Shown: one piece after another, positions 1 to 64,000 of the stretch
Position numbering within the stretch: the first letter of the stretch is position 1
Layout of the letters: each line of letters starts with the position of its first letter
Assembly (NCBI GenBank): GCA_963812135.1
Contig: CAWETU010000001.1
Coordinates: 704,001 to 768,000, forward strand
DNA length: 64,000 bases
Reading direction: 5' to 3'
Origin: Vulcanimicrobiota bacterium
GTDB taxonomy: Bacteria; Vulcanimicrobiota; Vulcanimicrobiia; Eremiobacterales; Eremiobacteraceae
Notes under the pieces: generated by a model
Told to the model about the DNA's origin: nothing
Database searches by the model: none
The model's input: only the letters and a program-made list of their open reading frames with translations
Position numbers and translations under genes: made by a program

Positions 1-483
1 GACGACGTACTCGCCGTCGACCATGCCGACGCGCACGCCGGCCACGGGTTGATCGAAGGGGATGTCGGAGACGGCGAGCGCCGCGCCTGCGGCGACGAGC
101 GCCACGACATCGGGATCGACTTCCGGATCGACGGAAAGCGTCGTGATGATGATGTGGATGTCGTTACGGAAGCCTTCGGGGAACAGCGGTCGGATCGGCC
201 GGTCGATGAGACGCGCGGTCAGCGTCGCCTTCTCGGACGGACGGCCTTCGCGCTTGATGAAACCGCCTGGGATCTTGCCCGCGGCGTACATCCGCTCTTC
301 GTAATCGACCGTGAGGGGGAAAAATTCGATGCCTTCTCGTGGATTCATACTGGCGGTGACGGCGGCGAGAACGCAGGTGTCGCCGTAACGCACAAATACG
401 GAGCCGCTGGCCTGGCGCGCAAGCTCACCTGTTTCGATGGTAAGCGTACGCCCGCCCAGCTCCATGCTGACGGACTCTGGCAA
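1..483 (-). CDS. pnp: Polyribonucleotide nucleotidyltransferase (PNPase), 5' part; runs off the window start
   Basis: Manual reverse translation gives [29 protein letters not shown]...[53 protein letters not shown] start at 483 with AAAGGAG RBS. Lies downstream of rpsO, the usual arrangement. Confidence 0.96.
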
Positions 484-667
484 AAGGGACTCCTTTTCAA
501 GGCTCGCGACGTTCGATCGCGAGATCATGTGTTAATCGATTCTGATGTGACGATATGCTTCTTCTTAATAATGGGTGGCTATCCCTGGAGCACGCGTTAG
601 CGTACCGGTCGGCCCTGACGGGGCGCGGCGCGCACGGAAATCGCGCTCGATGAAAACCTGCGGCTTG

Positions 668-937
668 TTAGTGTCGCAGACCCAATTGGTTGACGATCGC
701 CCGATAGCGCTCGAGATCGGCGCTCTCGAGGTAGCGCAAGAGGCGGCGCCGCTTGCCGACCTTCATGAGCAGTCCGCGCCGGCTGGCGTGGTCTTTCTTA
801 TGCGATTTGAGATGCTCGGTGAGGTCGTTGATGGATTCGGTCAAAAGGGCGATCTGGACTTCAGGCGACCCGGTATCGTTGTCTTTGCGCTTGTGTTTTG
901 CGATGACCGAGGTCTTGTGATCTTTGGACAATGCCAT
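668..937 (-). CDS. rpsO: 30S ribosomal protein S15
   Basis: [13 protein letters not shown]...[29 protein letters not shown]; 89 aa. Confidence 0.98.
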
Positions 938-981
938 GCTGTGGTGAACTCCTTTTCCACATTCGCCCGCGGACCAGCCGT

Positions 982-1005
982 GTAGCGGTCGAATTCATTC
1001 GACCG
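982..1005 (+). repeat. GTAG-headed REP-like palindrome, copy 1
   Basis: GTAG-CGGTCGAA-ttca-TTCGACCG; near-identical copies at 26623 and 48560. Confidence 0.8.
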
Positions 1006-1028
1006 GCCGGTACCGGGGTACATCGGAC

Positions 1029-1058
1029 AGGATACCATGGCGCGCAAACCCCCGTCAA
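1029..1058 (-). promoter_or_regulatory. Putative sigma70-type promoter of rpsO
   Basis: Minus strand TTGACG-N18-TATCCT with TG extended -10. Confidence 0.6.
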
Positions 1059-1091
1059 ACCTAGCTGCGCCGTCTCCGTCAATGCGCCGGG

Positions 1092-1123
1092 AAAAGAAAA
1101 GCCCCCGCGTCCGGCGCGGGGGG
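1092..1123 (-). terminator. Intrinsic terminator after the LysM gene
   Basis: Minus strand CCCCCGCG-ccgga-CGCGGGGG followed by CTTTTCTTTT. Confidence 0.75.
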
Positions 1124-1130
1124 TCTCGAT

Positions 1131-1154
1131 CGGTCGAGTGAACTCGACGGCTAC
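1131..1154 (-). repeat. GTAG-headed REP-like palindrome, copy 2 (inverted relative to copy 1)
   Basis: Minus strand GTAG-CCGTCGAGT-tc-ACTCGACCG; its TAG is the stop codon of the LysM ORF. Confidence 0.7.
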
Positions 1155-1444
1155 TGACGTGGGACGAGGAGAACCTGGCCTGGGCGCAGCGATTGGCCCG
1201 CCTTGATATGGTTGAGGCTCATGACGTTGTAGGCCAGCTCGTTGACGTCGCTTCCCTCAGCGGCGTGCTTGGCGACGAGGCCCCACACGGTGTCGCCATG
1301 GCTCACGACGACCTTGTCGTAGTGGGCGGGACTGGACGTGTAGACCTGGGACGCCCACACCACCGGCAGGGCGAACACCAGCACGAGGGAGAGCACTTGG
1401 ATGAAGGGAATGAGCGTGACCCGCGTCGGGCGGCGTTTATGCAT
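1151..1444 (-). CDS. Membrane-anchored LysM protein; probable SOS cell-division inhibitor (YneA/ChiZ-like)
   Basis: N-terminal TM helix plus LysM motif (VVVSHGDTVWGLVAKH...NHIKAGQSLRPGQVLLVP); divergent from lexA with LexA boxes upstream. Confidence 0.8.
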   Translation of the reverse strand: MHKRRPTRVTLIPFIQVLSLVLVFALPVVWASQVYTSSPAHYDKVVVSHGDTVWGLVAKHAAEGSDVNELAYNVMSLNHIKAGQSLRPGQVLLVPRQ

Positions 1445-1472
1445 CAGAGCTGTCCTCCGAGCCTGCTCGGCT

Positions 1473-1486
1473 CGAACATATGTTCT
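1473..1486. promoter_or_regulatory. LexA (Cheo/SOS) box 1
   Basis: CGAAC-ATAT-GTTCT matches GAAC-N4-GTTC; just downstream of the LysM-gene -10 element. Confidence 0.85.
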
Positions 1487-1492
1487 GGGGTC

Positions 1493-1522
1493 ATCTTACC
1501 GCCGTCTGAAGCCAAGTGTCAA
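1493..1522 (-). promoter_or_regulatory. Putative sigma70 promoter of the LysM gene
   Basis: Minus strand TTGACA-N18-TAAGAT. Confidence 0.65.
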
Positions 1523-1530
1523 GGTTTTTT

Positions 1531-1544
1531 CGAACAAACGTTTG
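1531..1544. promoter_or_regulatory. LexA box 2, overlapping the putative lexA -35
   Basis: CGAAC-AAAC-GTTTG; candidate lexA promoter TTGCTT-N17-TAGAAT at 1542-1570. Confidence 0.7.
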
Positions 1545-1668
1545 CTTCCGAGCGCGGGGTATGCTAGAATCCAGGTTACCGTCGCATGGGGTGAGCCTTC
1601 GACGGATGTCTGCGTCGCCTATTGTCCCGCGTGCGACGCTCGGAAAAGGGAAAGGGCGGTATACTCCT

Positions 1669-2283
1669 GTGGATCGCAAGACGACACCGCGGCAGCAGGC
1701 CATCCTCGACTGCATCAAAGAGTTTCAGCGGGCGCATGGGTACCCGCCCTCGGTCCGTGAGATCGGCGAGCGCGTCGGCTTATCCAGCAGCTCCACCGTG
1801 CAGAGCCACCTCCGCACGCTTCAGCGCAAGGGCCTCATTCATCGCGACGCCACCAAGCCGCGCGCGCTGGTCACCGGCAGCGAGGTGTCTCGCGACGTCG
1901 TGACGCTGCCGCTCGTCGGCCGCATCGCCGCCGGCCCCGTCGCAACCGCCATCGAGAACATCGAAGAAGAGATCGTGCTTCCCTCAAACTTGGCGGCCAA
2001 GGCCGGCTCGTTCATGCTGCGCGTCAAGGGCGACTCCATGGTCGACGCGGCGATCCTCGACGGCGACCTCATCGTCGTGCAGCCGCAACAGGTCGCCAAC
2101 AACGGCGATATCGTCGTGGCGATGGTCGAAGGTCCGGGCACCGAAGGCGACGCCACCGTGAAGACCTTCTATAAGGAAGCGAATCGCATCCGGTTGCAGC
2201 CGGCGAACAAATACATGGAACCGATCTACGCCGACGACGTGCAGATCCTCGGCAAAGTCTCCGCCGTCATCCGCAAACTCTAA
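1669..2283 (+). CDS. lexA: SOS repressor LexA
   Basis: wHTH (PPSVREIGERVGLSSSSTVQSHL), Ala-Gly cleavage site GRIAAG, catalytic GDSM and ATVK; GTG 1669 is the likely start. Confidence 0.97.
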   Translation: MDRKTTPRQQAILDCIKEFQRAHGYPPSVREIGERVGLSSSSTVQSHLRTLQRKGLIHRDATKPRALVTGSEVSRDVVTLPLVGRIAAGPVATAIENIEEEIVLPSNLAAKAGSFMLRVKGDSMVDAAILDGDLIVVQPQQVANNGDIVVAMVEGPGTEGDATVKTFYKEANRIRLQPANKYMEPIYADDVQILGKVSAVIRKL

Positions 2284-2284
2284 T

Positions 2285-2310
2285 GTAGCACCCGAGCGAA
2301 GGCTCGGGTG
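2285..2310 (+). repeat. GTAG-headed palindrome of a second type; may also act as a terminator
   Basis: GTAG-CACCCGAGC-gaag-GCTCGGGTG; similar stem CACCCGAGC-tgc-GCTCGGG near 58577. Confidence 0.5.
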
Positions 2311-2400
2311 TTCTTGCGAGCGCAGCTCGCGAGCGCGCTTAAGGATGGCCCGCCTCTCGAAGGCAGGCCATCTTGCGTTTGAGCGGTGAAGCTACGTCGT

Positions 2401-3153
2401 ATGAAGCCGAAGATCGCCATTGCGGTGAGCGCGCACGAGCTGGGCAAGCCCGACGCGCGCGCGAAATATCGCTTTGCGGTCGAACAAGCGGGCGGTCAGC
2501 CCGAGCTCGTGGGCCCGCCGCAATACCTGGCATCGGTCTCCGAGTTGCTCGAGCGCTTTGATGGCTTGCTCGTACCAGGCGGCGCCGACGTCGCACCCAC
2601 GATTTATGGAAGTCGCGAGCATCCGGCCGTCGAGTCGGCCCCCGAAGGCACTGACGAATTCCAGATCGAGGCGGTGCGCGCCGCGCGGCGCGCGGGCATT
2701 CCATGCTTTGGCATCTGCCGCGGCATCCAGGTGATGAACGTCGCGCTCGGCGGCACGCTGTACGAGGACATCGAAGATCAATTCGAGCCGCCCAACGGAC
2801 TGCGGCTCACGCACAAGCAGACGCCCGATCACGCGCGCGACGAGACCACCCACGTGATCGAAGTCGCCAGCGGTTCGACGCTTGCCACGCTATTGGGCAC
2901 CACCTCGCTTGCGACCAATTCGCTGCATCACCAGGCGGTGCGCCGCGTCGCCGCCGGGCTGCAGGTCGTGGCGACCGCGCGCGACGGCGTCATCGAGGCG
3001 CTGGAGCTGCCCGAGGCGCGCGCGTTGTTCCTCGGCGTGCAATGGCACCCGGAAGAATTGGTCACGCGCGACGAGCCGAGCCGCCGCCTCTTCCGTGGTT
3101 TCGTCGAGCGCGCCGCGGAGCGCGCGCAACGCCGCACCGCGCGGGCGTCCTAG
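2401..3153 (+). CDS. Gamma-glutamyl-gamma-aminobutyrate hydrolase family (peptidase C26, class I glutamine amidotransferase)
   Basis: DGLLVPGGADV, FGICRGIQ nucleophile, NSLHHQAV, GVQWHPE. Confidence 0.9.
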   Translation: MKPKIAIAVSAHELGKPDARAKYRFAVEQAGGQPELVGPPQYLASVSELLERFDGLLVPGGADVAPTIYGSREHPAVESAPEGTDEFQIEAVRAARRAGIPCFGICRGIQVMNVALGGTLYEDIEDQFEPPNGLRLTHKQTPDHARDETTHVIEVASGSTLATLLGTTSLATNSLHHQAVRRVAAGLQVVATARDGVIEALELPEARALFLGVQWHPEELVTRDEPSRRLFRGFVERAAERAQRRTARAS

Positions 3154-3165
3154 GATCGAGGATCG

Positions 3166-4494
3166 TTGAGAGCGTCCGCGTTGCGCGGACTCGACGCCGC
3201 GATCGGCGCGCTCGAAGCCCGCATGTTGCCGCGCCTGCAGCGCGCGGCCGACGAGCCGCATTTCGCAGCGGTGCGCGCCGCCATCCAGCCGGCGTTCTGG
3301 GTGATGGCGGTGGCCACGGTCGTCGTCTACTTCTTCGTGCCGCCGCATCCGATCGTGTGGCAGCTCTCCGATCTCTTCGCGCGCTTCCTCGACGCGTACC
3401 ATATCGGCTTCGGCGCGATGGGCGTCGCGCTCGCCGTGCTGCTGGCCAACCATCTTGCGCTGCGCTTTGGCTACGATCGCATCGCGGCCGTGCTCTTGAC
3501 AGCGGCGGCTTTCGCGCTCTCGCTGCCGAGGCCGGTGCCGCATTCGCCTTTCGTCTTGCTCGGAACGCTGTCGGCAGGCAGCCTCTTCCTGGCGATCATC
3601 GTCGCCAGCCTGACCGGGGAGGCGATGCGCTGGATCTATCGCGCCATCAAGCGCCGGGCGCTCGCGTTCGTCGCGTCGGCGGTTGCGGTGCTCGGCCTCT
3701 TCGCCGGCATCGCGGGCCTGCTGGCGCCGTCTCACCACAGCATGGCGGACGTGCTGCTCGCCGCGATCAAGCCGCTGATCGGCGTGGGCGACACCCTGCC
3801 CGCATTGCTGCTCGTCGTGTTCCTCCAGGTGTTGCTATGGACCGCGGGTGTGCACGGCCCCGGTTTCCTGTCGGCGATCACCACCCCGATCTTCTTGGGG
3901 GCCATCGACGCGAACGGCCAAGCGCTCTTGCACCATCAGGCTCCGCCGCACATCGTCACCATCACGCTGTTCTTGTTTTTCTTTCCCGGCGGTTCCGGCG
4001 CGACGTTCTCGCTCAACGTCCTCATGCTGTTCTCGAAGATCCCGCGGGTGCGTAAGCTCGGCTTCGCGTCGATCCTGCCGAGCTTCATCAACGTCAACGA
4101 GCCGCTCATCTTCGGCTTACCGCTCGTGATGAATCCGAGTCTGACGATCCCGTTCATCGGCGTGCCGCTGGTGCTCGCCACGATCACCTATCTAGCGATG
4201 TACTTCGGCTTGGTGGCCAAAACCGTGGTGTTCTTGCCGGGCGCGATTCCGGCGCCGATCGCGGCCTGGCTCACCACCAACGGCGACTGGCGCGCGGTGG
4301 CGCTCGTGTTCGTCAACATCGCGCTGGCGTTCGTGATGTACCTACCCTTTTACCGGACATTCGAAGACACGCTCCGCGCGGCGCCCGAGCAAGAGGAACA
4401 ACTCGTCAAGGCGGCCGAGGCTATTCGCGAACACGAGCTCGAACTCGAACGGCATCCGGAAAGCGCGCGAACGGAAGAGGAGAGCATCCCGTGA
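3166..4494 (+). CDS. PTS sugar transporter EIIC (cellobiose/lactose family)
   Basis: Multi-TM protein with LWTAGVHG, GGSGATFSL, INVNEPLIFGLPLVMNP, MYLPF. Confidence 0.85.
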   Translation: MRASALRGLDAAIGALEARMLPRLQRAADEPHFAAVRAAIQPAFWVMAVATVVVYFFVPPHPIVWQLSDLFARFLDAYHIGFGAMGVALAVLLANHLALRFGYDRIAAVLLTAAAFALSLPRPVPHSPFVLLGTLSAGSLFLAIIVASLTGEAMRWIYRAIKRRALAFVASAVAVLGLFAGIAGLLAPSHHSMADVLLAAIKPLIGVGDTLPALLLVVFLQVLLWTAGVHGPGFLSAITTPIFLGAIDANGQALLHHQAPPHIVTITLFLFFFPGGSGATFSLNVLMLFSKIPRVRKLGFASILPSFINVNEPLIFGLPLVMNPSLTIPFIGVPLVLATITYLAMYFGLVAKTVVFLPGAIPAPIAAWLTTNGDWRAVALVFVNIALAFVMYLPFYRTFEDTLRAAPEQEEQLVKAAEAIREHELELERHPESARTEEESIP

Positions 4495-5756
4495 AGATCG
4501 TGCTGGCGGATGCGGCGCGGACGCTCGACATACCCGCGCGCATCGTCGACGCGGCGCAGGCGTCGCTCGAGCAGGTCGCCGATGCGTGGCGCGAGCGCGA
4601 CATACAGGCGTTTGCGGTGAGCGCAAAAGTGACCGCGGCGTTCGCGCGCGCCGGCATCGACGATTCTCACCTGGCGGGCAGTACCGGGTACGCGTATCAC
4701 GACCGCGGTCGCGAAGCGTATGAAACGCTGCTCGCCGACGTCTTCGGAGCGCCCGCCGCGCTGGCACGCTTGCAGTTCGTCAGCGGCACGCACGCGATCG
4801 TCGCCACGCTAGGCGCGCTGCTGCCCCGCGGCGGCACGCTGTGCTCGCTGACCGGCAGGCCCTATGACACCTTGCGGATGGCGCTCGTCGATCATCCCGC
4901 CGGCCTCGCAAGAGCCCGCGGCGTTGAATATCTCGAGACCGCGTGGACGACGGGCGCCGCGCCGCGCGAAGAAGACGCAAAAGACGCGTTGCGCCGCGTT
5001 CCCGACGTGGTGTTCATCCAACGCTCGCGCGGCTACGCCTCGCGCCCGTCGCTCTCGGTCGCGCAGATCGGCGCGCTGATCGAGATCGTGCGTGCGCACT
5101 CGCCAAGCTCTGTCGTCGTCGTCGACAATTGCTACGGCGAATTGGTGGAACGTACGGAGCCGACCAGCGTGGGCGCCGATCTCATCGTGGGATCGCTGAT
5201 CAAGAACCCCGGCGGCGGCCTCGCCACGACCGGCGGCTATGTCGCGGGCGACGCGCAACTCGTGGCCCGAGTCGCCGATTTCGCGTTCGCGCCTGGGCTG
5301 GGCAGCGCCGTGGGCCCGACGCTCGACGCGCAGCGCTGGTTCTTCGCGGGCCTGCACCGCGCGCCGCGCGCCGTGGCGGAGAGTCTCAAGACATTGGATT
5401 TCGCCGCCGCGCTCTTCGCGCGGCTCGGCTGCGACGTCGACCCGGTCGCCGGCGCGCCGCGTACCGACATCATCCAAGCGATCAAGCTAGGGACCGTATC
5501 GCGCCTTGAAGGCTTCGCGCGAGGATTGCAGCGGCTGCTGCCCGTCAACGCGCGCGCCACGCCGCAGCCCGGTCCGGTCCCCGGCTACGCCGATCCCGTC
5601 ATTATGGCGGGCGGCGCATTCGTCTCGGGCGCTACCCTCGAATTATCGTGTGACGCGCCGTTGCGAGAGCCGTACGAGGTCTACGTGCAAGGCGGCCTCG
5701 ACGCTGCGCACGGCGTCCTCGCGTTGATGGGCGCGGCCGCAGGCGCGTTCGCGTAA
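4491..5756 (+). CDS. PLP-dependent methionine gamma-lyase-like / aluminium-resistance family protein (YnbB-like)
   Basis: STGYAYHDRGRE, QFVSGTHA, IQRSRGY, VDNCYGE, GSLIKNPGGG, DAPLREPY. Confidence 0.9.
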   Translation: MKIVLADAARTLDIPARIVDAAQASLEQVADAWRERDIQAFAVSAKVTAAFARAGIDDSHLAGSTGYAYHDRGREAYETLLADVFGAPAALARLQFVSGTHAIVATLGALLPRGGTLCSLTGRPYDTLRMALVDHPAGLARARGVEYLETAWTTGAAPREEDAKDALRRVPDVVFIQRSRGYASRPSLSVAQIGALIEIVRAHSPSSVVVVDNCYGELVERTEPTSVGADLIVGSLIKNPGGGLATTGGYVAGDAQLVARVADFAFAPGLGSAVGPTLDAQRWFFAGLHRAPRAVAESLKTLDFAAALFARLGCDVDPVAGAPRTDIIQAIKLGTVSRLEGFARGLQRLLPVNARATPQPGPVPGYADPVIMAGGAFVSGATLELSCDAPLREPYEVYVQGGLDAAHGVLALMGAAAGAFA

Positions 5757-5792
5757 GAGGCGTTGCGCCACTACGAAGAAGAATATTGCGCT

Positions 5793-6143
5793 ATGACGGG
5801 TGACCTGCACAGACGCCAATACGTGCGCGTCCCGGTTTCATTGCCGGTGGAGTTCTCGCTTGAAGGGGACTCGACGGCGCATTCGGGTTCGGTGCTCGAT
5901 CTGGGCGCCGGCGGGATGCGCCTCGTCGCGCCGCACGACGTGCCGCCGCGCGCGACCCTCGATATACGATTCAGCCTGCCGGAACGCGCCAACTCGATCA
6001 GAGTGCGCGGACGCGTGGTGCTAAGCGCATTTCTCGGCACCGAAAAGACATACCATCACGGGATCGCGTTCACGTCCATCGATCCCGAAGACCGGCGAGC
6101 GATCGCCGACTTCGTGGATGCGAACGTGCTACCGAAGGCCTGA
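5793..6143 (+). CDS. Stand-alone PilZ domain protein (c-di-GMP receptor)
   Basis: RRQYVR (RxxxR) and DLGAGG (D/NxSxxG variant), plus GIAF. Confidence 0.8.
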   Translation: MTGDLHRRQYVRVPVSLPVEFSLEGDSTAHSGSVLDLGAGGMRLVAPHDVPPRATLDIRFSLPERANSIRVRGRVVLSAFLGTEKTYHHGIAFTSIDPEDRRAIADFVDANVLPKA

Positions 6144-6335
6144 TTCGCCCAAAAAACCGTAGAAGTAGTATTCCGTGCCGTCGGTCATCGTGAGGACCAC
6201 GCGGGTCTCCTCATATGACGCGCGGGCTACGGATTTCCCCGGCATCGTGTCGAGTATCCCCTGTGCGAAAACACGCTCTGCCTCGCGCAGGGCGTCCGGG
6301 TCGATGTCGATCAGCTCCGATTGCAAGTGCTTCAC
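6129..6335 (-). CDS. Small hypothetical protein (start uncertain)
   Basis: 3' part of ORF 6129..6947 reads like a globular protein (SELIDIDPDALREAERVFAQG...TMTDGTEYYFYGFLGE) and fills the gap between genes. Confidence 0.5.
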   Translation of the reverse strand: MKHLQSELIDIDPDALREAERVFAQGILDTMPGKSVARASYEETRVVLTMTDGTEYYFYGFLGESGLR

Positions 6336-6528
6336 GCCTGAGTTGTCCACTCCGATGATGCTCCGCCTGGCGTCGGTGCTGGCGGTCTGCCCGTGCTCGA
6401 AGGGATCCGCCTTCATATCCATATCATCGGCCACCCGCAGGGGCGACTTTACCGCCCGCGATGTCGAAAAGAGCGGGTGTGACGGCACTGTGACGTCCTG
6501 CGCCAGAGCGTTCGAGCGCGGGAGTGTC

Positions 6529-6864
6529 ATGCGGGACCCGCGAAAAGCGGGCGCCGATATGTTCGTGATCGAGGCGATGAACGGGCCGCTCGACGGCAAA
6601 GCATGGCGCTTTGAGCAGCGCATCAGTATCGGCAGAGACGCGTCCGCGGTGCAGGCCGTCGTGCCGACGGACCGCACAATTTCGCGCACGCACGCAGAAG
6701 TGTGCGCTGACGACACCGGCGTGCGCTTGACCGACCTTGGCAGCAGCAACGGCACGTACCTTGACGGCCGCCGGATCGATGGAAGTGTGAGCATCGCGGT
6801 TGGCCAGGCGTTTGTGGTCGGGCGCACAATGCTGCGCGTCATGAAACATTCCGATTCAGCATAA
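6529..6864 (+). CDS. FHA domain protein
   Basis: IGR...ISRTHA...DLGSSNGTYLDG FHA signature. Confidence 0.85.
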   Translation: MRDPRKAGADMFVIEAMNGPLDGKAWRFEQRISIGRDASAVQAVVPTDRTISRTHAEVCADDTGVRLTDLGSSNGTYLDGRRIDGSVSIAVGQAFVVGRTMLRVMKHSDSA

Positions 6865-6867
6865 GTC

Positions 6868-7704
6868 ATGCGCACGGTCGTGACCGTCGCACAGCTGCGC
6901 CGCGCGCGGGCATCGCTGCTCGGGCCGGTGGGTTTCGTGCCGACCATGGGCGCGCTGCATGCCGGTCACATCTCGCTCGTCGAGCGCGCGCGCCGCGAAT
7001 GCGCCGGCGTGATCGCGTCGGTCTTCGTCAATCCGCTCCAGTTCGGTCCGGCTGAGGATTTCGATCGCTATCCGCGCTCGCTCGAGGCCGACTCGTCGTC
7101 GCTGGAGCGCGCCGGCGTCGATCTGTTGTTCGCGCCCAGCCGGGATGAGATGTATCCGCCGGACGCGCAGACGCGCATCGCGCCGGGCCCGATAGCGGCA
7201 CACTTGGAGGGCGAGCGGCGGCCGGGATTCTTCGGCGGCGTGGCGACCGTCGTGCTCAAACTGTTCAACGCCGTCGCGCCCGACGTCGCGTACTTCGGCC
7301 AAAAGGATGCGCAGCAGCTCGCCGTCGTGCGGCGCATGGTGCGCGATCTCGATCTGCCGATCAGGATCGAAGGCTGTCCGACCGTGCGCGAACCGGACGG
7401 GTTGGCGCTCTCCTCGCGCAACGCGTACCTCGACGCCGCGCAACGGCGCGAGGCCGTCCGGCTGTACGGCGCACTGCGGCACATCGCGAGCGCGCTCGCG
7501 GAGGGTCAGCGCGACGTCGACGCGGCGGTCGCGCAGGCGGAAGCGATGCTGCCGCCCTTGAAGATGGACTACCTGGCCGTCGTCGACTCTGGCGTGTTTG
7601 AACCCTTGCACGCCGCGCCGGCGAACGCTGACCTGCTCGTGGTCGGCGCCGCGTTCGACGGTCCCACCCGCCTGATCGACAATGTGGAAGTGCACACGCC
7701 CTAA
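6868..7704 (+). CDS. panC: Pantoate--beta-alanine ligase
   Basis: GFVPTMGALHAGH, FVNPLQF, FGQKDAQQ, GLALSSRN, RLIDN. Confidence 0.97.
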   Translation: MRTVVTVAQLRRARASLLGPVGFVPTMGALHAGHISLVERARRECAGVIASVFVNPLQFGPAEDFDRYPRSLEADSSSLERAGVDLLFAPSRDEMYPPDAQTRIAPGPIAAHLEGERRPGFFGGVATVVLKLFNAVAPDVAYFGQKDAQQLAVVRRMVRDLDLPIRIEGCPTVREPDGLALSSRNAYLDAAQRREAVRLYGALRHIASALAEGQRDVDAAVAQAEAMLPPLKMDYLAVVDSGVFEPLHAAPANADLLVVGAAFDGPTRLIDNVEVHTP

Positions 7705-7707
7705 GCC

Positions 7708-8931
7708 ATGAGCCGCGCGCAGACGAACGACCTCGCCGGTGCCACCCTGCTCGTCGGGGTGTGCGGCGGCATCGCTGCGTACAAGTGCGCCGGCATCGTC
7801 AGCGCACTGCGTCAAGCGGGCGCCGAGGTGCACGTCATCATGACCGAGTCGGCGCAGCGCTTCGTCACTCCCCTGACCTTCCAAGCGCTCTCCAACCACG
7901 ACGTGCACACCGACATGTTCGCCGCGGGATCGACGTGGGATATCGCGCACATCGGCTTGGTCCGCAAGAGCGATCTGCTGCTCGTGCTCAACGCGACCGC
8001 GAACACGCTCGCCAAGCTCGCGTACGGCATCGCCGACAATCTGCTGACGACCGCGGTGCTGGCGACGCGCCGGCCCGTGCTCGTCGCGCCCGCGATGAAC
8101 ACCGCGATGCTCGAAGCCGCTCCGACGCAAGCCAACATCGCAGCGCTGCAAGCGCGCGGCATGGAATTCATCGAGCCCGGCGCCGGCTTCTTGGCGTGCG
8201 GCGAGGTCGGCAGCGGCCGGCTCGCGGACGAAGACGACATCCTCACCGCGGTGCGCCGCGTTTTAGCGCGTTCGCATCAGCTCGATGGCGAGCGCGTTTT
8301 GATCACCGCCGGTCCGACCCGCGAGTTCGCCGATCCCGCGCGCTTTTTGTCCAATCCTTCGACCGGGCGCATGGGTTATGCGCTTGCGGCCGAGGCGGCG
8401 GCGCGCGGTGCGCGCGTCACGCTCATCAGCGGCCCGACCGAACTGCGTGCGCCGGCGAACGTCGAGCTGATCCGCGTGACGAGTGCGCGCGAGATGCACA
8501 ACGCGGTGCTCGAGCACCTGCCTGCGGCGTCGCTGTTCATCGGCGCCGCCGCGGTCGCAGATTTCCGGCCGGAGCTTGTCAGCGCGCACAAAGCGAAGAA
8601 GGACGTTGCTGAGTCCACGCTTGCGCTCACGCGCAACCCGGACATCATCGCCGACGTCGTGGCGGCGCGCCCGCCGGGCTGCTTCATCGCCGGATTCGCG
8701 GCCGAGTCGGAGCGCGTGGAAGAGAACGCGCGCGAGAAACTGCAACGCAAAGGCCTCGATCTGATCGTCGCCAACCGCATCGGCGGCGCCGGCGGCGCGT
8801 TCGGCTCATCCGAGAACGAAGCGACACTGTTGTGGGGCGCCGACGGCCGCGAGCCTTTGGCGCGCGCGTCAAAAGCCGATGTGGCGTCCGCCATACTCGA
8901 ACGGATCGCCGCGCTGCGGGGCGCGCGCTGA
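7708..8931 (+). CDS. coaBC: Bifunctional PPC decarboxylase / PPC synthetase
   Basis: GGIAAYK, APAMN, LACGEVGSGR, ITAGPTRE, SNPSTGRMG, AAVADFRP, GFAAES. Confidence 0.97.
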   Translation: MSRAQTNDLAGATLLVGVCGGIAAYKCAGIVSALRQAGAEVHVIMTESAQRFVTPLTFQALSNHDVHTDMFAAGSTWDIAHIGLVRKSDLLLVLNATANTLAKLAYGIADNLLTTAVLATRRPVLVAPAMNTAMLEAAPTQANIAALQARGMEFIEPGAGFLACGEVGSGRLADEDDILTAVRRVLARSHQLDGERVLITAGPTREFADPARFLSNPSTGRMGYALAAEAAARGARVTLISGPTELRAPANVELIRVTSAREMHNAVLEHLPAASLFIGAAAVADFRPELVSAHKAKKDVAESTLALTRNPDIIADVVAARPPGCFIAGFAAESERVEENAREKLQRKGLDLIVANRIGGAGGAFGSSENEATLLWGADGREPLARASKADVASAILERIAALRGAR

Positions 8932-8933
8932 GC

Positions 8934-9728
8934 ATGCTGCTCGCCGTCGAGGTCGGCAACACGAACATCAAGTTCGGGTTGTTCGAGACCGAGGGTGCGG
9001 CCGCCGGCACGCTCGTCCACACCTGGCGCTCGGACACCAATCGCCGGCAGACGGGCGACGATCTCGCGGCGCAGGTCGATTCGATGCTGCGGCTCAACTC
9101 GGTGGCGCGCTCGTCGGTGAAACGCGTGGCGGTGTCGAGCGTCGTGCCGCCGCTGTATCGCGCGTTGACCGAGATGGCGCAGCGCTATTTCGGAGCGCGG
9201 CCCGAATTCTTGTCCGCGGCGCGCCAATCGATCGTGCCGGTCAAGACGCGTCATGCATCCGAGCTCGGCGCCGATCTCATCGGGGGAGCGATCGGCGGCG
9301 TCACCAAATACGGCGCGCCGCTCATCGTGGTGCAGTTCGGCACCGCCACCACCTTCGCGGCGGTCTCCGGACACGGGGAGTATCTCGGCACCGCCATCGC
9401 GCCGGGCATCGAAGTGTCGGTCGACGCGCTCATCGGCCGCGCGGCGAAACTCATGGACGTGCCTTTAGTCAAGCCGCCGGCGGCGATCGGCACCGACACT
9501 CCCACCGCGCTGCAATCCGGCGTCATCCTCGGCTTCGTCGGTCAGGTGGAATATCTGGTCGCGAAGATCGCCGGCGAGATGGGTGAGAAGCCGACCGTCG
9601 TGGCGACCGGCGGATTGGCCGATCTGATCGTGCCGCACACCAGCGTCTTCGACGTCAAAGACGAGCGGCTCGTGCTCGACGGCCTCTACGTGTGGGCGTC
9701 CAAAGCCCGCACGCGGGCAAAGGTCTAG
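8934..9728 (+). CDS. coaX: Type III pantothenate kinase
   Basis: EVGNTN, SSVVP, LGAD, FGTATTF, IAPG, VATGG; lies in the CoA operon. Confidence 0.92.
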   Translation: MLLAVEVGNTNIKFGLFETEGAAAGTLVHTWRSDTNRRQTGDDLAAQVDSMLRLNSVARSSVKRVAVSSVVPPLYRALTEMAQRYFGARPEFLSAARQSIVPVKTRHASELGADLIGGAIGGVTKYGAPLIVVQFGTATTFAAVSGHGEYLGTAIAPGIEVSVDALIGRAAKLMDVPLVKPPAAIGTDTPTALQSGVILGFVGQVEYLVAKIAGEMGEKPTVVATGGLADLIVPHTSVFDVKDERLVLDGLYVWASKARTRAKV

Positions 9729-9740
9729 GACCCGACGTCG

Positions 9741-10316
9741 ATGTCGACAGACACGGTCACGATCGCGGCGTTCGCGGGCAGCCTGCGCAAGGGCTCGTTC
9801 AACCGCATGCTGCTGCGCAACGCAGTGACGCTCGCGCCGTCAGATGTTCGCATGGCTCCGATCGATATCGACGACGTGCCGCTCTTCAATGCCGACATCG
9901 AATCGCCGCCGCCGCCGGCAGTCGCCCGCATGCGCGACACGATCCGCAACGCTGACGCGCTGCTCGTCGTGACGCCCGAGTACAATTACTCGATGTCCGG
10001 TCCGACCAAGAACGCGCTCGACTGGGCGTCGCGTCCGTCCGACGACTCGTGCCTGAACGATAAGCCGGTCGGATTGGCCGGCTGCTCCACCGGCCGTTTC
10101 GGCGGCGCGCGCGCGAAGCTGGCGCTGCTGCCGGTGTTCGTGTTCAACAGCATGCACGTGCTCGACGACCCGATGGTCCATGTCGCCCGCGCGAACACCA
10201 AGTTCAATGCGCAAGGTGAGCTCATCGACGACGAGATCAAGGCCGAGATGCGCGAACTGCTCTCGGCGCTTGCCGCCTTCGCACGCCGGCTCGGAAAAGG
10301 GAAAACCGCACCATGA
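9741..10316 (+). CDS. NADPH-dependent FMN reductase (ChrR-like)
   Basis: GSLRKGSFN, VTPEYNYS, KNALDWASRP. Confidence 0.9.
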   Translation: MSTDTVTIAAFAGSLRKGSFNRMLLRNAVTLAPSDVRMAPIDIDDVPLFNADIESPPPPAVARMRDTIRNADALLVVTPEYNYSMSGPTKNALDWASRPSDDSCLNDKPVGLAGCSTGRFGGARAKLALLPVFVFNSMHVLDDPMVHVARANTKFNAQGELIDDEIKAEMRELLSALAAFARRLGKGKTAP

Positions 10317-11230
10317 CCGATCAGCTGGACCCGATCCATTCGACGGCGCTCGACCTCAACCGCAAGGCGTTCATCGGCATGTCGGCAGGCGCCATCGCCG
10401 CGACATCCACCATCGCCGCCGCACTTGCGGCCGGCGAGGATCTGGGCAAGCCTCATCCGCCGATCGTGTCGGAAAGAGACCCCGCGATCCGCACGCAACA
10501 CGTCACGCTCGCTCGGCCGGATCAGCCGATCTCGGCATACGCGGCGTATCCGAAGAACGCGACTGACGCGACGCCCGGCGTCGTCGTCTGCCAGGCCATC
10601 TGGGGCGTCGATGCGCAGATCCGCGACACCGTCCGCCGTCTTGCGAAGGAAGGTTACGTGGCGATCGCGCCCGAGCTGTACTCGCGGTCCAAAGACATGC
10701 CGTCAGGCGACGGCGCGACCGACTACAAGCCGTTCTCCGAGCTTGCCTCTCAGTTGGTCGACGCAACCGTCGACGGCGATATCGCCGCCGGCGCGACGTG
10801 GATCCGCCAGCGCGCGAAAGCCGCCGAGCAGCAGCGGCCGCCGAAGATCGCCGTGATGGGTTTTTGCATGGGCGGGGGGATCGCGTTGCGCGCGGCCGTC
10901 GACGACTCGAACTTCGACGCCGCCGATGTGTTCTACGGCAAGGTCCGCTGGGGACAGAGCAACGATGGGCCGATCACGGACATGGCGCTCGCGTACACCG
11001 ATAAGCTGCGCGTGCCGCTGATGGGCAACTATGGCGGTCGCGACACCGGCATCTTGCCGGATGACGTGCGCGAAATGGCCAAACGCCTGACGGTGCCGAA
11101 CGATGTCAAGATCTACGACGAAGCCGGGCACGCGTTCTTCGACGACACGCGCGAGTCGTACGTCGCATCCGCCGCGAGCGACGCGTGGACGCGCACGCTC
11201 GCATGGTATGCGAAGTATTTGAAGAGCTGA
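10313..11230 (+). CDS. Dienelactone hydrolase family protein with a Tat-like leader
   Basis: GFCMGG nucleophile, AGHAF; N-terminal NRKAFI followed by an Ala-rich segment. Confidence 0.88.
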   Translation: MTDQLDPIHSTALDLNRKAFIGMSAGAIAATSTIAAALAAGEDLGKPHPPIVSERDPAIRTQHVTLARPDQPISAYAAYPKNATDATPGVVVCQAIWGVDAQIRDTVRRLAKEGYVAIAPELYSRSKDMPSGDGATDYKPFSELASQLVDATVDGDIAAGATWIRQRAKAAEQQRPPKIAVMGFCMGGGIALRAAVDDSNFDAADVFYGKVRWGQSNDGPITDMALAYTDKLRVPLMGNYGGRDTGILPDDVREMAKRLTVPNDVKIYDEAGHAFFDDTRESYVASAASDAWTRTLAWYAKYLKS

Positions 11231-11240
11231 CGCACGCCCG

Positions 11241-12545
11241 ATGGTGCCACTCGGACGCAAGACGCTCTTCCAAGACCTACCGCGGTTTCTTGTGGCGCAG
11301 GCGGGCGTCGCATTCGCGGTCGGACTGATCGCGATCGAAGCGGGCGTCTATTTCGGGTTCCTCAAAGGGGCGGTACTGCCGATCGAGGAGTCGCGTGCCG
11401 ACTTGTGGGTGGCGGCACGCGAAACGCAGTACTTCGAGCTCGCGCTGCTGATGCGATATGACTCGGTCGCGAAGGCCGCCGGGGTCACCGGCGTCGAGCG
11501 CGCAGAAGCGATGCTGCTCGAAACCTCGGCTTGGCGCGGACCGGGCCACAAGCTGGAATACGTCCGAGTCATCGGGTTCGATCCCGATGGCGAACTCTGG
11601 TCGCCGGGCCCGGTGCCGAAGGCGGCGTTGACAAAGCTGCACGGCACTGACACGGCGATCGTCGACGCTTCCAAGCTCCCCGGGCTCAACATCGACGGCA
11701 TTGGCGACTCGGGCAAGATCGGACAGCGTGAGGTGCGCATCGTCGGCCTGACGCAGGGCACCCAGCCGATGGTGTCGGCGACATTCGTCTACGCGTCGCT
11801 ACCGAACGCCGCGGCGTACCTCGCACCGCCGCCGCCTTCAGCGCGCTCGATCGCCGTTGCGAAAGCGGAGCTCGCCGCGATGCAGTCCGCGCTCGCCGCT
11901 GAACGGGCTGCGTTCGCTGGCGCGCCCGACTTGCTCGCTCAGTTGCCGACGCCGCCGCCCGCCGTTGCGCCGGCACCGGCGGCCTCACCCAGCGATAGTT
12001 TGAAGCCGTCCGACGGCATCAGCTACGTCCTCATCAAGGCCAAGCCCGGAGTGGACATCGATGCGCTCAAAGGGCGGCTCACCACCGAACTGCCGGACAC
12101 GATCGCGTACACGAAAGCCGAGATGATCGAGCGGACGGACTCGTATTGGGTCAAGCGCACCGGCATCGGCTTCGTGCTCGGCCTGCTCGCGATCGTCGGG
12201 CTGGTCGTCGGCGGAACGGTCGCCGGGCAGATCCTCTACACTTCGGTGTCCGAACACATCAAGGAGTACGGCACGCTGCGCGCCATGGGCGCGCCTGACT
12301 CGCTGTTCTACGCAGTCGTCGCCGAGCAGGCGTTTCTGTTGGCGCTGCTCGGCTTCGTGCCCGGCATCATCCTCAGTCTGATCATCGCGCAATGGGCGCA
12401 CCAGCATCGCGACATCCTCATCCTCATCACGCCCGGGAGCGCCGCACTGACGCTCGCGATCATCGTCGCGATGTGCGTCGGCGCCGGCATCTTCGCGGTC
12501 CAGCGCGCGCTGCGCGTCGATCCGGCGATCGTGTTCAAGGCATGA
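11241..12545 (+). CDS. ABC transporter permease (FtsX/DevC-like)
   Basis: N-terminal TM, large periplasmic region, EHIKEYGTLRAMGA, C-terminal VDPAIVF. Confidence 0.85.
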   Translation: MVPLGRKTLFQDLPRFLVAQAGVAFAVGLIAIEAGVYFGFLKGAVLPIEESRADLWVAARETQYFELALLMRYDSVAKAAGVTGVERAEAMLLETSAWRGPGHKLEYVRVIGFDPDGELWSPGPVPKAALTKLHGTDTAIVDASKLPGLNIDGIGDSGKIGQREVRIVGLTQGTQPMVSATFVYASLPNAAAYLAPPPPSARSIAVAKAELAAMQSALAAERAAFAGAPDLLAQLPTPPPAVAPAPAASPSDSLKPSDGISYVLIKAKPGVDIDALKGRLTTELPDTIAYTKAEMIERTDSYWVKRTGIGFVLGLLAIVGLVVGGTVAGQILYTSVSEHIKEYGTLRAMGAPDSLFYAVVAEQAFLLALLGFVPGIILSLIIAQWAHQHRDILILITPGSAALTLAIIVAMCVGAGIFAVQRALRVDPAIVFKA

Positions 12546-13240
12546 CCCGCGCTCTGGCGATCATCGCCCACGACGTGCAGATGACCTATCGCGACGGTGC
12601 AACGGCGACCCGCGCCTTGCGCGGCGTCTCGCTCGAGATGAACGCCGGCGAGTTCCTCTTGCTCATGGGTCCATCGGGCTCGGGCAAGACGACGCTGCTC
12701 TCGATCCTCGGCGGCATCCTCACCCCGACGTCGGGCGAGGTGGTCGCGTTGGGTACGCGGCTCAGCTCGCTTAATCCGAGCGCGCTCGCGCGCTTTCGGC
12801 TCGCCAATCTCGGCTTCGTCTTTCAGGGATTCAATCTGTTCGGCGCGCTTACGGCGCGCGAGAATGTCGCGCTGGCGCTCGCGCTCAAGGGCGAGCGCAA
12901 ATCGAAGATACGCGCTCAGGCAGATGCGCTGCTCGCCGAAGTCGGCTTGCGCGACAAGAATGACAGCCGACCCGCCGAGCTCTCAGCCGGCGAGAAACAG
13001 CGCGTGGCGATCGCCCGGGCGCTCGCCTGTTCGCCGCGCATCATCATGGCGGACGAACCCACCGCGTCGTTGGACTCCGAAAACGGCAAGGCGGTGACCG
13101 ATCTGCTATGCGCACTTGCGAAGTCGCGCGGCGCCGCGGTGCTCACCGTGACGCACGATCCGCGTATCGCCGACGTGGCGGATCGGATCGTCTATCTCGA
13201 GGACGGTGCGTTGAAAGATAGTCCAGTAGCAGCGCATTGA
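12542..13240 (+). CDS. ABC transporter ATP-binding protein (LolD/DevA-like)
   Basis: GPSGSGKTT, LSAGEKQRVAIARA, MADEPT, VTHD. Confidence 0.92.
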   Translation: MTRALAIIAHDVQMTYRDGATATRALRGVSLEMNAGEFLLLMGPSGSGKTTLLSILGGILTPTSGEVVALGTRLSSLNPSALARFRLANLGFVFQGFNLFGALTARENVALALALKGERKSKIRAQADALLAEVGLRDKNDSRPAELSAGEKQRVAIARALACSPRIIMADEPTASLDSENGKAVTDLLCALAKSRGAAVLTVTHDPRIADVADRIVYLEDGALKDSPVAAH

Positions 13241-13973
13241 ACACGGCGGGCCGCTCGATCATCGGCACGTGGCCGCAGCGCTCGACTCTGAAAAATGCGC
13301 CGTCGCGCGCGTGCGGCGCGAGCTGGCGCTCCCACAACGGGCACGGGCTGATACGGTCATGCGCGCCCCAGATCATGAGCACGAACGCCTCGATCCGGTC
13401 GAGCACCGCCGCGTAATCGTAGTCCGTGCATTCCTTCATCAGCCGGATCATGCTGATCATGCGCCGGTGTTCTTTGAACAGTCGGATCGTCTCATCGATG
13501 TCGCGCTCGCCGACGCATCCAGGATCGTGGAAGATCTTGTCCAGGAGCGTCATCGCGATCGGACGTGTGGCTTTGCCTTGGAACGTGATGCCGAGCTGCG
13601 CCGTCGTGATCGAGCCCGGCGCGCCGCAGAGCACGAGCATGTCGACGCGTTCGGGATGGGCGAGCGTGCAATCGAGCGCGATGCGCGTACCGTACGACCC
13701 GCCTGCGACGATCGCCGACTCGATGTCGCATCGGTCCATGCTCTCGATGACGAGCCGCGCGAGCGGCGCCGCGCTGGCGTGCTGCCCCGCGAACGGTTCG
13801 ACGAAGGCGAGGTAGCCGTAGCCGCGCTCCGTGAGCGCGTCCATCGTCGGCCGCCACATCCACTCGCCGGCGATGAGCCCGGGCAACAACACGACGTGTG
13901 GTTGGGCACCGGCGGGCGGTTGATAGACGAACGCGTCGTTTGCGAGCGGTTGTCGCGGCGCCGCGGCGCGCAT
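13143..13973 (-). CDS. Alpha/beta hydrolase
   Basis: LLPGL, GGSYG nucleophile elbow, IWGAHD, CGHVPMIERP; 3' end overlaps the convergent ABC gene. Confidence 0.82.
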   Translation of the reverse strand: MRAAAPRQPLANDAFVYQPPAGAQPHVVLLPGLIAGEWMWRPTMDALTERGYGYLAFVEPFAGQHASAAPLARLVIESMDRCDIESAIVAGGSYGTRIALDCTLAHPERVDMLVLCGAPGSITTAQLGITFQGKATRPIAMTLLDKIFHDPGCVGERDIDETIRLFKEHRRMISMIRLMKECTDYDYAAVLDRIEAFVLMIWGAHDRISPCPLWERQLAPHARDGAFFRVERCGHVPMIERPAVFNALLLDYLSTHRPRDRRSDPPRRRYADRASR

Positions 13974-13978
13974 CGTGC

Positions 13979-15157
13979 TCACGCGCGTTGGGGCGCGTCC
14001 AGCGCGAGCGCGACCATCATCTGCACGCCCGCCGGCAGGCACGCCTCGTCGATCGCGAAGCGCGCGTTGTGGTGCGCCACCGCCGTCCGCTCGTCGGACT
14101 GCGAGCCGAGGAAGAAGAAGCATCCAGGGCGGCGCTGCAGCATGAATGAGAAATCTTCTGCGCCCATCGTCTGCTCGAGTAGACCCATCCGCTGCGCGCC
14201 GACCGTGCGCGTCGCCAGGGCGTGCACGTACGCCGCTTCGGTCGCATCGTTGACGGTGACCGGATACCGCTGGATGTATTGATAATCGTACGCGGCGCCG
14301 TGCCCCGAGCAGCATCCGGCCAGCACGCGTTCGATACGCGGCTTCATCTGCGCGCGCTCGGCTTCCGAGTAGGCGCGCACTGTGCCAAGCATCGCGACGC
14401 TGTCGGGGATCACGTTGTGGATCGTGCCGCCGTGGATCGCGCCGATCGTGATGACCGCCGGCTCGATCGGATCGACGTTGCGGCTCACGATCGATTGGAG
14501 CTGCGCGATGAAGTATGCAGAGGTCACGATGGGATCGACGGTCTGGTGCGGCGCCGCTCCATGGCCGCCTCGCCCGCGGATCGTCACCTCGATGGAATCG
14601 CTTGACGCCATCACCGGTCCGGGGCGCACCAGCACCTGGCCGGTCGGATAGAGCGAGCTCAGATGGAGGCCGTAGACGCGATCGACATGAGGATCGTCGA
14701 GCACGCCGTCCTCGATCATCGCGCGCGCGCCGCCCTTGCCTTCCTCAGCAGGCTGGAAGCACAGCACGATCGTGCCGTGCACGAGGTCGCGGCGTTCCAT
14801 GATCATCTGCGCGGCGCCGAGCAGTATGGCGGTGTGGGCGTCGTGGCCGCACGCGTGCATCTTGCCGGGCGACGTCGACGCGAACTCGACACCGCTGCGC
14901 TCGTCGATCGGCAAGCAATCCATGTCGGCGCGCAGCAGCACCGTCTTGCCCGGCCGCTTGGTGCGCAGGATCCCGATGACGCCCGTCTGCCCCAAGCCCG
15001 TCCGCACTTCGTAGCCGAGCGCCTTGAGCCGCTCCGCGACGATCTTCGCGGTGCGCACCTCCTCAAAGCCGAGTTCGGGGTGCGCATGGAAGTCGCGCCG
15101 CAGTTCGACGACGTCGCGGATGACCGGCGCGGGCACCTCGAGCAGCGTCGAGCTCAT
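13979..15157 (-). CDS. M20D amidohydrolase
   Basis: RRDFHAHPELGFEE, LRADMD, MHACGHD, FQPAEEG, GGHGA, EDFS. Confidence 0.93.
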   Translation of the reverse strand: MSSTLLEVPAPVIRDVVELRRDFHAHPELGFEEVRTAKIVAERLKALGYEVRTGLGQTGVIGILRTKRPGKTVLLRADMDCLPIDERSGVEFASTSPGKMHACGHDAHTAILLGAAQMIMERRDLVHGTIVLCFQPAEEGKGGARAMIEDGVLDDPHVDRVYGLHLSSLYPTGQVLVRPGPVMASSDSIEVTIRGRGGHGAAPHQTVDPIVTSAYFIAQLQSIVSRNVDPIEPAVITIGAIHGGTIHNVIPDSVAMLGTVRAYSEAERAQMKPRIERVLAGCCSGHGAAYDYQYIQRYPVTVNDATEAAYVHALATRTVGAQRMGLLEQTMGAEDFSFMLQRRPGCFFFLGSQSDERTAVAHHNARFAIDEACLPAGVQMMVALALDAPQRA

Positions 15158-16272
15158 TTTCCGCTCGGTCCTTGTTTCGTCCAGGTCAGTCCGCCGTCGG
15201 CGGTCGCCGCGATGATCGGCGCGCCCGCAGCCGATGAGCCGACGATCCAGCCGTGATTCGCGTCGGCGAACGATACGGCGACAGGACCGGCCAGCGTCAC
15301 ATCCGGCACGGTCGAGACCGATTGCCACGACTTGCCACCGTCGTTCGTGCCCGTGATCGAGACCGCGCCTCGCGTGCCGCACTGCGGGCACCCGCCGACG
15401 AAATACGCGGTGTTCGCATCGACGACCGCAAACGGGCCGGGCCACGGTCCAGGTCCGCCCTGTACGGCGGTGTCTTGCGGATACGCCTCGGGCGTGCTCT
15501 TGTTCGCGAGCACGGCTTGCCAATGCGTGCCGCCGTCAATCGTGCGATAGACGATGTAGGGACGTTGGTCGCCCGAGGGAGCGCCGGCGAACTGCACCCA
15601 CGCGACGTCGCTCGCGGCGCAGCCGATCATCGCATACCAGACGCGTTTCGTGTCGATCTGCGGCGAGAACACGTTTGAGAACGTGTCGCCGCCGTCATCC
15701 GATCGAAGCACCGCCGCCTGATACGCCGCCCACGGATGTTGCGGGTTCGACACGCACGCCGAATCGACGAGTTCGGTCGCATCGAGGACGCGCCACGAGC
15801 GAGCGCCGTCGGTGGTGCCGGCCAAGCGGCCGCCGAAAAACGGCGGGATGCGCTCCGTCGTGCCGCTCGCCGGAAGCGGCGAACCGCCGGCCATGGCGAG
15901 GCCGAACGTCGAGCTGCCAAAACTGATCTGGCGCGCGGGATTGCGCGGTTCGGCCAGCTTGTTCCATGATTTTCCGCCGTCGGTCGTGCCGAGCATGACG
16001 CCCGAGCCGGGGATCGGATCGATGCCGGCCGCATAGCCGACGCCGGAGCTCACGAAGCTCAGCGACCAGATCTGGTCGCGGCCAGTGTACTCGCGCTGCC
16101 AGGTCTTGCCGCCGTCGGTGGTCCCCAAGATGGTGCCATCGCCGCCGACCCAGCCGGTGTTCGCAGAGACGAAATCCACCGCGCGCAGCGCGGCCGATGC
16201 GGGCGCGCCGGCGCTCGCCAACAATGCGATCGTGGCGACGAGGCACACGCCCGCCGCATGATGGTTCTTCAT
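15154..16272 (-). CDS. Secreted BNR/Asp-box beta-propeller protein (Ycf48-like)
   Basis: Signal peptide; repeated TxDGGxxW motifs. Confidence 0.85.
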   Translation of the reverse strand: MKNHHAAGVCLVATIALLASAGAPASAALRAVDFVSANTGWVGGDGTILGTTDGGKTWQREYTGRDQIWSLSFVSSGVGYAAGIDPIPGSGVMLGTTDGGKSWNKLAEPRNPARQISFGSSTFGLAMAGGSPLPASGTTERIPPFFGGRLAGTTDGARSWRVLDATELVDSACVSNPQHPWAAYQAAVLRSDDGGDTFSNVFSPQIDTKRVWYAMIGCAASDVAWVQFAGAPSGDQRPYIVYRTIDGGTHWQAVLANKSTPEAYPQDTAVQGGPGPWPGPFAVVDANTAYFVGGCPQCGTRGAVSITGTNDGGKSWQSVSTVPDVTLAGPVAVSFADANHGWIVGSSAAGAPIIAATADGGLTWTKQGPSGK

Positions 16273-16354
16273 AACCGCACGGTTCCTGAGCCGCTTCACC
16301 GCGCCCTACCTCGTCGAGGCGGCTCGCGGGCGCAAGTCGAACCTACATCTCCAC

Positions 16355-17383
16355 ATGTTGTCCGCTCGCCCCCTCAAGATCGGTCATGTCGAGGCGTCCC
16401 CGCCCTTGGCGCTCGCGCCGATGGCAGGTGTGACGAACGCACTCTTCCGGCGGCTGTTCAAACCGTTCGGGCTTGGTCTGACGGTGAGCGAGTTCGTATC
16501 GGCGCAGTCGCTGGTGCGCATGAACGCGCGCACGCTCGAGATGATCGACGTGTACGACGACGAGCGGCCGTGCGCGGTGCAGCTGCACGGCAGCGATCCT
16601 GAGGTCATGGCGCGCGCGGCGCGCTTCGTCGAGGAGTGCGGCGCCGATATCGTCGACATCAACTTCGGCTGCCCCGCGCCCAAGATCGTCAAAGGCGGCG
16701 ACGGCGCGGCGATCTTGCGCGATCCCGATCTGGCGGTGCGCATCTGCGATGCGGTTCGCAAGGCGGTCGTCAAAGCGCCGGTGACGGTCAAGATGCGGCT
16801 CGGCTGGGAGTCGGACAACTTCACGCACCTCGACATCGCGTTGCGCGCGGAAGCCGTCGGCATCGACGCATTCACCTTGCATGGCCGCTACGGGAAACAG
16901 TTCTATAAAGGAAGCGCGGATTGGTCGTACATCGCCCGGCTCAAGGAGGCGCTCCACGTGCCGGTCATCGGCAACGGCGACATCGCCAGCGCCGACGACG
17001 CGCTGCGCCGAATGCGCGAGACGGGCGTCGACGCGATCATGGTCGGCCGCGCCACGCTCGGCAACCCGTGGCTGCTCCGCGAAATCGCTGCGGCGATGCG
17101 CGGCGAACCTGCGCCCGGTCCGCCCAGCGTGCAGGAGCGCGTCGATTTCGCGCGCGCTCATTTCGACGCGATGGTCGAACGCTACGGCGAGAAGTCCGGC
17201 GTTTTGCAGATGCGCAAGCATCTGGGCTGGTATCTCAAAGGGATCCGCGACGCGTCGAGCCTGCGCGAGCGCATCAACCACGCGCCGACGGCCGACGAGG
17301 TCCGCGCGATCGTCGAAGAAGCCCGTTCCAGAGAACTTGAGCCGGACGGGAGTCCGCACCCGGAAGCAGCTCTCGCAGGGTGA
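16355..17383 (+). CDS. dusB: tRNA dihydrouridine synthase
   Basis: LAPMAGVT, DINFGCP, VTVKMRLG, HGR, IGNGDI, MVGRA, MRKHLGWY. Confidence 0.95.
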   Translation: MLSARPLKIGHVEASPPLALAPMAGVTNALFRRLFKPFGLGLTVSEFVSAQSLVRMNARTLEMIDVYDDERPCAVQLHGSDPEVMARAARFVEECGADIVDINFGCPAPKIVKGGDGAAILRDPDLAVRICDAVRKAVVKAPVTVKMRLGWESDNFTHLDIALRAEAVGIDAFTLHGRYGKQFYKGSADWSYIARLKEALHVPVIGNGDIASADDALRRMRETGVDAIMVGRATLGNPWLLREIAAAMRGEPAPGPPSVQERVDFARAHFDAMVERYGEKSGVLQMRKHLGWYLKGIRDASSLRERINHAPTADEVRAIVEEARSRELEPDGSPHPEAALAG

Positions 17384-17400
17384 CGCGGGACATCCCGCCG

Positions 17401-17427
17401 GAAACCTTTGGACGGGTATGCCGATAT
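17401..17427 (+). promoter_or_regulatory. Putative sigma28 (FliA/SigD)-type promoter
   Basis: GAAA-N15-GCCGATAT versus the SigD consensus TAAA-N15-GCCGATAT. Confidence 0.5.
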
Positions 17428-17482
17428 AGTAGGCGGAACATCGGCCGCACGACACGCCGCGCCGACAAGGAGCTATTCTCTC

Positions 17483-18112
17483 ATGCCTGACCAGGACGCG
17501 CCTCAGCCGCCCGCAACCGTTCCGCAGGCCGCGCCGCCCGCGGCAACGCCGCAGGCGCAACCCAACGTCGCGCAACGCGTCGAGAATTTCGACGCGCATC
17601 TTCCGCCCGTGGGCGAAGCGCTCGCAAATCTCGCGCACCTGATCCCTGGATTCGCGGGCTACAAGGCGGTTGAGGATCGGCGCATCGCCGACAAACAGTT
17701 GCGCGCCGTCATCGGCGAGCGACTGACCGGCATTCAAGACCGGCTCGACGCCGTCGTCGAAAGCATCTCGCGCTCCGGCGGCCTCGATGGCCTTGCATTG
17801 ATCGATCAGACGAAGCGGCGCCTCGGCAAACTCATCGATCGCATGCGTTTCGCGGATTATGGGTATTCGGCCGTGTTCGATCGCGTGCAGCTCGGCGAGC
17901 CCGAGCTCGCGCGTCTGTATCAATATGACACGGGGATCATGAACGAGCTGCCGTCCTTCGATTCGGCGGTCATGGGCGTCGAAGCCGCCGCCGGCGACCC
18001 CGCAAAACTGACGCAGGCGCTCCAGACATTTGACGCGCTCACCGCGGAGTTCGACCGGCGTTTCGAAGCGCGCCAGCACCTCTTCGATCCGATAGCCACC
18101 CCGCCGCTCTGA
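17483..18112 (+). CDS. Conserved hypothetical alpha-helical protein upstream of the SPFH gene
   Basis: AAGGAG RBS; IPGFAGY...RRIADKQLR...RFADYGYSAVFD...ELARLYQYD. Confidence 0.75.
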   Translation: MPDQDAPQPPATVPQAAPPAATPQAQPNVAQRVENFDAHLPPVGEALANLAHLIPGFAGYKAVEDRRIADKQLRAVIGERLTGIQDRLDAVVESISRSGGLDGLALIDQTKRRLGKLIDRMRFADYGYSAVFDRVQLGEPELARLYQYDTGIMNELPSFDSAVMGVEAAAGDPAKLTQALQTFDALTAEFDRRFEARQHLFDPIATPPL

Positions 18113-18225
18113 TCGGCACGGTCAGTCGCGGGACAAGGCGGCCGGCGCCTTGAAACAGTAGCGCGCGCGCTCGGTACAACTGAAGTGCACTCAAACGGCG
18201 TGAGCACGAGGTAAAGATTTCAGTC

Positions 18226-19302
18226 ATGGCACTCGGTCTTTCCGTCATCGAATTCTTCGACGACAGCGGGCAGCAAATCGTCCACCGCTGGCCCGAAGCG
18301 GGCTCCACCGACATCAAGTGGGGCAGTCAGCTCATCGTGCAAGAGAGCCAGGCCGCGGTGTTCTTCCGCGACGGCCGCGCGCTCGACACGTTCACGCCCG
18401 GCCGCTACACGCTGTCGACGCAGAACTTGCCGGTGTTGACGAAGTTCCTCTCGATCCCATTCGGCGGCACGTCGCCGTTCCAGTCGCAGGTCTACTTCGT
18501 GGCTATGAAAGTGTTCACGAACCTGCATTGGGGCACGGCCGAGCCGATCGTGTTCCGCGACGCCGAGTTCTCGATGGTGCGCCTGCGCGCGTATGGCATC
18601 TTCAGCGTGCGCGTCACGGATGCGCAGCTGTTCGTGAACAAGATCGTCGGCACGCAGAACGTCTACACGTCGGATTCGCTGCAAGATTTCTTCCGCAACA
18701 TCATCGTGTCGCGCTTGAACAACCTGCTCGGCGAGACGGTCAAGAGTGTGCTCGACCTGCCCAAGTATTACGACGCGCTGGATGCCGCAGCGAAGAGCCG
18801 CGTGAAGGACGACTTCGCTGAGTACGGCGTCGAGCTGGTCGACTTCCTCATCAACGCGATCACGCCGCCCGATGAGGTGCAGAAGGTCATCGACGAACGC
18901 ACCGGCATGGGCGTCGTCGGCAACATGAATCAGTACATGCAGTTCAAGGCCGCCAAATCGTTGGAAGACGCGGCGCAGAACCAGGGCGGGTCCGCCGGCG
19001 CGGCAGCGGGCATCGGCATGGGCGCGGGCCTCGGTTTTGTAGTCCCCGGCATGATCAACGCAGCGATGCAGGCGCAACAGCAACAAGCAGCCGCTAGTGC
19101 TCCGGCTGCGGGCGCGGCGGCTGCCGGCGCGGCGATCGCGACCATCGCGTGCCCCAACTGCCAAGCGAAGATACCGGCGAATTCGAAGTTCTGCCCGGAG
19201 TGCGGCAAGCCGGTCGCGCAAACGGTCGAGTGCCCGAGCTGCCACCAGCAGAACGCGCCGGGCGCGAAGTTCTGCGCGAACTGCGGAACGAAGCTCGAGT
19301 AG
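18226..19302 (+). CDS. SPFH/band-7 domain protein (YdjI-like) with a C-terminal double zinc ribbon
   Basis: [33 protein letters not shown]; four CxxC pairs at the C-terminus. Confidence 0.9.
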
Positions 19303-19307
19303 CGCCG

Positions 19308-19850
19308 CTAGGTCTTGCGCGCGGCCTCGATCTGATCGCAGACTGACTGCGCGTTTTCGATCAGCGTGAACGTCGGGAAGGTGACGCGCGTCGGCGCAAC
19401 CATCGCGCTTATGTTCGTCGGCACGGGCGTGCCCGGCACGCCGAAGGCGAGCGTGCCGACTCCATCCGCTCCAGTCGTGATACCGATGCCGCTGATATCC
19501 GAAATGGGGTAGCTCTGCACTTTGTCGTTGACCACGATGAGAATGCGCTTATTGGTCAGACCGTAGGATGTGTGCGCCCGCAGAGCCGAATCGGTAAAAA
19601 AGCGTCCGACGATCAGAAACAGGCCGATGAGCACGAACGGGATGCCCCACACTTGGAGCACCCAGAACTGGTGCGTGGTGACGACTTCATACTCCCAATA
19701 CAGCGCAAACCCGCCCCACATTAGGCTAACAGGAATCACCACCGCATCGGTCGGACGCAGCAGCAATCCTTGCTTGGGCATGCCGCTCCAAACGAGTTGC
19801 TCGTCGTCCGCTAGCTTGGAGCGTATGAGCGATTCAGCGCTATCAAGCAC
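19308..19850 (-). CDS. Two-TM membrane protein with a bacterial PH-like domain (start uncertain)
   Basis: DEQLVWSGMP, two TM helices, YGLTNKRILI, GVGTLAF. Confidence 0.7.
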   Translation of the reverse strand: MLDSAESLIRSKLADDEQLVWSGMPKQGLLLRPTDAVVIPVSLMWGGFALYWEYEVVTTHQFWVLQVWGIPFVLIGLFLIVGRFFTDSALRAHTSYGLTNKRILIVVNDKVQSYPISDISGIGITTGADGVGTLAFGVPGTPVPTNISAMVAPTRVTFPTFTLIENAQSVCDQIEAARKT

Positions 19851-19909
19851 AGACGCTACCTTCGAAGCGAGGAACACCTCACCTTCGGCACAGAAAGCTG
19901 AGGTCGACG

Positions 19910-21160
19910 ATGAGCTTTGACGACGTCTACGCCGCCTATAAGGATTACATCAATCCGCCGTTGGCACGCTTTATGAAACTTGCCGGCGCGACGGTCGAGA
20001 CCGAGGCGCGCGGCTGTCGCATCTTCGACGAGAACGGCAAGTCGTATCTCGATTTTTGCGGCGGCTATGGCGTCTTCACGCTCGGCTACCAGCACCCCAA
20101 AGTCGTCGCTGCGGTGCGCGAGCAGTTGGAGCACATGGCGCTGTCGTCCCGTGTGTTCTTCAATGCGAAGACCGCGGCGCTCGCCAAAGAGCTCGCGCGG
20201 ATCGCGCCAGGCGACCTGCAGATCAGTTTCTTCTCGAACAGCGGCACCGAAGCGGTCGAAGCCGCGCTCAAGACCGCGCGGCTCTCGTCCAAGCGCACGA
20301 TGATCGTCGCGACCGACAACGCCTATCACGGCAAGACGATGGGCAGCCTCACCGCCACCGGTCGCGATCTCTTCAAAGATTCGTTCAAGCCGCTCGTCCC
20401 CGAGTTCTGCCACGTCCCCTTCGGCGATCTCGACGCGCTCGATCGTGCGCTGCCCGGCGCGGCGGCGTTCATCGTCGAGCCGGTGCAATGCGAAGGCGGC
20501 GTGATTGTGCCACCTGACGGCTACCTGCGCGGCGTCCGCGATCTCTGCGACACGCACGGCGTGCTGTTCATCGCAGACGAAGTGCAGACCGGGCTCGGCC
20601 GCACAGGCTATCTCTGGGGCGTGGATTACGACGGCGTCGTGCCCGATATCATCGCGGCGGCGAAGGGTCTGTCGGGCGGCGTCGTGCCGATCGGCGCGAC
20701 AATCAGCAAGTACGATGTGTGGATGCGCGCGTTCGGCCATGCGCCGCTGTTGCACACTTCGACGTTCGGCGGCAACCCGCTCGCGTGCACCGCGGGTTTG
20801 GCGGCGCTCAAGGTGCTGCAAGAAGAACGGCTCGTCGACCGCTCGCGTGAACTCGGCGACTACATGCTTGCGCGCGCCGGAGAAGTCATGGCGCGTCATC
20901 CAGACGTCATCGCGCAAGTGCGCGGCCGCGGCTTGGTGGTCGGCGTCGAGCTGACGAACGAAGGGTACGGTGGCGTCATCATACCCGAATGCCTCAAGCT
21001 CGGCTTGACGGCGGCCTACACGCTCAATCAGCAAAAGGTGATCCGCCTCGAACCACCGCTCGTCGTCACCAAAGAAGAGATCGATGAGGCGTTGCGCTTG
21101 TTCGAACAAGGAGTGGCCAAGGCCAAGGAAAAACTCGGGGAGCTGACACGCACCTCCTAG
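19910..21160 (+). CDS. Class III PLP aminotransferase (putrescine/acetylornithine-type)
   Basis: FSNSGTEAVEAALK, YHGKT, IVEPVQ, DEVQTGLGRTG, AAKGLSGG, STFGGNP. Confidence 0.93.
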   Translation: MSFDDVYAAYKDYINPPLARFMKLAGATVETEARGCRIFDENGKSYLDFCGGYGVFTLGYQHPKVVAAVREQLEHMALSSRVFFNAKTAALAKELARIAPGDLQISFFSNSGTEAVEAALKTARLSSKRTMIVATDNAYHGKTMGSLTATGRDLFKDSFKPLVPEFCHVPFGDLDALDRALPGAAAFIVEPVQCEGGVIVPPDGYLRGVRDLCDTHGVLFIADEVQTGLGRTGYLWGVDYDGVVPDIIAAAKGLSGGVVPIGATISKYDVWMRAFGHAPLLHTSTFGGNPLACTAGLAALKVLQEERLVDRSRELGDYMLARAGEVMARHPDVIAQVRGRGLVVGVELTNEGYGGVIIPECLKLGLTAAYTLNQQKVIRLEPPLVVTKEEIDEALRLFEQGVAKAKEKLGELTRTS

Positions 21161-21178
21161 AGAAAACGCTGCTCCGAG

Positions 21179-21198
21179 CGGCCGAGTTTACTCGGCCG
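21179..21198. repeat. REP-like palindrome variant
   Basis: CGGCCGAGT-tt-ACTCGGCCG; same architecture as the other copies but without a GTAG head. Confidence 0.5.
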
Positions 21199-21230
21199 TT
21201 TTACACACCTGCAGGGAACCGATATCGCCC

Positions 21231-21668
21231 ATGCCCTATGTAGAGACCGCGATCGACATCGCCGCGCCGGCCCGCGCGATCTACGAGCTCGCCAAGGACA
21301 TGGAACGCTATCCCGAGTTCATGCCCGACGTCGAAGTCGTCAAGGTGCTCAAACGTGACGGCAACACCACCACGACCCGCTGGAAGACGCTTGTCGAAGA
21401 GGCGCCGATCGAATGGACGGAAGTCGACGTGTTCGACGATGCCCGCAATCGCATCGACTACCGGCTTATCGAAGGCGATCTCGACAAGTTCGAGGGCGCG
21501 TGGACGTTTGAGGAAAGCGACGGCGTCACGCACGTGGTGCTCGGCGTCGACTACGACTTCGGCGTGCCGACATTGGCCGAGCTCATCGGTCCGACGTTGC
21601 AGAAAAAGGTCGAAGAGAACTCGCTGATGATGCTCACGGCGCTCAAGACGCGAGCCGAAAAGGGTTAA
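21231..21668 (+). CDS. SRPBCC / polyketide cyclase family protein
   Basis: IDIAAPARAIYELAKDMERYPEFMP, WTE, GDLDKFEGAW. Confidence 0.88.
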   Translation: MPYVETAIDIAAPARAIYELAKDMERYPEFMPDVEVVKVLKRDGNTTTTRWKTLVEEAPIEWTEVDVFDDARNRIDYRLIEGDLDKFEGAWTFEESDGVTHVVLGVDYDFGVPTLAELIGPTLQKKVEENSLMMLTALKTRAEKG

Positions 21669-21756
21669 TACCAGGAGCGCGCGTCCTCATCTTCGAAACG
21701 CAAAGGAACCTACCCGGCCGCTTTTGCGACTGGGCTCCCCGAGGTCAAGCCCCGCA

Positions 21757-22926
21757 TTGCGCAAGTTCGGCTTTCTCGTTCATCCGTTGTCCTATGACGA
21801 CGTCGAGCGCTACGACCCAGGCGCCGTCGGCAAGGGCCGGCCTATCATAAAGAAGATTCTCGAATGGATCCCGCCCTATCGGGTGTCGGATATCGTCGGC
21901 GTGCGCAGCGAGGCGACGGGCGAGGAGATTGCCGGGCACTTCATCGGCGTGCCGATCATGCCCGAGCAGTGGCTCGAATTGCCCCGCGCGGACATCATGG
22001 GGCGGCTCGTCGGCGCTGCTGAGCTTGCGAAGAAGCTGGGCTGCGGCATCATCGGCCTGGGCGGCTTCTCGTCAGTCGTCGGTGACGGCGGCGTGACGCT
22101 GGCTGAAACCGTTTCCGGCATCGCGATCACGACGGGCAATACCTACACTATCGCGGCCGGCTTGCAGAGTCTCTTCCGCGCGGCGCGCGAGCTGGAGATC
22201 GATTTGCCGACGGCGTCGGCGGTCGTCATCGGCGCCACCGGCAGCATCGGCTCGGCCTGCGCGCAGATCCTCGGCAACAAAGTGGCTCGCGTGACGCTTG
22301 CCGCGCGCAACGCGACGCGGCTGAAGAATCTCGCGCACGCGATGCAGCCGCACGTGTCGGCCGCGCTCGACTGGACGACCGACGTCCGCGCCGCGGTGCG
22401 CAACGCGGACCTGGTCCTCACGGCGACCTCGGCCGTCTCGGCGATCGTCGAACCCGAAGACCTGCGTCCCGGCGCGGTGATCAGCGAAGTGTCGCTGCCG
22501 CACGATGTCTCCCGGCGCGTGGGGTCCGAACGGCCCGACGTGCTGGTGAGCGAAGGCGGCAACATCCTCGTGCCCGGCGAGCCGAACTTCAATTTCGATT
22601 TCGGGTTGCCGCCGCGCACGGCGCTCGCGTGCATGTCCGAGACCATGATCCTCACGCTGGAGGATCGTTTCGAGAACTACTCACTGGGCCGCGGCATCCA
22701 CCTCGACAAGGTGCTCGAGATCGAGCGCCTTGCCGAGAAGCATGGCTTCAGACTCGCGGGCATGCGCGCGTTCGACAAAGCCGTCAGCGACGAGCAGATA
22801 CAGCGCACGCGCGAAGCCGCGCGCGCCGCACGCGCCGCGGCGCAGGTCGCGCCGGCGGCGCCGGTCGGCGTGCCGGCGAACGGCAGCCCAACCGCGGCTG
22901 CAAGCCGCGGCGCGAGCGTGCAATGA
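21757..22926 (+). CDS. Acyl-ACP reductase-like NAD(P)-dependent enzyme (COG5322-type)
   Basis: GLGGFSSVV, TTGNTYT, VIGATGSIG, ACMSETMIL and NYSLGR parallel the cyanobacterial AAR motifs. Confidence 0.75.
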   Translation: MRKFGFLVHPLSYDDVERYDPGAVGKGRPIIKKILEWIPPYRVSDIVGVRSEATGEEIAGHFIGVPIMPEQWLELPRADIMGRLVGAAELAKKLGCGIIGLGGFSSVVGDGGVTLAETVSGIAITTGNTYTIAAGLQSLFRAARELEIDLPTASAVVIGATGSIGSACAQILGNKVARVTLAARNATRLKNLAHAMQPHVSAALDWTTDVRAAVRNADLVLTATSAVSAIVEPEDLRPGAVISEVSLPHDVSRRVGSERPDVLVSEGGNILVPGEPNFNFDFGLPPRTALACMSETMILTLEDRFENYSLGRGIHLDKVLEIERLAEKHGFRLAGMRAFDKAVSDEQIQRTREAARAARAAAQVAPAAPVGVPANGSPTAAASRGASVQ

Positions 22927-23843
22927 AGAAGATCGTTTCGGTGAGTCTCGGTTCGTCCACGCGCGATCATCACGTCGACGTCGAGTGGCTGGGAGAGCGG
23001 TTTGACATCAGCCGCATCGGCTTCGACGGTTCGCTCGATCGCGCGATCGCCAAATTGCACGAGCTGGACGGCACAGTCGACGCGATTGGCCTCGGCGGCA
23101 TCGATGTCTATCTCTACGCGGGCACCAAGCGCTATGCGCTGCGCGACGGATTGCGCATGCTCGACGCGGTCAAGCAGACGCCCGTCGTCGACGGCAGCGG
23201 CCTCAAGAACACGCTCGAGCGCGAGACGGTGCGCCGGCTGCAATCGGACGGGGTGCTCGACTTTCGCGGCCTGCCGGTACTGATGGTCAGCGCGCTCGAT
23301 CGCTTCGGCATGGCCCAGGCGTTGGTCGAGGCCGGCGCGCAGGTGACCTTCGGCGATTTTATCTTCGCGCTTGGCATCGACAAGCCGGTCACCTCGTTGC
23401 ACGAGTTCGAGGCGTTGGCCGAGAAGTATCTGCCCGACGCCTGCAAGCTGCCGTTCCAGTTCTTCTATCCGACGGGCAAGAAACAGGAGAAGCCGCCGGA
23501 GCCGAAGTTCTCGCGGTATTACGCCGACGCGAAGGTGATCGCCGGCGATTTCCATTTCATCCGCCAGCACATGCCGGACGATCTGCGCGGCAAGACGATC
23601 CTCACCAACACGGTGACGCAGACGAACGTCGAAGAGCTGCGCGACCGTGGCGCCGCTCGTCTGGTGACGAGTACGCCGAATCTCGGCGGCCGTTCGTTCG
23701 GCACCAATGTGATGGAAGCGGCGCTGCTCGCGCTGCTCGGCAAGCGCTGGCAGGACGTCACCGAAGACGATTACCTGCGCCTGCTGCACGAGTTGAACTT
23801 CGCGCCGCGCGTCGAGAACTTCGCTGCCGTCGCGACGACGTAA
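22923..23843 (+). CDS. Conserved protein of the so-called 'quinate 5-dehydrogenase' family; function unverified
   Basis: VSVSLGSSTRD, DAIGLGGID, PVVDGSGLKNTLE, VSALDRFGMA, YPTG, GRSFGTNVMEA. Confidence 0.75.
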   Translation: MKKIVSVSLGSSTRDHHVDVEWLGERFDISRIGFDGSLDRAIAKLHELDGTVDAIGLGGIDVYLYAGTKRYALRDGLRMLDAVKQTPVVDGSGLKNTLERETVRRLQSDGVLDFRGLPVLMVSALDRFGMAQALVEAGAQVTFGDFIFALGIDKPVTSLHEFEALAEKYLPDACKLPFQFFYPTGKKQEKPPEPKFSRYYADAKVIAGDFHFIRQHMPDDLRGKTILTNTVTQTNVEELRDRGAARLVTSTPNLGGRSFGTNVMEAALLALLGKRWQDVTEDDYLRLLHELNFAPRVENFAAVATT

Positions 23844-23868
23844 CCCCCAACAAACCTGAAAGGCAATA

Positions 23869-24375
23869 ATGCAAGAGAAAGAGACCGTACTCACCGCAGA
23901 CGGACTGCGCAAGTTAGAGGCAGAGCTCGACGAGCTCAAGACCGTGCACCGCAAAGAGGTGAACGACCGCATCCGCCAGGCCAAAGAATTCGGCGATATC
24001 TCCGAAAACGCGGAGTACGAGGACGCCAAGCAAGAGCAGGCGTTCATCGAAGGCCGCATCATGAAACTCGAGGCGATGATCCGCAACGCGAAGATCATCG
24101 TCGAAGGCGAGGGCGGCGCGGACGAAGTGCATCTGGCGAGCACCGTGCGCGTGAAGAACCTCACCACCGGATCGGAGAACGAATACACGATCGTCGGCAG
24201 CGCGGAAAGCGATCCGCTGCGCGCCAAGATCTCCAATGAGTCGCCGATCGGCACCGCGCTCATCGGCGCGAAGCCGGGCCAGACCGTGACGGCGACGACC
24301 CCGAGCGGCGACGTGCAGCTCAAGATCATCTCCATCAAAGCGAATCGCAAGAGCGGCAAAGCGAAGGCGCGTTGA
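23869..24375 (+). CDS. greA: Transcription elongation factor GreA
   Basis: GDISENAEYEDAKQEQ, ISNESPIG. Confidence 0.97.
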   Translation: MQEKETVLTADGLRKLEAELDELKTVHRKEVNDRIRQAKEFGDISENAEYEDAKQEQAFIEGRIMKLEAMIRNAKIIVEGEGGADEVHLASTVRVKNLTTGSENEYTIVGSAESDPLRAKISNESPIGTALIGAKPGQTVTATTPSGDVQLKIISIKANRKSGKAKAR

Positions 24376-25868
24376 GCGAAGACCAAGAGCTCGGGTCGAC
24401 CGAAGCTGAGCTGATCAATGCGCGCCGAGCCAAGCTCGACGCGCTACGTTCATCCGGACGCGATCCGTTCGCCATCACCAAGTTCGAGCGCACACATGTC
24501 GCGCGCGAGCTGCACGAGGCGTATGGCGCGCTCAAGCCGGGGGAGCACGCGGGCGTGACGGTCGCGGCCGCTGGGCGGCTCGGCACGGTGCGCTGGATGG
24601 GCAAGAAGGCGGTGTTTTCGGACATCGCCGATCAGTCGGGCCGCATCCAGCTCTACTTCCGCGCTGACAAGCTCGGCGACGAGTTTTCGTCGGTCGAGTC
24701 GCTCGACCGCGGCGACATCGTCGGCGTGGACGGCGAGCCGTTCGTCACCAAGACCGGCGAGCTGACCCTGGCGGTCAAGAGCTTGCAGGTGCTCGCCAAA
24801 GCGCTGCGGCCGCTGCCCGAGAAATGGCACGGCCTCACCGATCACGAGGCGCGCTACCGGCGCCGCTACGTCGACCTCATCGTCAACCGTCCGGTCCTCG
24901 AAACGATGTTGCTGCGCAGCCGGCTGCTCGCCGAAACGCGCCGCTATCTCGACGATCGCGGCTTCGTGGAGGTCGAAACGCCCGTCTTGCTGTCGATCGC
25001 CGGCGGGGCCAACGCACGGCCCTTCGTCACGCAGTCGCATGCGCTTGACATCTCGCTGCAGATGCGCATCGCGACGGAGCTGAACCTCAAACGCTGCATC
25101 GTGGGCGGGATCGAGAAGGTCTACGAGCTCGGACGCATCTTTCGCAACGAAGGCATCGATCGCACGCACAATCCGGAATTCACCATGCTCGAGCTCTACC
25201 AAGCGTACGGTGATGTCAATAGCATGATGGACCTGTCCGAAGATTGGATTTTGCACTTAGCTGCCGTCGCAGGCGCGCGCGGCGAGCACGAGTTCGGTGG
25301 CGAGAAGATCGCGTTGGAGCGCCCGTTCGCGCGGATCGCGTACCTGGATGCGCTCAAGCAATGGGGCGATCTTTCGCGCGAGGACATCTTGGACGATTGG
25401 AAGGCGCGCGAGACCGCGAAGAAGCTCAAGATCGCGACGCATCCCGGCGACAGTCACGCGCACGTCATCGACAAGATATTCGAGACCGTCGCCGAGCCGC
25501 ATCTCGTCAACCCGACCTTCATCACCGATTTTCCCGTCGTGCTGTCGCCGCTCGCCAAGCGCAAGGCCGACGACACGCAGTTGGTCGAGCGCTTCGAGCT
25601 GTTCATCGCGCACATGGAGATCGTCAACGCGTTCTCGGAGCTCAACGATCCCGACGATCAGCGCAAGCGTTTTGAGGCGCAGGCAGCGGAGCGCGCGGCC
25701 GGCGATGCCGAAGCGCCCGAACCCGATTGGGACTACGTGCAAGCGCTCGAATATGGAATGCCGCCCACCGGCGGTCTCGGCAGCGGCATCGACCGTTTGG
25801 TGATGCTGTTGACGGGCGAGCGCTCGATCCGCGACGTCTTGTTGTTCCCGCTGCAAAAACCCGAATGA
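24372..25868 (+). CDS. lysS: Lysine--tRNA ligase (class II)
   Basis: LRPLPEKWHGL, RYRRRYVDL, GGANARPF, FRNEG, HNPEFT, YGMPPTGG. Confidence 0.98.
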   Translation: MSEDQELGSTEAELINARRAKLDALRSSGRDPFAITKFERTHVARELHEAYGALKPGEHAGVTVAAAGRLGTVRWMGKKAVFSDIADQSGRIQLYFRADKLGDEFSSVESLDRGDIVGVDGEPFVTKTGELTLAVKSLQVLAKALRPLPEKWHGLTDHEARYRRRYVDLIVNRPVLETMLLRSRLLAETRRYLDDRGFVEVETPVLLSIAGGANARPFVTQSHALDISLQMRIATELNLKRCIVGGIEKVYELGRIFRNEGIDRTHNPEFTMLELYQAYGDVNSMMDLSEDWILHLAAVAGARGEHEFGGEKIALERPFARIAYLDALKQWGDLSREDILDDWKARETAKKLKIATHPGDSHAHVIDKIFETVAEPHLVNPTFITDFPVVLSPLAKRKADDTQLVERFELFIAHMEIVNAFSELNDPDDQRKRFEAQAAERAAGDAEAPEPDWDYVQALEYGMPPTGGLGSGIDRLVMLLTGERSIRDVLLFPLQKPE

Positions 25869-26626
25869 CCGAGCCCGGGCGCACGGTCGCGCTCGTCGTC
25901 GAATACGAAGGCACGCATTTCCACGGGTTCCAACGCCAGCCGGGATTACGCACCGTCGCCGGCGAGCTCGAACGCGCGCTGAGCCTCCTATGCGGTCAGC
26001 CGATCGAGATCGTGGGCGCCGGCCGCACCGACGCGGGCGTCCACGCGACCGGCCAAGTGGTCAGCTTCGAGACGACGTTTGCCGGTCCGATCGCGCGCAT
26101 GCCGATCTCGTTGACCGGAATGCTCAAAGATGAAGGCATTGCGATCGTGCGGGCGGTGGAGCGGGCGCCGGGATTCTCCGCGCGCCACGACGCGCTGGCG
26201 CGGACGTATCTCTACCGCATTCTGAACCGGCTCTCACCGTCGCCGCTGCTGGACCACCGAGCGCTGTTCGTACGCGCGCCGCTCGACATCGACGCCATGC
26301 GAGCCGCGACAGAGCCTCTGCTCGGCGAACACGACTTCACCTCGTTTTGCGCGCAACCGCCAGAACGCGGCCGGCCGGTGCGGATCATCGAACGGCTGCA
26401 GCTCGAACGGCACGACGACATGATCGAGCTGACGATCACCGCGGATTCGTTCTTGCACCAGATGGTGCGCATCATCGTCGGGACGCTTCTCGAGATCGGT
26501 CGAGGCCGCCGGCCCGTCTCCGATATCCACCTAATTCTCGCCGCGCGCGATCGCGTGGCCGCGGGCGCGACCGCGCCACCGCACGCGCTGTATCTCACGA
26601 ACGTCAAGTACGCCGACCCTTTGTAG
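25865..26626 (+). CDS. truA: tRNA pseudouridine(38-40) synthase
   Basis: YEGTHFHGFQ, AGRTDAGVHA, GEHDFTSF, FLHQMVR. Confidence 0.96.
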   Translation: MTEPGRTVALVVEYEGTHFHGFQRQPGLRTVAGELERALSLLCGQPIEIVGAGRTDAGVHATGQVVSFETTFAGPIARMPISLTGMLKDEGIAIVRAVERAPGFSARHDALARTYLYRILNRLSPSPLLDHRALFVRAPLDIDAMRAATEPLLGEHDFTSFCAQPPERGRPVRIIERLQLERHDDMIELTITADSFLHQMVRIIVGTLLEIGRGRRPVSDIHLILAARDRVAAGATAPPHALYLTNVKYADPL

Positions 26627-26646
26627 CGGTCGAATTTATTCGACCG
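26623..26646 (+). repeat. GTAG-headed REP-like palindrome, copy 3
   Basis: GTAG-CGGTCGAA-ttta-TTCGACCG; its TAG is the truA stop codon. Confidence 0.8.
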
Positions 26647-26681
26647 GGTCATGCGCGCTTCGACGACGAATACGACGTCGA

Positions 26682-27440
26682 ATGGACCAACCTAACCCCG
26701 AACCCCAAAAAGACGCTCTGGCGGAATACCAGCATCTGCTGCCGCCTGGGTTGGCGCAGCACAAGACGGTCACGATTCCGCCCCGCAAGGATGCCTCGCG
26801 CACCGGCGGTGCGATCGGCATCGGAGCCGTGTTGATCGCGCTGCTCGTGAAGTTCAAGACGGTGCTGCTCGTCTTGCTCAACTTCAAATGGGTCGCGATC
26901 GGGCTGAAGATCCTGCTGTCGTCGGGCACGATGTTGGCGAGCATCTGGGCGTGGTCGCTCCTATACGGCTGGAGCTTTGCGACGGGTTTCGTGCTTCTTA
27001 TTCTCGTGCACGAGCTAGGGCACGTGGCGGCGCTGCGGGCTTATGGGATGAAATCCAGCTTGCCGATGTTCATCCCGTTCATCGGCGCGTTCGTCGCCCA
27101 CAAGGAACAGGCGCCGAGCCCGAAAGCGTCAGCGTTCATCTCGCTGGCGGGTCCTGCGGTCGGCGGCCTCGGCGCGCTTGCGTGCTTCATCACGGGAATC
27201 TACACCGGATCGCCCTATTGGTTCGCGCTCGCATCGCTCGCGTTCGTGATCAACTTGTTCAACTTGCTGCCGATCGGACCGCTTGACGGCGGGCATATCG
27301 CGGGTGCGCTCCATTCGATGAATGACCCGGCGATGAGCGCGCAGCGGACGCAGGTGTTGTGGTCGACCATCGCCGTTGCGGCCGCGTTGTTCGTGCTGTG
27401 GCTGGCCGCAGGTCACGCGTTGGCCGCCACGCCCCGATGA
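26682..27440 (+). CDS. Site-2 protease (M50) family membrane metalloprotease
   Basis: HELGH, SLAGP, NLFNLLPIGPLDGG. Confidence 0.92.
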   Translation: MDQPNPEPQKDALAEYQHLLPPGLAQHKTVTIPPRKDASRTGGAIGIGAVLIALLVKFKTVLLVLLNFKWVAIGLKILLSSGTMLASIWAWSLLYGWSFATGFVLLILVHELGHVAALRAYGMKSSLPMFIPFIGAFVAHKEQAPSPKASAFISLAGPAVGGLGALACFITGIYTGSPYWFALASLAFVINLFNLLPIGPLDGGHIAGALHSMNDPAMSAQRTQVLWSTIAVAAALFVLWLAAGHALAATPR

Positions 27441-27496
27441 TCGCCGCGTTTTTCAATCCTGCCCATTGGGACAAAGCCGAAAGGCCACGCCGAAAC

Positions 27497-27526
27497 TTGA
27501 CGCAACAGCCCGCGCTCGCGTATTAT
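27497..27526 (+). promoter_or_regulatory. Sigma70 promoter of rplM-rpsI
   Basis: TTGACG-N18-TATTAT. Confidence 0.7.
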
Positions 27527-27584
27527 TGTCGTTGTCCCTCCCCGCCGGGGTAGGGTTTCTTTCTGACAGGACACCCCACAGTCA

Positions 27585-28016
27585 ATGCGCACCCAACTCC
27601 TCGCTAAGGACGCCATCAAGCGGCAATGGTTCATCGTCGACGCCAAGGGCCAGACGCTGGGCCGTCTCTCGGCGCGCGTCGCCGCCGTGCTGATCGGCAA
27701 GCACAAACCTGATTTCACGCCTCACGCGGATTGCGGTGACTATGTCATCGTGGTCAATGCGGAACAGGTCCACCTCACCGGCAAGAAGTGGACCGACAAG
27801 CTTTACCGGCACCACACGCAGTACCCGGGCGGACTGCTGACCCAGACCGCCGGCGACATCAAGGCCAAGCATCCCGAGCGTCTGGTCGAGTACGCCGTGC
27901 GTGGGATGTTGCCGCTCAATAAGATCCGCGCGCAGCGCATGAAGCGGTTGCGCGTGTTCGTAGGCGCCGAGCACGATCACGGCGCGCACAAACCGCAACC
28001 CTTGAAAGTAGATTGA
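27585..28016 (+). CDS. rplM: 50S ribosomal protein L13
   Basis: [40 protein letters not shown]. Confidence 0.98.
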
Positions 28017-28417
28017 TGGCTATCACCGCTCCTAGCGTTCCTCGCGGCACCGGACGGCGCAAACGCGCTGTGGTGCGCGTGCGACTCGCGCCCGGCACGG
28101 GCGAGATCACGATCAACGGCAAGGAAGCCGACAAATACCTCTGCCGCGCGACGCTGATGCAGATCGTGCGTCAACCATTCGAAGCGACGAACAGCGTCGG
28201 ACGCTTCAACGTCACCGTCAATGCATTCGGCGGCGGGCTCACCGGCCAGGCCGGCGCGATCCGCCACGGTATCGCCCGAGCGCTCGTGTCCGCAGATGAG
28301 ACGCTGCGGCCGGTGCTGCGCAAGGCCGGGTTGCTCACGCGCGACCCGCGTGAGAAAGAATCGAAGAAGTACGGACGCAAGCGCGCCCGCAAACGCTTCC
28401 AGTTCAGCAAGCGATAA
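28016..28417 (+). CDS. rpsI: 30S ribosomal protein S9
   Basis: [38 protein letters not shown]. Confidence 0.98.
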
Positions 28418-28424
28418 GAGACAA

Positions 28425-28448
28425 GAAGGCCGGCGTAAGCCGGCCTTC
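28425..28448 (+). terminator. Hairpin/terminator after rpsI
   Basis: GAAGGCCGGC-gtaa-GCCGGCCTTC. Confidence 0.6.
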
Positions 28449-28463
28449 GTATATGTCGCCTCT

Positions 28464-28703
28464 ATGAGCAACGAACTATCGTTCGCAGCCGACATCCGGC
28501 CCATGTTCACCGAGACCGACGTCGACCATATGCAGAACTATGGCATCGATCTGAGCAGCTTAGAGGAAGTGGTGCAGCACGCCGATGCCATCTATGCTGT
28601 GGTGAGCGACGGGAGCATGCCGCCAAAGGGCACCGGTGATCAGTGGACGCCCGAGATGTGCGCGCGTTTCAAAGCGTGGCAGACGCAGGGCTGTAAGCCC
28701 TAG
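28464..28703 (+). CDS. Small hypothetical protein (79 aa)
   Basis: LSFAADIRPMF...DLSS...GSMPP...W...FKAW pattern, reminiscent of cytochrome-c-like mini-domains but without CxxCH. Confidence 0.7.
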   Translation: MSNELSFAADIRPMFTETDVDHMQNYGIDLSSLEEVVQHADAIYAVVSDGSMPPKGTGDQWTPEMCARFKAWQTQGCKP

Positions 28704-29197
28704 CGCGACCGCCCGCTCCGGCTCCACCACGCGGCGAACGCGAATGCGACAACCGCAGCGGAGAACCACACGAAGGCGGCATCGGGCCGGCCTTCCCAAT
28801 TGCCCCTTGCGCTGAAGATCGAGATGTTGAGCGGGATGAGCTGATCGCTGATCGGCCAGCTCAGGGCATTTGCTTCGCGAATCGCGAGAAATTCGATCGC
28901 AGCGAACTCGAGACATTGGACGATGAATGCGACTACGGCGAGTTGCAGGATGCTTTGGCGAATCGGGCGATCGCGCAGCCAGACAAAATATGAGAGCGCG
29001 AACGCCGAACCGAGGATCACTAGGCCGCCAAGCCCATAGATGATCGCGTAGCCCAAGTGTTCGACCGGTCCTCTGGTCGTGTAGAAGACCGGACCCCACA
29101 TCTGATTGATCAGCGCGGCGAAGGCGTACGTGCACACGCCGCCCACGAAACTGAATAGCGCGGACCACAAGATGGCCTTGAAGACGCGCGCGATCAC
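28700..29197 (-). CDS. Hypothetical four-TM membrane protein
   Basis: Four hydrophobic segments; GC lower than neighbours. Confidence 0.6.
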   Translation of the reverse strand: MIARVFKAILWSALFSFVGGVCTYAFAALINQMWGPVFYTTRGPVEHLGYAIIYGLGGLVILGSAFALSYFVWLRDRPIRQSILQLAVVAFIVQCLEFAAIEFLAIREANALSWPISDQLIPLNISIFSARGNWEGRPDAAFVWFSAAVVAFAFAAWWSRSGRSR

Positions 29198-29206
29198 GCC
29201 GCCGCG

Positions 29207-30991
29207 CTATCCGTGAAGGACGTAGACGGTTGTGAGTCCCGCGCGGCCTTTGATCCGCGCTTGGCGGCGCGTGGCCGCCACTTGATCGCGGACCTTCTCA
29301 TACGTGCGTGCGTCCGCGAGGATCTGGTTCGGTTCGGCGATCGACTGCAAGCGCTGCGCGAGGTTCACCGCGCTGCCGACCACAGTGTATTCGAGCCGGC
29401 GCTCCGAGCCGATGTTGCCGGCGACGACATCGCCGGTCGCAAGCCCGATGCTCACCGACAGCGGCCAGCTGACGCCCGGTTGTGCGTTGAGCAGTTCGAC
29501 TTGTTCGAGGATCTGGCGCGCGGCCAGCACCGCGCGGTTGGTGTCGTCGGCGGCAGGACGCGGCGCGCCGAAGACCGCCATGATGCCGTCGCCATAGTAT
29601 TTGTCGAGCAATCCGAGATTGGCCAACACGACGTCGACGGTCGGCGCAAGGTAGCGATTGAGCATCTCGACGACTTCTTCAGGCATCAGCCGTTCTGATA
29701 ATTCGGTGAAGCCGCGGATGTCGGCGAAGAGCATCGTCGCGGTGAGGCGCGTGCCACCCAGCGGCACATTGTCAGGATCGAGCAGCAGCTCGCTCACGAC
29801 GTGGGGCGCCAGATAGCGCTCGAACGAGCGCGCGACCTTTTCGCTGTGCTCGATCTGCGCTTTGTTCTCAGCTTCCAATGTGCGTCGCGCGGTGAGGTCG
29901 TTGAGGACGACGGCGGTGCCGACGCCTTCGCCGGTCAGCGAGTGGACGCGTAAGAACGTCGCCTGCAACACGATCGGCCCGCGCACGAAGTGCGTGCCGC
30001 GCAGCTCCACTTCCGCGCGACCATCGGGCAGCGACTTGTATTGCTCGAGCAGCGTCGTGAAACCGGGCAGCCACGAATTGAGGATGCGCGCGTGCCGGCC
30101 CTCGAGCGTCGACGCCGACAGGCCAAACGTGATTTCTGCCGCGCGGTTGAACTGCGCGATCGAATCGTTCTCGTCGAGCATGATGACGCCCGACGCGATC
30201 GACTCGAGGATCTCGTCGGTCTGCGCCTTGATGTTGGAGAGATCCTCGAAATTGCGATTCCAATCGTCGTACAGCCGCGCGTTGTCGATCGCCACTGCGG
30301 CTTGGTCCGCGATGGTCGCGAGCAGCTCGGGGTCGTGCTGGAACAGATTGTCGGTGCGGATGCGCGAGTCGACGTAGATCACACCGATCGTGCCGGCCTT
30401 GCCGACGATCGGCACGCAGTTGATCGACCGGATGTGCAGCGAGCGGATGCTGGGCGACGCATCGACCTGCGGATCGTTCTGCGCGTCGGTCGTCACCAAC
30501 GGCACGCCTTCTTTGAAGACGCGCTCGATGATCGACCGGCTGACCGCGAACTCAGGCCGGGTCACGAGACCGGGATCGATGTTCGCGCCGGCGCTGTATT
30601 CTTTTTGGCCGCCACCTGGGTCGGGCACGACGATGAGGCCGCGTTCGGCGCCGGCGGCTTCGACGGAAAGATCGACGATCAGCTGGAGCAGCGCATCGAG
30701 CCGCCTGACGACGTTGATCGCTTTGCCGATGCGGACCAATGTGTCCGCGCGGCGCTGTTGGGTTTCGAGTTCGCTTTGGAGGCGCTGAGCACGGGCGGAC
30801 GCCACGCTGGCTTCGAGCTCGCGTGCATGCACCTCGCTGCGCGCGCGCGCGAGCAGATCGAGCAGCTTGTTGGCGGTCGACGCGGACTTCGGGCTCGGTG
30901 AGGGTCCAGCGAGCCGGCGAGCGTCGTCGAGCGCTTCATCCAGGCGGGCAGCGATCCGCTCCCAAGGGTTATCCCGCCGGTCGTGCTCCAT
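29207..30991 (-). CDS. GAF-PAS class III adenylate cyclase
   Basis: GAF (SRSII...IGVIYVD...AAVAIDNARL), PAS, FADIRGFT, DKYYGDG, EYTVVG, VNLAQRL. Confidence 0.92.
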   Translation of the reverse strand: MEHDRRDNPWERIAARLDEALDDARRLAGPSPSPKSASTANKLLDLLARARSEVHARELEASVASARAQRLQSELETQQRRADTLVRIGKAINVVRRLDALLQLIVDLSVEAAGAERGLIVVPDPGGGQKEYSAGANIDPGLVTRPEFAVSRSIIERVFKEGVPLVTTDAQNDPQVDASPSIRSLHIRSINCVPIVGKAGTIGVIYVDSRIRTDNLFQHDPELLATIADQAAVAIDNARLYDDWNRNFEDLSNIKAQTDEILESIASGVIMLDENDSIAQFNRAAEITFGLSASTLEGRHARILNSWLPGFTTLLEQYKSLPDGRAEVELRGTHFVRGPIVLQATFLRVHSLTGEGVGTAVVLNDLTARRTLEAENKAQIEHSEKVARSFERYLAPHVVSELLLDPDNVPLGGTRLTATMLFADIRGFTELSERLMPEEVVEMLNRYLAPTVDVVLANLGLLDKYYGDGIMAVFGAPRPAADDTNRAVLAARQILEQVELLNAQPGVSWPLSVSIGLATGDVVAGNIGSERRLEYTVVGSAVNLAQRLQSIAEPNQILADARTYEKVRDQVAATRRQARIKGRAGLTTVYVLHG

Positions 30992-31050
30992 GTCTAGTAC
31001 ATCGGCGCGCTCGCGCCCGCCCAGTACGCACGATCCGGCGAGTTCCTACC

Positions 31051-31506
31051 TTAATAGGAGGGGTAGTTGGCGTCGAACTGGATGACGTAGTACCACAAGG
31101 TGGCACGGCGCATGCCCGCGGGTACCAGAAATGCCAGCGAACCGCTCTGACCCTGACCCGGGCCGAGGACAGTTTCGGAGAGCGAACCGACGAGTGACGT
31201 GGTCTTCTTGCGATCCACATGATACCCGTCGTCGGAACCATACCCGTCGGAGCGCAGCACGAAATCCTTGTAATCGACGTTCAGCGGCGACTGGCGGCTT
31301 TGATTGAACATGTGCATCTGGTCGATGACGATGTACTTCGTGTCCGCGGTCGGTCCAGGAACTGCGTAGCTCGATGTCGCCCAGAAACCGGCGGGCAATT
31401 GCACTTGGACCTGCGTGTATTGATCGTTGGAATCGGCGCGTCCGGCGGCGCTGAGCACGAGCGTCGCGCCGATCGCGGCAAGCGCTGACAAGGTGCGGGG
31501 ATTCAT
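31051..31506 (-). CDS. Exported Ig-like protein (DUF4352-like)
   Basis: Signal peptide; DFVL, LGPGQGQSGSLAFLVP. Confidence 0.6.
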   Translation of the reverse strand: MNPRTLSALAAIGATLVLSAAGRADSNDQYTQVQVQLPAGFWATSSYAVPGPTADTKYIVIDQMHMFNQSRQSPLNVDYKDFVLRSDGYGSDDGYHVDRKKTTSLVGSLSETVLGPGQGQSGSLAFLVPAGMRRATLWYYVIQFDANYPSY

Positions 31507-31607
31507 AGCGGTTGGAGAGTTCATCCATCTCGCGGACCAATCCCGCTCACATCGCACGGCTACCGTTCAGTTCATATTCAGCCGAGACGTTCGGCGGGAG
31601 GCGTTCG

Positions 31608-31922
31608 ATGTCGGTGCTCAATATGGTGGAAACGGCGATGCAGTTCTCACAGTATCGCGCCGCGCTGCTCGCCGGGGACGCGGCGAATGCAAGCTCGGCC
31701 GGATTCCGCCCAACGGATGCGGCGCTCGCGATCGAGCCAGCCGCAGGTGGCCTGCGTTTCGCGGCAGCGATGCGTGACGTCGAAAGCACCGGCCCTGTCT
31801 CCACCGTCGAGTATGCGATGGGTGGCATCGCGAAAAATTCGGTCTGGTATCGGGCGCTCGCCAGTCAAGCGCACGCGATCTTGCGCGAGTTCCGCACCGT
31901 CGCGGAGGAGGCGCGCCGATGA
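31608..31922 (+). CDS. flgB: Divergent flagellar basal-body rod protein FlgB-like
   Basis: GGGAGG RBS; RAALLAGDAANASSAGFRPTD is a degenerate NIANxxTPGYxxxD; VEYAMGGIAKNSVWY; first gene before flgC. Confidence 0.65.
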   Translation: MSVLNMVETAMQFSQYRAALLAGDAANASSAGFRPTDAALAIEPAAGGLRFAAAMRDVESTGPVSTVEYAMGGIAKNSVWYRALASQAHAILREFRTVAEEARR

Positions 31923-32395
31923 GCGACGCGCCGTCCGCGTTCGACATCGCGGCGAGCGGCATGTCGGCGCAACGCGTGGCCATGGACGTCATCGCCGAAA
32001 ATCTCGCAAACGCGAACGTGCAGCGCGTCGACGGCTCTCAGTTCCGCGGGCGGACCGCGGTCTTCGAACCATCGGCGTCGTTCGCCGACGCGATGGACGC
32101 GGCGGGCAACTCGAGTTTCGACATCACCGTGGACGATGACGGCGTAGCGCCCGCCGGCGTCCGCTTCGCCGGACTGATGGAGCAAGCCGATCAGCCCGCG
32201 TACCGCCTCGACCCGGGCAACCCGCTTGCGGCGACGAGCGGCCCGCACAAAGGTTACGTCGAAGAATCGGGTGTCGATCCCATCGCGCAAATGATCGGCC
32301 TGGTCAGCGCCGGTCGCGCGTATGACGCGGACGTGTCGGCGCTGCAAGCCGCCAAGCAGATGGACACCGAAGCGATCGACATCGAGCAAATCTGA
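31919..32395 (+). CDS. flgC: Flagellar basal-body rod protein FlgC
   Basis: IAASGMSAQRVAMDVIAENLANAN, DPGNPLA, GYVE..VD, MIGLVSAGRAYDA. Confidence 0.9.
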   Translation: MSDAPSAFDIAASGMSAQRVAMDVIAENLANANVQRVDGSQFRGRTAVFEPSASFADAMDAAGNSSFDITVDDDGVAPAGVRFAGLMEQADQPAYRLDPGNPLAATSGPHKGYVEESGVDPIAQMIGLVSAGRAYDADVSALQAAKQMDTEAIDIEQI

Positions 32396-32685
32396 TGACT
32401 GCCCCCATCGAGCCGGTCGCTGCCCTTCGACCCGCGCTGCTGATCGAACGCGTTGACGCTCCTACGAATGAAGGCGGCGGCAGTCCCTTCGCGGCGCTCA
32501 TCGAGGACGCGTCCGCTTCGTTGCGCCGCGCCGACGACGCCGCAGCGCTGGTGGCGTCGGGTCACGGCAACGTCGCGACGGCGGCGGTCGCCCGCGCGCA
32601 TGCCGATGTCGCCCTCGAGGTCGCCGCCATCACGGCCTCGCGCGTCAGCGGCGCGATCGCGACGCTGTTGCAAACGCAGGTGTGA
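32395..32685 (+). CDS. fliE: Flagellar hook-basal body protein FliE-like
   Basis: 96 aa; FAALIEDA...ADVALEVA...LLQTQV; sits between flgC and fliF. Confidence 0.75.
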   Translation: MTAPIEPVAALRPALLIERVDAPTNEGGGSPFAALIEDASASLRRADDAAALVASGHGNVATAAVARAHADVALEVAAITASRVSGAIATLLQTQV

Positions 32686-32688
32686 TCC

Positions 32689-34098
32689 GTGCTGGCGCGC
32701 TTGCCCGCGTCGCTGCCGCGCGTCATCGAGGATTGCGCCGTCTGGGCACATCGGCGGCGAAGACCGGTGACCGCAGCGGCGTGTGCGGTTGCGCTCACCG
32801 TGGCGTTCTGCGCGATCGTCGCGCGCAACATCGCGCCCGTATCGCTGTTCGACGCGCCATTGCATCCGAAGCAGACGACTGAAGTCGCGCAAGCGCTGAC
32901 GCTGTGGAACGAGCCGTTCACCGTGAACGCGCAGTCGACGCAGATCTACGTCGCCGCCCGGCGGCGGCGCGAGTTGCTGGTACTTCTTTCTTTGGCCGAC
33001 TTGCCGCACGGATACGTTCCGACCACCGCTGATGTCTTGCAAACCCAAGACAATCCGCTGACGCCGCCGGAAATCGTCGACGATCGGCGCCGCGCGGGAA
33101 TCGAGGGCGATCTCGTCGCCGGGCTGCGGCGCATCGATGGCGTCGCCGATGCTGCAGTCGTCATCGCGCCTGCAAGCGGCGACGCATTTGCGGACGCCGG
33201 CGACCGCTCGCCGCCGAGCGCGAGCGTGCAACTCATCTTGCAGCCGGGGGTCCAGCTGAGCGCGACCGCCGTCGCCGGCATCCGAAGGTTCGTCGCAGCC
33301 GGCTACCCTGGGCTGAGCGCGGACAAAGTTGCAGTGGTCGACGGTTCGGGCGCGCTCTTGGGAGCCACGCCGGATCGAGCCGCTGCGCGCGAGTCGCGCA
33401 TCCAAGCCAACGTGCAGTCAGCGCTCGACGGCGCCCTCGGCGCCGGAGCTGCCATCGTGCGCGTGAGTGTTCGCACCGCGGGCTCGGAACAATCGGTGCA
33501 AAGCACGAGCGTCGTGCCGCACGGTCTGCTTGACGCCGATACCGGCAGCGAATCGGGCGCCGAGAACGGTCGCAAGCTGAACAAACAGCGTACGACGCGT
33601 CACTACGCGTATGACACCATCGTCGAACACCGCAATATCGCCGCCGACGCCATCGGCCGGATCTCAGTCGCCGTGTTCCTCGATGCGTCGCGAGTCGACG
33701 CCTCGCACAGCGCTGCCATCAGCTCGCTTGTCCGCGCCAGTGCGGGCGCTGATCTCAATGCAGGCGACGACGTGGTCGTCGAGTCCGTTCCATTCGCCCT
33801 CAAACCGACGCCCGTCATCGCGGCAGCGCCCGCCCCCTTGGCGCAAGCGATGTTGCCAGTCGCGGCGATGATGCTCGTCGCGGTCGCCCTCGGCGTCACG
33901 CTTTGGCCGCAACGAGCCGGGCATCGCGACTCGGCTGTCGCGGGGCTGCGAAGCTCGCTTGACCGTGAATCGCCGCGCACCGCGGCATATGTGCTGTCGA
34001 CCCTGCCGCAGTCGACGCGCGAGCGCGTCCTCGCGTCATACGGTCCGTTGCGCCGCGCCTCGATCGAAGCGTGCCTGCAAGACCAACATGTCCGCTGA
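32689..34098 (+). CDS. fliF: FliF (MS-ring)-like protein with a C-terminal FliG-middle-domain-like segment
   Basis: TM1, ring-building motifs (IEGDLVAGLRRIDGVADAAVVI, PPSASVQL, PGLSADKVAVVD), RISVAVFLD, GDDVVVESVPF, TM2, then ESPRTAAYVLSTL. Confidence 0.8.
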   Translation: MLARLPASLPRVIEDCAVWAHRRRRPVTAAACAVALTVAFCAIVARNIAPVSLFDAPLHPKQTTEVAQALTLWNEPFTVNAQSTQIYVAARRRRELLVLLSLADLPHGYVPTTADVLQTQDNPLTPPEIVDDRRRAGIEGDLVAGLRRIDGVADAAVVIAPASGDAFADAGDRSPPSASVQLILQPGVQLSATAVAGIRRFVAAGYPGLSADKVAVVDGSGALLGATPDRAAARESRIQANVQSALDGALGAGAAIVRVSVRTAGSEQSVQSTSVVPHGLLDADTGSESGAENGRKLNKQRTTRHYAYDTIVEHRNIAADAIGRISVAVFLDASRVDASHSAAISSLVRASAGADLNAGDDVVVESVPFALKPTPVIAAAPAPLAQAMLPVAAMMLVAVALGVTLWPQRAGHRDSAVAGLRSSLDRESPRTAAYVLSTLPQSTRERVLASYGPLRRASIEACLQDQHVR

Positions 34099-34666
34099 AT
34101 TCGGCCCGCTGCGTGTGCGCCGCTATCGTGCGCCCGCACAGTCGTTGGAATCGGCGCAGAGCGCGGCGCCCGAATCGCCGCCGCAGGTGGGTTCGCCGGA
34201 TGGCGAGGATGCGGCGCCAGTGGTCGCAGCGGACTCGCCGGCGTCGTGCGCGCTCGCGACAAGCGCCGCACAGCCAGCCGCAAATGAAGTTCCGGATCAT
34301 AGCGACATTCCCGCGGCTTACGAACCTCCCTCATATGATGAAGAGCGCTTCGAAGCCGCCGTCCGCGAGGAGGCGATCCGTTTCGCATCCATCGCCGTTG
34401 CTCGCGCCCTGCGCGTCGCACTGGTCGACGATGCCACGCTCGCCAGGTACGTGGACGACGCGTTGCGCGCGTGTGGCCGTGGCGGACGAGCGACCGTCCG
34501 GCTACATCCGCGCGACGCGCCCGCCTATCGGCCCACCGGCGATCTCGAGGTCGTCAGCGACGATTCGTGTGAAGCGGGCCAAGTGGTGATCGAACTTCCC
34601 ACAGGTTCGCTCGGCGCGACCGCCGACGAACGTGCTGCGTTGCTGGTCAGAGCGGTCGCGTGCTGA
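34088..34666 (+). CDS. fliH: FliH/SctL-like protein
   Basis: Disordered N-terminus, then AVARAL...VRLHPRD...DDSCEAGQVVIELPTGSL; between fliF and fliI. Confidence 0.65.
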   Translation: MSAEFGPLRVRRYRAPAQSLESAQSAAPESPPQVGSPDGEDAAPVVAADSPASCALATSAAQPAANEVPDHSDIPAAYEPPSYDEERFEAAVREEAIRFASIAVARALRVALVDDATLARYVDDALRACGRGGRATVRLHPRDAPAYRPTGDLEVVSDDSCEAGQVVIELPTGSLGATADERAALLVRAVAC

Positions 34667-35994
34667 CCGCGCGCCCTTTTCCAGTCACATATCCAGAGGC
34701 CGATGGCTTCGTCCGCCGCGGTACCGTGCAACGCGTCACGGCCGAGACGATCGACGTGCGGTGCCCTGCGCTGACGTCCGGAGACGCAGTGTTGATCGAA
34801 GGGTTCAGCGATGCGAGTCCGGTGATCGCAGAGGTCACGATGACGGGCGTCGACGGCGCTCGTTGTGCCACGCTCGAGCACGGCGCGCGGATTCGCGTCG
34901 GCGCAAACGTGTTGTGTGCTGGGGGACGAGTGGGAGCGTACGCCGGCGAGGTCTTGCTCGGTCGCGCGCTCGATGCGTGGGGGCGCGATCTCGACCACGC
35001 GCCCGTTAGGGGCCGCATCGTCGTGCCGCTCGAATCGCGACCGCTCGACGCGCGGACGCGGGGGCCGATCGAGAGCCCGCTGCGCACCGGCATCGCAGCC
35101 ATCGACGCCCTCACGACGATCGGCTATGGCCAGCGGGTCGCCTTGACTGCCGGCGCCGGCGTCGGCAAGACGGCGCTCTTGCGCCGCATCGTCGAGCATG
35201 CCGAGGCGGATGCGCGCGTCATCGCGCTCGTCGGCGAACGGGGCCGAGAGGCGGCCGAGACCGTGCGGCGGCTGCGCGCCCTTCCGGAGTGGCCGCGCAC
35301 CTCGCTGTATTGCGCCACATCCGAAACCAGCGCGATCGAACGGTTGACGGCGGCACGCAGCGCGACCGCCCAAGCAGAGTGGCTGTGCCGCAACGGACGA
35401 CACGTGCTGCTGGTGATCGACTCGCTCACACGCGTCGCGAACGCGTGGCGCGAGTTAGCGCTCGCTGCTGGCGAACCGATGGGTCCGCGGGGCTATCCGG
35501 CGTCGCTCGGCAGCACGCTTGCGCGACTCGTCGAGCGCGCCGGCGCCCGCCCCCAAGGATCGATCACCGCGGTGTACGCCGTCTTGGTCGAGGGCGACGA
35601 CCCGTTTGAGCCGGTCACCGACGCGCTGCGCGCGCTGCTCGACGGCCATATCGAGCTTTCGCGCACGCACGCGCAGGCCGGTCGATTTCCGGCGATCGAC
35701 GCGTTGCGTAGCCTGAGCCGCTCGATGCCCGATGTCGTAAGCCCGGCCCAGCGGGCCGACGCCGCGCTGGTCAGGCGCGCGCTTGCGACGCTGGAAAACG
35801 CTGAAGACCTGATCGCGATCGGCGCATATCGCGCGGGTTCGGACGCGTGGCTCGACGCGTGCGTCGCGTTGCGCCCGGCGATCGAATCGTTGATCTTCGA
35901 CGGACTTGGCCGTCCCGACGATCCGTTGGTCCGGCTCGCCGCGCTTGCAAACGAATTGCGACGCACCCCTGGACCAGTGCCGGCAGTCGCGTGA
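34660..35994 (+). CDS. fliI: FliI/YscN family export ATPase
   Basis: TGIAAIDAL, GQR, GAGVGKT, GERGRE, IDSLTR, GEP..RGYP, VLVEGDD, LDGHIELSR, FPAID. Confidence 0.92.
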   Translation: MLTARPFPVTYPEADGFVRRGTVQRVTAETIDVRCPALTSGDAVLIEGFSDASPVIAEVTMTGVDGARCATLEHGARIRVGANVLCAGGRVGAYAGEVLLGRALDAWGRDLDHAPVRGRIVVPLESRPLDARTRGPIESPLRTGIAAIDALTTIGYGQRVALTAGAGVGKTALLRRIVEHAEADARVIALVGERGREAAETVRRLRALPEWPRTSLYCATSETSAIERLTAARSATAQAEWLCRNGRHVLLVIDSLTRVANAWRELALAAGEPMGPRGYPASLGSTLARLVERAGARPQGSITAVYAVLVEGDDPFEPVTDALRALLDGHIELSRTHAQAGRFPAIDALRSLSRSMPDVVSPAQRADAALVRRALATLENAEDLIAIGAYRAGSDAWLDACVALRPAIESLIFDGLGRPDDPLVRLAALANELRRTPGPVPAVA

Positions 35995-36047
35995 TAGGCA
36001 ATCGCGTCGACTCGCGCATTCTTGAAACGGCATCGGAGGCTCTTCAC

Positions 36048-36776
36048 ATGAGTATTTCGCCAGCTGCACCCCAGGGATTACAATGGCCTGCGCCCGTCGC
36101 CAGACGCCCGTGGCCGCTCGAAGCGATCGACGGGCCAGACCAACCTTCATCTCCAACGCAGGATGGGTCGACGGACTCGGCGGCTCCGGCGAACCAACCC
36201 AATGACGCATCTGCGCCGCTCAGTCTCACGAAGCTCATCGCGCAGCTCTCACGGCAGCTCACGTCGATCGAGCAGACCTTCACGCGCGCGCTACAGGCAC
36301 TGACGAAGAGCGTCGAATCAACGGCTTCATCGGACATCGCATCCAGCGTGCCGGCCAACAATAGCGGCGCGGCTGCGCTGGGACCCAGCCCCTATGACGG
36401 TCTGATCCGCCGCGCGGCCAACCGCCACGATCTCGACCCCGCGCTGCTTGGCGCCGTCGTCCGCCAGGAGTCCGGCTTCGACCCGAACGCGCGCTCGAGC
36501 GCCGGCGCCATGGGATTGATGCAGCTGATGCCCGACACCGCGCGCTCGCTCGGCGTGAAGAATGCGTTTGATCCGGCGCAGAACGTCGAGGGCGGCGCGA
36601 AGCTGCTGCGCGGTTTGATCGACCGCTACTCCGGGCGGCTCGACTTGGCGCTCGCGGCGTACAACGCGGGATCCGGCGCGGTGGACAAGTACCATGGCGT
36701 TCCGCCATATGCGGAAACCCGCGAGTATGTGCATTCGATCCTGGCCGATTACCGGGTCCGGGCGCTCGGCGCCTAG
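36048..36776 (+). CDS. Lytic transglycosylase (SLT domain)
   Basis: VVRQESGF, AGAMGLMQLMP, NVEGG, ALAAYNAG, PPYAETREYV; GGAGG RBS; no obvious Sec signal. Confidence 0.92.
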   Translation: MSISPAAPQGLQWPAPVARRPWPLEAIDGPDQPSSPTQDGSTDSAAPANQPNDASAPLSLTKLIAQLSRQLTSIEQTFTRALQALTKSVESTASSDIASSVPANNSGAAALGPSPYDGLIRRAANRHDLDPALLGAVVRQESGFDPNARSSAGAMGLMQLMPDTARSLGVKNAFDPAQNVEGGAKLLRGLIDRYSGRLDLALAAYNAGSGAVDKYHGVPPYAETREYVHSILADYRVRALGA

Positions 36777-36801
36777 CCGGTCAGCAACCGCCGGTGGACG
36801 C

Positions 36802-36831
36802 TTGACACGGGTGTACGAAGCACAGTAAACT
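36802..36831 (+). promoter_or_regulatory. Sigma70 promoter of the znu operon
   Basis: TTGACA-N18-TAAACT. Confidence 0.7.
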
Positions 36832-36853
36832 TATCGAGAATGATTCTCGATAA
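36831..36853. promoter_or_regulatory. Zur/Fur-family operator, perfect 11-1-11 palindrome
   Basis: TTATCGAGAAT-G-ATTCTCGATAA, overlapping the end of the -10 and the znuA start codon. Confidence 0.85.
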
Positions 36854-37787
36854 GCATAAGACGCGACGCGCCCTCAGGTCCGCAGTGGCACTCACCATCG
36901 CTGTGTTGACCGGCTGCACCTCGCAACAACCGACTAGCGCACCGCAACCCACGACGACTCCGTCGTCCAGCCAACGCCTCCAAGTCGCCGCGACGATCTC
37001 GACGCTCGCAGCGCTCGTCAAGGCGGTCGGCGGCGACAAGGTCGACGTCGTGAGCATTGTGCCGATCGGCGTCTCGCCCGAAACGTATGACCCCTCGCCT
37101 CGCGACCTCATCGCCGTTGCAAACGCCCATATCATTTTCAAGAACGGCGCCGGACTCGAGATCTGGCTCGACAAGATGCTGCGCGCCGTCGCCAAGCCGA
37201 GCACCAAAGTCGTTGTGCTTTCGGACGGCCTGCCGGTCGCGGGCGCCAAAGGCCCGGGCGAACCAGGCAATCCGCATCTTTGGCTCGATCCGACATACGC
37301 GCAGGTGTACGTCCATAAGATCGCCGCGGCGCTGAGCGAGGTCGATCCCGCGAATGCGGCCTACTATAGCGCGCGCGAGAAAGCCGAGCAGAAGCAGTTG
37401 GCGCAGCTCGACGCGTGGATCAAGCAGCGCATCGCCACCATTCCGCCGGCGAACCGCACGATGCTGGCGTTCCACGACGCGTGGTACTATTTCGATCGCC
37501 GCTACGGCATCCGCGACGTCGGCGCCATCGAGCAGTCGCCCGGCCAATCGCCGTCCGCCGCGTATCTCGCGGCGCTGATCGCGCAAGCGCGCGCGAGCGG
37601 CACCCGCGCGGTGTTCGCTGAACCGCAGTTCTCCCCTAAACTTGCCCAACAGCTCGCCGCCAGCGCCGGCATTAAGACGGTGACGAACCTCTACGATGAC
37701 ACGCTCGGCACGACGCCGGAGCTACAGACATACGACGGGATGTTGCGTTACGATGTCGATACTATCGTCAAGGCATTGACATCATGA
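36840..37787 (+). CDS. znuA: Metal (Zn/Mn) ABC transporter substrate-binding lipoprotein
   Basis: Lipobox LTGC, NGAGLE, NPHLWLDP, FHDAWYYF, VFAEPQ. Confidence 0.88.
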   Translation: MILDKHKTRRALRSAVALTIAVLTGCTSQQPTSAPQPTTTPSSSQRLQVAATISTLAALVKAVGGDKVDVVSIVPIGVSPETYDPSPRDLIAVANAHIIFKNGAGLEIWLDKMLRAVAKPSTKVVVLSDGLPVAGAKGPGEPGNPHLWLDPTYAQVYVHKIAAALSEVDPANAAYYSAREKAEQKQLAQLDAWIKQRIATIPPANRTMLAFHDAWYYFDRRYGIRDVGAIEQSPGQSPSAAYLAALIAQARASGTRAVFAEPQFSPKLAQQLAASAGIKTVTNLYDDTLGTTPELQTYDGMLRYDVDTIVKALTS

Positions 37788-38695
37788 GCGAGCATGAAAC
37801 CGTGCACAACCACACCCACGTCGATCCGGCGACGCCGACCGCGCCGGCCGATCATAGCCATGCGGTCACCGCCACCAAGCCGCATCTGCATCAGCATCGC
37901 GATCATCGGCCGCCGGAGCCGCGCGATATATCGGTCGGCGCGAACAGCGCGATCGACTTGGAAGGCGTGTGCGCGGGCTACTTCGGCCGCGACGTGCTCG
38001 ACGAGGTCAGCCTCGATGTCAAGCGCGGCGAGTTCGTCGGGATCATCGGCCCCAACGGCGCCGGCAAATCGACGCTGCTCAAGGTCATCGCAGGACTGCT
38101 CGAGCCGCAGTGCGGCATCGTGCTCGTCCTCGGCAAGCCGCCCGGCCACGGCCAACCTATAGGCTACGTGCCGCAGACCGAAGCGGTGAATTGGACATTC
38201 CCGGTCAGCGTTCTCGACGTCGTGCTCATGGGTGTGTACGGCAAGCTCGGCCTGTTCCACCGGCCCGGCGAAACTGAGCACCGCGCCGCGTTGAGAGCGC
38301 TTGAGGAAGTCGGCATGCGCGAGTTTGCGGACGAGCAGATCGGCGAGCTCTCCGGTGGACAGCAGCAACGCGTTTTTGTGGCGCGCTCGCTGGTGCAAAA
38401 CCCCGAGCTGCTGCTGTTGGACGAGCCGATCTCCGGCGTCGACGCGACGAGCCAGCACGCGATCTTCACCTTGCTCGAGGAGCGCCAGAAAAGAGGCCAG
38501 ACGATCGTGGCCACAACGCACGACCTGTCGTGCGTGGCCACGTGGTTCGACAAAGTGCTGTGCCTCAACCATCGCGTGATCGCCTATGGGCCGCCGGACC
38601 AGGTGCTCACCGATGCGACGCTGTCCGCGACCTTCGGTAGTCACGTGTTGGTCATCCCCGACGCGCAGGCCGCAGTCCGGTCGGCGCAGCTCTAA
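37784..38695 (+). CDS. znuC: Metal ABC transporter ATPase with a His-rich N-terminal extension
   Basis: [32 protein letters not shown]. Confidence 0.9.
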
Positions 38696-38698
38696 GGC

Positions 38699-39565
38699 GT
38701 GGATTGGCTGCTCGTCCCCTTGCAACAGGACTTCATGGTGCGCGCGCTCATCGCGTCGACGCTGATCGGCTTGGTCTGCAGCGTCGTCGGCGTCTACGTC
38801 GTGCTGCGCAACCTCGCGTTCATCGGCGACGGCATCGCGCACGCGTCATTCGCCGGTATTGTGATCGCGTATCTTCTCAAGTTCAATCTCTACGTCGGCG
38901 GACTCATCGTGGCGGTGCTCACGGCGCTTGGTATCGGCGCGATCAGCCGGCGTTCGGAGGTTTCGGTGGACACGGCGATCGGCGTCATGTTCACGTCGGT
39001 TTTCGCGTTGGGCGTGCTTCTCATGTCGAGGGCGCGCAACTACATCGTCGATCTGCAAGATTTCTTGTTCGGAAATGTGCTCGGCGTCGACCGGACGGAC
39101 ATCATCCTTGTCGCGAGTCTGACGTGCGGTGTCCTCATCATCATCTTCGCGCTGTACAAAGAGCTGCTGTTCGCGTCGTTTGATCCGCTCATGGCGCAGG
39201 CGAGCGGCCTGCCGGTGACCGCGCTGAGCAACTTGCTGCTCGTCATCCTCGGCGTGACCATCATCGTGTCGCTGCAGGCTGCCGGCATCGTGCTCGTCGC
39301 AGCGCTGTTGGTGACGCCGGCGGCGGCTGCGTTCCAGTTGACCAACCGTTTCGGCGCGATGATGGCGACGTCGGCGGCGATCGGCGTCGGCTCGGCGATC
39401 GTCGGTCTGTACGCGTCGTACTATCTCAACGCGGCGTCGGGCTCGACGATCGTGCTCACCGCGACGTTGTGCTTCTTCGCGGCGATGGCGTTCTCGCCCA
39501 AGCGCCGCTCGTTGCTCACCCAAGTGCTTGAGGCGCGCCGTCGTGCGCGATCGGCGACCCCATGA
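38699..39565 (+). CDS. znuB: Metal ABC transporter permease
   Basis: FIGDGIAHASFAG, LFGNVL, SFDP, GIVLVAALLVTPAAAA. Confidence 0.9.
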   Translation: MDWLLVPLQQDFMVRALIASTLIGLVCSVVGVYVVLRNLAFIGDGIAHASFAGIVIAYLLKFNLYVGGLIVAVLTALGIGAISRRSEVSVDTAIGVMFTSVFALGVLLMSRARNYIVDLQDFLFGNVLGVDRTDIILVASLTCGVLIIIFALYKELLFASFDPLMAQASGLPVTALSNLLLVILGVTIIVSLQAAGIVLVAALLVTPAAAAFQLTNRFGAMMATSAAIGVGSAIVGLYASYYLNAASGSTIVLTATLCFFAAMAFSPKRRSLLTQVLEARRRARSATP

Positions 39566-39999
39566 GCGCGAAACCGCGCGAGCGCGACGCCCTCGACGAG
39601 CGCTTGGCGCGCAGCGGCGGGCGTATGACCACGCAGCGCAAGACGATCGTCGCCGAATTCGAGCGGCTGCGCCGCTACGTGACCCCGCAAGAACTGCATC
39701 GCAGGCTCGCCGACAGCCGCCCGCGCATCGCGCTGGCCACTGTCTACCGGACGCTTGAAATGCTCGAGGGCATCGGCGCTGCGTCGCGCGCGCCGCGCGC
39801 GCATGGTGAAGCGGCATATCTGTTCTGCGCGCCGACGCACCATCACCACGCCGTCTGCACCCAATGCGGCAAGGTCGATGACGTGCCGTGCGGCTCGGTC
39901 GAACGCTTCGCGCGCACGCTTGCGAAAGGTCTGCGCTTCCAGCTGCGCCAGCACAGCCTCGAGTTCTACGGCGTGTGCGCCCGCTGCTCCGGCGCCTAG
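39562..39999 (+). CDS. zur: Fur-family regulator, probably Zur
   Basis: RMTTQR, ATVYRTL, HHHHAVCTQCG, FYGVCARC; last gene of the znu cluster. Confidence 0.82.
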   Translation: MSAKPRERDALDERLARSGGRMTTQRKTIVAEFERLRRYVTPQELHRRLADSRPRIALATVYRTLEMLEGIGAASRAPRAHGEAAYLFCAPTHHHHAVCTQCGKVDDVPCGSVERFARTLAKGLRFQLRQHSLEFYGVCARCSGA

Positions 40000-40069
40000 C
40001 GACTTTTCCGCAACGCCCCAGCGCCCGCACGCCAGGCCCGGCGCCGCGCCGACGCGAATGACGCGCGCC

Positions 40070-40741
40070 ATGCCCCAAAAGCCATCAGCGCCGCCCGTCG
40101 ATCGGACGGGCCGTATAGCGACGCTCGCGTTCGGCGTGTTCGTCATCATCGGCATCATCGCGCTCATCGCCTACACGATGACGCATCAGAACGCGCCCGC
40201 CGCGGTCAGTCCGGCGGCGACGCAGACCGCGACACCGGTGCCGCGGCCGAGCGAAACGCCGGGAACCCACTTCAAATCGCAAGGCCACCCCGGTCACGAC
40301 CAGAAGGACCCGAGCAAGATGGGCAGCTTCCGTTACAATTCGGATCCGCCCACGTCCGGGATGCATTTCGAAAAGTTTACCGACGCCCTCATCAACACGA
40401 AACCGCTGCCGAAGTACATACAAGTGCATGTGCTCGAGCACGGCAACGTGTTGCTGCAGTACAATTGCACCTGTCCGGACATAGCCGGCGCGTTGGCGCA
40501 GATCGCGTCGAGTTACAACAACCGCCAACTACCCGCGGGCAGCGCTGAGTTCACTCCTGATATCGTGCAAACGATCGAAGAGAATGGCTCTGGCGTGATC
40601 GTCGCGCCCTACCCGGGCATGAAATCCAAGATTGCGCTCACCGCGTGGACTCGGCTGCAGACCTTTGACGCGATCGATCAGGCGAGCATGGTGCGCTTCA
40701 TCAACGCCTACTTGACCAATCAGGAGAACGCCGCTCAGTGA
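40070..40741 (+). CDS. DUF3105-like membrane-anchored protein, paralog 1
   Basis: TM; SQGH, YNSDPPTSGMH, VHVLEHGNVLLQYNCTC, IALTAW. Confidence 0.78.
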   Translation: MPQKPSAPPVDRTGRIATLAFGVFVIIGIIALIAYTMTHQNAPAAVSPAATQTATPVPRPSETPGTHFKSQGHPGHDQKDPSKMGSFRYNSDPPTSGMHFEKFTDALINTKPLPKYIQVHVLEHGNVLLQYNCTCPDIAGALAQIASSYNNRQLPAGSAEFTPDIVQTIEENGSGVIVAPYPGMKSKIALTAWTRLQTFDAIDQASMVRFINAYLTNQENAAQ

Positions 40742-41373
40742 AACTGACGAACAGCATCGTGCCTGCCGCGGCGATCGCAGCGCTCGTCCTGGCCGGCTGC
40801 GCCAAGGGCGACAGCAACACGAGCGCCGCCGCATCGCCTTCCGCCGCCTCGCTCGCGGCAGCCCCGAGCTCCTCGCCGCAGACGATCGCGCTGACGTTTT
40901 TGGGCACACACTACCCCTCGCAAGGCCACCGGCATTTCGACCCGGGCGAGTCGACCAAGTTCGCCTACAACTCGGACCCGCCGACGTCCGGCCCCCACTT
41001 GGAGATGTTCAGCTCTTCGTTCAACAACGCGACGCCGCTGCCGGCGTTCGTCCAAGCCCACCTGCTCGAGCACGGCAATATCTTGCTGCAATACAACTGC
41101 AACTGCCCCGATATCGCCGGCGCGCTTTATCAGATCGCGTACAAGTACGACAGCCGGCTCATCCCGCCGGACCAGATGCAGGCGACGCCGGCCCAAGTGC
41201 AGGCCGCCGAAGAGGCCGGTGAGTCGGTCGTCGTGGCGCCGTATCCGGGGATGAAGCACAAGATCGCGCTGACGGCGTGGACCCGCCTCGGCACGCTCGA
41301 CTCGATCGATCAGGCCAAGATCGAATCGTTCATCAACGCGTACCTGCACAACCAAGCGAACACCGCGCAATAA
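40738..41373 (+). CDS. DUF3105-like lipoprotein, paralog 2
   Basis: Lipobox LAGC; SQGHRH, YNSDPPTSGPH, AHLLEHGNILLQYNCNC, IALTAW. Confidence 0.8.
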   Translation: MKLTNSIVPAAAIAALVLAGCAKGDSNTSAAASPSAASLAAAPSSSPQTIALTFLGTHYPSQGHRHFDPGESTKFAYNSDPPTSGPHLEMFSSSFNNATPLPAFVQAHLLEHGNILLQYNCNCPDIAGALYQIAYKYDSRLIPPDQMQATPAQVQAAEEAGESVVVAPYPGMKHKIALTAWTRLGTLDSIDQAKIESFINAYLHNQANTAQ

Positions 41374-41379
41374 CCACTG

Positions 41380-43656
41380 TCACGGAATCGGTGCCGTGAT
41401 CTGCGCGGTGAATTGGAAACCGCGCGCGTATTGCGTCGTGTTGAACCCGTTGTTGAGTTTGATCAGGTACTGGTTGTTCGTGATATTCGTGGCCTGCAGT
41501 TGATAGCCGAAGCGACCCGGCGCTGCGAGACGGCCGACCGACGCATTGAGCTCCCAGTGCGCGGGCAACCGGCCAGGTCCGTTTTCGAACTGGACCGGGA
41601 AGCCGCTGCCGTAAATCGTCTGGAGACTCGCGTACATCGACCGGTCGGGTGAGAAGCGCCACGTGTATCCGGTGTTGAGCGTGTTGGTTTGATCATGATC
41701 CTCTGGCGCATATCCGTTCGCGCCTTGCAGCTGATCCGGCGAGAACAAGAACGTGCCGCCCGAGATGCCGGATGCGACTGATTGCGACAATCCGTACGAG
41801 ACGAAGTACGTATTGCCGTTGTCCTGCGTGCCCGTCACGCTCAGCTCGATTCCCTGAGCCCGGCCGGCGGTAGAGTTGAAGATCGTGAAGATCGGCGTCG
41901 AGCCGATCTGCGTCGTGTCGAGCACGTTGGCGACCGCACGCGCCCAGTAGTTCACGTACCACTTCGACCGCGGGTCGATTTGATGGGAAAAGCCGAACTC
42001 GTAGATCGAGTCGGTCTCGGGCTTGAGATCGTATACCGGCAAGCCTGAACCCCCGCTGACCACTACCGCGGAACGTCGCGTGTCTTCGAGCGCGGGCGCG
42101 GCATAAAGCCGCCCGTAGTACGCGTGGACGACGTCTTTAGGGTTGAGCGTCTGATAGTCGAGCTCGATGCGCGGGCTCACCTGATTGCCATCGGTGAAAC
42201 CGGTCGAGCGGTCGTAGCGCAGGCCGACATTGGCGGTGAAGGCCGATGACAAGATGCGCTTATCCTCGGCATAGATGCCGAAGTTCGTGCCGTTCTGCGA
42301 TACGTTGTCGTCGAAGCGCTGCAACGTCATGCTCGAGTCGATGAATTGGATGTTGAAGAGGCTCGTGAAGTTCTCGGTATAGGCCGTGAAGCCCATCTTG
42401 ACGTTGTCGCGCGGGTCGGTGCGGAACCACGTCGTCGTCAGGCCGTAATACGTCCCAACGCGGTCTTGGAACGTCGACGTCGCCGCGGTGCCGGCGAGAT
42501 CGTTGGGCGGATCGGGGAAGTACCTTACTTGGCCGCGGTTGTACCACGGCGCGATCTCAAGATAGCCTTGGCCGTCGCCGCTGAGCCGGTTGAAGATGAG
42601 GTTCGCGTATTGGCCGTTCTCATACTGATTGTCGTCAGTTCCGGGCGGCACGAAGCTCGGGCTGGCCGGGTTCGTGTCGATCGGGATCTGGAACGTGGCG
42701 AACAGGTTCGAGAAATGCAGCGCCCATGAGTCGCGCTTGTCAGGGTCGTACGTCAGCCGCAAGAATTCGTTCGATTGGCTCGCGGCGTCGTGTACCGGGT
42801 TGATCGTCGGCGTGTCCAGCCCGCGATCGGAACGCGTGAGGCCGAGCGAGACATAGCCCTTGAACGCATCGCCGCCAAAGGATTCGCTCAGCTGCCCCTG
42901 GGCGGACGCATAGTTCCCGCCGGTCAACACGATGTCGCCGCCGTTTCCGGACGGGCGCCTGGTGATGATGTTCACGACGCCGCCCTGGCGGCTGCCGCCG
43001 AACTCGGCTGGGAACGAGCCCGTGTAGACCTCGAGCGAACCGATGTCGCGGGGATCGAGGACCTCGGCGAACGACGATGAGGTCGTCTGCGGAACGGGCA
43101 CGCCGTCGATCTGATAGGCCACGCCGTGAAAACCGCGCACGACAGGCTCATCGTACGAGAAGGGCACGACGCCTGGCACCGTCGCCGTGACGTTGGCGAG
43201 TTTGAAATTGCTCGGCAGCGTCCGCACGAACGACGGCGTGAGGACGGCGACGCTTACCGGATGTCCAGCCTTGGCGACGGTGACGACACTCCCGAGCGTT
43301 TTCTTCGTGAGATGGAAATCGAGCACCGTGGAGCTGCCGGTGCTTACGGTCACCACGCCGCTTTGCGTGCCCAGAGCAGGCGCGCTTGCCGTGACGGTGT
43401 ACGTGTCGAACACGACGCGAGCGAACACGTAGCGTCCGTCGCTGCGCGTGACGGTATGGTCGGTCGTGCCTTCGCCGCTCTTGATGATCACCGTCGCATT
43501 CGCGACAGGCTTATCGTTGTCGTCGAAGACCGTGCCTTGGATCGCTCCATACGTGCTGGCGGCAGCGGGAGTTCCCACACACAGCAGCGCCGGGATGATG
43601 AGAAGAGAGAGCGCGACAAGCGCGCGCGCACGCGAATAAACAGAAAGAATACGCAA
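41380..43656 (-). CDS. TonB-dependent-receptor-like outer-membrane protein 1, with N-terminal carboxypeptidase-regulatory-like domain
   Basis: Signal peptide; GTVFD...PVANATV; plug (YQIDGVPV, VYTGSFPAEFGG...GVVNIIT); barrel motifs GLRYD, SPRI, PETD. TTG 43656 chosen as start because of a GGAGG RBS. Confidence 0.85.
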   Translation of the reverse strand: MRILSVYSRARALVALSLLIIPALLCVGTPAAASTYGAIQGTVFDDNDKPVANATVIIKSGEGTTDHTVTRSDGRYVFARVVFDTYTVTASAPALGTQSGVVTVSTGSSTVLDFHLTKKTLGSVVTVAKAGHPVSVAVLTPSFVRTLPSNFKLANVTATVPGVVPFSYDEPVVRGFHGVAYQIDGVPVPQTTSSSFAEVLDPRDIGSLEVYTGSFPAEFGGSRQGGVVNIITRRPSGNGGDIVLTGGNYASAQGQLSESFGGDAFKGYVSLGLTRSDRGLDTPTINPVHDAASQSNEFLRLTYDPDKRDSWALHFSNLFATFQIPIDTNPASPSFVPPGTDDNQYENGQYANLIFNRLSGDGQGYLEIAPWYNRGQVRYFPDPPNDLAGTAATSTFQDRVGTYYGLTTTWFRTDPRDNVKMGFTAYTENFTSLFNIQFIDSSMTLQRFDDNVSQNGTNFGIYAEDKRILSSAFTANVGLRYDRSTGFTDGNQVSPRIELDYQTLNPKDVVHAYYGRLYAAPALEDTRRSAVVVSGGSGLPVYDLKPETDSIYEFGFSHQIDPRSKWYVNYWARAVANVLDTTQIGSTPIFTIFNSTAGRAQGIELSVTGTQDNGNTYFVSYGLSQSVASGISGGTFLFSPDQLQGANGYAPEDHDQTNTLNTGYTWRFSPDRSMYASLQTIYGSGFPVQFENGPGRLPAHWELNASVGRLAAPGRFGYQLQATNITNNQYLIKLNNGFNTTQYARGFQFTAQITAPIP

Positions 43657-43713
43657 GGAAATGGCCTCCACAAGGGTGTGGCGGCCAAAGGGCGGGATGC
43701 CGGTTTTGGCCGC

Positions 43714-44386
43714 CTATGCTACAAGGGCAGCGAACACCGGAGGAGGACGGCTGGCGATGTGGCGCGCCAGTAGGGGCGGAGCGGGCGACGCTGCGGCAAG
43801 CGCGAGCGTGCGCAACTGCGGCGCGCAGTGCGGGCGGACCGGTTGCGACAGCCGGTCGATCGCGACCAGCACGAAGCGCGCGATGGCGGCGACGCTTTCA
43901 CACGCCGCACGCGCGAAGGCGCGCAGCGCGAGCGCGAGCGTCGCGCCGATGATGATGTGGACGAACGGGGCGCTGAAGTGGCCGGGTCCGAAAATCGCGC
44001 CCGAGCCCAAAACCGCCGTACGAAGAAAGCGCTTGTTCAGACAGCTCTCCGACGACGAGCGACATGAGCTGTAAACCGACGACCGTCGCGATCAGACGGC
44101 TGGGCGAAATCTCCCGCACTGCATCGAGCGCCGGCAACAGCCACTCGGCATCCTGGAACTTGTCGCGGGCGCTTTCGATCACGCCACGCGCGATGAGATA
44201 ACCGGCGATGAGCAGCAGGCCTAGTGCAAGGTAGGCAAAGGGCGACTGCAGCGAGTGGGTGTAATGCGCGGGGACGCCGCCGAAGAGATGCGCGTTTTCG
44301 ATGTTCAACTGCGTAGCATGGCCGAGCAGGGAGGCGCTCAACGCAACCGCCCCGACGAGCAACCAGCACACGTCCCTTCGAGCCAT
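43714..44386 (-). CDS. Multi-TM His-containing leader membrane protein ending in RPPP; split by a +1 frameshift at about 44001
   Basis: ORFs 43898..44386 and 43714..44010 join (…GGFGL-GAIFGPGHF…) if one base is removed from CCC 44000-44002. The product resembles 48589..49200 (GLQL..E motif; C-terminal RPPP). Confidence 0.7.
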
Positions 44387-44477
44387 CTTGATGAATACGG
44401 CCCGTTCAACCGCTGGACCTTTGCCGCAGCGCGGAAACGGGTTCAGGTGATTCTCAGATTGCCACGTCCAAGCGCGC

Positions 44478-45116
44478 CTACGCGCCCGCTTTATGCGCGG
44501 CCGCCAGCAACTGTGATTCCGGCATCTCGCCGCTGCCGGCGAACGTGATCGTCCCCTTGGCGTTCACGATGTAGATCGTCGGAAAGCCGTTGAGCCCCCA
44601 CGCTTGCGCGACCTTGAGATCGGCATCGAACGCCGACGGCCACGTGACGTTGAAGTACTTGTCGAACGAGTCGACGTCCGTCTGATTCTCCGGGATCGGA
44701 TTGCCCTGCGTCGAGCCCGCGGCGTACGGCGATCCCGTCACGGAAAGCATGCCGAAGCGCGACTCCGGCAGCTTGGCGCGCAGCGATCGCAAGACTCCGG
44801 TCATGCGCTGGCAATGCGGGCACCACGTCGCGAACAGTTCGAGCATGTACGGCTTGCCGGCAAACGTCGCGTTGGTGATCGGACCGAGCATCGTCTGCAC
44901 GGAGAAGGGCGGCGCCTGCTGGCCGGCTTTGTGCGGGGGCGGCACCGACGGGATCGCGTTGGGCGCGACGGCTGCGCTCGGCAGTTTGTGCATCTGGGTC
45001 CATGCGTAGACGACGATCGCCACCACGACGAGGACGCCGACGATCAGCGATACAATGGTGCCGGGCGCCGGTCCAGATCGCGCGCCGGAAGGTCGTGACG
45101 GTTGTCTCGCGCTCAA
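44478..45116 (-). CDS. Membrane-anchored TlpA/thioredoxin-like disulfide reductase
   Basis: TM; LFATWCPHC; GFPTIYIVN. Confidence 0.88.
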   Translation of the reverse strand: MSARQPSRPSGARSGPAPGTIVSLIVGVLVVVAIVVYAWTQMHKLPSAAVAPNAIPSVPPPHKAGQQAPPFSVQTMLGPITNATFAGKPYMLELFATWCPHCQRMTGVLRSLRAKLPESRFGMLSVTGSPYAAGSTQGNPIPENQTDVDSFDKYFNVTWPSAFDADLKVAQAWGLNGFPTIYIVNAKGTITFAGSGEMPESQLLAAAHKAGA

Positions 45117-45536
45117 TTCTTACCTCTTGCCGCTCGCATCATCGTCGGCTTGGTGTTCCTCGCCGCCGGTGTTTTGAAAGTGGGTCACGCGCCGGATCTC
45201 GGTTCCACCATCGTCGCGTTCCGGCTCGACTTGCCGCCCGCGTTCGTCGGTTTCGCGGCCATCGCTTTGCCGCTGTTTGAAATCGTGCTAGGCGTCTACC
45301 TGCTGCTCGGCTGGCAGCTGCGCATCGTCTCGATCGCGGCTTTCATCGTCTTGTTGATCTTCATCGCCGCGCTTGCCTCGGTCGTGATGCGCGGCATCCC
45401 GACCCCGTGCGGCTGCTTCGGGCCGGCCGAAACGGATCCGGTCACATGGTGGACGATCGCGCGCGATGGCGCCGCCATCATCCCGGCGGCTTATCTGGTG
45501 TGGTGGTCATGGCGCCGTGCGCCCGCGACGCCGTGA
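45102..45536 (+). CDS. MauE/DoxX family redox-associated membrane protein
   Basis: ARIIVGLVFLAAGVLK, LPLFEIVLG, CGCFG, RD. Confidence 0.82.
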   Translation: MSRAQFLPLAARIIVGLVFLAAGVLKVGHAPDLGSTIVAFRLDLPPAFVGFAAIALPLFEIVLGVYLLLGWQLRIVSIAAFIVLLIFIAALASVVMRGIPTPCGCFGPAETDPVTWWTIARDGAAIIPAAYLVWWSWRRAPATP

Positions 45537-45566
45537 CCATCCCAATGAGAACGATTGAGCTTAGCG

Positions 45567-46025
45567 CTATTTGACCATGTTCATGACGTCTGGGCCGATG
45601 CCGTGCACTTCGACGACCGTCTCGCCTTTGCACATCGCATAGTGATGCAATCCGGCGGGCAGCTCGACGAATGCGCCAGCAGGTAGCGTCACCATCTTCG
45701 CTGGATCCATCTTGTCGCCGATGCCGGCCATGAACGTGCCGCTCAGCACGGTGACCTGCTCAGATTGCGGATGCGAGTGCGGCGGGAACTTGAAGCCATC
45801 CTCGCATTTGTAGCGCGCGGCGTACTGGCCACCCGATTTAGTCGGATCGCCGAAGAGCACTGCGTACGAAACACCGGTCATCCCCTTGACGGGCTGCCAG
45901 TTCACGGCGCCCGGTTGGACGATGATGGGCGCCATAGGATTGGGCATGGCGATGGAGCTCGACGCGAGTCCGACGGCCGCCACCGCGAACACGACCGCAA
46001 ACGCGAGAACCTTACCCTTGTGCAT
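45567..46025 (-). CDS. Exported cupin domain protein
   Basis: Signal peptide; PPHSHPQSEQVTVLSG, HHYA. Confidence 0.82.
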   Translation of the reverse strand: MHKGKVLAFAVVFAVAAVGLASSSIAMPNPMAPIIVQPGAVNWQPVKGMTGVSYAVLFGDPTKSGGQYAARYKCEDGFKFPPHSHPQSEQVTVLSGTFMAGIGDKMDPAKMVTLPAGAFVELPAGLHHYAMCKGETVVEVHGIGPDVMNMVK

Positions 46026-46113
46026 GAGACCTCCTCACAAGCGCGGGTTAGATGTTCGGGCGGCATCTTGCACGTCGCTCGCAAGGCTACCCATTCGCGC
46101 CGGGACATCAAGT

Positions 46114-48502
46114 TCACTGGCCCGTGCCTAGCTTGATGCCAACATAGAAACGCACGGCCCGGCGCGTAATGGTTGCCCTGCGCGTTGAAGTACGTGATCC
46201 AGTACTGATGGTTGAGAAGGTTGTTGACGCGCACCCACGCCTGCGCGTTGGGCCCGATCGAGAAGCCTTTCTCCGCCGAGAAGATCGTGTGCGGGGTGTA
46301 CTTGCAAAAGCCCGGGGTGTCCGGCGGACAGGCCGCCGACGAAAGTCCGCTGCCGTACTCCTCGTCCATCGAGAACCAACCGCCGCGCGTGTCGTTGAAC
46401 ACGACGCCCGACGTCGCGCCATAACGCTGCTCGTGGTCTGCCGGCGTCCAATCGGTCGGTGACCCGAAGCACGGCGCGAGCAATTGCGTCTCGCAACCCT
46501 TGTTGACCGAATACGTGTGGTTGAAGCTCACGTAGAACCGGCCGTTATGGACGAGATTCTGCTGATAGTACGCGGTCTGCGTCGCGATGCGCCCGAGCGT
46601 ATAGTTGATGTCCTGGTGCAGCAGCGTGACGCCGACCTGCGTGTCGTCGATGAGATCCGTCGCGTTTTTCTGCATGATGCGCAGTCCTAGATCGCCGGGC
46701 CCGAGCGGCAGATGCCCGCCGATCTCGTAATCCGAATCGCGCTGCGGCTTGAGATCGAATTGCGCGATCGTCGGCTGCAGCGGCAGATTGAGCAAGAATG
46801 CGGCTCCCGGCGAGACGTTCTCGAATGAGAACGGCGTGAAGAACCGACCGTAGTACACGTACGCGCTTGCCCGTGGCGAGAAATACCGCGTGAACTTCAC
46901 GCGCGGGCTGAACTGCGTGAATCCCTGGTCGAACTGCGTCGAGAAGACCTGGAACGCGGTCCATCGCACGCCGTAGTCCAGCTCGTAGGCCGAGCCCATC
47001 AGCCAGCTGTCTTGGATGTATGCGACCTCGATGTGGCCGACGTTGGGCGAGTTATCGATCACCGGAAACGAGGCGAGCGGCGTCGATGGTGCGAGCAACG
47101 GCGCCAAATAGTTGCCCGGTTGCAGTGTGATGTCGTAGTACTTGGGCACGTTGGACATGTCGTACGACGCCCCCCAACGGATCGCGTGGACGCGGCTGCT
47201 CAACGCGTAGTCGAAGTTCAACAGGTAGTCGTTCGACGTGCGGTGATCGGCTAACGTGTTGGCGCACGTCACGTTGCTATAGTTCGGGATGGTGAGCGCG
47301 TTAAAGCAATCCGTCGGCATCCCGCCGTTGGCGGCGTTGAGCGCGAAGCCGTAGATCCAATCGTTGAGCGGATCGCCGAAGTCGCGGATCTGCGAGCGCC
47401 GATAGCCGCCGCCGAACGACATCGCGCCGTGGTCGCCGATCGCCTGCCGGAACTGGAGCGCGGCGAACGTATCGTCTTGGGTCTCGTTATCGTCCGAGCT
47501 CGCCGGCTGTCCGTCGTCGGTGGCCACCGGGATCTGGAACGTGCGATACGAGTGCGACAGCGTGAGATTCACGAAATTGCTGCCGCCGTTCCCATAAGGC
47601 AGCGTGTAGCGCACGAACTGATTGGCGTCACTCGCCTGGTTGTGCAACGATACGGCTTGGGGAGGATCCAGACCGCGCCCCGTGCTGCCGTTTTGGACTG
47701 CAAGCACGACCGAGCCATTGCCCACGCGATCGTGATAACCGAGCGTGCCGTCGAACGTGGAGAACGAACCCCCGTCAGCCTCGAACGTCGCACCCGGTCG
47801 CTCAACGTGGATGCCGGTTCGCGTGCTGATGTTGAGCACGGTGGCGAAGCGCTCGCCGTATTGCGCGGGATACGCGCCTTGGATCACGTCGACGAAGGCC
47901 GCATCGCCCGGGTTGAACTCGGAGCCGACGACACGATTGAGCGCTTGCGGCAGCGCGAGACCGTCAACGATATAGTTGATGTCGCCGTGATCGCCGTTGA
48001 TGTGCACGACGCCGTTGGCGCCGCGCGCTGCGCCTGGAAGCTGGATGAGCATTTCCGGAAAGCTGCCGCTAGCCGGCGTGCGCTCGAGGACAGTCGAGTT
48101 GAGGACCAGATCTGTGCCCGATCCGCGGATCGGCGCGCTGCGCACAGCGGACGCGGTGACGCTGCCGATCGTCTTGACGCTGATCTGGAGCGTGACGTCG
48201 GCGCCGCTCGCGGGCAGATCTACGGCGAGCGTGCCGCTGCCGCCGCTCGACGTGGCGATCAACGTGTACGAGCCAGGCGAGAGCGAGCCGAAACGGAAAC
48301 GACCTTCGGACGTCGTGCGAGCGGTCTGGACCACGTTGTTGCCTGTGGCCGTGACCGTCGCGTTCGCGACCGGCTTGCCGCTGCTCAAAACGGTGCCCGT
48401 CAGATACGCATTTGCCGCCATGCTCGGCAGCGGCGCCACGAGCGCGAGCACGATGGCGACAAACGATAGCGCCCGCACTGCGCGGGAAATAACCATGAAC
48501 AT
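46114..48502 (-). CDS. TonB-dependent-receptor-like outer-membrane protein 2; apparent +1 frameshift at about 46149 near the 3' end
   Basis: Paralog of 41380..43656 (PVANATV, YIVDG, GAYPAQYG, SPRV, DLIDDTQVG, DHEQ). Removing one base of AAA 46148-46150 gives a normal end APGRAFYVGIKLGTGQ* at 46114. Confidence 0.85.
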
Positions 48503-48528
48503 TTGAATTCCCTCTCGACAGATTAGAT

Positions 48529-48582
48529 GTAACGGTCGAGTTTAATCGACCGAACGAGTGTAGCGGTCGAATTTATCGACCG
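48529..48582 (+). repeat. Tandem pair of REP-like palindromes (copies 4 and 5)
   Basis: GTAA-CGGTCGA-gtttaa-TCGACCG and GTAG-CGGTCGA-attta-TCGACCG, 31-bp period. Confidence 0.8.
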
Positions 48583-48588
48583 GCACGC

Positions 48589-49200
48589 TCAAGCTATCGA
48601 GAGGGACGGAGGCGGGCGGTTGTAGAGCTGGCTGAACCAGATGAAATGCGGCAGGCCGAGCGGCGAGCGATCGCGCGATGCGACCAGCGCTGCGCCACGC
48701 GGCGTTGGCGTGACGAAGAAGGCGGCGATGGCGGCGGCGATCGAGGGAAGTCTGCGTCCGATCGCCCACGACGCGAGCCCCATGAAGATGACGGTCAGCG
48801 CCGCGCCGATAATGCCTGCGGCGATGTCGTGTCCGCAGAAGGGGCAACCTTCGCCGATCTGCGTCAGCAGCCCCAACGAAAGCTGCAGCCCCGCGGTGAG
48901 CGCGAAGAACGGACCGCGGCCGCGAAACGGCAGCGTCTCAAGACCGAGGTGCAGCTCACGTTTGAAATCTCTGCCGCCCGCGGATCTGCGCCACAGCGCG
49001 AGTGTCTGATGAAGGGCGACGCCGAACGCGAGCAGCCCCCCGATTCCCAGGTAGAGATGCTTTGGCGAGAGCGCGACGCTGTCTGCGTCGCTGCCCATCG
49101 CGAAAAACTCAGAAGCCAGGTGCGCGACGATGCTGCCGAGCACGACCAGTGCCAAATAGATCGGCACGAGTTGGTGTGGCGTGGAAGCCCGAGGTCGCAT
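48589..49200 (-). CDS. Multi-TM leader membrane protein with CxxC/His residues and C-terminal RPPP (start 49200 or 49227)
   Basis: Four hydrophobic segments, VAHLASE, KHLYL, GEGCPFCGHD, C-terminus LYNRPPPSLSIA. Confidence 0.75.
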   Translation of the reverse strand: MRPRASTPHQLVPIYLALVVLGSIVAHLASEFFAMGSDADSVALSPKHLYLGIGGLLAFGVALHQTLALWRRSAGGRDFKRELHLGLETLPFRGRGPFFALTAGLQLSLGLLTQIGEGCPFCGHDIAAGIIGAALTVIFMGLASWAIGRRLPSIAAAIAAFFVTPTPRGAALVASRDRSPLGLPHFIWFSQLYNRPPPSLSIA

Positions 49201-49241
49201 ACTCAATATATCGTCAGCCGGCAACATTTCTTGTGCCTGGC

Positions 49242-49264
49242 TTATTGAGAATCAATCGCAATAA
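49242..49264. promoter_or_regulatory. Second Zur/Fur-family operator
   Basis: TTATTGAGAAT-C-AATCGCAATAA; 9 of 11 positions symmetric; closely similar to 36831-36853. Confidence 0.75.
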
Positions 49265-49295
49265 GTCCTGCCGGCTTCTCGCTCCGAAGGTACGA

Positions 49296-50099
49296 CTACT
49301 TGGCGGGCCTCGGCGTTTCAGCTGCGGCGCCGAGCAGGCCCGGTTCCAGCCACATCCCGCCGTCTGCGACGAGGACCGCGCCGTTGACGTACGACGCGTC
49401 GTCGGAGAGCAAAAACGCCGCGGCAAGCGCCACTTCTTCGGGCGTCTCGAGGCGGCCGAGAGGCACCCGGCTTGCGATGCGGTTGCGGATCTCTTCCGTC
49501 GGAAAAAGTTTTTCGGCTGAACCCGGCGTGTTGACGACTCCAGGGCACAGCGCGTTCGTGCGGATGCCGTAACGACCCCACTCGACCGCCAGCGTTTGCG
49601 TCAGCGACACAACGCCTGCTTTTGCGGCGGCGGAATGGATCGTGCCCGGTCCGCCGGTCCACGCATAACTAGCGACGATGTTGAGGATGGAACCGCCGCG
49701 CCCCGCCGCGATCATCGCTTTGCCGGCCGCGCGCGCGCAATAAAACGTGCCGTTGAGCACGATGTTGATCACCGCATTCCAGCCATTGGGCGAGAGCTCT
49801 TCCGCGCGCACGATGAAGTTGCCGGCCGCGTTGTTGACAAGCGCGTCGATGCGGCCGTATTTGGCGACGACGCCGTCGACGAGCACTTGCACCTGATCCG
49901 GCACGCGCACGTCGGTCTGCGCCGACTCGGCGTCACCGCCTGCGGCGCGGATGCCGTCCACGGTTTCGGCGAGCGGTTCCGGGCGCCGGCCCGCGACGAC
50001 GATGCGTCCGCCAAGTCGCGCCAAGTGTTCTGCCATCGCGCGGCCCAAACCGGTCCCGCCGCCGGTGATGACAATCGTCTTGTCCTTGAAGTCAGGCAT
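49296..50099 (-). CDS. SDR oxidoreductase, 2,4-dienoyl-CoA reductase-like
   Basis: ITGGGTGLG, NNAAGNF, LSPNGWNAV, HSAAAKAG, DGG. Confidence 0.88.
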   Translation of the reverse strand: MPDFKDKTIVITGGGTGLGRAMAEHLARLGGRIVVAGRRPEPLAETVDGIRAAGGDAESAQTDVRVPDQVQVLVDGVVAKYGRIDALVNNAAGNFIVRAEELSPNGWNAVINIVLNGTFYCARAAGKAMIAAGRGGSILNIVASYAWTGGPGTIHSAAAKAGVVSLTQTLAVEWGRYGIRTNALCPGVVNTPGSAEKLFPTEEIRNRIASRVPLGRLETPEEVALAAAFLLSDDASYVNGAVLVADGGMWLEPGLLGAAAETPRPAK

Positions 50100-50157
50100 G
50101 GCGCGCCATTTGACGAAAGCGGGTGAAATCATGGCGCCTACCAAAAGTGGCGCGTGC

Positions 50158-50898
50158 ATGGACATCGCTGCGCCCAAGCGATACGTGAGCGGAGAGCGCG
50201 TCGCGCTCTTTTTACCATGTTATGGAGATCTGATCTATCCAGACGTCGGCCGGGCAATGGTCACGTTGTTCGCGCGTCTCGGCGTGCCGCTGGACTATCC
50301 GCTCGAGCAGACCTGTTGCGGACAACCGGCGTTCAACGCCGGACATTGGGATCAGGCTCGCACGGTCGCGCACCACTTCGCGCAGGTCTTCGGCGGCTAC
50401 GACTGGATCGTCGTGCCCTCCGGATCGTGTGCGGCGATGTGCAAGGTGTTCTACCCCTCGCTCGATCCTGCGCTGGCTGAGATCGGTGCACGCGTGTGGG
50501 AGCTGTCGACGTTCTTGGTGGATGCGCTTGGCACGATCGATGTCGGCGCGCGCTTTCCGTATTCGGTCGCGTATCACGATGGCTGCCATGCGCGCCGCGA
50601 ACTGAAAGTCGGCGACGCTCCGTTGCGGTTGCTGCGCGCGGTCAAAGATGCCCGCGTGCTCGACTTGCCGGCGCAAGACGAGTGCTGCGGATTCGGCGGT
50701 CTCTTCAGCGTCAAGTTCGACGAGCTGTCGGCCTCGATGGGCGAGCGCAAGTGCGCGAACGTCCGCGCCAGCGGCGCCGAGGTGCTCGTCTCGGCAGATT
50801 CGAGCTGCCTCATGCAGATCGGCGGCTTGCTGGCACGCGATCCAGCGACGCGCACCATGCGCACCATGCACCTGGCGCAAGTGTTGGCTTCGACGTGA
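50158..50898 (+). CDS. lutA: Lactate utilization protein A (CCG Fe-S protein)
   Basis: QTCCGQP, PSGSCAAM, YHDGCH, ECCGFGG, DSSCLMQI. Confidence 0.9.
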   Translation: MDIAAPKRYVSGERVALFLPCYGDLIYPDVGRAMVTLFARLGVPLDYPLEQTCCGQPAFNAGHWDQARTVAHHFAQVFGGYDWIVVPSGSCAAMCKVFYPSLDPALAEIGARVWELSTFLVDALGTIDVGARFPYSVAYHDGCHARRELKVGDAPLRLLRAVKDARVLDLPAQDECCGFGGLFSVKFDELSASMGERKCANVRASGAEVLVSADSSCLMQIGGLLARDPATRTMRTMHLAQVLAST

Positions 50899-52262
50899 TC
50901 CACTATAACAAGCGGGCGGTGCACGCCGACCTGACGCATCCGCATGGCCCGCCAGGACTTCCGCAGACGATGGAGCGCATCGTCGCCGACAAGCACGCCG
51001 CGCAAACGCAAGTGCCGTGGCAGGAGCTGCGCGCGCGGGTGCACGCGATCAAAGAGTATGCCATCGCGAATCTCGACTGGCTGCTCGTCGAATTCGAGAA
51101 GCAATTCACCGCCCGCGGCGGCACAGTGCTCTGGGCGCGCAGCGCGGACGAGGGCGCAGCGCTTTTCTTGGACATCTGCCGGCGCCACGACGTGCGGTCG
51201 GTCGTCAAGGGCAAGTCGATGCTGTCCGAAGAGCTCGAGCTCAACGAGCGGCTCGAGGCTGTCGGCATCGAAGCGGTCGAAACGGATCTCGGCGAATACA
51301 TCGTGCAGCTCGCGGGCCAAAAGCCTTCGCACATCATCGCGCCGGCGCTGCACCTCTCGCGTCAGGACATCGGCAAACTGTTCGCGACCAAGCTCGGCAT
51401 CCCGTACACGGACGATCCTGAGGCGCTGCTCGCGGCGGCGCGCACGCGCCTGCGGCGCAAGTACCTCGAAGCGGGGCTCGGCATGACCGGCGTCAACTTC
51501 GCGATCGCGGAAACCGGCACGGTCGTCACGGTTGAGAACGAAGGCAACCAAGCGCTCTCGGCGGCCGCGCCGCCGGTGTATGTCGCGTTGATGGGGATCG
51601 AGAAAGTCATCCCGCGGCTGATGGACCTGCCGCCGTTCCTCCACGTGCTCGCGCGCGCGGCGACCGGACAGAAACTGTCGGTCTACACGCACCATTTCCT
51701 CGGCCCGGAAGACGGCCGCACGTGGTATTGCATCATCATCGACGCGGGTCGAACCAAAGTGCTCGCCGATCCGGCGACGCGCGAATCGCTCTACTGCATC
51801 CGCTGCGGCGCGTGCATGAACGTGTGTCCGATCTACCGGCGCGTCGGCGGCTGGGCATATGGGTGGGTGTATCCGGGACCGATCGGTTCGGTCGAGACGC
51901 CGCAGATGATCGGCGTCGACAAAGCCGGTGAATTGCCGTTCGCCTCCACGCTGTGCGGCGCGTGCCAGGAAGAATGTCCGGTCAACATCGACCTGCCGCA
52001 TCAGTTGGTGCACATGCGCAACAAAGCGGTGGAGGCGAAAGCTGCGGGATCGCTGGCCGAGCGCGTCGCGTTCTCCGCTTGGGCGGATGCGATGTCGAGT
52101 TTGCCGGCGTACCGTCGCGCCACACGGCTCGCGCGTTCGGGAGTCGGCGCGCTCAGCAAGGTCGGCTGGCGGCCGGGGCCGCTGCGCGCCTGGGCGAAGC
52201 ATCGCGAGGTGCCGGTGCTGGCCCGCGAGACGTTCAAAGAATGGTGGGAGAAGCGGACATGA
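50895..52262 (+). CDS. lutB: Lactate utilization protein B
   Basis: VKGKSM, ETDLGEYIVQL, PSHIIAPALH, ENEGN, CIRCGACMNVCP, STLCGACQEECP. Confidence 0.92.
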   Translation: MIHYNKRAVHADLTHPHGPPGLPQTMERIVADKHAAQTQVPWQELRARVHAIKEYAIANLDWLLVEFEKQFTARGGTVLWARSADEGAALFLDICRRHDVRSVVKGKSMLSEELELNERLEAVGIEAVETDLGEYIVQLAGQKPSHIIAPALHLSRQDIGKLFATKLGIPYTDDPEALLAAARTRLRRKYLEAGLGMTGVNFAIAETGTVVTVENEGNQALSAAAPPVYVALMGIEKVIPRLMDLPPFLHVLARAATGQKLSVYTHHFLGPEDGRTWYCIIIDAGRTKVLADPATRESLYCIRCGACMNVCPIYRRVGGWAYGWVYPGPIGSVETPQMIGVDKAGELPFASTLCGACQEECPVNIDLPHQLVHMRNKAVEAKAAGSLAERVAFSAWADAMSSLPAYRRATRLARSGVGALSKVGWRPGPLRAWAKHREVPVLARETFKEWWEKRT

Positions 52263-52660
52263 GCCGCTCGCCAGCGGCCCGCTTGGCGCTCGCGCTCCTT
52301 TTGATCGGCGCGCTTGCCGGCTGCTCCGCTCCCGCGAAGAGCCGCGAGATCGCTCTGCCATCCGGCGAAAAGCTGAAGGTGATCAACGAGAAGTTCGATT
52401 CGTTCACGAACGTGAGCGGTGAGCCCAAGCGCATCTATTCGATCGAATACATCACGCCGCTGCCCATGACCGATGTCCGCGCCTTGCAAGAAGAGGCGCA
52501 CGAGGTGTTGGTCTCGCGCGACGATCGCATCGGCAAAGCGGACTACACGACGGTCGTCATCACGCCCATGAAACGCACGACCGGCGGCAGCATGGAGGGC
52601 TATCCGATGTATTTCAAGCGCTCCGTGACCGGCGTGTGGATCCTCGAGCGAGAGCAATGA
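52259..52660 (+). CDS. Hypothetical lipoprotein inserted between lutB and lutC
   Basis: Lipobox LAGC; 4-bp overlaps with both neighbours. Confidence 0.7.
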   Translation: MSRSPAARLALALLLIGALAGCSAPAKSREIALPSGEKLKVINEKFDSFTNVSGEPKRIYSIEYITPLPMTDVRALQEEAHEVLVSRDDRIGKADYTTVVITPMKRTTGGSMEGYPMYFKRSVTGVWILEREQ

Positions 52661-53334
52661 AAGATTCCCCGGCGGCGCGCGTTGAGATCTTGCGCGCGAT
52701 CAAGACCGCCTTGCAAGGCGAGCCCGCGCACCAGTTGCCCGCGCCCACGCCCGTCTTCCCACCGCAGCCTTCGATGAACTATGGTGCCCTCACGGAATCA
52801 TTCCGTCGCGAGCTCGAGGCGCTCAAGGGCGAGGTCATCCTCGTGCAGACGCCTGCCTCGCTGCCGCGCGCGCTCGCGTTGTTGCTGGCGCAACGCGGGC
52901 TCAACGTCGCAGCGGTGGAGAACTCGACGCTCGTCAGCGCCGCACTCGTCCAAGTGCCCGGCGATAGGTTTTTTCAAGCGGCGGGCGCTTCGCGCGAACG
53001 CATCGAGGCGGCTGACTGCGGCATCATCCAAGCCGAGGCGCTGCTCGCGGATACCGGCTCGGTCGTGGCGATCTTCAAGACGCGCGGCGAACGGTTGCTG
53101 CCCTACCTGCCGCCGACGTGCATCGTCTTAGCGGCTGAGGAGCGTTTGCGGCCGCATATGGATGATGAGGCGGTACGCGCGCTGTACGCCGCGGCGCGCG
53201 ACGGCGCCAAAGGCGAAGGCGTGATCATCACCGGCCCAAGTCGGTCGGCGGACATCGAGAAGGTGCTCGTGCTCGGCGCACATGGTCCGCGAGCGCTCAT
53301 CGTTCTGATCGTGGGCGCAGCCGCCAACGCGTGA
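52657..53334 (+). CDS. lutC: Lactate utilization protein C (LUD domain)
   Basis: LADTGSV, LPP, ITGPSRSADIE, GAHGP. Confidence 0.88.
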   Translation: MKDSPAARVEILRAIKTALQGEPAHQLPAPTPVFPPQPSMNYGALTESFRRELEALKGEVILVQTPASLPRALALLLAQRGLNVAAVENSTLVSAALVQVPGDRFFQAAGASRERIEAADCGIIQAEALLADTGSVVAIFKTRGERLLPYLPPTCIVLAAEERLRPHMDDEAVRALYAAARDGAKGEGVIITGPSRSADIEKVLVLGAHGPRALIVLIVGAAANA

Positions 53335-53750
53335 TCGCGCTCAAGCAGTGGCTCGCGCCTGTGCGCATCGCAGCGTACTTGTTAATCGCCGAAGGAGTCA
53401 TCCTCGCGGTCAACGCCACCGAGACCATGTCTCACGTTCTACGCCAGTGGGGGTCCCAACCCGAACGCGTCGGGGTCGGCCCATTGCTCCTCTATCTCGT
53501 GCTCGGTCTGGCGTACATCTGCATCGGATCGGGGATTCTCTACGGCATGCAGATATGGAGAGCGATCGGCGCGATGATGATCGGATTATCTTTGGGTGGA
53601 GGATTAGCGATAATCGCGGCCACTTATTGGCCTCTTGGTCGGCTGGCGTGGGACTCTGAACTGCTTTTCACGCTCGCTGGGCTCGCGCTACTGGGATTCC
53701 AGTTGTGGGCAGTGACGAACGTCGAGGCCCGAGCCTACTGCTGTCGCTGA
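53331..53750 (+). CDS. Hypothetical four-TM membrane protein
   Basis: Hydrophobic ORF of lower GC, overlapping the lutC stop. Confidence 0.6.
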   Translation: MIALKQWLAPVRIAAYLLIAEGVILAVNATETMSHVLRQWGSQPERVGVGPLLLYLVLGLAYICIGSGILYGMQIWRAIGAMMIGLSLGGGLAIIAATYWPLGRLAWDSELLFTLAGLALLGFQLWAVTNVEARAYCCR

Positions 53751-54905
53751 TCAGTATCGCGGCAGCGACGGGTCGATCTCCAAGCTCCACGCATCGATTC
53801 CGCCGGCGAGATTCTTCGCCTTCGCGAATCCGGCCTTGCGCAGCATCTGCGTCGCGCGCGCGCTGCGCGCGCCGCTGTGGCAATACACGACGATCTCGGC
53901 GTTCTTGTCGAGCTCTTTCATGCGATCGCCGAACTCGGGCATCTGATGCCAGCGCGTGTACGGCAGTTTGGCGACCGCGAGTTCGTCCGCTCGGCGCACG
54001 TCCACCAGTTCGAAGCGCTCGCCCGCATCGAGCTTCGCCTTGAGCTGCTGCACGGTCATCTCGAAGTCATCCATGTCGTTCCTCACGATCGGTGCATCGC
54101 CGCACAGGCGATCGTAGTCGACGAGCCCGGTGATGGTCGGATGCTCGCCGCAGATCGGGCAACGCGGATCCTTGCGCAGCTTCAATTCGCGAAAGCGCAT
54201 CTCGAGCGCGTCGAACAGCAACAGCCGGCCCAGCAGCGATTCGCCCGCGCCGACGATCAGCTTGATCGTCTCGGTCGCCTGGATCAGCCCGATGATGCCC
54301 GGCAATACGCCGAGAACACCGGCTTGCGCGCACGACGGTACTTCACCGGGCGGCGGCGGTTGCGGGAAGATGCAGCGATAGCACGGGCCGCGTCGCGCGT
54401 CGAACACCGACGCTTGCCCTTCAAAGCGGTAGACTGAACCGTAGACGGTCGGCTTGCCCAGCAACACGCAGGCGTCGTTCACGAGATAGCGGGTCGCGAA
54501 ATTGTCGCTACCGTCGACCACGACGTCATACGGAGTCAAGATGTCGAACGCATTCACGCTCGTGAGCTGGACGCCGTATCCCTCGACGCTCACGTTCGGA
54601 TTGATTTCGGCGATGGTGCGGGTCGCAGACTCGATCTTGGACCGGCCCGTCATGCCGGTCGAGTGCAGCACCTGGCGATGAAGATTGGAAAGTTCGACGG
54701 TGTCGTAATCGACGATTCCCAACGTGCCAAGGCCTGCCGCCGCGAGATACAAGCCCAGCGGCGATCCGAGTCCGCCTGCACCGACAAGCAACACTCGCGC
54801 ATCTTTGAGACGTGCTTGACCCGCCTGGCCGATCTCGGGCAGGATGAGATGACGCCCGTAGCGGGCTTGCTCTTCGCGGGTCAGTTCGGTGGTGTGCGTC
54901 GCCAT
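53751..54905 (-). CDS. moeB: Molybdopterin-synthase adenylyltransferase MoeB with C-terminal rhodanese (MoeZ-type)
   Basis: RYGRHL, VGAGGLGSP, SNLHRQ, GSDNF, CYRC, CPIC, YCHSGARS. Confidence 0.92.
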   Translation of the reverse strand: MATHTTELTREEQARYGRHLILPEIGQAGQARLKDARVLLVGAGGLGSPLGLYLAAAGLGTLGIVDYDTVELSNLHRQVLHSTGMTGRSKIESATRTIAEINPNVSVEGYGVQLTSVNAFDILTPYDVVVDGSDNFATRYLVNDACVLLGKPTVYGSVYRFEGQASVFDARRGPCYRCIFPQPPPPGEVPSCAQAGVLGVLPGIIGLIQATETIKLIVGAGESLLGRLLLFDALEMRFRELKLRKDPRCPICGEHPTITGLVDYDRLCGDAPIVRNDMDDFEMTVQQLKAKLDAGERFELVDVRRADELAVAKLPYTRWHQMPEFGDRMKELDKNAEIVVYCHSGARSARATQMLRKAGFAKAKNLAGGIDAWSLEIDPSLPRY

Positions 54906-54958
54906 CGGAGGATCAAGCTTCGCCGCGAGCCGAGCTTGGTCCGCCGTCGTGTGAAGGT

Positions 54959-55654
54959 CTAGGCTCGAGCGGCTGCGGGACTGCTTCTGCCGAGCACGTT
55001 CCAGAGAAGTGCCGCGATGATGCCGCCCAGGATCGGCGCGACGAAGAAGAGCCACAACTCAGTCGTGTACGGGCTTCCTGCATAGAGCGCCGGGCCGAGG
55101 CTGCGGGCCGGATTGATCGAGGCGTTGGTCACCGGGATCGCGACGAAGTTGCCGACCGCTAATGCGACGCCGATCGCGACCCCCGCGAAGCCCGCCGGAG
55201 CCGCCGCGGATGTCGAGCCGAGCACCGTGAAGACGAGCACGAACGTCGCGATGACCTCCACGATCAGCGCGCCGACGATCCCGGCGCCGATCGCCGATTC
55301 GTCGCCGTAGCCGTTGGCGACCGCCGCCGCCATGCTCGTGTCATACTTGCCGCTCGCGTAGAGCACCGTCACCAGCGTGCCCCAGCCGCACGTTCCGCCG
55401 AGCAGCTGCGCGACGATGTACCAGATCGAATCCGCCCACGCGAACCGTTTGGCGACGCACAACCCGATCGTCACCGCGGGATTGACATGGCAACCCGAGA
55501 TCGGGCCGATGGAGTAGACCAAAGCCATCAGGGTAAGGCCGAACGCCAGCGCAATGCCGGCGTGCCCGATGTTCTTGCCGTCGTAGAACGCAGTGCCGAT
55601 GCCGACGAACATGAGCACGAACGTGCCGACGAATTCAGCGATATAACGATTCAT
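54959..55654 (-). CDS. MIP family aquaporin (AqpZ-like)
   Basis: AEFVGT, ISGCHVNPAVT, SINPARS. Confidence 0.92.
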   Translation of the reverse strand: MNRYIAEFVGTFVLMFVGIGTAFYDGKNIGHAGIALAFGLTLMALVYSIGPISGCHVNPAVTIGLCVAKRFAWADSIWYIVAQLLGGTCGWGTLVTVLYASGKYDTSMAAAVANGYGDESAIGAGIVGALIVEVIATFVLVFTVLGSTSAAAPAGFAGVAIGVALAVGNFVAIPVTNASINPARSLGPALYAGSPYTTELWLFFVAPILGGIIAALLWNVLGRSSPAAARA

Positions 55655-55724
55655 GGCACCCCCAAAAGAAGAAGGCCGAGCGTTGTGCTCGGCCCGTTTG
55701 TCCGCGATGGCGCAGTTTCCTACG

Positions 55725-56573
55725 TCAAACGTTCTTCTCGATCGGGACGCCGATGAGGTTGCCGTACTCGGTCCATGATCCATCGTAGTTCACGACGTCG
55801 TCAAGCCCGAGCAGATATTTGAGCACGAACCACGTATGCGACGAGCGCTCGCCGATGCGGCAATATGCGATCGTCGGACGCGACGCATCGAGCCCTTTGG
55901 ATTCGTAGAGTTTGCGCAGCTCGTCGCGCGACTTGAACGTCCCGTCTTCGTTGACCGCCTGCGCCCACGGTACGTTGATCGCGCCCGGGATGTGGCCCGC
56001 GCGTTGCGCGGTCTCGGGCATGCCGGGCGGCGCGATGATCTCGCCGGTGAATTCGGGCACCGAGCGCACGTCGACGAGATTGCGCGAGCGGTCGCGCGCG
56101 GTTTGCAGAACGAGATCGCGCGAGGCGCGCAGATCGGCGTTGATTTTGCCGACCTTGTACGACGTCGCCGGGTACGAGGGCACGTCGCTGGTCAACGGCC
56201 GGTTCTCGGCGACCCATTTCTTGCGGCCGCCATCGACGAGCACGACCTTGTCGTGACCATAGTACTTGAGCAGCCACAACGCGAACGCGGCGAACCAGTT
56301 GTTGTTGTCGCCGTACAACACGACCGTCGTGTCGTTGGCAATGCCCGCCGCGGAGAGAAGCTTTTCAAACTCTTCCTTGGTTGGGATGTCGCGCCGCACG
56401 CGGTCGTTGAGCTGCGTCTGCCAGTTGAAACCGACCGCGCCGCGCAGATGGCCTTTGTCGTATTCGGCCGTATCGACGTCGACTTCGACGAAGCGCAGGC
56501 TCGTGTCGTTGAGGTGGGCTTGCGCCCAGTCGGTGCTGACCAGATTTTCGGTCGGTGCAAGAGTGCTTGCCAT
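55725..56573 (-). CDS. Tandem-rhodanese thiosulfate sulfurtransferase
   Basis: LVSTDW, YGDNNNWFAA, GHIPGA, YCRIGERS, YDGSWTEYG. Confidence 0.93.
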   Translation of the reverse strand: MASTLAPTENLVSTDWAQAHLNDTSLRFVEVDVDTAEYDKGHLRGAVGFNWQTQLNDRVRRDIPTKEEFEKLLSAAGIANDTTVVLYGDNNNWFAAFALWLLKYYGHDKVVLVDGGRKKWVAENRPLTSDVPSYPATSYKVGKINADLRASRDLVLQTARDRSRNLVDVRSVPEFTGEIIAPPGMPETAQRAGHIPGAINVPWAQAVNEDGTFKSRDELRKLYESKGLDASRPTIAYCRIGERSSHTWFVLKYLLGLDDVVNYDGSWTEYGNLIGVPIEKNV

Positions 56574-56641
56574 GGGATCTTCCTCACTTTGGCGGTGTGC
56601 CGGCAGGGCGGTCGCGTCAGCGCCCCGTACTACCGGCGGCT

Positions 56642-56836
56642 ATGGATGAAACTCCAGAACGGATCCTAGACTTGCGGCACCTCGGCCGCGTCGACGATAA
56701 GGAAATGCCGATCGAATCGCCGGGAATGGAGATGGCTAAGCCAGGCAATCCCGATCTTCGTCGGCGCAAGTACACTGTTCCAGTCCCGGGCTCGGAAGAA
56801 ACCGTGCCCTTCGATCCGCCCCAAACCGAACGCTGA
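56642..56836 (+). CDS. Small hypothetical protein
   Basis: 64-aa ORF (MDETPERILDLRHLGRVDD...) filling the intergenic gap. Confidence 0.4.
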   Translation: MDETPERILDLRHLGRVDDKEMPIESPGMEMAKPGNPDLRRRKYTVPVPGSEETVPFDPPQTER

Positions 56837-56899
56837 CCGTTTTCCGTCCGCTGTTCTTTGCAGGGCGCGCTGCGCGTCTATCTAATTGCATCTATTGCT

Positions 56900-58498
56900 A
56901 TGGTAAGCAATGGTGTCAATGATGACGCCCGGAAGGCAACCCTCGAGCCGGTAGCATTTTCAGGCCGCGACCGGCGACCGCTTTATCAGCAGCTCGCCGA
57001 GGGCATCGCGGCGCAGATCCGCGACGGCGCGCTCACAAAAGGCACGAAGCTGCCACCGCAGCGCGAGATCGCGAAGAGTCACGGTATCGCGCTGGTAACC
57101 GCCAGCCAAGCTTACGAAGTGCTCGCCGCTGAGGGACTAGTCGAATCGCGCACCGGTCGCGGCACCTTCGTCTCCTACGACCCGTCACTCATCGAGAGCC
57201 GACTCCCACCTCCCGCGCCTGCGATCGACGGCGCGCCGCTACCCGCGATGTCGGTCGGCCGATGGGATGCCGGCATCCACCGCTACGCGACGGAGACGCG
57301 CCGCGTCGCCGCCATGCAGTTGCTGCGCTCGGCTGTGCGGCCAGGCGCGATCGCGATCTCTGCCGGCCACACCGCACCAGAGACGTATCCGGTCGCCGAT
57401 TTCGCGCAATGCTACGCGCGCACGTTCCTCGACGATCCGCCGGAGATCCACCAGTATCGCGCCGATCGCGGCGACGAGAGCCTGCGCGCGTTCTTCGCCG
57501 ACCGGTTGCAAGCGCGCGGCGCCGACGTGGGTCCGGACGACATCCTGATCGTGAGCGGCGCGCAGCAAGCACTCAGTCTCGTCGCTGAGACGTTGCTCGA
57601 GTACGGGAGCGTGGCGGCCGCCGAAGCGCCGACGTATTTTTCGGCGCTTGAAGTGTTCGATCAGCGCCGCGTCTCGTGGGTGAACCTCGCGGCCGACGAC
57701 GACGGGCTGGTGCCTGCGTCGTTCGCCGACGTCTGCCGGCGCAACGGACCGCGCGTCGCGTACATCAACACGGCGGCGCAAAACCCCACGGGTTCCTATC
57801 TCGCGCGCGCCCGCCATCGCAAGATCCTCGACGTCGCGCGCCAAACGCAATTGACCATCGTCGAAGATCAGACGTGCTGGCCGCTCGCGTACGACGCCGA
57901 AGCGCCGCCGCCGCTGTTCTCGTCCGACGCAGATGGGCGCGTCGTCCTCATCGAAAGCATGTCGAAACTGCTGATGCCGAGCTTGCGCATCGGCTACATC
58001 GCCGCCAAAGGCGCTGCGCTGCAGGCGCTCTACGCTGCGAAACTGCGCGCCGACTCGTTCACGACGACGGTGGCGCAACGCGCGCTGCTGCGTTTTTTGG
58101 AATCAAAAGCGGCGGCTCGCCACCTGCGCGCGACGCGCTTCCTTTACAAGCGGCGGCGCGACGCGCTGCATGCGGCCTTGTTGCGCGTCTTGCCCGATGG
58201 CTCGCGCGCCGTACTGCCGCGCGGCGGACTGAACATCTGGGTGGAACTGCCCGCGCAATGGTCGGCGATGGAGCTGTTCGGCTACGCGGCCCAAGAGGGC
58301 GTCGTGTTCTTGCCGGGCCAGCCGTTTTATCCGACGGACCCCGCGATCAACACGCTGCGCCTCTCGTTCGGCAAGCTGCCCGAACAGCACGCGGGCGAGG
58401 CGATGGAACGCCTCGGACGAGCGATCCGTGCGTATTCATCGTCGCGCAAGCGCCGGCGCGACGAGCACATCGACTCGACGGCTGCCGCGGCGGTCTAG
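56900..58498 (+). CDS. MocR/GabR-family regulator (GntR wHTH plus PLP aminotransferase-like domain)
   Basis: PLYQQL, KLPPQRE, GRGTFV, GAQQAL, QNPTG, SMSK..PSLRIGY, LRLSF; start uncertain. Confidence 0.9.
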   Translation: MVSNGVNDDARKATLEPVAFSGRDRRPLYQQLAEGIAAQIRDGALTKGTKLPPQREIAKSHGIALVTASQAYEVLAAEGLVESRTGRGTFVSYDPSLIESRLPPPAPAIDGAPLPAMSVGRWDAGIHRYATETRRVAAMQLLRSAVRPGAIAISAGHTAPETYPVADFAQCYARTFLDDPPEIHQYRADRGDESLRAFFADRLQARGADVGPDDILIVSGAQQALSLVAETLLEYGSVAAAEAPTYFSALEVFDQRRVSWVNLAADDDGLVPASFADVCRRNGPRVAYINTAAQNPTGSYLARARHRKILDVARQTQLTIVEDQTCWPLAYDAEAPPPLFSSDADGRVVLIESMSKLLMPSLRIGYIAAKGAALQALYAAKLRADSFTTTVAQRALLRFLESKAAARHLRATRFLYKRRRDALHAALLRVLPDGSRAVLPRGGLNIWVELPAQWSAMELFGYAAQEGVVFLPGQPFYPTDPAINTLRLSFGKLPEQHAGEAMERLGRAIRAYSSSRKRRRDEHIDSTAAAAV

Positions 58499-58619
58499 GG
58501 GCGGCGGTCCGCTTGCGCGAATGGGCGGCGTGACCATCATCGAGTGAATCTTCGGCGCTGAGCTTCGCTTCGCGCACACCCGAGCTGCGCTCGGGCACCA
58601 CGACGACCTGGAGAGAAGC

Positions 58620-60188
58620 ATGGCAACAGTCCTCGAACGCGTCTCGGAATTCAAGAACGAATCGATCCTTGATTTCAAGGATCCGGCGAACAAACAAAAG
58701 ATGGAAACGGCGCTCGCCGACGTGCGCAAGACGTTCGGCACGACGTACGACCTCATCATCAACGGACAGCGGGTCCGCGGCGAGGGCACGTTCCTTTCGC
58801 GCAATCCATCCAAACCGAGCGAGATCGTCGGCACGCTGCAAAAAGCGACCAAAGGGCAGGCGCGCGACGCGGTCGTCGCCGCCGAGCAAGCGTTTCTCGC
58901 GTGGTCGCGCGTGCCCGCGAGCGAGCGCGCCGACTTGCTCTTCAAGGCCGCCGCCGAAGTGCGTCGCCGGCGTTTCGAGTTCGACGCGCTGCTCGTGCTC
59001 GAAGTGGGCAAGAGCTGGGTCGAAGCGGACGGCGACGTCGCCGAGGGCATCGACTTCCTCGAGTACTACGCGCGCGAGATGCTGCGCTTGGCCGGACCAC
59101 ATCCGGTGACGCCGGTGCCAGGCGAGAAGAACGCCATGCATTACATCCCGCTCGGCGTCGGCGTGGTCATCCCGCCGTGGAACTTCGCGTTCGCGATCAT
59201 GGTAGGCATGACGTCGGCCGCGATCGTCGCGGGCAACACCGTCGTGCTCAAGCCGTCGAGCGACTCGCCGGTCATCGCCTACAAATTTGTCGAGCTCCTC
59301 GAGCATGCCGGCGTGCCGCCGGGCGTGGTGAACCTGCTCACCGGCTCGGGCAGCGAGATCGGTGACCTGCTCGTCGAGCACCCGCGCGTCCGCTTCATCT
59401 CGTTCACCGGCAGCAAGGACGTCGGGCTGCGCGTCAATCAGCTCGCCGCAACACCCCACCCCGGCCAGCTCTGGATCAAACGTGTCGTCGCGGAGATGGG
59501 TGGCAAAGACTCGATCGTGGTCGCCGCCGATGCCGACCTGGACGCTGCAGTCGAGGGCGTCGCGGTGTCAGCCTTCGGATTCCAGGGACAGAAGTGCTCG
59601 GCGTGCTCGCGCGCGATCGTCGAAGCGCCGATCTACGACGAGTTCGTCAAGCGGCTTGCGCAGCGCGTCAAGACGATGCGCGTCGGCGACCCAGCCGATC
59701 CGGCGAACTACATGGGTCCGGTCGTCAACGCGGGCTCCCGCGATAAGATCGAATCATATATAGAAGAAGGAAAAAAAGAAGGCACGCTCGTCACCGGCGG
59801 TGCGCGCGCCCCGGGCGAAGGGTACTTCTTGGAGCCGACGGTCATCGCCGACGTCAAGCCCGATGCCAAGATCGCCCAAGAGGAGATCTTCGGACCCGTG
59901 CTGGCGGTTATCAAAGCGCGAGACTATAGCGACGCGCTGCGGATCGCGAACAACACCGAGTTCGGGTTGACCGGCGCCGTCTTCTCGAAAGACCCCGGCA
60001 AGCTCGCGCGTGCGCAAGACGAGTTCCACGTCGGCAACCTCTATTTCAATCGCAAGTGCACTGGCGCGCTCGTGGGCGCGCATCCGTTCGGCGGATTCAA
60101 CATGTCGGGCACGGATTCAAAGGCCGGCGGCCCCGATTATCTGCTGCTGTTCCTGCAGGCCAAGAGCGTGAGCGAAAAAGTTGGCTAA
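58620..60188 (+). CDS. pruA: L-glutamate gamma-semialdehyde (P5C) dehydrogenase
   Basis: EGIDFLEYY, IPPWNF, FTGS, EMGGKD, GQKCSACSR, EEIFGP, VGNLYFNR, DSKAGGPDYL. Confidence 0.93.
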   Translation: MATVLERVSEFKNESILDFKDPANKQKMETALADVRKTFGTTYDLIINGQRVRGEGTFLSRNPSKPSEIVGTLQKATKGQARDAVVAAEQAFLAWSRVPASERADLLFKAAAEVRRRRFEFDALLVLEVGKSWVEADGDVAEGIDFLEYYAREMLRLAGPHPVTPVPGEKNAMHYIPLGVGVVIPPWNFAFAIMVGMTSAAIVAGNTVVLKPSSDSPVIAYKFVELLEHAGVPPGVVNLLTGSGSEIGDLLVEHPRVRFISFTGSKDVGLRVNQLAATPHPGQLWIKRVVAEMGGKDSIVVAADADLDAAVEGVAVSAFGFQGQKCSACSRAIVEAPIYDEFVKRLAQRVKTMRVGDPADPANYMGPVVNAGSRDKIESYIEEGKKEGTLVTGGARAPGEGYFLEPTVIADVKPDAKIAQEEIFGPVLAVIKARDYSDALRIANNTEFGLTGAVFSKDPGKLARAQDEFHVGNLYFNRKCTGALVGAHPFGGFNMSGTDSKAGGPDYLLLFLQAKSVSEKVG

Positions 60189-60684
60189 GCGTCTCGCGTG
60201 GACGGTCGCGTTCGCTGCGGTCCTCGCGGCCGCGTATCTTGCGTGCGCGTACGGCGGGCTTGCCCCGTGGCCCCGCCCGGTCGCCTCGTTAGGACAGCCG
60301 GGAACGCCGCGCAGCGGGTACGCGCTGGTGAGCGGCTACTACATCTCGCTGCCGTTCGTGTCGAACGGCAACGGTCTTCCGCCGTACGCGTTCGGCGAGA
60401 CGACGAATCCGGCGCGCACGCAAGCGCCGTCGGTGCGCGTCGTCCCTTCGCTGCCCGAGCTGCGCGCGTATCGCGTCGTCGCCGTGATCGACCTTGCGAC
60501 CGGCGACGGAAGCGAATGGAATCCGTACGTCATCCACACGGTCGGCTCGGTGACGTCCGTCGTCGTCGGCGCCTTTGCCGCCGGTCTCATGCTGCTCGCG
60601 CTGCTTTTCTGGTTGGCCGGCTACGCCGCCGGTGCGTTCGCGCCGCGCAAAATGAGAAGCGAGGCGCGACGGGCAGCGAGTTAG
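60181..60684 (+). CDS. Hypothetical membrane protein
   Basis: N- and C-terminal TM segments; overlaps the pruA stop. Confidence 0.55.
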   Translation: MAKRLAWTVAFAAVLAAAYLACAYGGLAPWPRPVASLGQPGTPRSGYALVSGYYISLPFVSNGNGLPPYAFGETTNPARTQAPSVRVVPSLPELRAYRVVAVIDLATGDGSEWNPYVIHTVGSVTSVVVGAFAAGLMLLALLFWLAGYAAGAFAPRKMRSEARRAAS

Positions 60685-60695
60685 GGGCGCAAGGC

Positions 60696-61856
60696 GTGTC
60701 GCAGGCGATCGGTCTGCGGTGTGACGCGCTCGTCGTCGGCGCGGGTCCGGCGGGGGCAAGCGTCGCGCTACGCCTCGCGCGCCGCGGCGCGAATGTCGTT
60801 GTGCTGGAGCGTACGCGCCTGCCGCGTACCAAGGTCTGCGGCGAATATCTGAGCCCGGCGACACTCGACTCGCTTTCGGATCTCGGGTTGCTCGATGCGG
60901 TCCGAACACAAGCGCACGAGCTTGCGACGTTGCGCATGGCCGGGTTTGGCTTCGGCCCCGTCACGATGCGCTTGCCCGGTTTCGGCGGCTTGGCGATCGC
61001 GCGCGCGCGATTCGATATGCTCTTGGCAGATGCAGCCGTGCAGGCGGGAGCGCGGTTGATCGCGGGGACATTCGTGAGCGCGCGCGAGACCGAGGACGGC
61101 GTTGATGTATCTTTTCGAGATGGCGCCGGAGTCGTGCGGCACATCCGCACGGCGGTGCTGGTGGGCGCGGACGGTTCGTGGTCGACGGTCGCGCAGCACT
61201 GCGGCATGGCGGATCGGCAGCGCCGCGGGGGCCGCTGGGCCGTCGGCGGACATCTGCGCACACCGTCCGACGGCGATGCGGTGGAGATGTTCGTAGGCCC
61301 TCACGGCTACTACGCACGCAATCCGCTCGGCGGCGGACTCACCAATGCGATGCTCGTGATGCCGCGCCCACTGCTCGATGATGAAGCAGAGACAGCTGCG
61401 CGCCGCCTCAGCGACGGCCGCTATGGTTTCCAAGCGGATGCGCTCGAGCGCCGCGTGGCCGTCGGGCCGTTGCGTTACCGCGCGCGCGTGGCGGCTCGCG
61501 GACGCGTCGTCCTGGCAGGCGACGCCGCCGAACTGTTCGATCCGTTCTTGGGTCAGGGCATCGCGTTTGCGCTTGGTCTTTCCGGCGCGGCGGCCGAGAC
61601 CGCATCTCGGCTCATCGCCGGCGAGCGTCCGAGCGAAGCCGTGCGCGAGTATCGCGCCGCCCGCGGTGCGGCGGCCCGCAGTGTCCGAGTCATGGCCCGA
61701 GCCGTCGACGCGCTTTTGCGCATCCGCTGGCTGCGCGGCAGAGCGGCTCGCAAACTCGCTCGCCGCCCGGAACTCGCCGATCAGCTGCTCGCCGCGATCG
61801 CAGGGAGCGCGCCCAACAGCCGGCGCTTGGCGCTCGCCTGGGACCTGATCGCATGA
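60696..61856 (+). CDS. FAD-dependent oxidoreductase (geranylgeranyl reductase / halogenase-like family)
   Basis: VVGAGPAG, KVCGE, RARFD, GADG, AGDAA..DPFLGQGI. Confidence 0.85.
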   Translation: MSQAIGLRCDALVVGAGPAGASVALRLARRGANVVVLERTRLPRTKVCGEYLSPATLDSLSDLGLLDAVRTQAHELATLRMAGFGFGPVTMRLPGFGGLAIARARFDMLLADAAVQAGARLIAGTFVSARETEDGVDVSFRDGAGVVRHIRTAVLVGADGSWSTVAQHCGMADRQRRGGRWAVGGHLRTPSDGDAVEMFVGPHGYYARNPLGGGLTNAMLVMPRPLLDDEAETAARRLSDGRYGFQADALERRVAVGPLRYRARVAARGRVVLAGDAAELFDPFLGQGIAFALGLSGAAAETASRLIAGERPSEAVREYRAARGAAARSVRVMARAVDALLRIRWLRGRAARKLARRPELADQLLAAIAGSAPNSRRLALAWDLIA

Positions 61857-62302
61857 TGCACGCGCAGCGCAGCATCGACATCGCGGCGCCGCCGGAGCGC
61901 GTCTACGATCTCGCGCAAGACATCGCGCGCTGGCCCGCACTGCTGCCTCACTACCGCTACGTCACCGTGACGCGCGAGACGCCCGGCGCGCGGGTCGCGG
62001 TCATGGCGGCGCGGCGCGGCTGGATTCCTGTCCGTTGGACGACCGAGCAGCGGCTGGATCCGCGCACGCCGCGCATCGAATTCACGCACCTTTCAGGCTG
62101 GACTGCTGGAATGGAGGTTGCGTGGATCTTCGCCGCGATTCCGGGCGGCACGCGCGTGAGCATCGTCCACGACCTCGACTTCAAGCGCATCCCGCTCGTC
62201 GGCGCATGGGTCGGACGGCACATCATCGGCGACTTCTTCATCCAAACGATCGCGGGCAAGACGCTCGCACGCATGAAAGAGCTAGCAGAGGCAGCGACGT
62301 GA
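61853..62302 (+). CDS. SRPBCC / polyketide cyclase family protein
   Basis: IDIAAPPERVYDLAQDIARWPALLPHY, GMEVAW. Confidence 0.85.
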   Translation: MMHAQRSIDIAAPPERVYDLAQDIARWPALLPHYRYVTVTRETPGARVAVMAARRGWIPVRWTTEQRLDPRTPRIEFTHLSGWTAGMEVAWIFAAIPGGTRVSIVHDLDFKRIPLVGAWVGRHIIGDFFIQTIAGKTLARMKELAEAAT

Positions 62303-63531
62303 ACAACAGGGTCTTCATCACCGGCATCGGCGCGATCACTCCCATCGGCATCGGCCGAGAACGGCTCTGGCGCGGCGCCCTTGACGGCAAGCGCGGCGTG
62401 CGCAGCCTCGATCGCTTCGACTCGACGCCGTTTCGCTCGAAAGTCGCGGGTCAGGTCGAAGATTTCGATCCCGCAGCGTTTCTGGAGCGGCGCGCGTTGC
62501 ACCGATCCGAGCGCTTCGCGCAGTTCTCGCTCGCTGCGGCCCGGCTTGCGTTCGAAGACGCGTCGTACGTCCCCAGCGGCGACGACGGTGACTTCGGCGT
62601 CTGGGTTGGCAGCGCGCTCGGCGGCGCGGCATACGGCGAGACCCAAAACCGCAACTTCATCGATCGCGGCATCAAAGCGATCCATCCGATGCTCGCGCTG
62701 TCCGTGTTTCCGGCGGCCGCGTGCTGCAACATCGCGATCACGTTCGGGATTCACGGCCCGACGGTCTCGAACTCGAACTCGTGCGCGGCAGGCGCGGTGG
62801 CGATCGGCGACGCGTTTCGCGCCGTGCGCTCAGGCTATTGCCGGCGCGCGCTCGCCGGCGGCGTCGAGATCCCGCTCACGCCATTGATCTTCGGCGCCTT
62901 CGACGTCATCAAGTCGATGTCGCAACGCAACGCCGATCCTTTGAGCGCGAGCCGTCCGTTCGACGCGGATCGCGACGGCTTTGTGATGGCCGAAGCGGCG
63001 TGTCTCATGCTGCTCGAACGAGAAGAAGACGTGGTCGCGCGCGGCGCGGTCCCGTATGCGGAGATCGGCGGCTTCGGACTGACGAACGACGGCCAGCATA
63101 TGGCGGCGCCACGCGAAGACGGGCGCGAGGCCAAACGCGCGATGCAGCTCGCGATGGCCGACGCGTCAGTCGAGCCGGCGCAGATCGACCACATCAACGC
63201 GCACGGCTCGTCGACGCCGCTCAACGACCCGACCGAGAGCCGCGCCATTCGCGACGTCTTCGGATCGGCTGCCGACCGCATCATCGTCTCCGGCATCAAG
63301 GGGATGATGGGGCATGCGCTTGGCGCGACGGGTTCGGTGGAAGCTGCGTTGTGCGCGCTTGGCTTGCGCGAGAGCCTGGTCGTGCCGACGGTCAATCTGG
63401 AGACGCCCGCGGAAGGCTGCGACTTGCGCTATTCGCCGGCCGTGCCGACGCCGTTGCGCCAAAAGGCGGTGCTGTCGAACAGCTTCGGGTTCGGCGGCCT
63501 CAACGCGGCGCTCGTCTTCAAGGCCGCCTAG
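62299..63531 (+). CDS. Beta-ketoacyl-ACP synthase (FabF/KSII-like)
   Basis: RVFITGIG, NSCAAG (Cys), RPFDADRDGF, NAHGSST, GHALGA, SNSFGFGG. Confidence 0.9.
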   Translation: MNNRVFITGIGAITPIGIGRERLWRGALDGKRGVRSLDRFDSTPFRSKVAGQVEDFDPAAFLERRALHRSERFAQFSLAAARLAFEDASYVPSGDDGDFGVWVGSALGGAAYGETQNRNFIDRGIKAIHPMLALSVFPAAACCNIAITFGIHGPTVSNSNSCAAGAVAIGDAFRAVRSGYCRRALAGGVEIPLTPLIFGAFDVIKSMSQRNADPLSASRPFDADRDGFVMAEAACLMLLEREEDVVARGAVPYAEIGGFGLTNDGQHMAAPREDGREAKRAMQLAMADASVEPAQIDHINAHGSSTPLNDPTESRAIRDVFGSAADRIIVSGIKGMMGHALGATGSVEAALCALGLRESLVVPTVNLETPAEGCDLRYSPAVPTPLRQKAVLSNSFGFGGLNAALVFKAA

Positions 63532-64000
63532 CCTGGAAGCTTGAGCGCCTTGCAGACGCCTTGCGCGCCCTGCACCTTGCAAAATGAATTCAAGTCGTTT
63601 GCAAACTTCCCAGCCCACGATTCAAACGAATGGCGGAGCGTTTGTGCGGACGACGGATTGCCAAGCGCCAAACCGCTCGTGTTACCGAGGAACGTGCCAA
63701 CCGCGACGTCGTTCTGATAGGTGATGTAAGGGCCGACGGAATTGGGCGCGGATGATGGATTGGGTTGGGGCGCGACGGCCTCGTGGGCGGTCGCGTTTGA
63801 CGCCAGTAATACTCCGCCGAGCGCGATCGGGAAGAACGAGATCGCGGTCGTCTTGTTGCTGCCTGAGATGTTGTCGGACCAGACGTTTGCGAGCGCCGGG
63901 CCTCCGCTCGAATTACAGGTGACGACTTGCGCCGCGTAGTTGGCTTCGCTTGAGCCGTAGATGGTGAAGATGGCGAACGTGCCGTCCACCGTGACCGTCG
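63528..64000 (-). CDS. Hypothetical protein, 3' part (start outside the window)
   Basis: Open frame of at least 153 aa, Ser/Asn-rich, lower GC; no recognisable motif. Confidence 0.5.
   Translation of the reverse strand, partial: TVTVDGTFAIFTIYGSSEANYAAQVVTCNSSGGPALANVWSDNISGSNKTTAISFFPIALGGVLLASNATAHEAVAPQPNPSSAPNSVGPYITYQNDVAVGTFLGNTSGLALGNPSSAQTLRHSFESWAGKFANDLNSFCKVQGAQGVCKALKLPG

Follow-up and report, generated by a model that had tools for sequence, protein, structure and literature searches.

The Bacillus fla operon has the same gene order as the flagellar cluster of G135, a genome from the class studied here. In this canonical order, flgB-flgC-fliE-fliF-fliG-fliH-fliI-fliJ is followed further on by fliK-flgD-flgE-flbD and, after flbD, by motA-motB-fliM-fliY-fliO-fliPQR-flhBA. 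Non-flagellar type III systems have a flagellum-related export core without motility parts, and their C-ring homologue is a sorting platform. Abby and Rocha reportedly included reduced, secretin-less Myxococcus-type loci among these systems in 2012. Reduced flagellar sets have also been described. In the non-motile Buchnera aphidicola, genes for the MS ring, the rod and type III export persist and fliC, motA and motB are lost, and repurposing of the basal bodies as a protein exporter has been proposed (PMC8109811). The set is described there as an endosymbiont's reduced remnant of its only flagellum, which still has FliG, FlgH/FlgI and part of the hook (flgD, flgE and flgK). In the Chlamydiaceae, which are not thought to be flagellated, the cytosolic C-terminus of FliF has been described as homologous to the middle domain of FliG (Bergeron 2016, PeerJ, PMC4768692). 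[quoted passage not shown]

The system described here, for which no published description was found in the literature, includes an operon in a 64-kb stretch of DNA (the window, meaning the whole stretch analysed). We read it, with a probability of roughly 0.6, as a conserved flagellum-derived type III apparatus that would not rotate and would export proteins or span the envelope, its substrates being putative. It resembles the Buchnera set, as described in PMC8109811, in being an MS ring, rod and export set without motility. However, the system studied here is paralogous, belongs to free-living soil bacteria, occurs together with a complete flagellar set in 28 of its 76 carriers, and has no FliG_C, FlgH/I or hook genes. 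The likeness to the Legionella system, by its description, is that of a second, incomplete flagellar set beside or instead of an ordinary one.

Seven intact open reading frames on the + strand (31608-36776) encode flgB-flgC-fliE-fliF-fliH-fliI and a lytic transglycosylase (SLT); the overlapping arrangement and open frames given in a preliminary description of this DNA were confirmed in the translations. The junctions are a 4-nt overlap (flgB/flgC), a 1-nt overlap (flgC/fliE), a 3-nt gap (fliE/fliF), overlaps of 11 nt (fliF/fliH) and 7 nt (fliH/fliI), and a 53-nt gap (fliI/SLT). GGGAGG is found 7 nt 5' of the flgB ATG. The features are as follows.

31531..31553, + strand: conserved upstream block CGCGGACCAATCCCGCTCACATC, a putative element, possibly the promoter or operator of the operon
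31608..31922, + strand: flgB-like proximal rod gene, 104 aa, strongly diverged
31919..32395, + strand: flgC proximal rod gene, 158 aa (TIGR01395, PF00460, PF06429)
32395..32685, + strand: fliE-like gene, 96 aa (PF02049, TIGR00205, weak)
32689..34098, + strand: fliF MS-ring gene, 469 aa (PF01514, PF08345)
33949..34095, + strand: FliF C-terminal cytoplasmic tail, FliG middle-domain-like (aa ~421-469, ESPRTAAYVLSTLP...RERVL)
34088..34666, + strand: fliH-like gene, ATPase stator/regulator, 192 aa from the ATG at 34088, strongly diverged
34660..35994, + strand: fliI type III export ATPase gene, 444 aa (PF00006, PF18269)
36048..36776, + strand: SLT lytic transglycosylase gene, 242 aa, its ATG lying inside the ORF 35847-36776

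The block CGCGGACCAATCCCGCTCACATC recurs almost unchanged, equally far upstream of flgB, in both G071 and L009, and G041 and L010 carry related forms of it; its function is unproven because genome-wide counts of a pattern derived from it equal chance. Upstream of the operon are rplM-rpsI and a GAF-PAS-cyclase gene, and downstream are a znuA-type ABC transporter and a Fur-family gene. As a neighbour, the GAF-PAS-cyclase gene is conserved between the window and L019, where it was recognised by its matching N-terminal sequence. The preliminary description called the flanks unrelated, which holds for the neighbouring genes in the window, but the locus is not self-contained, the remaining machine being encoded at two other loci. 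The system is a cluster split over three loci, the window containing its proximal third, and not a self-contained minimal operon. In sister families (L017, L018 and L019), the system forms a single cluster between rplM-rpsI and secD. The window retains the rplM-rpsI side of that cluster and the C5 locus the secDF side, and the single cluster appears, on gene order, to be the ancestral layout.

The genome (98.4% complete, 6 contigs) was searched whole, as the preliminary description had suggested, and export gate, C-ring and distal rod genes were found at C5 and C1. The order at C5:251611-258678 is [small ORF]-rod/hook-like gene-fliM-fliN-fliPQR-flhBA, and at C1:67942-70386 flgF-flgG-flgJ (rod-binding only)-fliA-like sigma. 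The parts present are thus FliF; FliPQR-FlhB-FlhA; FliH-FliI; FliM and FliN; FliE, FlgB, FlgC, FlgF and FlgG; a rod-binding-only FlgJ; a separate lytic transglycosylase; and a FliA-like sigma factor. FlhB keeps the NPTH motif in its translation, which we take to be the autocleavage motif. The C5 rod/hook-like protein (248 aa) is FlgE/F/G-like with the D1 domain only. Just three Flg_bbr_C proteins are found in the genome, namely FlgC, FlgF and FlgG; exactly three such genes occur in each of the single-system genomes G071, G140, G011 and G036, and eight in the dual-system G135. Sister families additionally encode a small FliK-like (T3S4) protein, of which no homologue is detectable in the window's genome.

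Pfam models gave no FliG_C, flagellin, MotA/MotB, FlgE/FlgD/FlgK, FlgH/FlgI or FliJ anywhere in the genome; the missing fliJ after fliI in the preliminary description agrees with the lack of any PF02050 match. The sole MotA_ExbB match adjoins two ExbD-like and TonB-like ORFs, and the sole secretin belongs to a type IV pilus locus, the neighbours having been read by eye in both cases. The genome was also queried by tblastn with 29 proteins from the canonical fla/che cluster of G135. FliG, FliH, FliJ, FliK, FlgD, FlbD, MotA, MotB, FliM, FliO, CheC, CheW and FlgE had no match, and the only matches, at the level of paralogues, were obtained for FliF (27%), FliI (44%), FliP (42%), FlhB (38%) and FlhA (40%). 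These absences come from profile and tblastn searches, which small or fast-evolving proteins such as FliJ, FlgD and chaperones could escape. Compared with the canonical flagellum, families and relative gene order are common to FlgB, FlgC, FliE, FliF, FliH and FliI, and likewise to the FlgE-like gene, FliM, FliN, FliPQR, FlhB and FlhA. In contrast, the present system is without the FliG N or C domains, FliJ, FlgD, a full-size FlgE, FlbD, MotAB, FliO, flagellin, FlgK/L and che genes; its FliF bears a FliG(M) fragment, a transglycosylase occupies the fliJ position, and identity to same-class canonical copies is just 27-44%. An ordinary split flagellar locus, with a full-length fliG and hook, filament and stator genes elsewhere, was not found in this genome.

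The preliminary description also noted that no fliG lies between fliF and fliH. No separate gene is present, but the last ~50 residues of FliF are a conserved piece of the FliG middle domain, a proposed docking site for FliM. In the FliF of the window, PF14841 (FliG_M) reaches E=0.036; in the FliF of L017 and L019 it exceeds its cut-off, with 28.5 and 28.4 bits respectively. Alignment of the tail by hhalign with residues 143-183 of a same-class FliG gave E=2.1e-5, and a profile of 10 FliF tails had FliG proteins as all of its top 6 PDB matches (E=7.6e-6 to 1e-4). All of 30 sequences share E427, P429, A433, V447, L448 and R456, and conservation within the C-terminal region of FliF is highest at the FliG(M)-like motif. 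The Chlamydiaceae protein, as described by Bergeron, is likewise a natural FliF with a FliG(M)-homologous C-terminus. However, the FliF studied here is 469 aa long with both PF01514 and PF08345, only ~45 FliG(M) residues are recognisable, and a full rod, C-ring and export gate are encoded alongside.

The product of the partner gene at C5 is predicted to have the FliM fold. Its AlphaFold model has a mean pLDDT of 67.7 (about 85-90 across residues 40-180), and Foldseek ranked highest the FliM of Salmonella within the C-ring (E=1e-8) and the middle domain of T. maritima FliM (TM 0.55, rmsd 3.8 A). A complex prediction hints weakly at pairing of the FliF tail with FliM. The score was 0.40 against 0.15 for the best control; the mark set by the tool was reached by 116 of 157 solved complexes (only 18 of 157 at scores <=0.60) and 2 of 215 mismatches. 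Contacts were shared between runs to 87% or more, and pLDDT of the partners was 75 or higher. Since solved FliG(M)-FliM complexes exist, this pass may reflect likeness. FliM is without the N-terminal LSQxEIDxL-type peptide found in same-class canonical FliM.

A working motility flagellum, with torque domain, stator, hook and filament too diverged or non-homologous for detection, is very improbable. FlgB, FliE, FliH and FliM lie at or below detection limits, so more parts could be hidden, but same-class canonical FliG, MotA, MotB, FlgE, FliK and FlgD found no matches, the FliF tail has just a FliG(M) fragment and then ends, and the FliM peptide is missing. The only cultured Eremiobacterota strain is described as lacking both flagella and a flagellin gene and as moving by type IV pili (PMC9758169), which also speaks against swimming, its carriage of the cluster being unconfirmed; Table S8 of that report includes a fliN for the strain.

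Family evidence differs among the proteins of the operon, and the strong divergence of FlgB, FliE and FliH noted earlier is borne out by weak or missing model matches in intact frames. FlgC scored 104.5 bits against TIGR01395 (cut-off 102.1). FlgB had no Pfam match and a best NCBIfam FlgB match of E=1.1e-3; a profile of 7 orthologues gave Salmonella FlgB (7bin_Q, E=1.1e-4) as its sole significant PDB match. The FliE-like protein matched PF02049 (E=0.052) and TIGR00205 (E=0.0097), and the FliH-like protein matched PF02108 (E=0.002) and, as its best NCBIfam match, SctL TIGR02499 (E=0.007). In L017 and L019 the orthologues exceed the Pfam cut-offs for FliE (23.6 bits) and FliH (30 and 32.8 bits). 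FliF matched PF01514 (E=3.7e-23) and PF08345 (E=1.4e-14) and is ~90 aa shorter than same-class canonical FliF (558 aa); among the 120 listed of its 150 matches, identity was at least 47%. The transglycosylase matched PF01464 (E=3.5e-30), with the Borrelia BB0259-type flagellar assembly lytic transglycosylase as best NCBIfam match (1.1e-31, below cut-off). Its gene follows fliI in 6 of 6 f1-type loci and in L017 and L019. In translations judged by eye, its N-terminal half is disordered-looking and no Sec signal peptide is evident.

FliI matched PF00006 (E=6.3e-67) and PF18269 (E=4.3e-14), and the motifs reported earlier (GAGVGKT, GERGRE, IDSLTR and SLSR, with GDAAN in FlgB) are present in the translations. 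It scored 371.8 bits on FliI_clade1 versus 370.6 bits on SctN, both below their own cut-offs. In the phylogeny suggested in the preliminary description, FliI fell in a monophyletic clade of its own (SH-aLRT 93), apart from both same-class canonical FliI and the SctN clade, with deep placement unsettled (the taxa were the 150 best matches to the query, and 24 of 41 inner branches are open). An injectisome relative, a non-flagellar type III secretion system injecting effectors into other cells, could explain the equal FliI scores, the slightly better SctN scores of FliI's nearest tree neighbours outside its clade, and the SctL match of FliH. It is nevertheless the least probable of the readings weighed. 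The system shares with non-flagellar type III systems an export core without motility parts, but flagellar FlgB/C/F/G, FliE and FlgJ are kept, flagellar models outscore Sct models for FlhA, FlhB and FliP, no secretin is found in the system and no needle genes were seen in the clusters, and FliI lies outside the sampled SctN clade (SH-aLRT 94 for SctN).

FliF-profile orthologues were found in 76 of the 82 class genomes sampled (best E 1e-211 to 2e-78) and in 0 of 69 genomes from the other classes of the phylum, where no match exceeded 176 bits. FliG_C occurs in 28 of the 82, all of which also have the divergent FliF; these 28 carriers have an ordinary complete flagellar set with its own FliF, FliG and FlhA, and the other 48 have no FliG_C-bearing set. 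At least two FlhA matches per genome were found in FliG_C-positive genomes versus one in most FliG-less genomes. Flagellin was over cut-off in 22 of 91 class genomes, all FliG-positive, and in 0 of 32 in the window's family. DNA matches to the locus were present in 12 of 12 other genomes of the family, and the sequence occurs in no RNA run.

The preliminary description had left open a decaying relic, that is, a leftover flagellar gene set heading for loss without a function of its own. Many canonical genes are indeed absent, several proteins are under family cut-offs, and loss is patchy: the FliF orthologue is missing from 6 of 82 class genomes, it has one in-frame TAG in G063 and G137 and is in two pieces in G073 and G122 (4 of 76 carriers), and the FliI ORF lacks ~60 N-terminal residues of its relatives in two sister-family genomes. 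The FliF absences, stops and splits could be assembly errors or real loss. Three components change very quickly: within the genus, FliM and the small ORF that lies upstream of the rod-like gene share just 35-36% identity, and FliH 55%. However, decay is disfavoured, indeed largely refuted and quite improbable, because gene order and open frames of the seven genes are kept in 6 of 6 related loci at 65-78% nucleotide identity, FliF occurs in 76 of 82 genomes, and the system coexists with a full set in 28. The same reduced set is retained across three families, and the FliG(M)-like motif is the best conserved part of the FliF C-terminal region. The dN/dS comparison across relatives proposed earlier points the same way, with NG86 values of 0.13-0.37 for the 7 genes in 4 comparisons with 0 stops, not near 1 (rough, dS being near saturation at 0.9-2.6), and 0.13-0.14 for the neighbours rplM and rpsI.

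A static, rod-only, envelope-spanning structure, structural or sensory, whose gate exports its own rod parts and no cargo, is unlikely but is the main alternative. It might tether inner membrane, wall and outer membrane to one another, provide a polarity landmark or be a platform for signalling. The likely substrates identified are all structural parts of the rod, FlgJ or the transglycosylase, the clusters contain no gene recognised as effector-like or as a chaperone, and the GAF-PAS-cyclase gene is conserved as a neighbour (window, L019). No P/L ring or secretin was found within the system, so crossing of the outer membrane lacks explanation. Against this, a full ATPase module, the FliM/FliN platform and an NPTH-bearing FlhB are all kept, as is a FliK-like switch protein in sister families, and the machinery seems more than one-off rod assembly would need.

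The preliminary description had already proposed the favoured reading, an export or envelope-spanning apparatus that does not rotate and has an enzyme of its own for opening peptidoglycan, and the whole-genome parts list and absences support it. The FliG(M) fragment at the FliF C-terminus would substitute for FliG as the FliM/FliN dock, so the C-ring would act only as a sorting platform serving FliH/FliI and the gate. Rod subunits would leave through the gate, peptidoglycan would be opened by the transglycosylase, probably itself a type III substrate, and the end product would be a static rod-tipped conduit reaching or abutting the outer membrane. Gene order suggests that the system arose by duplication of a Bacillus/spirochaete-type fla operon, the copy losing fliG (M fragment excepted), fliJ, flgD, flbD, motAB and fliO. 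Overall, a conserved base without motor, hook or filament in this soil Eremiobacterota bacterium is most likely a non-rotating device rather than a swimming organelle, and its job would most likely be the export of putative substrate proteins into the periplasm or beyond.

The seven-gene block flgB-flgC-fliE-fliF-fliH-fliI-SLT (SLT, lytic transglycosylase) proposed in the preliminary description was confirmed on the + strand of the window at 31608-36776, with every reading frame intact.

Genes of the window operon (window coordinates; ORF, open reading frame)
31608-31922, + strand: flgB-like, intact ORF
31919-32395, + strand: flgC, intact ORF
32395-32685, + strand: fliE-like, intact ORF
32689-34098, + strand: fliF, intact ORF
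34088-34666, + strand: fliH-like, intact, from an ATG within ORF 33959-34666
34660-35994, + strand: fliI, intact ORF
36048-36776, + strand: SLT-domain gene, intact, from an ATG within ORF 35847-36776

Adjoining genes overlap by 4, 1, 11 or 7 nt or are spaced by 3 nt, a gap of 53 nt separates fliI from the SLT gene, and GGGAGG stands 7 nt 5' of the flgB ATG. The motifs quoted earlier (GDAAN in FlgB; GAGVGKT, GERGRE, IDSLTR and SLSR in FliI) were all found in the ORF translations. FlgC, FliF, FliI and SLT are clear members of their families in family-model searches, and the 469-aa FliF covers positions 13-177 of 179 in PF01514 and 59-147 of 147 in PF08345. The strong divergence ascribed to FlgB, FliE and FliH was also evident, each of them, taken singly, lying at or below the detection limits of the family models. 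A profile of seven FlgB orthologues had Salmonella FlgB as its sole significant PDB match (E=1.1e-4), and the FliE and FliH orthologues at sister-family loci exceed the Pfam cut-offs.

No sigma-70-like site was found upstream of flgB, and none of the 18 sequencing runs listed for the sequence is catalogued as RNA. A block at 31531-31553, CGCGGACCAATCCCGCTCACATC, is near-identical upstream of flgB in the sampled genome G071 and the related locus L009, and a related form occurs in G041 and L010. A similar GTTCA-N6-GTTCA also precedes the operon on contig C5 of the source genome. As a regulon signal, GTTCA-N6-GYTCA was rejected, its six genome-wide copies against 1-5 in shuffled sequence being at chance level. 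The neighbourhood also includes a 168-aa ORF (31051-31557, - strand) divergent from flgB, whose N-terminus resembles a signal peptide and which matches no Pfam family, and a GAF-PAS-adenylate/guanylate cyclase gene (29207-30991, - strand) between rpsI and the operon. An ORF sharing the N-terminal sequence of the cyclase occupies the equivalent position in L019 (1600-3210, - strand), a locus of the sister family f3; judged from sequence, the cyclase gene may be conserved beside the operon and linked to its regulation. On the other side, 36840-41373 looks like a metal-uptake island, with a znuA-type ABC transporter (ZnuA E=8.4e-78), a regulator of the Fur family and a tandem pair of DUF3105 paralogues having the common core ...YNSDPPTSG.H...LEHGN.LLQYNC.CPDIAGAL....

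The divergent system extends beyond the window. In the source genome (2.79 Mb, six contigs, 98.4% complete), it is spread over the window (C1:704001-768000) and two further loci, C5:251611-258678 and C1:67942-70386.

Further loci of the divergent system in the source genome (contig coordinates)
C5:251611-256421, - strand: fliP, fliQ, fliR, flhB and flhA (export gate), all five present
within C5:251611-258678, - strand: FliM-like gene (SpoA domain its sole sequence match) and fliN
within C5:251611-258678, - strand: 248-aa FlgE/F/G-like protein with a D1 domain only, in the flgE position
C5:258196-258678, - strand: 160-aa ORF without a family match, 35% identical to its G071 counterpart
C1:67942-70386: flgF, flgG, flgJ (86 aa, rod-binding domain only) and a sigma gene

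The preliminary description had called for a search of the rest of the genome; flhA, flhB, fliPQR, fliM and fliN were thus located outside the window, but no fliG, motAB, flgE or flagellin gene was found. FlhA (PF00771, 691 bits), FlhB (PF01312, 232.6) and FliP (PF00813, 210.4) score better with flagellar NCBIfam models than with Sct models, FliQ and FliR are above their cut-offs, and secD and secF directly follow the flhA end of the C5 locus. With the MS-ring protein FliF, the rod proteins FliE, FlgB, FlgC, FlgF and FlgG are present, FlgB and FliE through orthologue profiles or relatives only. The sigma factor beside flgF-flgG-flgJ has FliA/WhiG as its best family, at 165 bits against a cut-off of 189.6. 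A second sigma gene, at C1:1831579-1832358, is a 70% identical orthologue of the one in the canonical flagellar/chemotaxis region of G135, a genome of the sister family f2. Since the flagellum-less source genome keeps this orthologue, the G135 sigma is not flagellum-specific, in contrast to the FliA-like sigma by flgF-flgG-flgJ.

Searches of the source genome with the FliG torque domain FliG_C (PF01706) gave no match, and tblastn with same-class FliG was likewise empty. No match was obtained for Flagellin_N, FlgI, FlgH or FliJ, so that the reported absence of fliJ after fliI holds for the whole genome. Its Flg_bbr_C proteins are FlgC, FlgF and FlgG only. MotA and MotB were not found, same-class queries being empty by tblastn; the sole MotA_ExbB (PF01618) match adjoins two ExbD-like and TonB-like ORFs (neighbours read by eye). 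As an added control, the canonical flagellar/chemotaxis cluster of G135 was annotated and 29 of its proteins were used as tblastn queries. FliG, FliH, FliJ, FliK, FliM, FliO, FlgD, FlbD, MotA, MotB, CheC and CheW had no match in the source genome, for FliF, FliI, FliP, FlhB and FlhA the only matches were the divergent copies (27-44% identity), and FlgE matched only FlgF/FlgG. The FliK-like (T3S4) proteins of the sister-family loci L017, L018 and L019 also found nothing there by tblastn (best E 0.085); in the source genome the place of their genes is taken by the 160-aa ORF without a family match. The genome therefore has the export gate, MS ring and rod of a flagellum, and no FliG torque domain, MotA/MotB, or hook, junction and filament. 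Cryptic motility, in which these retained parts would still serve movement, is one of several readings of low probability.

The phylum was sampled with 151 genomes, of which 82, including the source genome, belong to the class of the window and 69 to other classes. The counts for the window's family (f1) take in G128, G153 and G155, three genomes flagged as unpublished, which entered the tallies only and whose sequences were not used. A profile of 30 divergent FliFs matched strongly in 76 of the 82 class genomes (best E 1e-211 to 2e-78), namely 9/9 in f1, 65/71 in f2 and 2/2 in f3. Two named relatives of FliF, 67% and 70% identical, are Eremiobacterota/Vulcanimicrobiota metagenome-assembled genomes (MAGs), and none of the 69 other-class genomes exceeded 176 bits, the N-terminal ring domain alone being aligned. 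FliG_C was found in 28/82 class genomes (f1 0/9, f2 26/71, f3 2/2), all of which also hold the divergent FliF and a second high-scoring FliF adjoining fliG. FlhA matches number at least two in these 28 genomes and one in most of those without FliG. Flagellin was above the cut-off in 22/91 genomes of a second class sample, all of them FliG-positive, and in 0/32 of f1. Sub-cut-off Flagellin_N matches (21-23 bits) in seven single-system genomes of the genus g9 were rejected as flagellins. In the two examined (L038, G097:C1:93000-101000; L039, G065:C6:218500-225500), the match falls within an ORF of about 425-500 aa immediately 5' of a transporter-like ORF, and by eye its product resembles a membrane-fusion protein of the coiled-coil type. 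Flg_bbr_C genes number exactly three (flgC and the flgF-flgG pair) in four single-system genomes and eight in the dual-system G135. These counts of FliF, FliG, FlhA, flagellin and Flg_bbr_C make the divergent system a second, paralogous system of the class, retained whether or not an ordinary flagellum is present, and not the remains of a sole flagellum.

The preliminary description had also raised the possibility of a decaying relic. Some damage exists: six of the 82 class genomes have no divergent FliF orthologue, two divergent FliFs contain a single TAG, another two are split in two, and identity within the genus is only 35-36% for FliM and the small 160-aa ORF. The divergent FliI ORFs are also shortened to 351 aa in G140 (L017:12602-13657, - strand) and 346 aa in G135 (L018:6892-7932, + strand), and about 60 N-terminal residues of relatives (P0256, P0171) have no match upstream of either; a FliH-binding or hexamerisation N-terminus may have been lost in part of f2. 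On the other hand, the seven window genes keep their order in 6/6 related loci, each gene giving a single open tblastn segment, with fliE undetected in one of them (L032), and DNA matches exist in 12/12 other family genomes at a nucleotide identity of only 65-78%. Every gene of the window operon has a Nei-Gojobori dN/dS of 0.13-0.37 in four relatives, with no stops, and rplM and rpsI have 0.13-0.14; dS is 0.9-2.6, near saturation, and the ratios are rough upper-side estimates. Decay is not borne out by these ratios, by order and frames kept in 6/6 loci, or by the presence of FliF in 76/82 genomes. The divergent system is neither an artefact nor plain decay.

The gene order bears on its origin. 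In f2 and f3, the whole system forms one cluster from beside rplM-rpsI to secD (L017, L018, L019), in the order flgB-flgC-fliE-fliF-fliH-fliI-SLT-[FliK-like]-[D1-only FlgE/F/G-like]-fliM-fliN-fliP-(metF in f2)-fliQ-fliR-flhB-flhA. In the source genome, the rplM-rpsI side is in the window (27585-28417) and the secDF side on C5; because the two sides are on different contigs, the window represents one half of a broken cluster, and the split order is common to G071. The divergent order equals the canonical G135 cluster minus fliG, fliJ, flgD, flbD, motA, motB and fliO. This order points to an origin by duplication of a fla operon of the Bacillus/spirochaete type, in which case the D1-only protein would be a shortened product in the place of FlgE. 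The gene between fliP and fliQ in f2 (L017:8097-9062, - strand; L018:13201-14094, + strand) encodes methylenetetrahydrofolate reductase (PF02219, E=7.6e-89 in L017) and is followed in L018 by a 227-aa ORF; the presence of a housekeeping gene inside the f2 cluster suggests that this cluster is transcribed. In f3, the SLT and FliK-like genes are separated by an ORF that carries two aspartyl-protease (PF13650) repeats (L019:7876-9636, + strand), an uncertain call that overlaps its neighbours.

The claim that fliG is missing is correct for the gene, PF01706 and tblastn searches being empty, but a FliG middle-domain, FliG(M), stub was recognised at the C-terminus of FliF. The FliF of the source genome has 469 aa against 558 aa in same-class canonical FliF, and past its second membrane helix it ends ...SLDRESPRTAAYVLSTLPQSTRERVLASYGPLRRASIEACL..., the most conserved stretch of the C-terminal region in 105 homologues. 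E427, P429, A433, V447, L448 and R456 are invariant in 30 FliF sequences. The Pfam model FliG_M (PF14841) is above its cut-off on the L017 and L019 FliFs (28.5 and 28.4 bits) and gives E=0.036 on the FliF of the source genome, and with hhalign the tail profile aligns to same-class FliG at residues 143-183 (EHPQTIALIL...; E=2.1e-5, probability 77%). The six best matches of a ten-tail profile to all PDB sequences are FliG (E=7.6e-6 to 1e-4), including the Thermotoga maritima FliG middle-domain chains crystallised with FliM. These three lines point to FliG, and the recognisable fragment is of about 45 residues; the genome thus has no fliG gene, yet a FliG(M) stub is fused to its MS-ring protein.

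The presumed partner is the FliM-like protein. Its fold, as predicted by AlphaFold (mean pLDDT 67.7; residues 40-180 at about 85-90), resembles that of Salmonella C-ring FliM (E=1e-8) and of FliM middle domains (TM 0.55, rmsd 3.8 A). Canonical FliM carries an N-terminal CheY-binding peptide of the LSQxEIDxL type; the G135 canonical FliM has it and the divergent FliM does not. When FliM (36-268) and the FliF tail (405-469) were predicted as a complex, the score was 0.40 against 0.15 for the best control, which is weak support. The mark was reached by 116/157 solved complexes and 2/215 mismatches, and scores of 0.60 or less came from only 18/157. Runs agree in at least 87% of contacts, with a partner pLDDT of at least 75. 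Since FliG(M)-FliM complexes have been solved, the score may reflect likeness to these, and the predicted contact is taken as a hint only.

An injectisome-like identity was also considered, and FliI is relevant to it. Among 1.84 billion representatives searched, five clusters are close to FliI, at 50-90% identity, and all others lie at 35-50%. FliIs of the divergent system from f1, f2 and f3 group in a single clade (92 in FastTree with 143 rows; SH-aLRT 93 in IQ-TREE quick with 44 rows), distinct from canonical FliI of the class and from an SctN clade (SH-aLRT 94), whose sampled members score best as SctN; the backbone lacks resolution in both trees. Among the cluster members of ten of the nearest relatives outside the clade, the sole named record is a Deltaproteobacteria MAG. 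The ATPase is thus a type III enzyme that falls outside the SctN clade, and no secretin SctC is encoded with the system. The sole secretin (PF00263; C1:1501110-1503065) lies amid pilin, prepilin-peptidase and PilM-like ORFs (by eye) and belongs to a type IV pilus locus. A Pfam scan of the cluster ORFs brought up no needle SctF, inner rod SctI, SctD or translocon.

The closest published cases are the Buchnera basal bodies and the Chlamydiaceae FliF-FliG(M) fusion. Buchnera basal bodies lack fliC and motAB and keep FliG, FlgH/I and a partial hook, as the remnant of an only flagellum (PMC8109811). Both systems have lost flagellin and MotAB and kept basal-body and export genes; unlike in Buchnera as described in that text, the divergent system has no FliG_C, FlgH or FlgI and is a paralogue beside a complete canonical set in 28/76 carriers. 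Bergeron (2016, PMC4768692) has described a Chlamydiaceae FliF of about 330 aa without ring domains. Its cytosolic C-terminus is homologous to the FliG middle domain as here, whereas the present FliF has 469 aa with PF01514 and PF08345. The only cultured Eremiobacterota strain (Vulcanimicrobium alpinum) is reported to have no flagella, no flagellin gene and pilus-based phototaxis; Table S8 of that paper lists only fliN, and the gene set is not discussed there (PMC9758169). In openly accessible literature on flagella or type III secretion in Eremiobacterota, WPS-2 or Vulcanimicrobium, and on reduced or partial flagellar sets, fliG-less sets or FliF-FliG fusions, the system was not described, and it appears to be new to print.

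Overall, the divergent system is a conserved type III machine, found across the class and derived from a flagellum, that has no motor, hook or filament. It is most readily explained as a functional non-rotating type III exporter, with a probability of about 0.6. In such a machine, the FliF ring would bring its own FliM-docking motif, and FliM/FliN would assemble straight on the MS ring into a sorting platform for FliH/FliI and the gate, torque being neither received nor generated. The gate would export FliE, FlgB, FlgC, FlgF, FlgG, FlgJ and the D1-only protein. The transglycosylase, with no evident Sec signal in three orthologues (translations judged by eye), is probably exported by the same gate and would open the wall. 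FlhB retains the NPTH motif, and the sister families retain a FliK-like protein; a substrate switch, and hence later cargo, is for these reasons plausible. The main alternative, held to be clearly less probable, is a rod-only structural or sensory device, and relic, cryptic-motility and injectisome-like readings share the remainder. More tentatively, and at somewhat less than even odds, the exporter may be a third kind of flagellum-related type III machine in the class Eremiobacteria, distinct from both flagellum and injectisome, rod-tipped and non-rotating, with FliG reduced to a FliM-docking stub on the MS ring, that arose as a fla duplicate and was kept for a function other than motility.

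Textbooks present flagella and injectisomes as the two descendants of a single ancestral type III machine, and the passage from rotary motor to static secretion device has been deduced mostly from phylogeny. If the reading as a third kind of machine is true, the system would be a living example of the proposed stage 'motility lost, secretin not yet gained' between flagellum and injectisome and, with the Chlamydiaceae case, may belong to a larger, so far unrecognised group of FliF-FliG(M) machines. Automated annotation will label non-flagellated Eremiobacterota as 'flagellar' or 'motile' from these genes. A cultured member of the phylum makes imaging, knock-outs and secretome work feasible. A free-living, globally abundant soil lineage keeps ring, rod, gate, ATPase and presumed sorting platform, the rotor protein being pared down to its presumed FliM-binding part, and in many of its members an ordinary flagellum is encoded as well. 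This offers a natural experiment on which flagellar parts are required for export alone, on what role the C-ring has besides torque and switching, and on what a rod can do without hook, bushing or filament.

Follow-up and report, generated by a model that had tools for sequence, protein, structure and literature searches.

CutF of Rhodobacter capsulatus (cutFOG, DUF2946) carries a PPP-containing stall motif a few codons before its stop, and EF-P is involved; an mRNA structure hides the next gene's Shine-Dalgarno sequence (SD), the stalled ribosome opens that structure, and the residues that bind metal lie open to the periplasm before the chain has left the ribosome (PMC9973294; bioRxiv 10.1101/2025.02.05.636593). 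CruR (Bp2923) of Bordetella pertussis, which combines a CXXC with a RAPP motif, precedes the TonB-dependent transporter bfrG; its motif is required for downstream expression (PMC9426467), and its arrest has been toeprinted (PMC12992588). Arrest in vitro is also described for Streptomyces lividans SLIV_18480, SLIV_27375 and SLIV_33595/33605, which have four predicted membrane helices, clusters of conserved His/Cys and a C-terminal arrest motif, RAPP or RGPP; their downstream genes are metal-related or thioredoxin, and the available text names no TonB-dependent receptor among them (PMC12992588). Finally, of all XPPP contexts in E. coli, RPPP stalls most strongly, in vitro as well as in an efp mutant; EF-P relieves the stall, and RPPP is under-represented in that species, with 2 occurrences against 6 expected (Starosta et al. 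2014, PMC4176338).

The same logic appears in substrates that monitor the Sec and YidC machinery. In ApcA, ApdA, ApdP and the RQH family, the stop follows within a few codons of an arrest sequence (RAGP, RAPP or RAPG), the stalled ribosome frees a downstream SD, and an N-terminal segment for membrane insertion or export links the arrest to membrane events (PMC10987492). Such substrates control secA, secDF or yidC and sense the localization machinery, whereas the modules studied here precede an outer-membrane receptor in a metal island. SecM, MifM and VemP follow the same plan of C-terminal arrest and SD release. To our knowledge, most of what is known about arrest peptides that sense metals comes from CutF and CruR, two copper systems of Proteobacteria, and the idea was reportedly extended by a 2025 survey of RAPP/RGPP motifs.

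Here we describe what appears to be the same design in a soil phylum with hardly any cultured members, built differently: on another scaffold, with RPPP, in a ZnuABC/Fur rather than a copper setting, and with stall codons that are themselves the anti-SD. The stalls of Starosta et al. are incidental motifs in ordinary proteins, whereas in the present family RPPP is a conserved C-terminal element coupled to a downstream SD. CutF is small and Sec-exported, with a cleavable signal peptide and a CxxxC; the proteins of our family have four helices and 200-245 residues, and leader 1 lacks a Cys motif. CutF has GPPP and precedes a multicopper oxidase, as against RPPP (with Arg before PPP) and a TonB-dependent receptor here; unlike in CutF, the anti-SD lies within the stall and tail codons.

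The likeness to CruR consists in a leader whose direct downstream neighbour, within a locus for metal uptake, is a TonB-dependent receptor, in an R-x-P-P-type motif near the C-terminus and, in leader 2, in a CXXC. CruR, however, acts through Rho-dependent termination over a 162-nt spacer, independently of EF-P, whereas the spacers here measure 33-107 nt and masking of the SD is predicted. CruR is single-pass or exported, with ~145 aa, as opposed to four helices and ~200-245 aa; its metal is copper, as opposed to the ZnuABC/Fur island. Its CXXC-to-RAPP spacing is fixed at 45 +/- 2, whereas the distance from the conserved periplasmic Glu to the Arg of RPPP is mostly 61-99 residues in our family (range 47-99 in 153 sequences, one at 47, in two modes). 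Compared with DUF2946 as defined by CruR and CutF, our leaders share the stall motif near the C-terminus; the Pfam match, the CXXC (in leader 1), the small single-anchor size (~120-145 aa) and the fixed spacing are absent. The Streptomyces proteins, from Actinomycetota, have RAPP/RGPP rather than RPPP, a string that does not occur in the available text of PMC12992588; that comparison is by description only.

RPPP escapes motif searches for RAPP/RGPP, and our results suggest that searches for arrest leaders should include RPPP as well as full-size membrane proteins. The 38 + 18 natural variants with covarying partners offer material for the co-evolution of stall codons and RNA masking.

Leader 1 and its reading frame

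The window is a stretch of 64,000 nucleotides from a Vulcanimicrobiota bacterium, and all positions are counted from its first letter (Table 1). Leader 1 lies directly upstream of receptor 1, as had been claimed, at a gap of 57 nt. It becomes a 223-codon gene once the G run at 44002-44000 is shortened by one base, which joins frame A (ORF 44386-43898, minus strand, 162 aa) to frame B (ORF 44010-43714, minus strand, 98 aa). An earlier note on this DNA had expected a ~220-aa membrane protein after correction of one frameshift, and these 223 codons bear it out: the gene is unsplit in 5/5 same-genus orthologs, whose DNA reads CTC-GGCGCG where the window reads CTCGGGCGCG. Against the G005 and G006 orthologs, leader 1 splits into separate HSPs.

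Table 1. Positions of the features discussed in the text, within the window.
Feature	Position	Strand	Basis
Box CGAGAATGATTCTCG (36835-36849), then ZnuA-family binding protein, ABC ATPase, ABC-3 permease, Fur-family gene (39562-39999)	36835..39999	+	Pfam, pattern search
Receptor 1: CarboxypepD_reg, Plug, TonB-dependent beta-barrel; start TTG 43656 (likely)	41380..43656	-	Pfam
3' arm ACACC-cuugu-GGAGG, containing the receptor 1 SD	43665..43679	-	fold
10-bp G+C hairpin GGCGGCCAAA...UUUGGCCGCC, starting with the stop codon's G; without U tract	43680..43714	-	fold
5' arm of the SD-masking helix, CCUCC.C.GGUGU	43734..43746	-	minimum-energy fold and centroid
RPPP codons CGT CCT CCT CCG, candidate ribosome stall site; CCUCCUCC also the anti-SD	43738..43749	-	sequence; RPPP invariant in three alignments
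Leader 1, C-terminal part, frame B: GPGH, TM4, basic cytoplasmic tail, RPPP, 7-residue tail, stop	43714..43999	-	ORF
Frameshift site, GGG against GG in orthologs (one extra base)	44000..44002	-	ortholog DNA alignment
Leader 1, N-terminal part, frame A: TM1-TM3, conserved His/Glu/Tyr/Gln	44000..44386	-	ORF, alignment
Direct-repeat-like motif CTGAGAATCACCTGAAC upstream of leader 1; left half like a Fur-box half-site	44441..44457	-	by eye, in several genera, upstream of type-1 leaders
TlpA/ResA-like membrane-anchored thiol-disulfide oxidoreductase, directly upstream of leader 1	44478..45116	-	Redoxin E 3e-13
Receptor 2; insertion of one base (TT to TTT) near 46150 displaces the last ~10 codons; ORF overruns into cupin gene	45902..48502	-	ORF, comparison
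Receptor 2 SD region UCGAGAGGGA, perfect 10-nt complement of leader 2 tail codons	48509..48518	-	sequence
Leader 2, paralog, 212 aa, GEGCPFCGHD, ends LYNRPPPSLSIA at the stop; RPPP 48618-48607; anti-SD UCCCUCUCGA 48606-48597	48589..49227	-	ORF, alignment
Fur-family-type 7-1-7 palindrome TGAGAATCAATCGCA upstream of leader 2	49246..49260	+	pattern search

If the extra G is real, the RPPP of leader 1 is not translated in this genome. Ribosomes would stop at 43900-43898, ~150 nt before RPPP, the anti-SD would never be covered, and receptor 1 would stay masked, its switch dead here, while the mechanism may hold elsewhere in the family. That module 1 was recently broken in this way is a serious possibility, falling somewhat short of probable. 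The assembly has the extra G against all five orthologs, yet it is a +1 in a short homopolymer (GG to GGG), as is the sole other lesion, the terminal insertion in receptor 2 of the same island, and such changes are the usual signature of assembly error in what is probably a long-read assembly (6 contigs). Since only that one other lesion was found, indels are not everywhere; leader 1 is the sole real gene with split frames in ~35 kb compared with two same-genus genomes, in an admittedly noisy table. Frame A is 63-72% identical to intact same-genus orthologs (residues 1-132/141). Against a real break, frame B remains open to the ancestral stop with no further lesion, and is 74.7% identical to the G006 ortholog (residues 129-219) as against 71.6% upstream of the shift. 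Thirteen of 14 database homologs are intact (215-224 aa), but none exceeds 86% identity and could serve as a near-identical intact copy. The contigs of 4 runs include none spanning 43979-44033 around the extra G. Because this copy may be broken, the finding matters less for the window itself.

The corrected product ends in HIASRPPPVFAALVA, with RPPP at 43749-43738 and the stop at 43716-43714. Its motifs are GHA, NAH, HYTH, GLQL..GELSEQ and GPGHF..VH; CxxC is absent from leader 1 and from all 19 type-1 sequences. The shared GLQL segment, the several His, the lack of CxxC and the position of RPPP had all been read correctly from the sequence. The leaders have four hydrophobic helices, N-in/C-in by the positive-inside rule, with conserved polar residues at the periplasmic ends and a basic tail. 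AF2 models reach pLDDT 82.8 and 81.1, with a low-confidence tail and, in one of them, helices at 21-50, 55-81, 105-125 and 135-171; so confidently modelled a four-helix bundle suggests a protein with its own job rather than a throw-away leader.

Conservation of RPPP in the family

Leader 1 belongs to an unnamed family of four-helix inner-membrane proteins (~200-245 residues) of Eremiobacterota/Vulcanimicrobiota, encoded directly upstream of a CarboxypepD_reg-type TonB-dependent receptor. Among the 150 best representative clusters, 129 end in RPPP followed by 1-13 residues, and two of the 21 others have NRAPP, a motif for which arrest is proven, at the same place. RPPP near the stop is invariant in the aligned sequences, whether type 1 (19/19), type 2 (10/10) or mixed (42/42), and occurs in all 18 loci from a second family. 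By comparison, any CxxC is present in just 26/150 representative clusters.

Across 38 modules, all six Arg and all four Pro codons are used for RPPP, and thus selection acts on the peptide. Codon choice is nonetheless uneven: CCT fills Pro positions 1 and 2 in 13/38 (34%) and 19/38 (50%) modules against a background of 10%, and CCTCC falls inside PPP in 27/38.

The gene next downstream encodes a TonB-dependent receptor in 37/38 modules of family f1 (the exception is L006). On this ground we rejected the assignment of the leaders to the Sec/YidC monitoring substrates. In the second family, 18/19 RPPP ORFs are followed by an ORF of 769-821 codons, which we judge, from length and C-terminal motifs, to be the same receptor type. 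PF11162 (DUF2946) matched neither the leader 1 pieces nor leader 2 at E<=0.01, none of 19 + 10 family members at E<=10, and none of the 150 representative clusters at E<=0.01; its best match in the own genome (12.6 bits) lies elsewhere on the chromosome.

Predicted masking of the receptor Shine-Dalgarno sequence

Receptor 1 matches the plug and 22-strand barrel domains of TonB-dependent receptors (CarboxypepD_reg E 5e-16, Plug PF07715 E 9e-10, barrel PF00593 E 2e-15); no close solved relative was found. Its likely start, aligned with the ATG/TTG starts of orthologs, is preceded by the SD GGAGG at 43669-43665. In the minimum-energy fold of 43760-43640 (minus strand), CCUCC (43746-42) pairs with GGAGG and GGUGU (43738-34) with ACACC (43679-75), around a 10-bp hairpin (43714-43705/43689-43680). 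This fold has -44.9 kcal/mol against -32.1 +/- 3.2 for shuffles (z -3.97, 1/200 as good), and 98% of the SD pairing probability in the module falls within the segment from PPP to the stop. The pairing of Pro/Val codons with the receptor SD that the earlier note proposed, including the enclosed hairpin, is thus predicted by the fold, but CCUCC lies one register 5' of where it had been placed. The hairpin is unchanged in 6/6 same-genus sequences, and so covariation speaks neither for nor against it; no terminator was called there.

The same pattern extends over the 38 modules. The receptor SD is predicted to be paired in every one (unpaired probability <0.3 in free RNA), the opposite of an SD left open regardless of the leader, and the stretch from the PPP codons to the stop holds, on average, 89% of its partners. 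In free RNA the SD is unpaired with probability 0.03; a modelled ribosome footprint gives 0.26 on PPP, 0.04 when placed 30 nt upstream and 0.13 at the stop. Dinucleotide shuffling of the upstream RNA raises the free value from 0.028 to 0.176, and 36/38 modules fall below their own shuffles.

The tails and SDs were also permuted among modules. The duplex energy of tails with their own SD is -18.56, compared with -14.29 +/- 0.43 when permuted (0/5000 permutations as good); type 1 alone gives -18.25 versus -15.67 +/- 0.52 (0/5000), and the second family -13.48 versus -11.21 +/- 0.55 (0/5000). In 10 type-2 sequences, a 9-bp helix between tail and SD is 88% paired, against 32-42% when slid, with compensatory changes at five pairs (covariation 0.304 versus 0.165 +/- 0.024, 0/500).

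These results bear on a reading in which RPPP and its short hydrophobic tail form a protein-level signal of the mature membrane protein, for instance for degradation or for binding a cytoplasmic partner, and the SD pairing is ordinary local structure. Type-1 leaders do end in Ala after a hydrophobic tail in 19/19 cases. The AALVA end of the window copy may recall ssrA-like degrons, and SD pairing is common in G+C-rich RNA. The tail sequence, however, varies between subfamilies while complementarity to the cognate SD is kept, swapped partners pair worse in 5000/5000 permutations, the PPP codons contain the rare CCT 3-5 times as often as the background, and a degron has no need of Arg-Pro-Pro-Pro. 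We regard this reading as highly improbable.

The case for masking nevertheless has weak points. Being G+C-rich, the RNA keeps the SD mostly paired when shuffled, and 87/760 shuffles are as paired as the real RNA. The modelled unmasking on stalling is modest, with unpaired probability >0.5 in only 3/38 modules, and in just 12/38 does no other window of the leader gene pair with the SD better than the tail. The own genus is the weakest case: by sequence, its pairing is generic CCUCC:GGAGG without covariation, and RNAalifold does not draw that helix there. Its duplex energies run from -13.4 to -17.6, the window copy being the weakest of all 38 (-13.4 kcal/mol); its tails rank 25/60, 24/61, 34/60 and 12/30, and are no better than those of other genera (-15.47 versus -15.60). 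Ortholog L007 lacks CCUCC, and its SD has no partner in the PPP tail.

A second module at 48.5 kb

Leader 2 and receptor 2 repeat the layout, with five residues after RPPP in leader 2 compared with seven in leader 1. Their junction folds into a 13-bp helix (z -5.98, 0/200 shuffles as good). The two receptors share 26% identity (E 2e-45). The paralogy of the two leaders is not visible by BLASTP (E 0.4-1.3), but profile-profile comparison gives 88.7% probability with E 2.6e-6 over 190 columns. This supports the homology of the leaders that the earlier note held, and its view of a second copy of the layout maintained by selection agrees with an RPPP that is invariant in both paralog types and an SD pairing that is partner-specific.

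A proposed stall-controlled switch

On balance, and with limited assurance, we read the leader-receptor module as a translational switch on a metal receptor, controlled by stalling in the manner of CutF/CruR. While translating the leader, a ribosome would pause at RPPP, a stall that EF-P relieves in E. coli; EF-P is present in this genome. The footprint of the paused ribosome would hold the anti-SD, leaving the receptor SD free and the receptor translated; once the ribosome reached the nearby stop, the helix would re-form and mask the SD. The length of the pause would probably be set by the nascent four-helix protein. Because its conserved His/Glu residues (in the paralog also Cys) are predicted to face the periplasm, the leader could signal to the other side of the membrane how much metal is available, as CutF does with copper. 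Besides the weak points of the masking, three observations count against the switch: the Glu-to-RPPP spacing is not fixed as in CruR, the confidently modelled bundle points to a protein with its own job, and leader 1 is frameshifted in this genome.

An SD masked by upstream coding RNA needs no regulated arrest, and the module could instead provide plain translational coupling without ligand sensing. Synthesis of the receptor would require translation of the leader, the RPPP pause would lengthen the open time or tie expression to EF-P/proline status, and the four-helix protein would be a working uptake partner, not a sensor. The confident fold of the leader, its conservation over the whole length and its loose spacing are as expected, and a Fur-type box would already give metal control at the promoter. 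Such coupling leaves unexplained, however, why the strongest known polyproline staller should lie 1-13 codons before the stop in so many clusters and why RAPP should replace it in two, and the periplasmic-face His/Glu/Cys parallel the sensing residues of CutF and CruR. We consider this alternative quite unlikely.

Metal-related context

Both modules sit within an island of znuABC metal-uptake genes and Fur-type boxes. PF01475 occurs once in the genome (window 39613-39969, 97.6 bits), so that the gene beside znuABC is the only one of the Fur family; its linkage to znuABC suggests that the regulator may be Zur. The Fur-type boxes at znuA and at leader 2 have 2 mismatches each, and 23/100 shuffles of the whole window give at least 2 matches. 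In other genera, such a box is found in 9/9 divergent spacers between leader 2 and leader 1, and in eight of these 0/500 shuffles are as good. Before leader 1 itself there is a half-site only: scored as a Fur box, the direct-repeat-like motif has 5 mismatches, and 40/500 shuffles equal it.

The earlier note suggested that His-only and CxxC leaders may sense different metals. In a more specific form, which we offer tentatively and think somewhat unlikely, phylum-specific polytopic sensor-leaders would read periplasmic metal, probably zinc or another divalent ion and not copper, through a His/Glu(/Cys) site completed only as the fourth helix inserts when the ribosome reaches RPPP. The readout would be the length of a stall that unmasks the receptor SD, and the Cys and Cys-free paralogs would be two metal-specific, co-translational switches across the membrane of one cell, layered under a Fur-type repressor.

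A redoxin gene, DUF3105, or both adjoin the modules in 3 loci examined from other genera of the family.

Predicted pairing between leader ends and receptor start regions

A module, as we use the term, is a leader gene ending in the candidate stall motif RPPP together with the receptor gene downstream of it, and the genome contains only two of them, leader 1 with receptor 1 and leader 2 with receptor 2. Under the proposal considered here, a ribosome stalled at RPPP would uncover the receptor's Shine-Dalgarno sequence (SD), which would otherwise be masked by the codons for PPP and the tail of the leader.

When the minus-strand RNA 43760-43640 is folded, its energy is -44.9 kcal/mol, compared with -32.1 +/- 3.2 for shuffled sequences (z -3.97; 1 of 200 shuffles equals it). 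In this fold the Pro codons contribute a CCUCC that pairs with GGAGG, a second pairing joins GGUGU to ACACC, and the two enclose a 10-bp hairpin that begins at the G of the leader's stop codon; this is the SD-masking helix that the earlier note had described. The gene that the note placed directly after the leader does encode a TonB-dependent receptor, which begins 57 nt downstream. The same layout had been claimed for the copy at 48.5 kb, and there the tail codons of leader 2 likewise pair with the SD region of receptor 2, forming a 13-bp helix (-54.4 kcal/mol, z -5.98, equalled by 0 of 200 shuffles). The observation itself, comprising leader, RPPP, SD helix and hairpin, is confirmed.

The 10-bp hairpin was also considered as an intrinsic terminator and dropped, there being no U tract. 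A scan for sigma-70 promoters and terminators gave no promoter match and called neither intergenic hairpin a terminator, and an Rfam scan of 41000-50000 returned no match at E<=1.

Features of the two modules and their surroundings, in window positions
Feature	Position	Strand	Remarks
Perfect palindrome CGAGAATGATTCTCG	36835-36849	+	at start of ZnuA-family gene
ZnuA-family binding protein, then ABC ATPase, ABC-3 permease	within 36835-41373	+	operon-like row after palindrome
Fur-family gene, the genome's only one	39562-39999 (domain 39613-39969)	+	after ABC-3 permease
Two tandem DUF3105 genes	downstream of Fur-family gene, to 41373	+	converge on receptor 1
Receptor 1	probable start TTG 43656	-	CarboxypepD_reg, Plug and TonB-barrel domains
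Receptor 1 SD GGAGG	43669-43665	-	aligned, like the TTG, with ATG/TTG starts of orthologs
Leader 1, second frame	opens near 44010, stop TAG 43716-43714	-	C-terminus ...HIASRPPPVFAALVA*; ORF reading
Leader 1, first frame	ATG 44386, 162 codons	-	ORF reading
TlpA/ResA-like redoxin	44478-45116	-	upstream of leader 1
MauE/DoxX membrane protein	45102-45536	+	between modules in this genus
ChrR-type cupin	45567-46025	-	between modules in this genus; receptor 2 and leader 2 lie further up
Leader 2	49227-48589	-	48.5-kb copy; C-terminus LYNRPPPSLSIA*
Second copy of 7-1-7 box, consensus TGAGAATNATTCTCA	49246-49260		upstream of leader 2

Predicted masking of the SD across modules

We compare duplex energies between the 40 nt from the first Pro codon and the 22 nt that precede the receptor's start in 38 non-redundant modules from the window's own taxonomic family. 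In permutation tests of this kind, which kinship among modules inflates, the mean for cognate duplexes is -18.56 kcal/mol, and permuted partners give -14.29 +/- 0.43; the corresponding values are -18.25 against -15.67 +/- 0.52 kcal/mol for type-1 modules (like that of leader 1), -18.95 against -14.08 +/- 0.70 kcal/mol for type-2 modules (like that of leader 2), and -13.48 against -11.21 +/- 0.55 for 18 modules from a second family of the phylum, and in each case 0 of 5000 permutations reach the cognate mean. For ten type-2 sequences RNAalifold gives a 9-bp helix between the tail codons (CUCCAGUC-like) and the SD, with 88% of cells paired versus 32-42% when the partner is slid. Compensatory changes occur in 5 of its 9 pairs, and its covariation score of 0.304 exceeds the shuffled value of 0.165 +/- 0.024 (0/500).

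Partition-function folding of the 38 modules yields an unpaired probability of 0.03 for the SD in free RNA, with 89% of its partners lying between the PPP codons and the stop. A modelled ribosome footprint on PPP raises this probability to 0.26, compared with 0.04 for a footprint 30 nt upstream and 0.13 for one at the stop; in only 3 of the 38 does the modelled value rise above 0.5. With dinucleotide-shuffled upstream RNA the SD is unpaired at 0.176 versus 0.028 observed, and it is less unpaired than its own shuffles in 36/38 modules; of the 760 shuffles, 87 reach the degree of pairing of the real RNA. As modelled, the masking of the SD by the leader's end is real, and background pairing in such G+C-rich RNA is high.

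Codon usage within RPPP bears on the selection that the earlier note had seen in the shared leader-receptor layout. Across the 38 modules six Arg codons and all four Pro codons are used, and CCT, a rare codon, takes 13/38 of first and 19/38 of second Pro positions, versus a background of 10%; CCTCC, the complement of GGAGG, lies inside the PPP codons in 27/38. RPPP is selected as both: the varied codons support selection on the peptide and the CCT excess selection on the RNA.

The window's own genus is a weaker case. Its six sequences have duplex energies from -13.4 (the window, lowest of the 38) to -17.6 kcal/mol; when windows of the leader gene are ranked, the tail stands at 25/60, 24/61, 34/60 and 12/30; and the SDs pair no better with their own tails (-15.47) than with those of other genera (-15.60). 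The 10-bp hairpin is invariant across the same-genus sequences, and RNAalifold applied to the six does not recover the CCUCC:GGAGG helix. The ortholog at locus L007 (CCG CCC CCG) lacks CCUCC, and its PPP-tail share of SD partners is 0.01. Given the weak energies and ranks, the RNAalifold result and L007, masking in the own genus depends on CCUCC:GGAGG, a generic match, and on folds of single sequences. Leader-controlled masking, as the earlier note had it, is therefore favoured at the level of the family, by permutation and covariation, and less so for the window's copy.

The frameshift in leader 1

Aligned with its same-genus orthologs across the junction of the two frames (A and B), leader 1 differs by a single extra G in the run 44002-44000, exactly where the frameshift had been placed; the window reads CTCGGGCGCG, and 5/5 orthologs read CTC-GGCGCG. 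Disregarding this G, we obtain 223 codons, as in the orthologs and close to the roughly 220 residues previously proposed. Logan contigs from four soil-metagenome runs cover 43300-43849 and 44034-44297 (at least 99%) and leave 43979-44033 uncovered. When we looked for an intact, nearly identical copy of leader 1, no sequence exceeded 86% identity.

We regard the chances that the extra G is an assembly error as about even. Each of the island's two lesions adds one base to a short homopolymer (GG to GGG in leader 1, TT to TTT near the end of receptor 2), and frame B is undamaged and conserved like frame A, with 74.7% versus 71.6% identity to the ortholog of genome G006. That the G is a real mutation is a reading of nearly balanced probability, and it draws on an ORF-by-ORF tblastn screen, noisy from spurious G+C-rich ORFs, in which no other real gene is obviously split in ~35 kb relative to two same-genus genomes. 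If the mutation is real, ribosomes terminate ~150 nt before RPPP and the window's copy cannot work. A programmed +1 frameshift at CUC-GGG-C was dropped, the supporting feature being absent.

In receptor 2 (about 46140-46160, minus strand) the one-base insertion, GCGTTTCTATG versus in-frame GCGTTCTATG, falls ten codons before the expected end ...GRAFYVGIKLGTGQ*, and it therefore produces an ORF of 866 codons running into the cupin gene.

Relation and architecture of the leader proteins

BLASTP of pieces of leader 1 against leader 2 is not significant (E 0.4-1.3). The paralogy asserted in the earlier note emerges from profile-to-profile comparison, in which 19 leader-1-type sequences (set A2) match 10 leader-2-type sequences (set A3) with 88.7% probability and E 2.6e-6 over 190 columns; the two receptors are likewise paralogous (26% identity, E 2e-45).

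Leaders of both types have four hydrophobic helices and, by the positive-inside rule, a predicted N-in/C-in topology, with conserved His/Glu/Tyr/Gln at the predicted periplasmic ends of helices 1-3. In leader 2 numbering, the conserved His, Glu and Gln positions include H36, E40, H57, Q115 and E126. Helix 4 starts with GPGH in type 1 and GEGCxFCGHD in type 2, and the C-terminus is a basic cytoplasmic tail of 50-70 residues ending in (N/S)RPPP. AlphaFold2 predicts the helices confidently (pLDDT 82.8 and 81.1; pTM 0.72 and 0.69) and the tail poorly. A sequence search of the PDB with the leader-family profile gives 0 matches at E<=1, and Foldseek against the PDB gives nothing at E<=0.001 (best TM-score 0.33). 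Since the best Z of a wide VIA-align search, 7.8, lies inside the range that is non-specific for helical bundles, that candidate was rejected and we assign no fold to the family.

In all 19 type-1 leaders of A2 the final residue is an Ala that follows a hydrophobic stretch, as in the window's AALVA (43714-43737, minus strand); we take this to resemble ssrA-type C-terminal degradation tags. Such a tail would be consistent with rapid turnover of the leader product, which has been proposed for CruR.

Spread of the leader family

Relatives of the leaders are found in Vulcanimicrobiota/Eremiobacterota MAGs. The N-terminal part of leader 1, used as a query, matches 24 of 31 genomes of its own family and 0 of 29 in two other families of the class; the leader-2 profile, run on 301 genomes of the phylum, matches 18/21 in the own family, 30/207 in the second family and 0/72 in the other 19 families. 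These tallies include the unpublished genomes G010, G013 and G016, the last of which, through locus L022, supplies 2 of the 38 modules and one row each in sets A2, A4 and A6. In each of the 18 loci fetched from the second family there is an ORF with RPPP 3-8 residues before its end; these ORFs number 19, and 18 of them are followed by an ORF of 769-821 codons, which, judged by length and C-terminal motifs, we take to be the same type of receptor. In locus L006 (genome G003) leader 1, hairpin and SD are all intact, and an ORF for an unrelated 355-residue protein takes the place of the TonB-dependent receptor; this may reflect gene replacement or misassembly.

Searching 1.84 billion proteins with a profile of 42 mixed sequences (set A7) yields 353 representative clusters at E<=0.001. 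In 129 of the best 150, RPPP is followed by the last 1-13 residues (NRPPP in 90, SRPPP in 24), and the other 21 are mostly truncated, two having NRAPP and two LPPP at the RPPP position. The four with NRAPP or LPPP for NRPPP (P0214, P0268, P0155, P0183) are natural swaps of polyproline and RAPP arrest motifs. Any CxxC is present in only 26 of the best 150 clusters. The 120 homologs listed carry no Pfam domain and are named 'hypothetical protein' at source, except for one 'heme exporter protein D'. Pfam and NCBIfam contain no family for leader 1 or leader 2, and DUF2946 (PF11162) matches none of the leaders or family sets tested.

Relation to known systems

In R. capsulatus, CutF carries a CxxxC motif and ends in PEPEGPPPRL. 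According to PMC12992588, arrest of CruR has been shown by toeprinting, RAPP/RGPP uORFs are over-represented upstream of TonB-dependent receptors, and arrest has been demonstrated for Streptomyces four-helix RAPP/RGPP proteins upstream of metal-related genes; PMC4176338 gives RPPP as the strongest XPPP stall in E. coli. Since these systems are already published, the kind of switch is known. New are a protein family without a DUF2946 match, the RPPP motif, the phylum and the non-copper context, as well as the occurrence of two paralogous modules and the use of the putative stall codons, together with the tail codons, as an anti-SD. In the literature on RPPP ribosome stalling, CruR/CutF copper arrest and Eremiobacterota TonB/zinc we found no paper on the leader family. 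For the family as a whole the switch interpretation has support, which is weaker for the window's copy; stalling and metal sensing are both putative.

The surrounding metal-uptake island

The modules lie in a metal-uptake island under a predicted Fur-family repressor. Its palindrome, znuABC genes and Fur-family gene look like an autoregulated Zur/Fur-znuABC unit, and the ZnuABC linkage suggests that the metal may be zinc. In other genera the modules stand head to head, and the same 7-1-7 box occurs in 9/9 spacers between leader 2 and leader 1 (loci L010 and L014-L021), in 8 of which 0/500 shuffles match the box as well; in those genera, therefore, a single Fur-family operator probably governs the two modules. 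In the window's genome only a half-site of the Fur-type box precedes leader 1, and a genome-wide pattern search with a stricter box gave no match. Of three other loci examined, L076 and L077 contain redoxin as well as DUF3105 genes and L075 contains only DUF3105; an ABC-3 gene is again present beside modules in two loci.

By eye we also note a direct repeat, CTGA(A/G)AA-N4-CTGAA, some 55-70 nt before the start of type-1 leaders, in the window (44441-44457, minus strand) and in L004, L005, L007, L010, L016, L020 and L021; it may serve as a promoter element or bind a response regulator. Elsewhere in the window, flagellar genes (rod protein, FliF-type M-ring, FliI-type ATPase) occupy 31919-35994 on the plus strand, and a GAF-PAS adenylate/guanylate cyclase lies at 29207-30991 on the minus strand.

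Follow-up and report, generated by a model that had tools for sequence, protein, structure and literature searches.

The locus is located on the minus strand of the window (the whole 64-kb stretch of DNA that was analysed), which comes from an uncultured soil bacterium of a phylum with almost no cultured members. It contains a gene for a membrane protein, here called the leader, followed by a gene for an outer-membrane receptor-like protein, and the last codons of the first gene pair with the second gene's Shine-Dalgarno (SD) sequence. The features are listed below, all on the minus strand and each with its basis.

49241 to 49265, minus strand: Fur-family-type inverted repeat CTTATTGCGATTGATTCTCAATAAG upstream of the leader, 17-nt core at 49245-49261 (sequence, genome scan)
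49205 to 49213, minus strand: -10-like element CGATATATT, 5 nt before ATG 49200 (resemblance to relatives)
48589 to 49227, minus strand: leader (putative sensor) gene, stop codon included (open reading frame list)
48826 to 48855, minus strand: codons of the GEGCPFCGHD loop, G125-D134, between helices 3 and 4 (alignment conservation)
48607 to 48618, minus strand: RPPP codons CGC CCG CCT CCG, the proposed ribosome stall site (family conservation)
48594 to 48606, minus strand: anti-SD arm, codons S-L-S-I-A directly after RPPP (sequence, RNAfold)
48564 to 48582, minus strand: inner hairpin 1, CGGTCGA-UAAAU-UCGACCG (sequence, RNAfold)
48533 to 48552, minus strand: inner hairpin 2, CGGTCGA-UUAAAC-UCGACCG, a direct repeat of hairpin 1 (sequence, RNAfold)
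48509 to 48521, minus strand: SD arm CUGUCGAGAGGGA with the Shine-Dalgarno GAGAGGGA (sequence, RNAfold)
46114 to 48502, minus strand: gene for a CarboxypepD_reg and TonB-dependent-receptor-like outer-membrane protein, ATG 48502 (Pfam, homology)

The leader reading frame codes for 212 amino acids from ATG 49227 and for 203 from ATG 49200. The latter is the start used by most homologues, and the real length is probably 203 residues. The protein ends in ...LYNRPPPSLSIA*, i.e. YNRPPPSLSIA. A total of 106 homologues were collected, none of them with a Pfam domain; they form a family of unnamed four-helix membrane proteins which in this analysis was found in Eremiobacterota only. No Pfam family matched the leader at E <= 0.01, no NCBIfam model matched either the leader or the downstream receptor-like protein, and the DUF2946 profile (PF11162) matched 0 of 33 family members at E <= 1. 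The AlphaFold2 model (mean pLDDT 79.5) has helices at residues 21-51, 55-81, 106-125 and 132-172, and these four predicted membrane helices would provide the localisation signal that is typical of RxPP arrest peptides. With 203-212 residues and four helices, the leader does not fit the description of a small protein that a Sec signal peptide directs to export. A Foldseek comparison of the model with the PDB gave nothing at E <= 0.001 (top match E 0.22), and matches in the ESM Atlas were to unnamed clusters only, most of them labelled Vulcanimicrobiota. A length of about 205 residues with many invariant positions suggests a function of the protein's own beyond sensing. A second leader (leader 2) was considered as a family member and rejected, as the profile comparison was weak for the C-terminal half (E 1e-3, probability 22%) and gave nothing for the N-terminal half.

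The downstream protein matches CarboxypepD_reg in Pfam (49.5 bits), reaches 18.8 bits for Plug where the cut-off is 23.9, and does not match the beta-barrel model. Some orthologues pass Plug (e.g. 33.1 bits), and the protein aligns over its full length (26% identity, E 1e-45) with the window's second receptor, which passes both the Plug and the beta-barrel models. A CarboxypepD_reg match was observed in the gene 3' of the leader at 59 of 63 loci, in line with the receptor-like gene that an earlier sequence-only reading of this DNA had placed there. The reading frame is broken near 46148 in the assembly, a point against the proposed switch, and the mechanical open reading frame extends to 45902; one base is missing at 46148 in a contig of run X1.

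The best-conserved feature of the leader family is the C-terminal RPPP, which was found in 170 of 174 family sequences, 168 of them with a tail of only 2-11 residues to the C-terminus, while synonymous codon variation was observed at all four positions. Among the 114 distant representatives whose matches extend to the profile's C-terminal end, 109 have RPPP, 2 have RAPP and 3 have LPPP. A conserved R-x-P-P within about 15 residues of the C-terminus is a sequence feature that the leader shares with the arrest peptides of the ApdA/ApdP/CruR class, in the form RPPP and not in the RAPP/RGPP form of EF-P-refractory arrest. Stalls at PPP are normally relieved by EF-P, and an EF-P gene is present in the genome, which counts against a stall at this site. 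RPPP gave the strongest stalling among the XPPP contexts tested in E. coli, as reported by Starosta et al. (2014, PMC4176338). RxPP with G, A, S or P at the second position was recovered as arrest-inducing in a recent survey, where Ala-to-Pro mutants of ApdA and ApdP are described as keeping arrest in part (PMC12992588). No regulatory RPPP leader was found in the literature searched; the match listed for RPPP together with TonB names RPPP only among the motifs searched.

Directly after the RPPP codons, UCCCUCUCGAUAG (48606-48594) faces CUGUCGAGAGGGA (48521-48509). When read on the minus strand, 13 of 13 positions are paired, one of them as U-G, exactly as the sequence-only reading had claimed. 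The SD GAGAGGGA within this arm ends 6 nt before the receptor-like ATG (48502-48500). RNAfold of 48490-48630 reproduces the claimed 13-bp helix in the MFE and centroid structures alike, where it encloses the two inner hairpins, and the SD core is paired with leader codons at a probability of 1.0. The fold energy of -54.4 kcal/mol compares with -32.65 +/- 3.64 kcal/mol for 200 dinucleotide shuffles (z -5.98), none of which was as stable. An exact 10-nt seed within 120 nt picks out 33 inverted repeats in the window, most of them short palindromes of G+C, and the SD/anti-SD helix is the second longest among them. The helix alone is therefore unusual and not decisive, and it is its conservation in relatives that counts. 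A scan of 48000-49600 with Rfam E-values returned no family, and a promoter/terminator scan of 48300-49500 returned no promoter-like site and two terminator-like sites, both inside the upstream SDR gene.

A conserved helix that masks the SD of the next gene, of the type described for CutF, was observed across the relatives. The SD core is paired at a probability of at least 0.5 with leader codons between the R of RPPP and the stop in 52 of 56 loci, and the remaining 4 have an SD without predicted pairing to leader codons. The pairing is specific to each locus: the duplex energy of a tail with its own SD is -16.5 kcal/mol, compared with -11.5 kcal/mol for a tail with the SDs of other loci. In the 16 loci of the window's own family, 79.5% of the alignment cells pair, a share that falls to 41.5-55.0% with the partner displaced by 1-3 columns, and both sides have changed in 5 of the 8 helix pairs. 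The observed mean of own-SD pairing was reached in 0 of 10,000 permutations, and the covariation score of these 16 loci (0.393 against at most 0.165) was reached by 0 of 500 shuffles, figures that overstate independence because the loci are phylogenetically related. The compensatory SD/anti-SD changes that had been predicted from the single sequence are thus borne out by both locus-specific pairing and covariation. Specificity was poor in the YRPPP clade (own SD at ranks 9-45 of 56), where the SD pairs with the Pro codons themselves. We also considered whether the pairing is merely CUCC of Leu/Ser codons against GGAG and rejected this, as non-cognate pairs average only -11.5 kcal/mol where cognate pairs reach -16.5 kcal/mol, and as covariation extends to the helix flanks. 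A MAFFT alignment of whole spacers aligned only the helix core, with three rows gapped at the 3' arm, and for this reason we relied mainly on the alignment-free duplex and pair-probability tests.

The anti-SD keeps its place relative to the PPP codons and not to the stop codon. In the relatives, its centre is offset by +3.2 +/- 4.9 nt from where the PPP codons end, and the standard deviation of its offset is 4.9 nt relative to the PPP codons compared with 7.9 nt relative to the stop. The offset is unrelated to tail length (r = 0.06), and in 12 loci with tails of 21-33 nt the anti-SD is still found between -7 and +8.5 nt of PPP. One or two hairpins between the arms were seen by eye in the relatives too; these inner hairpins vary in sequence and number whereas the outer SD/anti-SD helix is kept. 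The anatomy of this RNA, its conservation and its covariation are shown by the analysis.

The leader contains His36, His57 and C128-P-F-C131-G-H133, and their conservation in relatives agrees with the expectation that homologues of the window's family would keep the transmembrane histidines and the CxxC-x-H motif. The loop columns are invariant or at least 90% conserved among 33 aligned sequences. A candidate metal site is formed by loop 125-134 together with H36, E40 and H57, and the positive-inside rule would put the loop on the periplasmic side. GEG and RPPP are 79 residues apart in 115 of 143 sequences (range 77-81), across a linker whose sequence is highly variable. The window's family has a Cys motif, a candidate for metal binding, at a near-constant distance from the proposed stall motif, as do DUF2946-type leaders. 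The metal loop is missing from many distant relatives that keep RPPP, and the Cys pair is absent in relatives that precede RND pumps or a small gene of non-receptor type; loop and cargo gene vary together.

The inverted repeat upstream of the leader differs from the consensus of its relatives at 2 positions in the genome scan. A similar box precedes the leader in 25 of 68 loci, and in 15 of the 22 that belong to the window's own family, while 101,634 nt of control sequence gave 5 matches. A closely similar box with the core TCGAGAATGATTCTCGA is located at 36834-36850, 12 kb away, on the promoter of an operon made up of ZnuA, ABC_tran, ABC-3 and FUR. What had been called a Zur-type box from the sequence is thus a conserved Fur-family-type repeat which recurs on the znuA/ABC/FUR promoter, and this 7-1-7 type repeat is common to the leader and a metal-uptake operon that encodes a Fur regulator, as in a Fur/Zur regulon. 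The substrate-binding protein and the Fur-family regulator of this operon fall below every NCBIfam cut-off; the weak matches are to the MntC (216 bits) and AztC (189 bits) models for the binding protein and to the Fur, PerR and Zur models for the regulator. CGATA was observed 5-25 nt before the leader start codon in the 12 relatives inspected, and a leaderless start at ATG 49200 is possible. The Fur-type box does not overlap the -10-like element but sits about 30 nt upstream of it, a position that does not readily explain repression.

The leader is most likely a built-in metal-responsive translation switch. We consider it probable that the protein is a polytopic sensor of the inner membrane, a stalling sensor like CutF and CruR, and that its own translation gates the receptor-like gene through unmasking of the SD; within this proposal we infer the stall at RPPP, the metal, for which Zn and Mn are candidates, and the sign of the metal effect. 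In the default state predicted in silico, the receptor-like SD would be locked in the helix with the codons directly after RPPP. A ribosome that slows or arrests while Pro codons occupy its P and A sites would keep the anti-SD arm inside the mRNA channel, leaving the SD free and the receptor translatable. At this point helix 4 would be just out of the exit tunnel and the GEGCPFCGHD loop, about 79 residues upstream, would face the periplasm next to H36, E40 and H57. Either the binding of metal or completed membrane insertion may then alter the pull on the nascent chain and with it the length of the stall. As was shown for CruR, an uptake receptor would be expected to be turned off by metal, which would shorten the stall. 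A repressor of the Fur family would set transcription of the operon; in view of the shared box it is probably the regulator that is encoded alongside the window's znuA-type ABC transporter.

A more specific version, which is possible but which we hold only tentatively, is that the polytopic leader acts as a co-translational ruler. Here helix 1 (H36, E40), helix 2 (H57) and the CPFCGHD loop would form a periplasm-facing site that comes together at the very moment the ribosome arrives at RPPP, 79 residues on. Occupancy by zinc or another metal linked to the Fur box would change the pulling force of helix-4 insertion and thereby the time for which the anti-SD stays in the ribosome, and a swap of the loop would re-tune the scaffold to switch on efflux pumps instead of receptors. 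If so, this would be the first arrest-peptide sensor made from a multi-span membrane protein and the first linked to zinc or manganese in the periplasm, on top of Fur/Zur control in the cytoplasm.

Simple translational coupling could suffice to explain the helix, since any ribosome that reaches the stop codon briefly opens it; passing or terminating ribosomes would then expose the SD without regulated arrest, and RPPP would serve the cytoplasmic tail as a motif for structure or interaction. The placement of the helix at the very end of the upstream reading frame fits this explanation, as do the EF-P gene and the many invariant residues and confident four-helix model expected of a protein with its own function. 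However, the anti-SD keeps to the PPP codons, at distances of up to 31 nt upstream of the stop. Given the size of the ribosome footprint, a terminating ribosome would no longer cover it at such a distance. RPPP also persists where other sequence similarity is lost, being replaced only by RAPP or LPPP, and its spacing from the loop is near-constant across a variable linker, so that we regard coupling without arrest as unlikely.

Control of the CruR type, where a ribosome stalled at RPPP shields the transcript from Rho, thereby allowing the receptor gene to be transcribed, and the helix is secondary, appears less likely still. Rho is encoded in the genome, and this mechanism has been demonstrated for the one RxPP leader before a TonB-dependent transporter that was studied in the report cited (PMC9426467). 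The 86-nt spacer, however, is not C-rich (C 22, G 20) and is almost wholly base-paired, which makes it a poor loading site for Rho, while the spacers of relatives are often only 31-58 nt long and covariation is centred on the SD. Rho protection and SD unmasking could coexist. TACAC/TACAT follows each of the two inner hairpins, which are near-identical palindromes centred on TCGA and could be protein-binding sites, with the inverted repeats serving as DNA operators or as RNA stability or terminator elements and their overlap with the SD being incidental. We consider this very improbable as no T-run follows the structure, the scan found no terminator-like site in the spacer, no Rfam family was matched, and the inner hairpins change among relatives whereas the outer SD/anti-SD helix stays. 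The RNA half of the proposed switch has unusually clear comparative support in its covariation and in an anti-SD anchored to the stall codons and not to the stop.

The closest mechanism in the publications cited here is that of CutF, a DUF2946 protein of Rhodobacter capsulatus, where a PPP stall is described as melting the stem-loop by which the next gene's ribosome-binding site is shielded (PMC9973294; bioRxiv 10.1101/2025.02.05.636593). As described there, CutF resembles the leader in a C-terminal PPP a few residues before the stop, a Cys-based motif for metal that faces the periplasm (a side that is predicted for the leader), a stem-loop over the next SD (its opening by a stalled ribosome being proposed for the leader) and an interplay with EF-P, for which the leader's counterpart is the EF-P gene in the genome. 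CutF differs in being small, with about 118 residues, and exported, with a signal peptide that is cleavable and the motif GPPPRL, and its cargo is a multicopper oxidase switched on by copper. The leader has about 205 residues, four membrane helices, NRPPP and no DUF2946 match, a receptor-like cargo and a Fur-type box, and its anti-SD is inside the coding sequence, where it directly follows the proposed stall codons.

CruR (Bp2923) of Bordetella pertussis, also a DUF2946 protein, had been put forward as a precedent. This stands for its RAPP and its downstream TonB-dependent transporter but not for the mechanism, which according to PMC9426467 is Rho-dependent termination and not an SD hairpin. 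Both proteins have RxPP near the C-terminus (three residues from it in CruR), CxxC, a fixed spacing between metal and stall motifs and a TonB-dependent transporter (receptor-like in the leader) directly downstream, and relief of the stall by metal, proposed for the leader, is the expected logic of both. CruR is unlike the leader in its 145 residues, 45-residue spacing and 162-nt spacer, and it is described as EF-P independent and copper sensing (PMC9426467). The proteins of the RAPP/RGPP survey (EMBO J 2025, PMC12992588) share a C-terminal RxPP, a localised protein and a position before metal-homeostasis genes that include TonB-dependent receptors. The receptor-linked products of upstream reading frames described there almost all have signal peptides, whereas the leader is polytopic, and the RPPP family would be missed by that survey because RAPP and RGPP only were searched, which implies that surveys restricted to these motifs undercount such regulators.

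ApdA/ApdP and SecM/MifM also combine a C-terminal motif of the R-x-P-P type with an upstream localisation signal (PMC10951233, PMC7897499, PMC10987492), and stalling on SecM and MifM exposes a downstream SD (introduction of bioRxiv 10.1101/2025.02.05.636593). Unlike the leader they are described as monitoring Sec or YidC activity and regulating sec or yidC genes, through RAPP, RAGP or another motif and with no metal ligands mentioned in these accounts. The EF-P-dependent XPPP pauses of PMC4176338 differ in being incidental events in ordinary proteins, relieved by EF-P and described with no conserved RNA switch.

The leader offers a natural test case for how the binding of an extracellular ligand tunes a stall inside the ribosome, with the 79-residue ruler as a handle, and for whether EF-P-sensitive PPP stalls serve as regulated switches. 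A literature search gave no publication on the leader family and none that joins arrest peptide, zinc and TonB-dependent. The earlier description of the locus as an undescribed variant thus holds for the protein family and architecture but not for the principle, which CutF, absent from that earlier description, represents in print: the switch principle has been known since 2022, while the four-helix RPPP leader family and its architecture appear from their sequences to be new. Arrest-peptide metal sensors studied so far are the small exported DUF2946 peptides CruR and CutF, surveyed via RAPP/RGPP only, and the leader family would apply the same logic, with a putative stall, in an unrelated four-helix membrane protein that uses RPPP.

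The leader protein ends in ...FIWFSQLYNRPPPSLSIA and is followed on the same strand by a receptor-like gene. ATG 49200 is favoured as its start because most homologues begin there.

49227 (or, more likely, ATG 49200) to stop codon 48591-48589, minus strand: leader ORF, from ORF reading and homologue starts
48618-48607, minus strand: RPPP codons, from sequence reading
ATG 48502, minus strand: start of the downstream receptor-like gene, which scores below the Plug cut-off

All 13 nucleotides after the RPPP codons (48606-48594, the anti-SD) were found to pair with 48521-48509, one of the pairs being U-G. The latter arm contains GAGAGGGA, whose end lies 6 nt before the ATG at 48502. The helix between SD and anti-SD predicted by the sequence-only reading was recovered in both the MFE and the centroid structures of 48490-48630 (RNAfold), where it encloses two inner hairpins. 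This region folds with -54.4 kcal/mol compared with -32.65 +/- 3.64 for its shuffles (z -5.98), and none of the 200 shuffles was as stable. The whole window has 33 inverted repeats at a 10-nt seed and a maximal distance of 120 nt, and therefore the case rests on conservation and not on a single helix. We noticed that the spacer at 48533-48582 holds two near-identical tandem hairpins (CGGTCGA-loop-UCGACCG), each followed by YUACAY, which may only bring the switch arms together or may also bind a protein.

Loci with leader relatives numbered 71, of which 56 were used in the RNA tests. Those removed were the window duplicate (L004), two loci of unpublished genomes (L012 and L023), loci with no RPPP or no downstream ORF in reach (L043, L045, L054 and L069) and loci with an uncertain downstream start or a non-receptor next gene (L018, L038, L044, L051, L053, L064, L067 and L071). 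The SD core was observed to pair with the leader codons from the arginine to the stop at a mean probability of at least 0.5 in 52 of the 56 loci, and with any partner in 55. The duplex between each tail and its own SD averaged -16.5 kcal/mol, and the non-cognate pairs taken together averaged -11.5 kcal/mol. The own SD was the best partner in 10 of the 56 loci and among the top three in 20, even with close relatives competing. Cognate specificity was poor in the YRPPP clade (ranks 9-45 of 56), and in this clade the SD pairs with CCUCC of the Pro codons themselves.

The core helix was also recovered by RNAalifold from a MAFFT alignment of 16 loci of the window's family. In its eight pairs, 79.5% of the cells were paired, compared with 41.5-55.0% when the 3' partner was slid by 1-3 columns. 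Compensatory changes, which the sequence-only reading had put forward as a check, were observed in five of the eight pairs, where both sides change (for example C-G, A-U, G-C and U-G at one position), giving a covariation score of 0.393 against at most 0.165 in the slid controls. The duplex mean was not matched in any of 10,000 permutations, nor the covariation score in any of 500 shuffles of the 16 loci, although the loci are related by descent and these figures therefore overstate independence.

The placement of the anti-SD follows the putative stall codons. Among the 51 loci with at least three paired SD bases, its centre falls +3.2 +/- 4.9 nt downstream of the last Pro codon, with r = 0.06 between this offset and tail length; relative to the stop codon the centre ranges from 0 to -31 nt (standard deviation 7.9). 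Even in the 12 loci where 21-33 nt separate PPP from the stop, the anti-SD is still found between -7 and +8.5 nt of PPP. On the 3' side of the P-site codon, the mRNA channel of the ribosome covers about 12-15 nt. With a ribosome on RPPP, the stretch from position 0 to about +9 downstream of the last Pro codon would lie inside this channel, and the anti-SD is located in that stretch.

Opening of the helix by mere termination coupling, rather than by a stall at RPPP, is less favoured. In the long-tailed relatives a ribosome at the stop codon would already have left the anti-SD behind, and this argues for the RPPP stall. Both EF-P and Rho are encoded in the window's genome. A Rho mechanism is less likely at this locus because the spacer between leader and receptor is structured and not C-rich. 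The observation made in the sequence-only reading is confirmed, and its interpretation, in which an RPPP stall frees the receptor SD, passes every bench-free test; what we infer is the stall at RPPP, the metal involved and the direction of the response.

The RPPP motif was found to be highly conserved, occurring in 170 of 174 family sequences (106 proteins and 68 locus ORFs, after removal of the window duplicate and two loci of unpublished genomes). Of the four without it, two are proteins that are truncated, another is a protein whose tail is frameshift-like, and the fourth is the locus ORF L069. It lies 2-11 residues from the C-terminus in 168 of the 170 sequences and is immediately preceded by Asn in 148. 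Synonymous codons differ at every position of the motif, with six codons for Arg and all four for Pro in use, and therefore selection acts on the peptide. When 1.84 billion cluster representatives were searched exhaustively with an HMM, 130 proteins matched, of which 126 were new and were inspected. RPPP was kept in 109 of these distant representatives, 102 having it within the last 20 residues and seven 35-55 residues ahead of a longer end, while RAPP occurs in two, LPPP in three, and the match is limited to the N-terminal part in 12. Judged from sequence, the natural swap of RPPP to RAPP ties the leader motif to a characterised arrest sequence. Many distant relatives are without the Cys loop, and RPPP is therefore the most persistent feature. 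Of the 143 sequences with both motifs located, 115 have a spacing of 79 residues between GEG and RPPP (range 77-81), and the sequence varies strongly over the 20-25 residues that lead up to the conserved W-F-x-x-L-[YF]-N-RPPP.

The leader protein was matched by no Pfam or NCBIfam family, and none of 33 members of its own family gave a DUF2946 hit, even at E <= 1. With a word-indexed search, 106 homologues were retrieved; those few that have a name are labelled Candidatus Eremiobacteraeota or Eremiobacteraceae. A profile search detected the gene in 71 of 401 genomes of the phylum, a tally that takes in five unpublished genomes (G232, G344, G275, G230 and G128); it is present in 25 of 29 genomes of the window's family, 45 of 297 of a second family and none of 74 across 19 other families. 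The AlphaFold2 model, built from a 33-sequence alignment, has a mean pLDDT of 79.5 with four long helices (21-51, 55-81, 106-125 and 132-172) and a disordered C-terminal 40 residues, and structure comparison found no solved structure that resembles it. Invariant or near-invariant residues include H36, E40, H57, Y59, R90, G125-E-G-C-P-F-C-G-H-D134 and R204-P-P-P207, so the transmembrane histidines and the CxxC-x-H motif described from the single sequence are retained in homologues of the window's family. By the positive-inside rule both termini would be cytoplasmic, which would bring H36, E40, H57 and the CPFCGHD loop together on the periplasmic side.

A CarboxypepD_reg match was observed in the next gene at 59 of 63 scanned loci, many with Plug too, in keeping with the receptor-like gene originally proposed to follow the leader. 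Of the remainder, three have an AcrB-type RND pump and one a fragment that is too short. The window's own downstream gene shows full-length homology (E 1e-45) to the window's second receptor, which passes the Plug and beta-barrel models. Where leader relatives precede RND pumps or a small non-receptor gene, their loops are acidic and have no Cys pair. The loop may be the ligand-specific part of the leader, which fits these Cys-less loops before other cargo. RPPP is kept at the pump loci (L053, L064 and L067) and at L043-L045, where the small gene comes next and the SD (UGGAG) still has a CUCCA match directly after RPPP.

A Fur-family-type repeat lies upstream of the leader, and a metal-uptake operon is located elsewhere in the window.

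49265-49241, minus strand: Fur-family-type repeat, CTTATTGCGATTGATTCTCAATAAG
36800-41373, plus strand: metal-uptake operon of a ZnuA-family binding protein, ABC ATPase, ABC-3 permease and Fur-family regulator, then two DUF3105 proteins
39562-39999, plus strand: the Fur-family regulator, fourth gene of this operon

The consensus in relatives, TTATTGAGAAT-N-ATTCTCAATAA, is a 7-1-7 type Fur-family repeat. Its core (up to 3 mismatches) was found upstream of the leader at 25 of 68 loci, including 15 of 22 in the window's family, compared with 5 matches in a control of 101,634 nt from other parts of the loci. The best match genome-wide is a perfect palindrome at 36834-36850, just past a TTGACA-17-TAAACT promoter and overlapping the start of the ZnuA-type gene. 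The binding protein is nearest to the MntC and AztC models, below both cut-offs, and NCBIfam scores at this operon separate neither Zn from Mn nor Zur from Fur. The 'Zur-type box' of the sequence-only reading is therefore supported as a Fur-family box that the leader shares with a Zn/Mn uptake operon. A simple promoter scan at the leader found no promoter; a CGATA element a few bases ahead of the leader ATG in relatives may be a -10 box that gives a leaderless transcript.

A second module of like design occupies 41380-44386 on the minus strand, in which leader 2, a 10-bp hairpin (GGCGGCCAAA/TTTGGCCGCC) and a receptor come one after another.

43714-44386, minus strand: leader 2, membrane-protein gene ending ...HIASRPPPVFAALVA
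41380-43671, minus strand: second receptor, TonB-dependent and complete (CarboxypepD_reg, Plug and barrel)
44478-45116, minus strand: TlpA/ResA-like thioredoxin-fold protein, directly upstream of leader 2
45102-45536, plus strand: MauE/DoxX membrane protein, between the two modules
45567-46025, minus strand: ChrR-type cupin, between the two modules (44478-46025)

In the predicted fold the receptor GGAGG is paired with CCUCC of the Pro codons (z -4.2). Leader 2 has weak similarity to the first leader family, and PPLLARHIA[SN]RPPP is kept in its relatives. It is split in the assembly by a frame break near 44000, leaving a 125-aa open frame compared with 223-228 aa in five same-genus genomes. The first receptor gene likewise shifts its reading frame some 12 codons ahead of where it probably ends (46114-46160, ...GRAF / YVGIKLGTGQ and stop), and a contig of the soil DNA run X1 covering 45613-46288 has one base missing at 46148. 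Both breaks look like homopolymer indel errors of the assembly rather than gene decay. Two RPPP paralogues lie 5 kb apart on the same strand in the window's genus, and in several other genera two RPPP membrane-protein paralogues adjoin on opposite strands (for example near 36100-37600 of contig C13 in genome G185). A crude genome-wide screen for ORFs ending in R[PAG]PP also gave a third membrane-like ORF outside the window (near 1989761, plus strand, contig C1 of the window's genome), with 218 aa, three hydrophobic segments and the C-terminus ...GERAPPSFAR, where RAPP is 5 residues from the end. Thioredoxin-domain genes are described among the neighbours of RAPP leaders in a 2025 survey (PMC12992588).

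RPPP is described as the strongest XPPP stalling context (PMC4176338). RxPP with proline at x is reported to be arrest-competent, Ala-to-Pro mutants of ApdA and ApdP retaining part of the arrest (PMC12992588). The same survey describes RAPP/RGPP uORFs ahead of TonB-dependent receptor, YcnI, PCu(A)C, PepSY and thioredoxin genes, and is described as a search of only those two motifs. The literature searched gave no account of this leader family, no RPPP leader preceding a receptor and no zinc-linked arrest peptide. The proposal of an undescribed variant holds for the vehicle and not for the principle, which is already published for CruR and CutF. CruR, with RAPP, CxxC and a 45-residue ruler, is described as preceding a TonB-dependent transporter, where copper relieves the stall and Rho then terminates (PMC9426467). 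CutF is reported to combine a PPP stall with a periplasmic CxxxC, and its stall to melt a stem-loop shielding the cutO SD, with EF-P as modulator (PMC9973294; bioRxiv 10.1101/2025.02.05.636593). In contrast to these DUF2946 leaders, the present leader is an unrelated four-helix protein of about 205 residues, and its ruler is 79 residues compared with 45 in CruR. What is new, from the sequence comparisons, is thus the putative vehicle, which joins this protein, RPPP, the longer ruler and an anti-SD in the codons right after the stall site, in a candidate switch located downstream of a Fur-type box, from an uncultured phylum.
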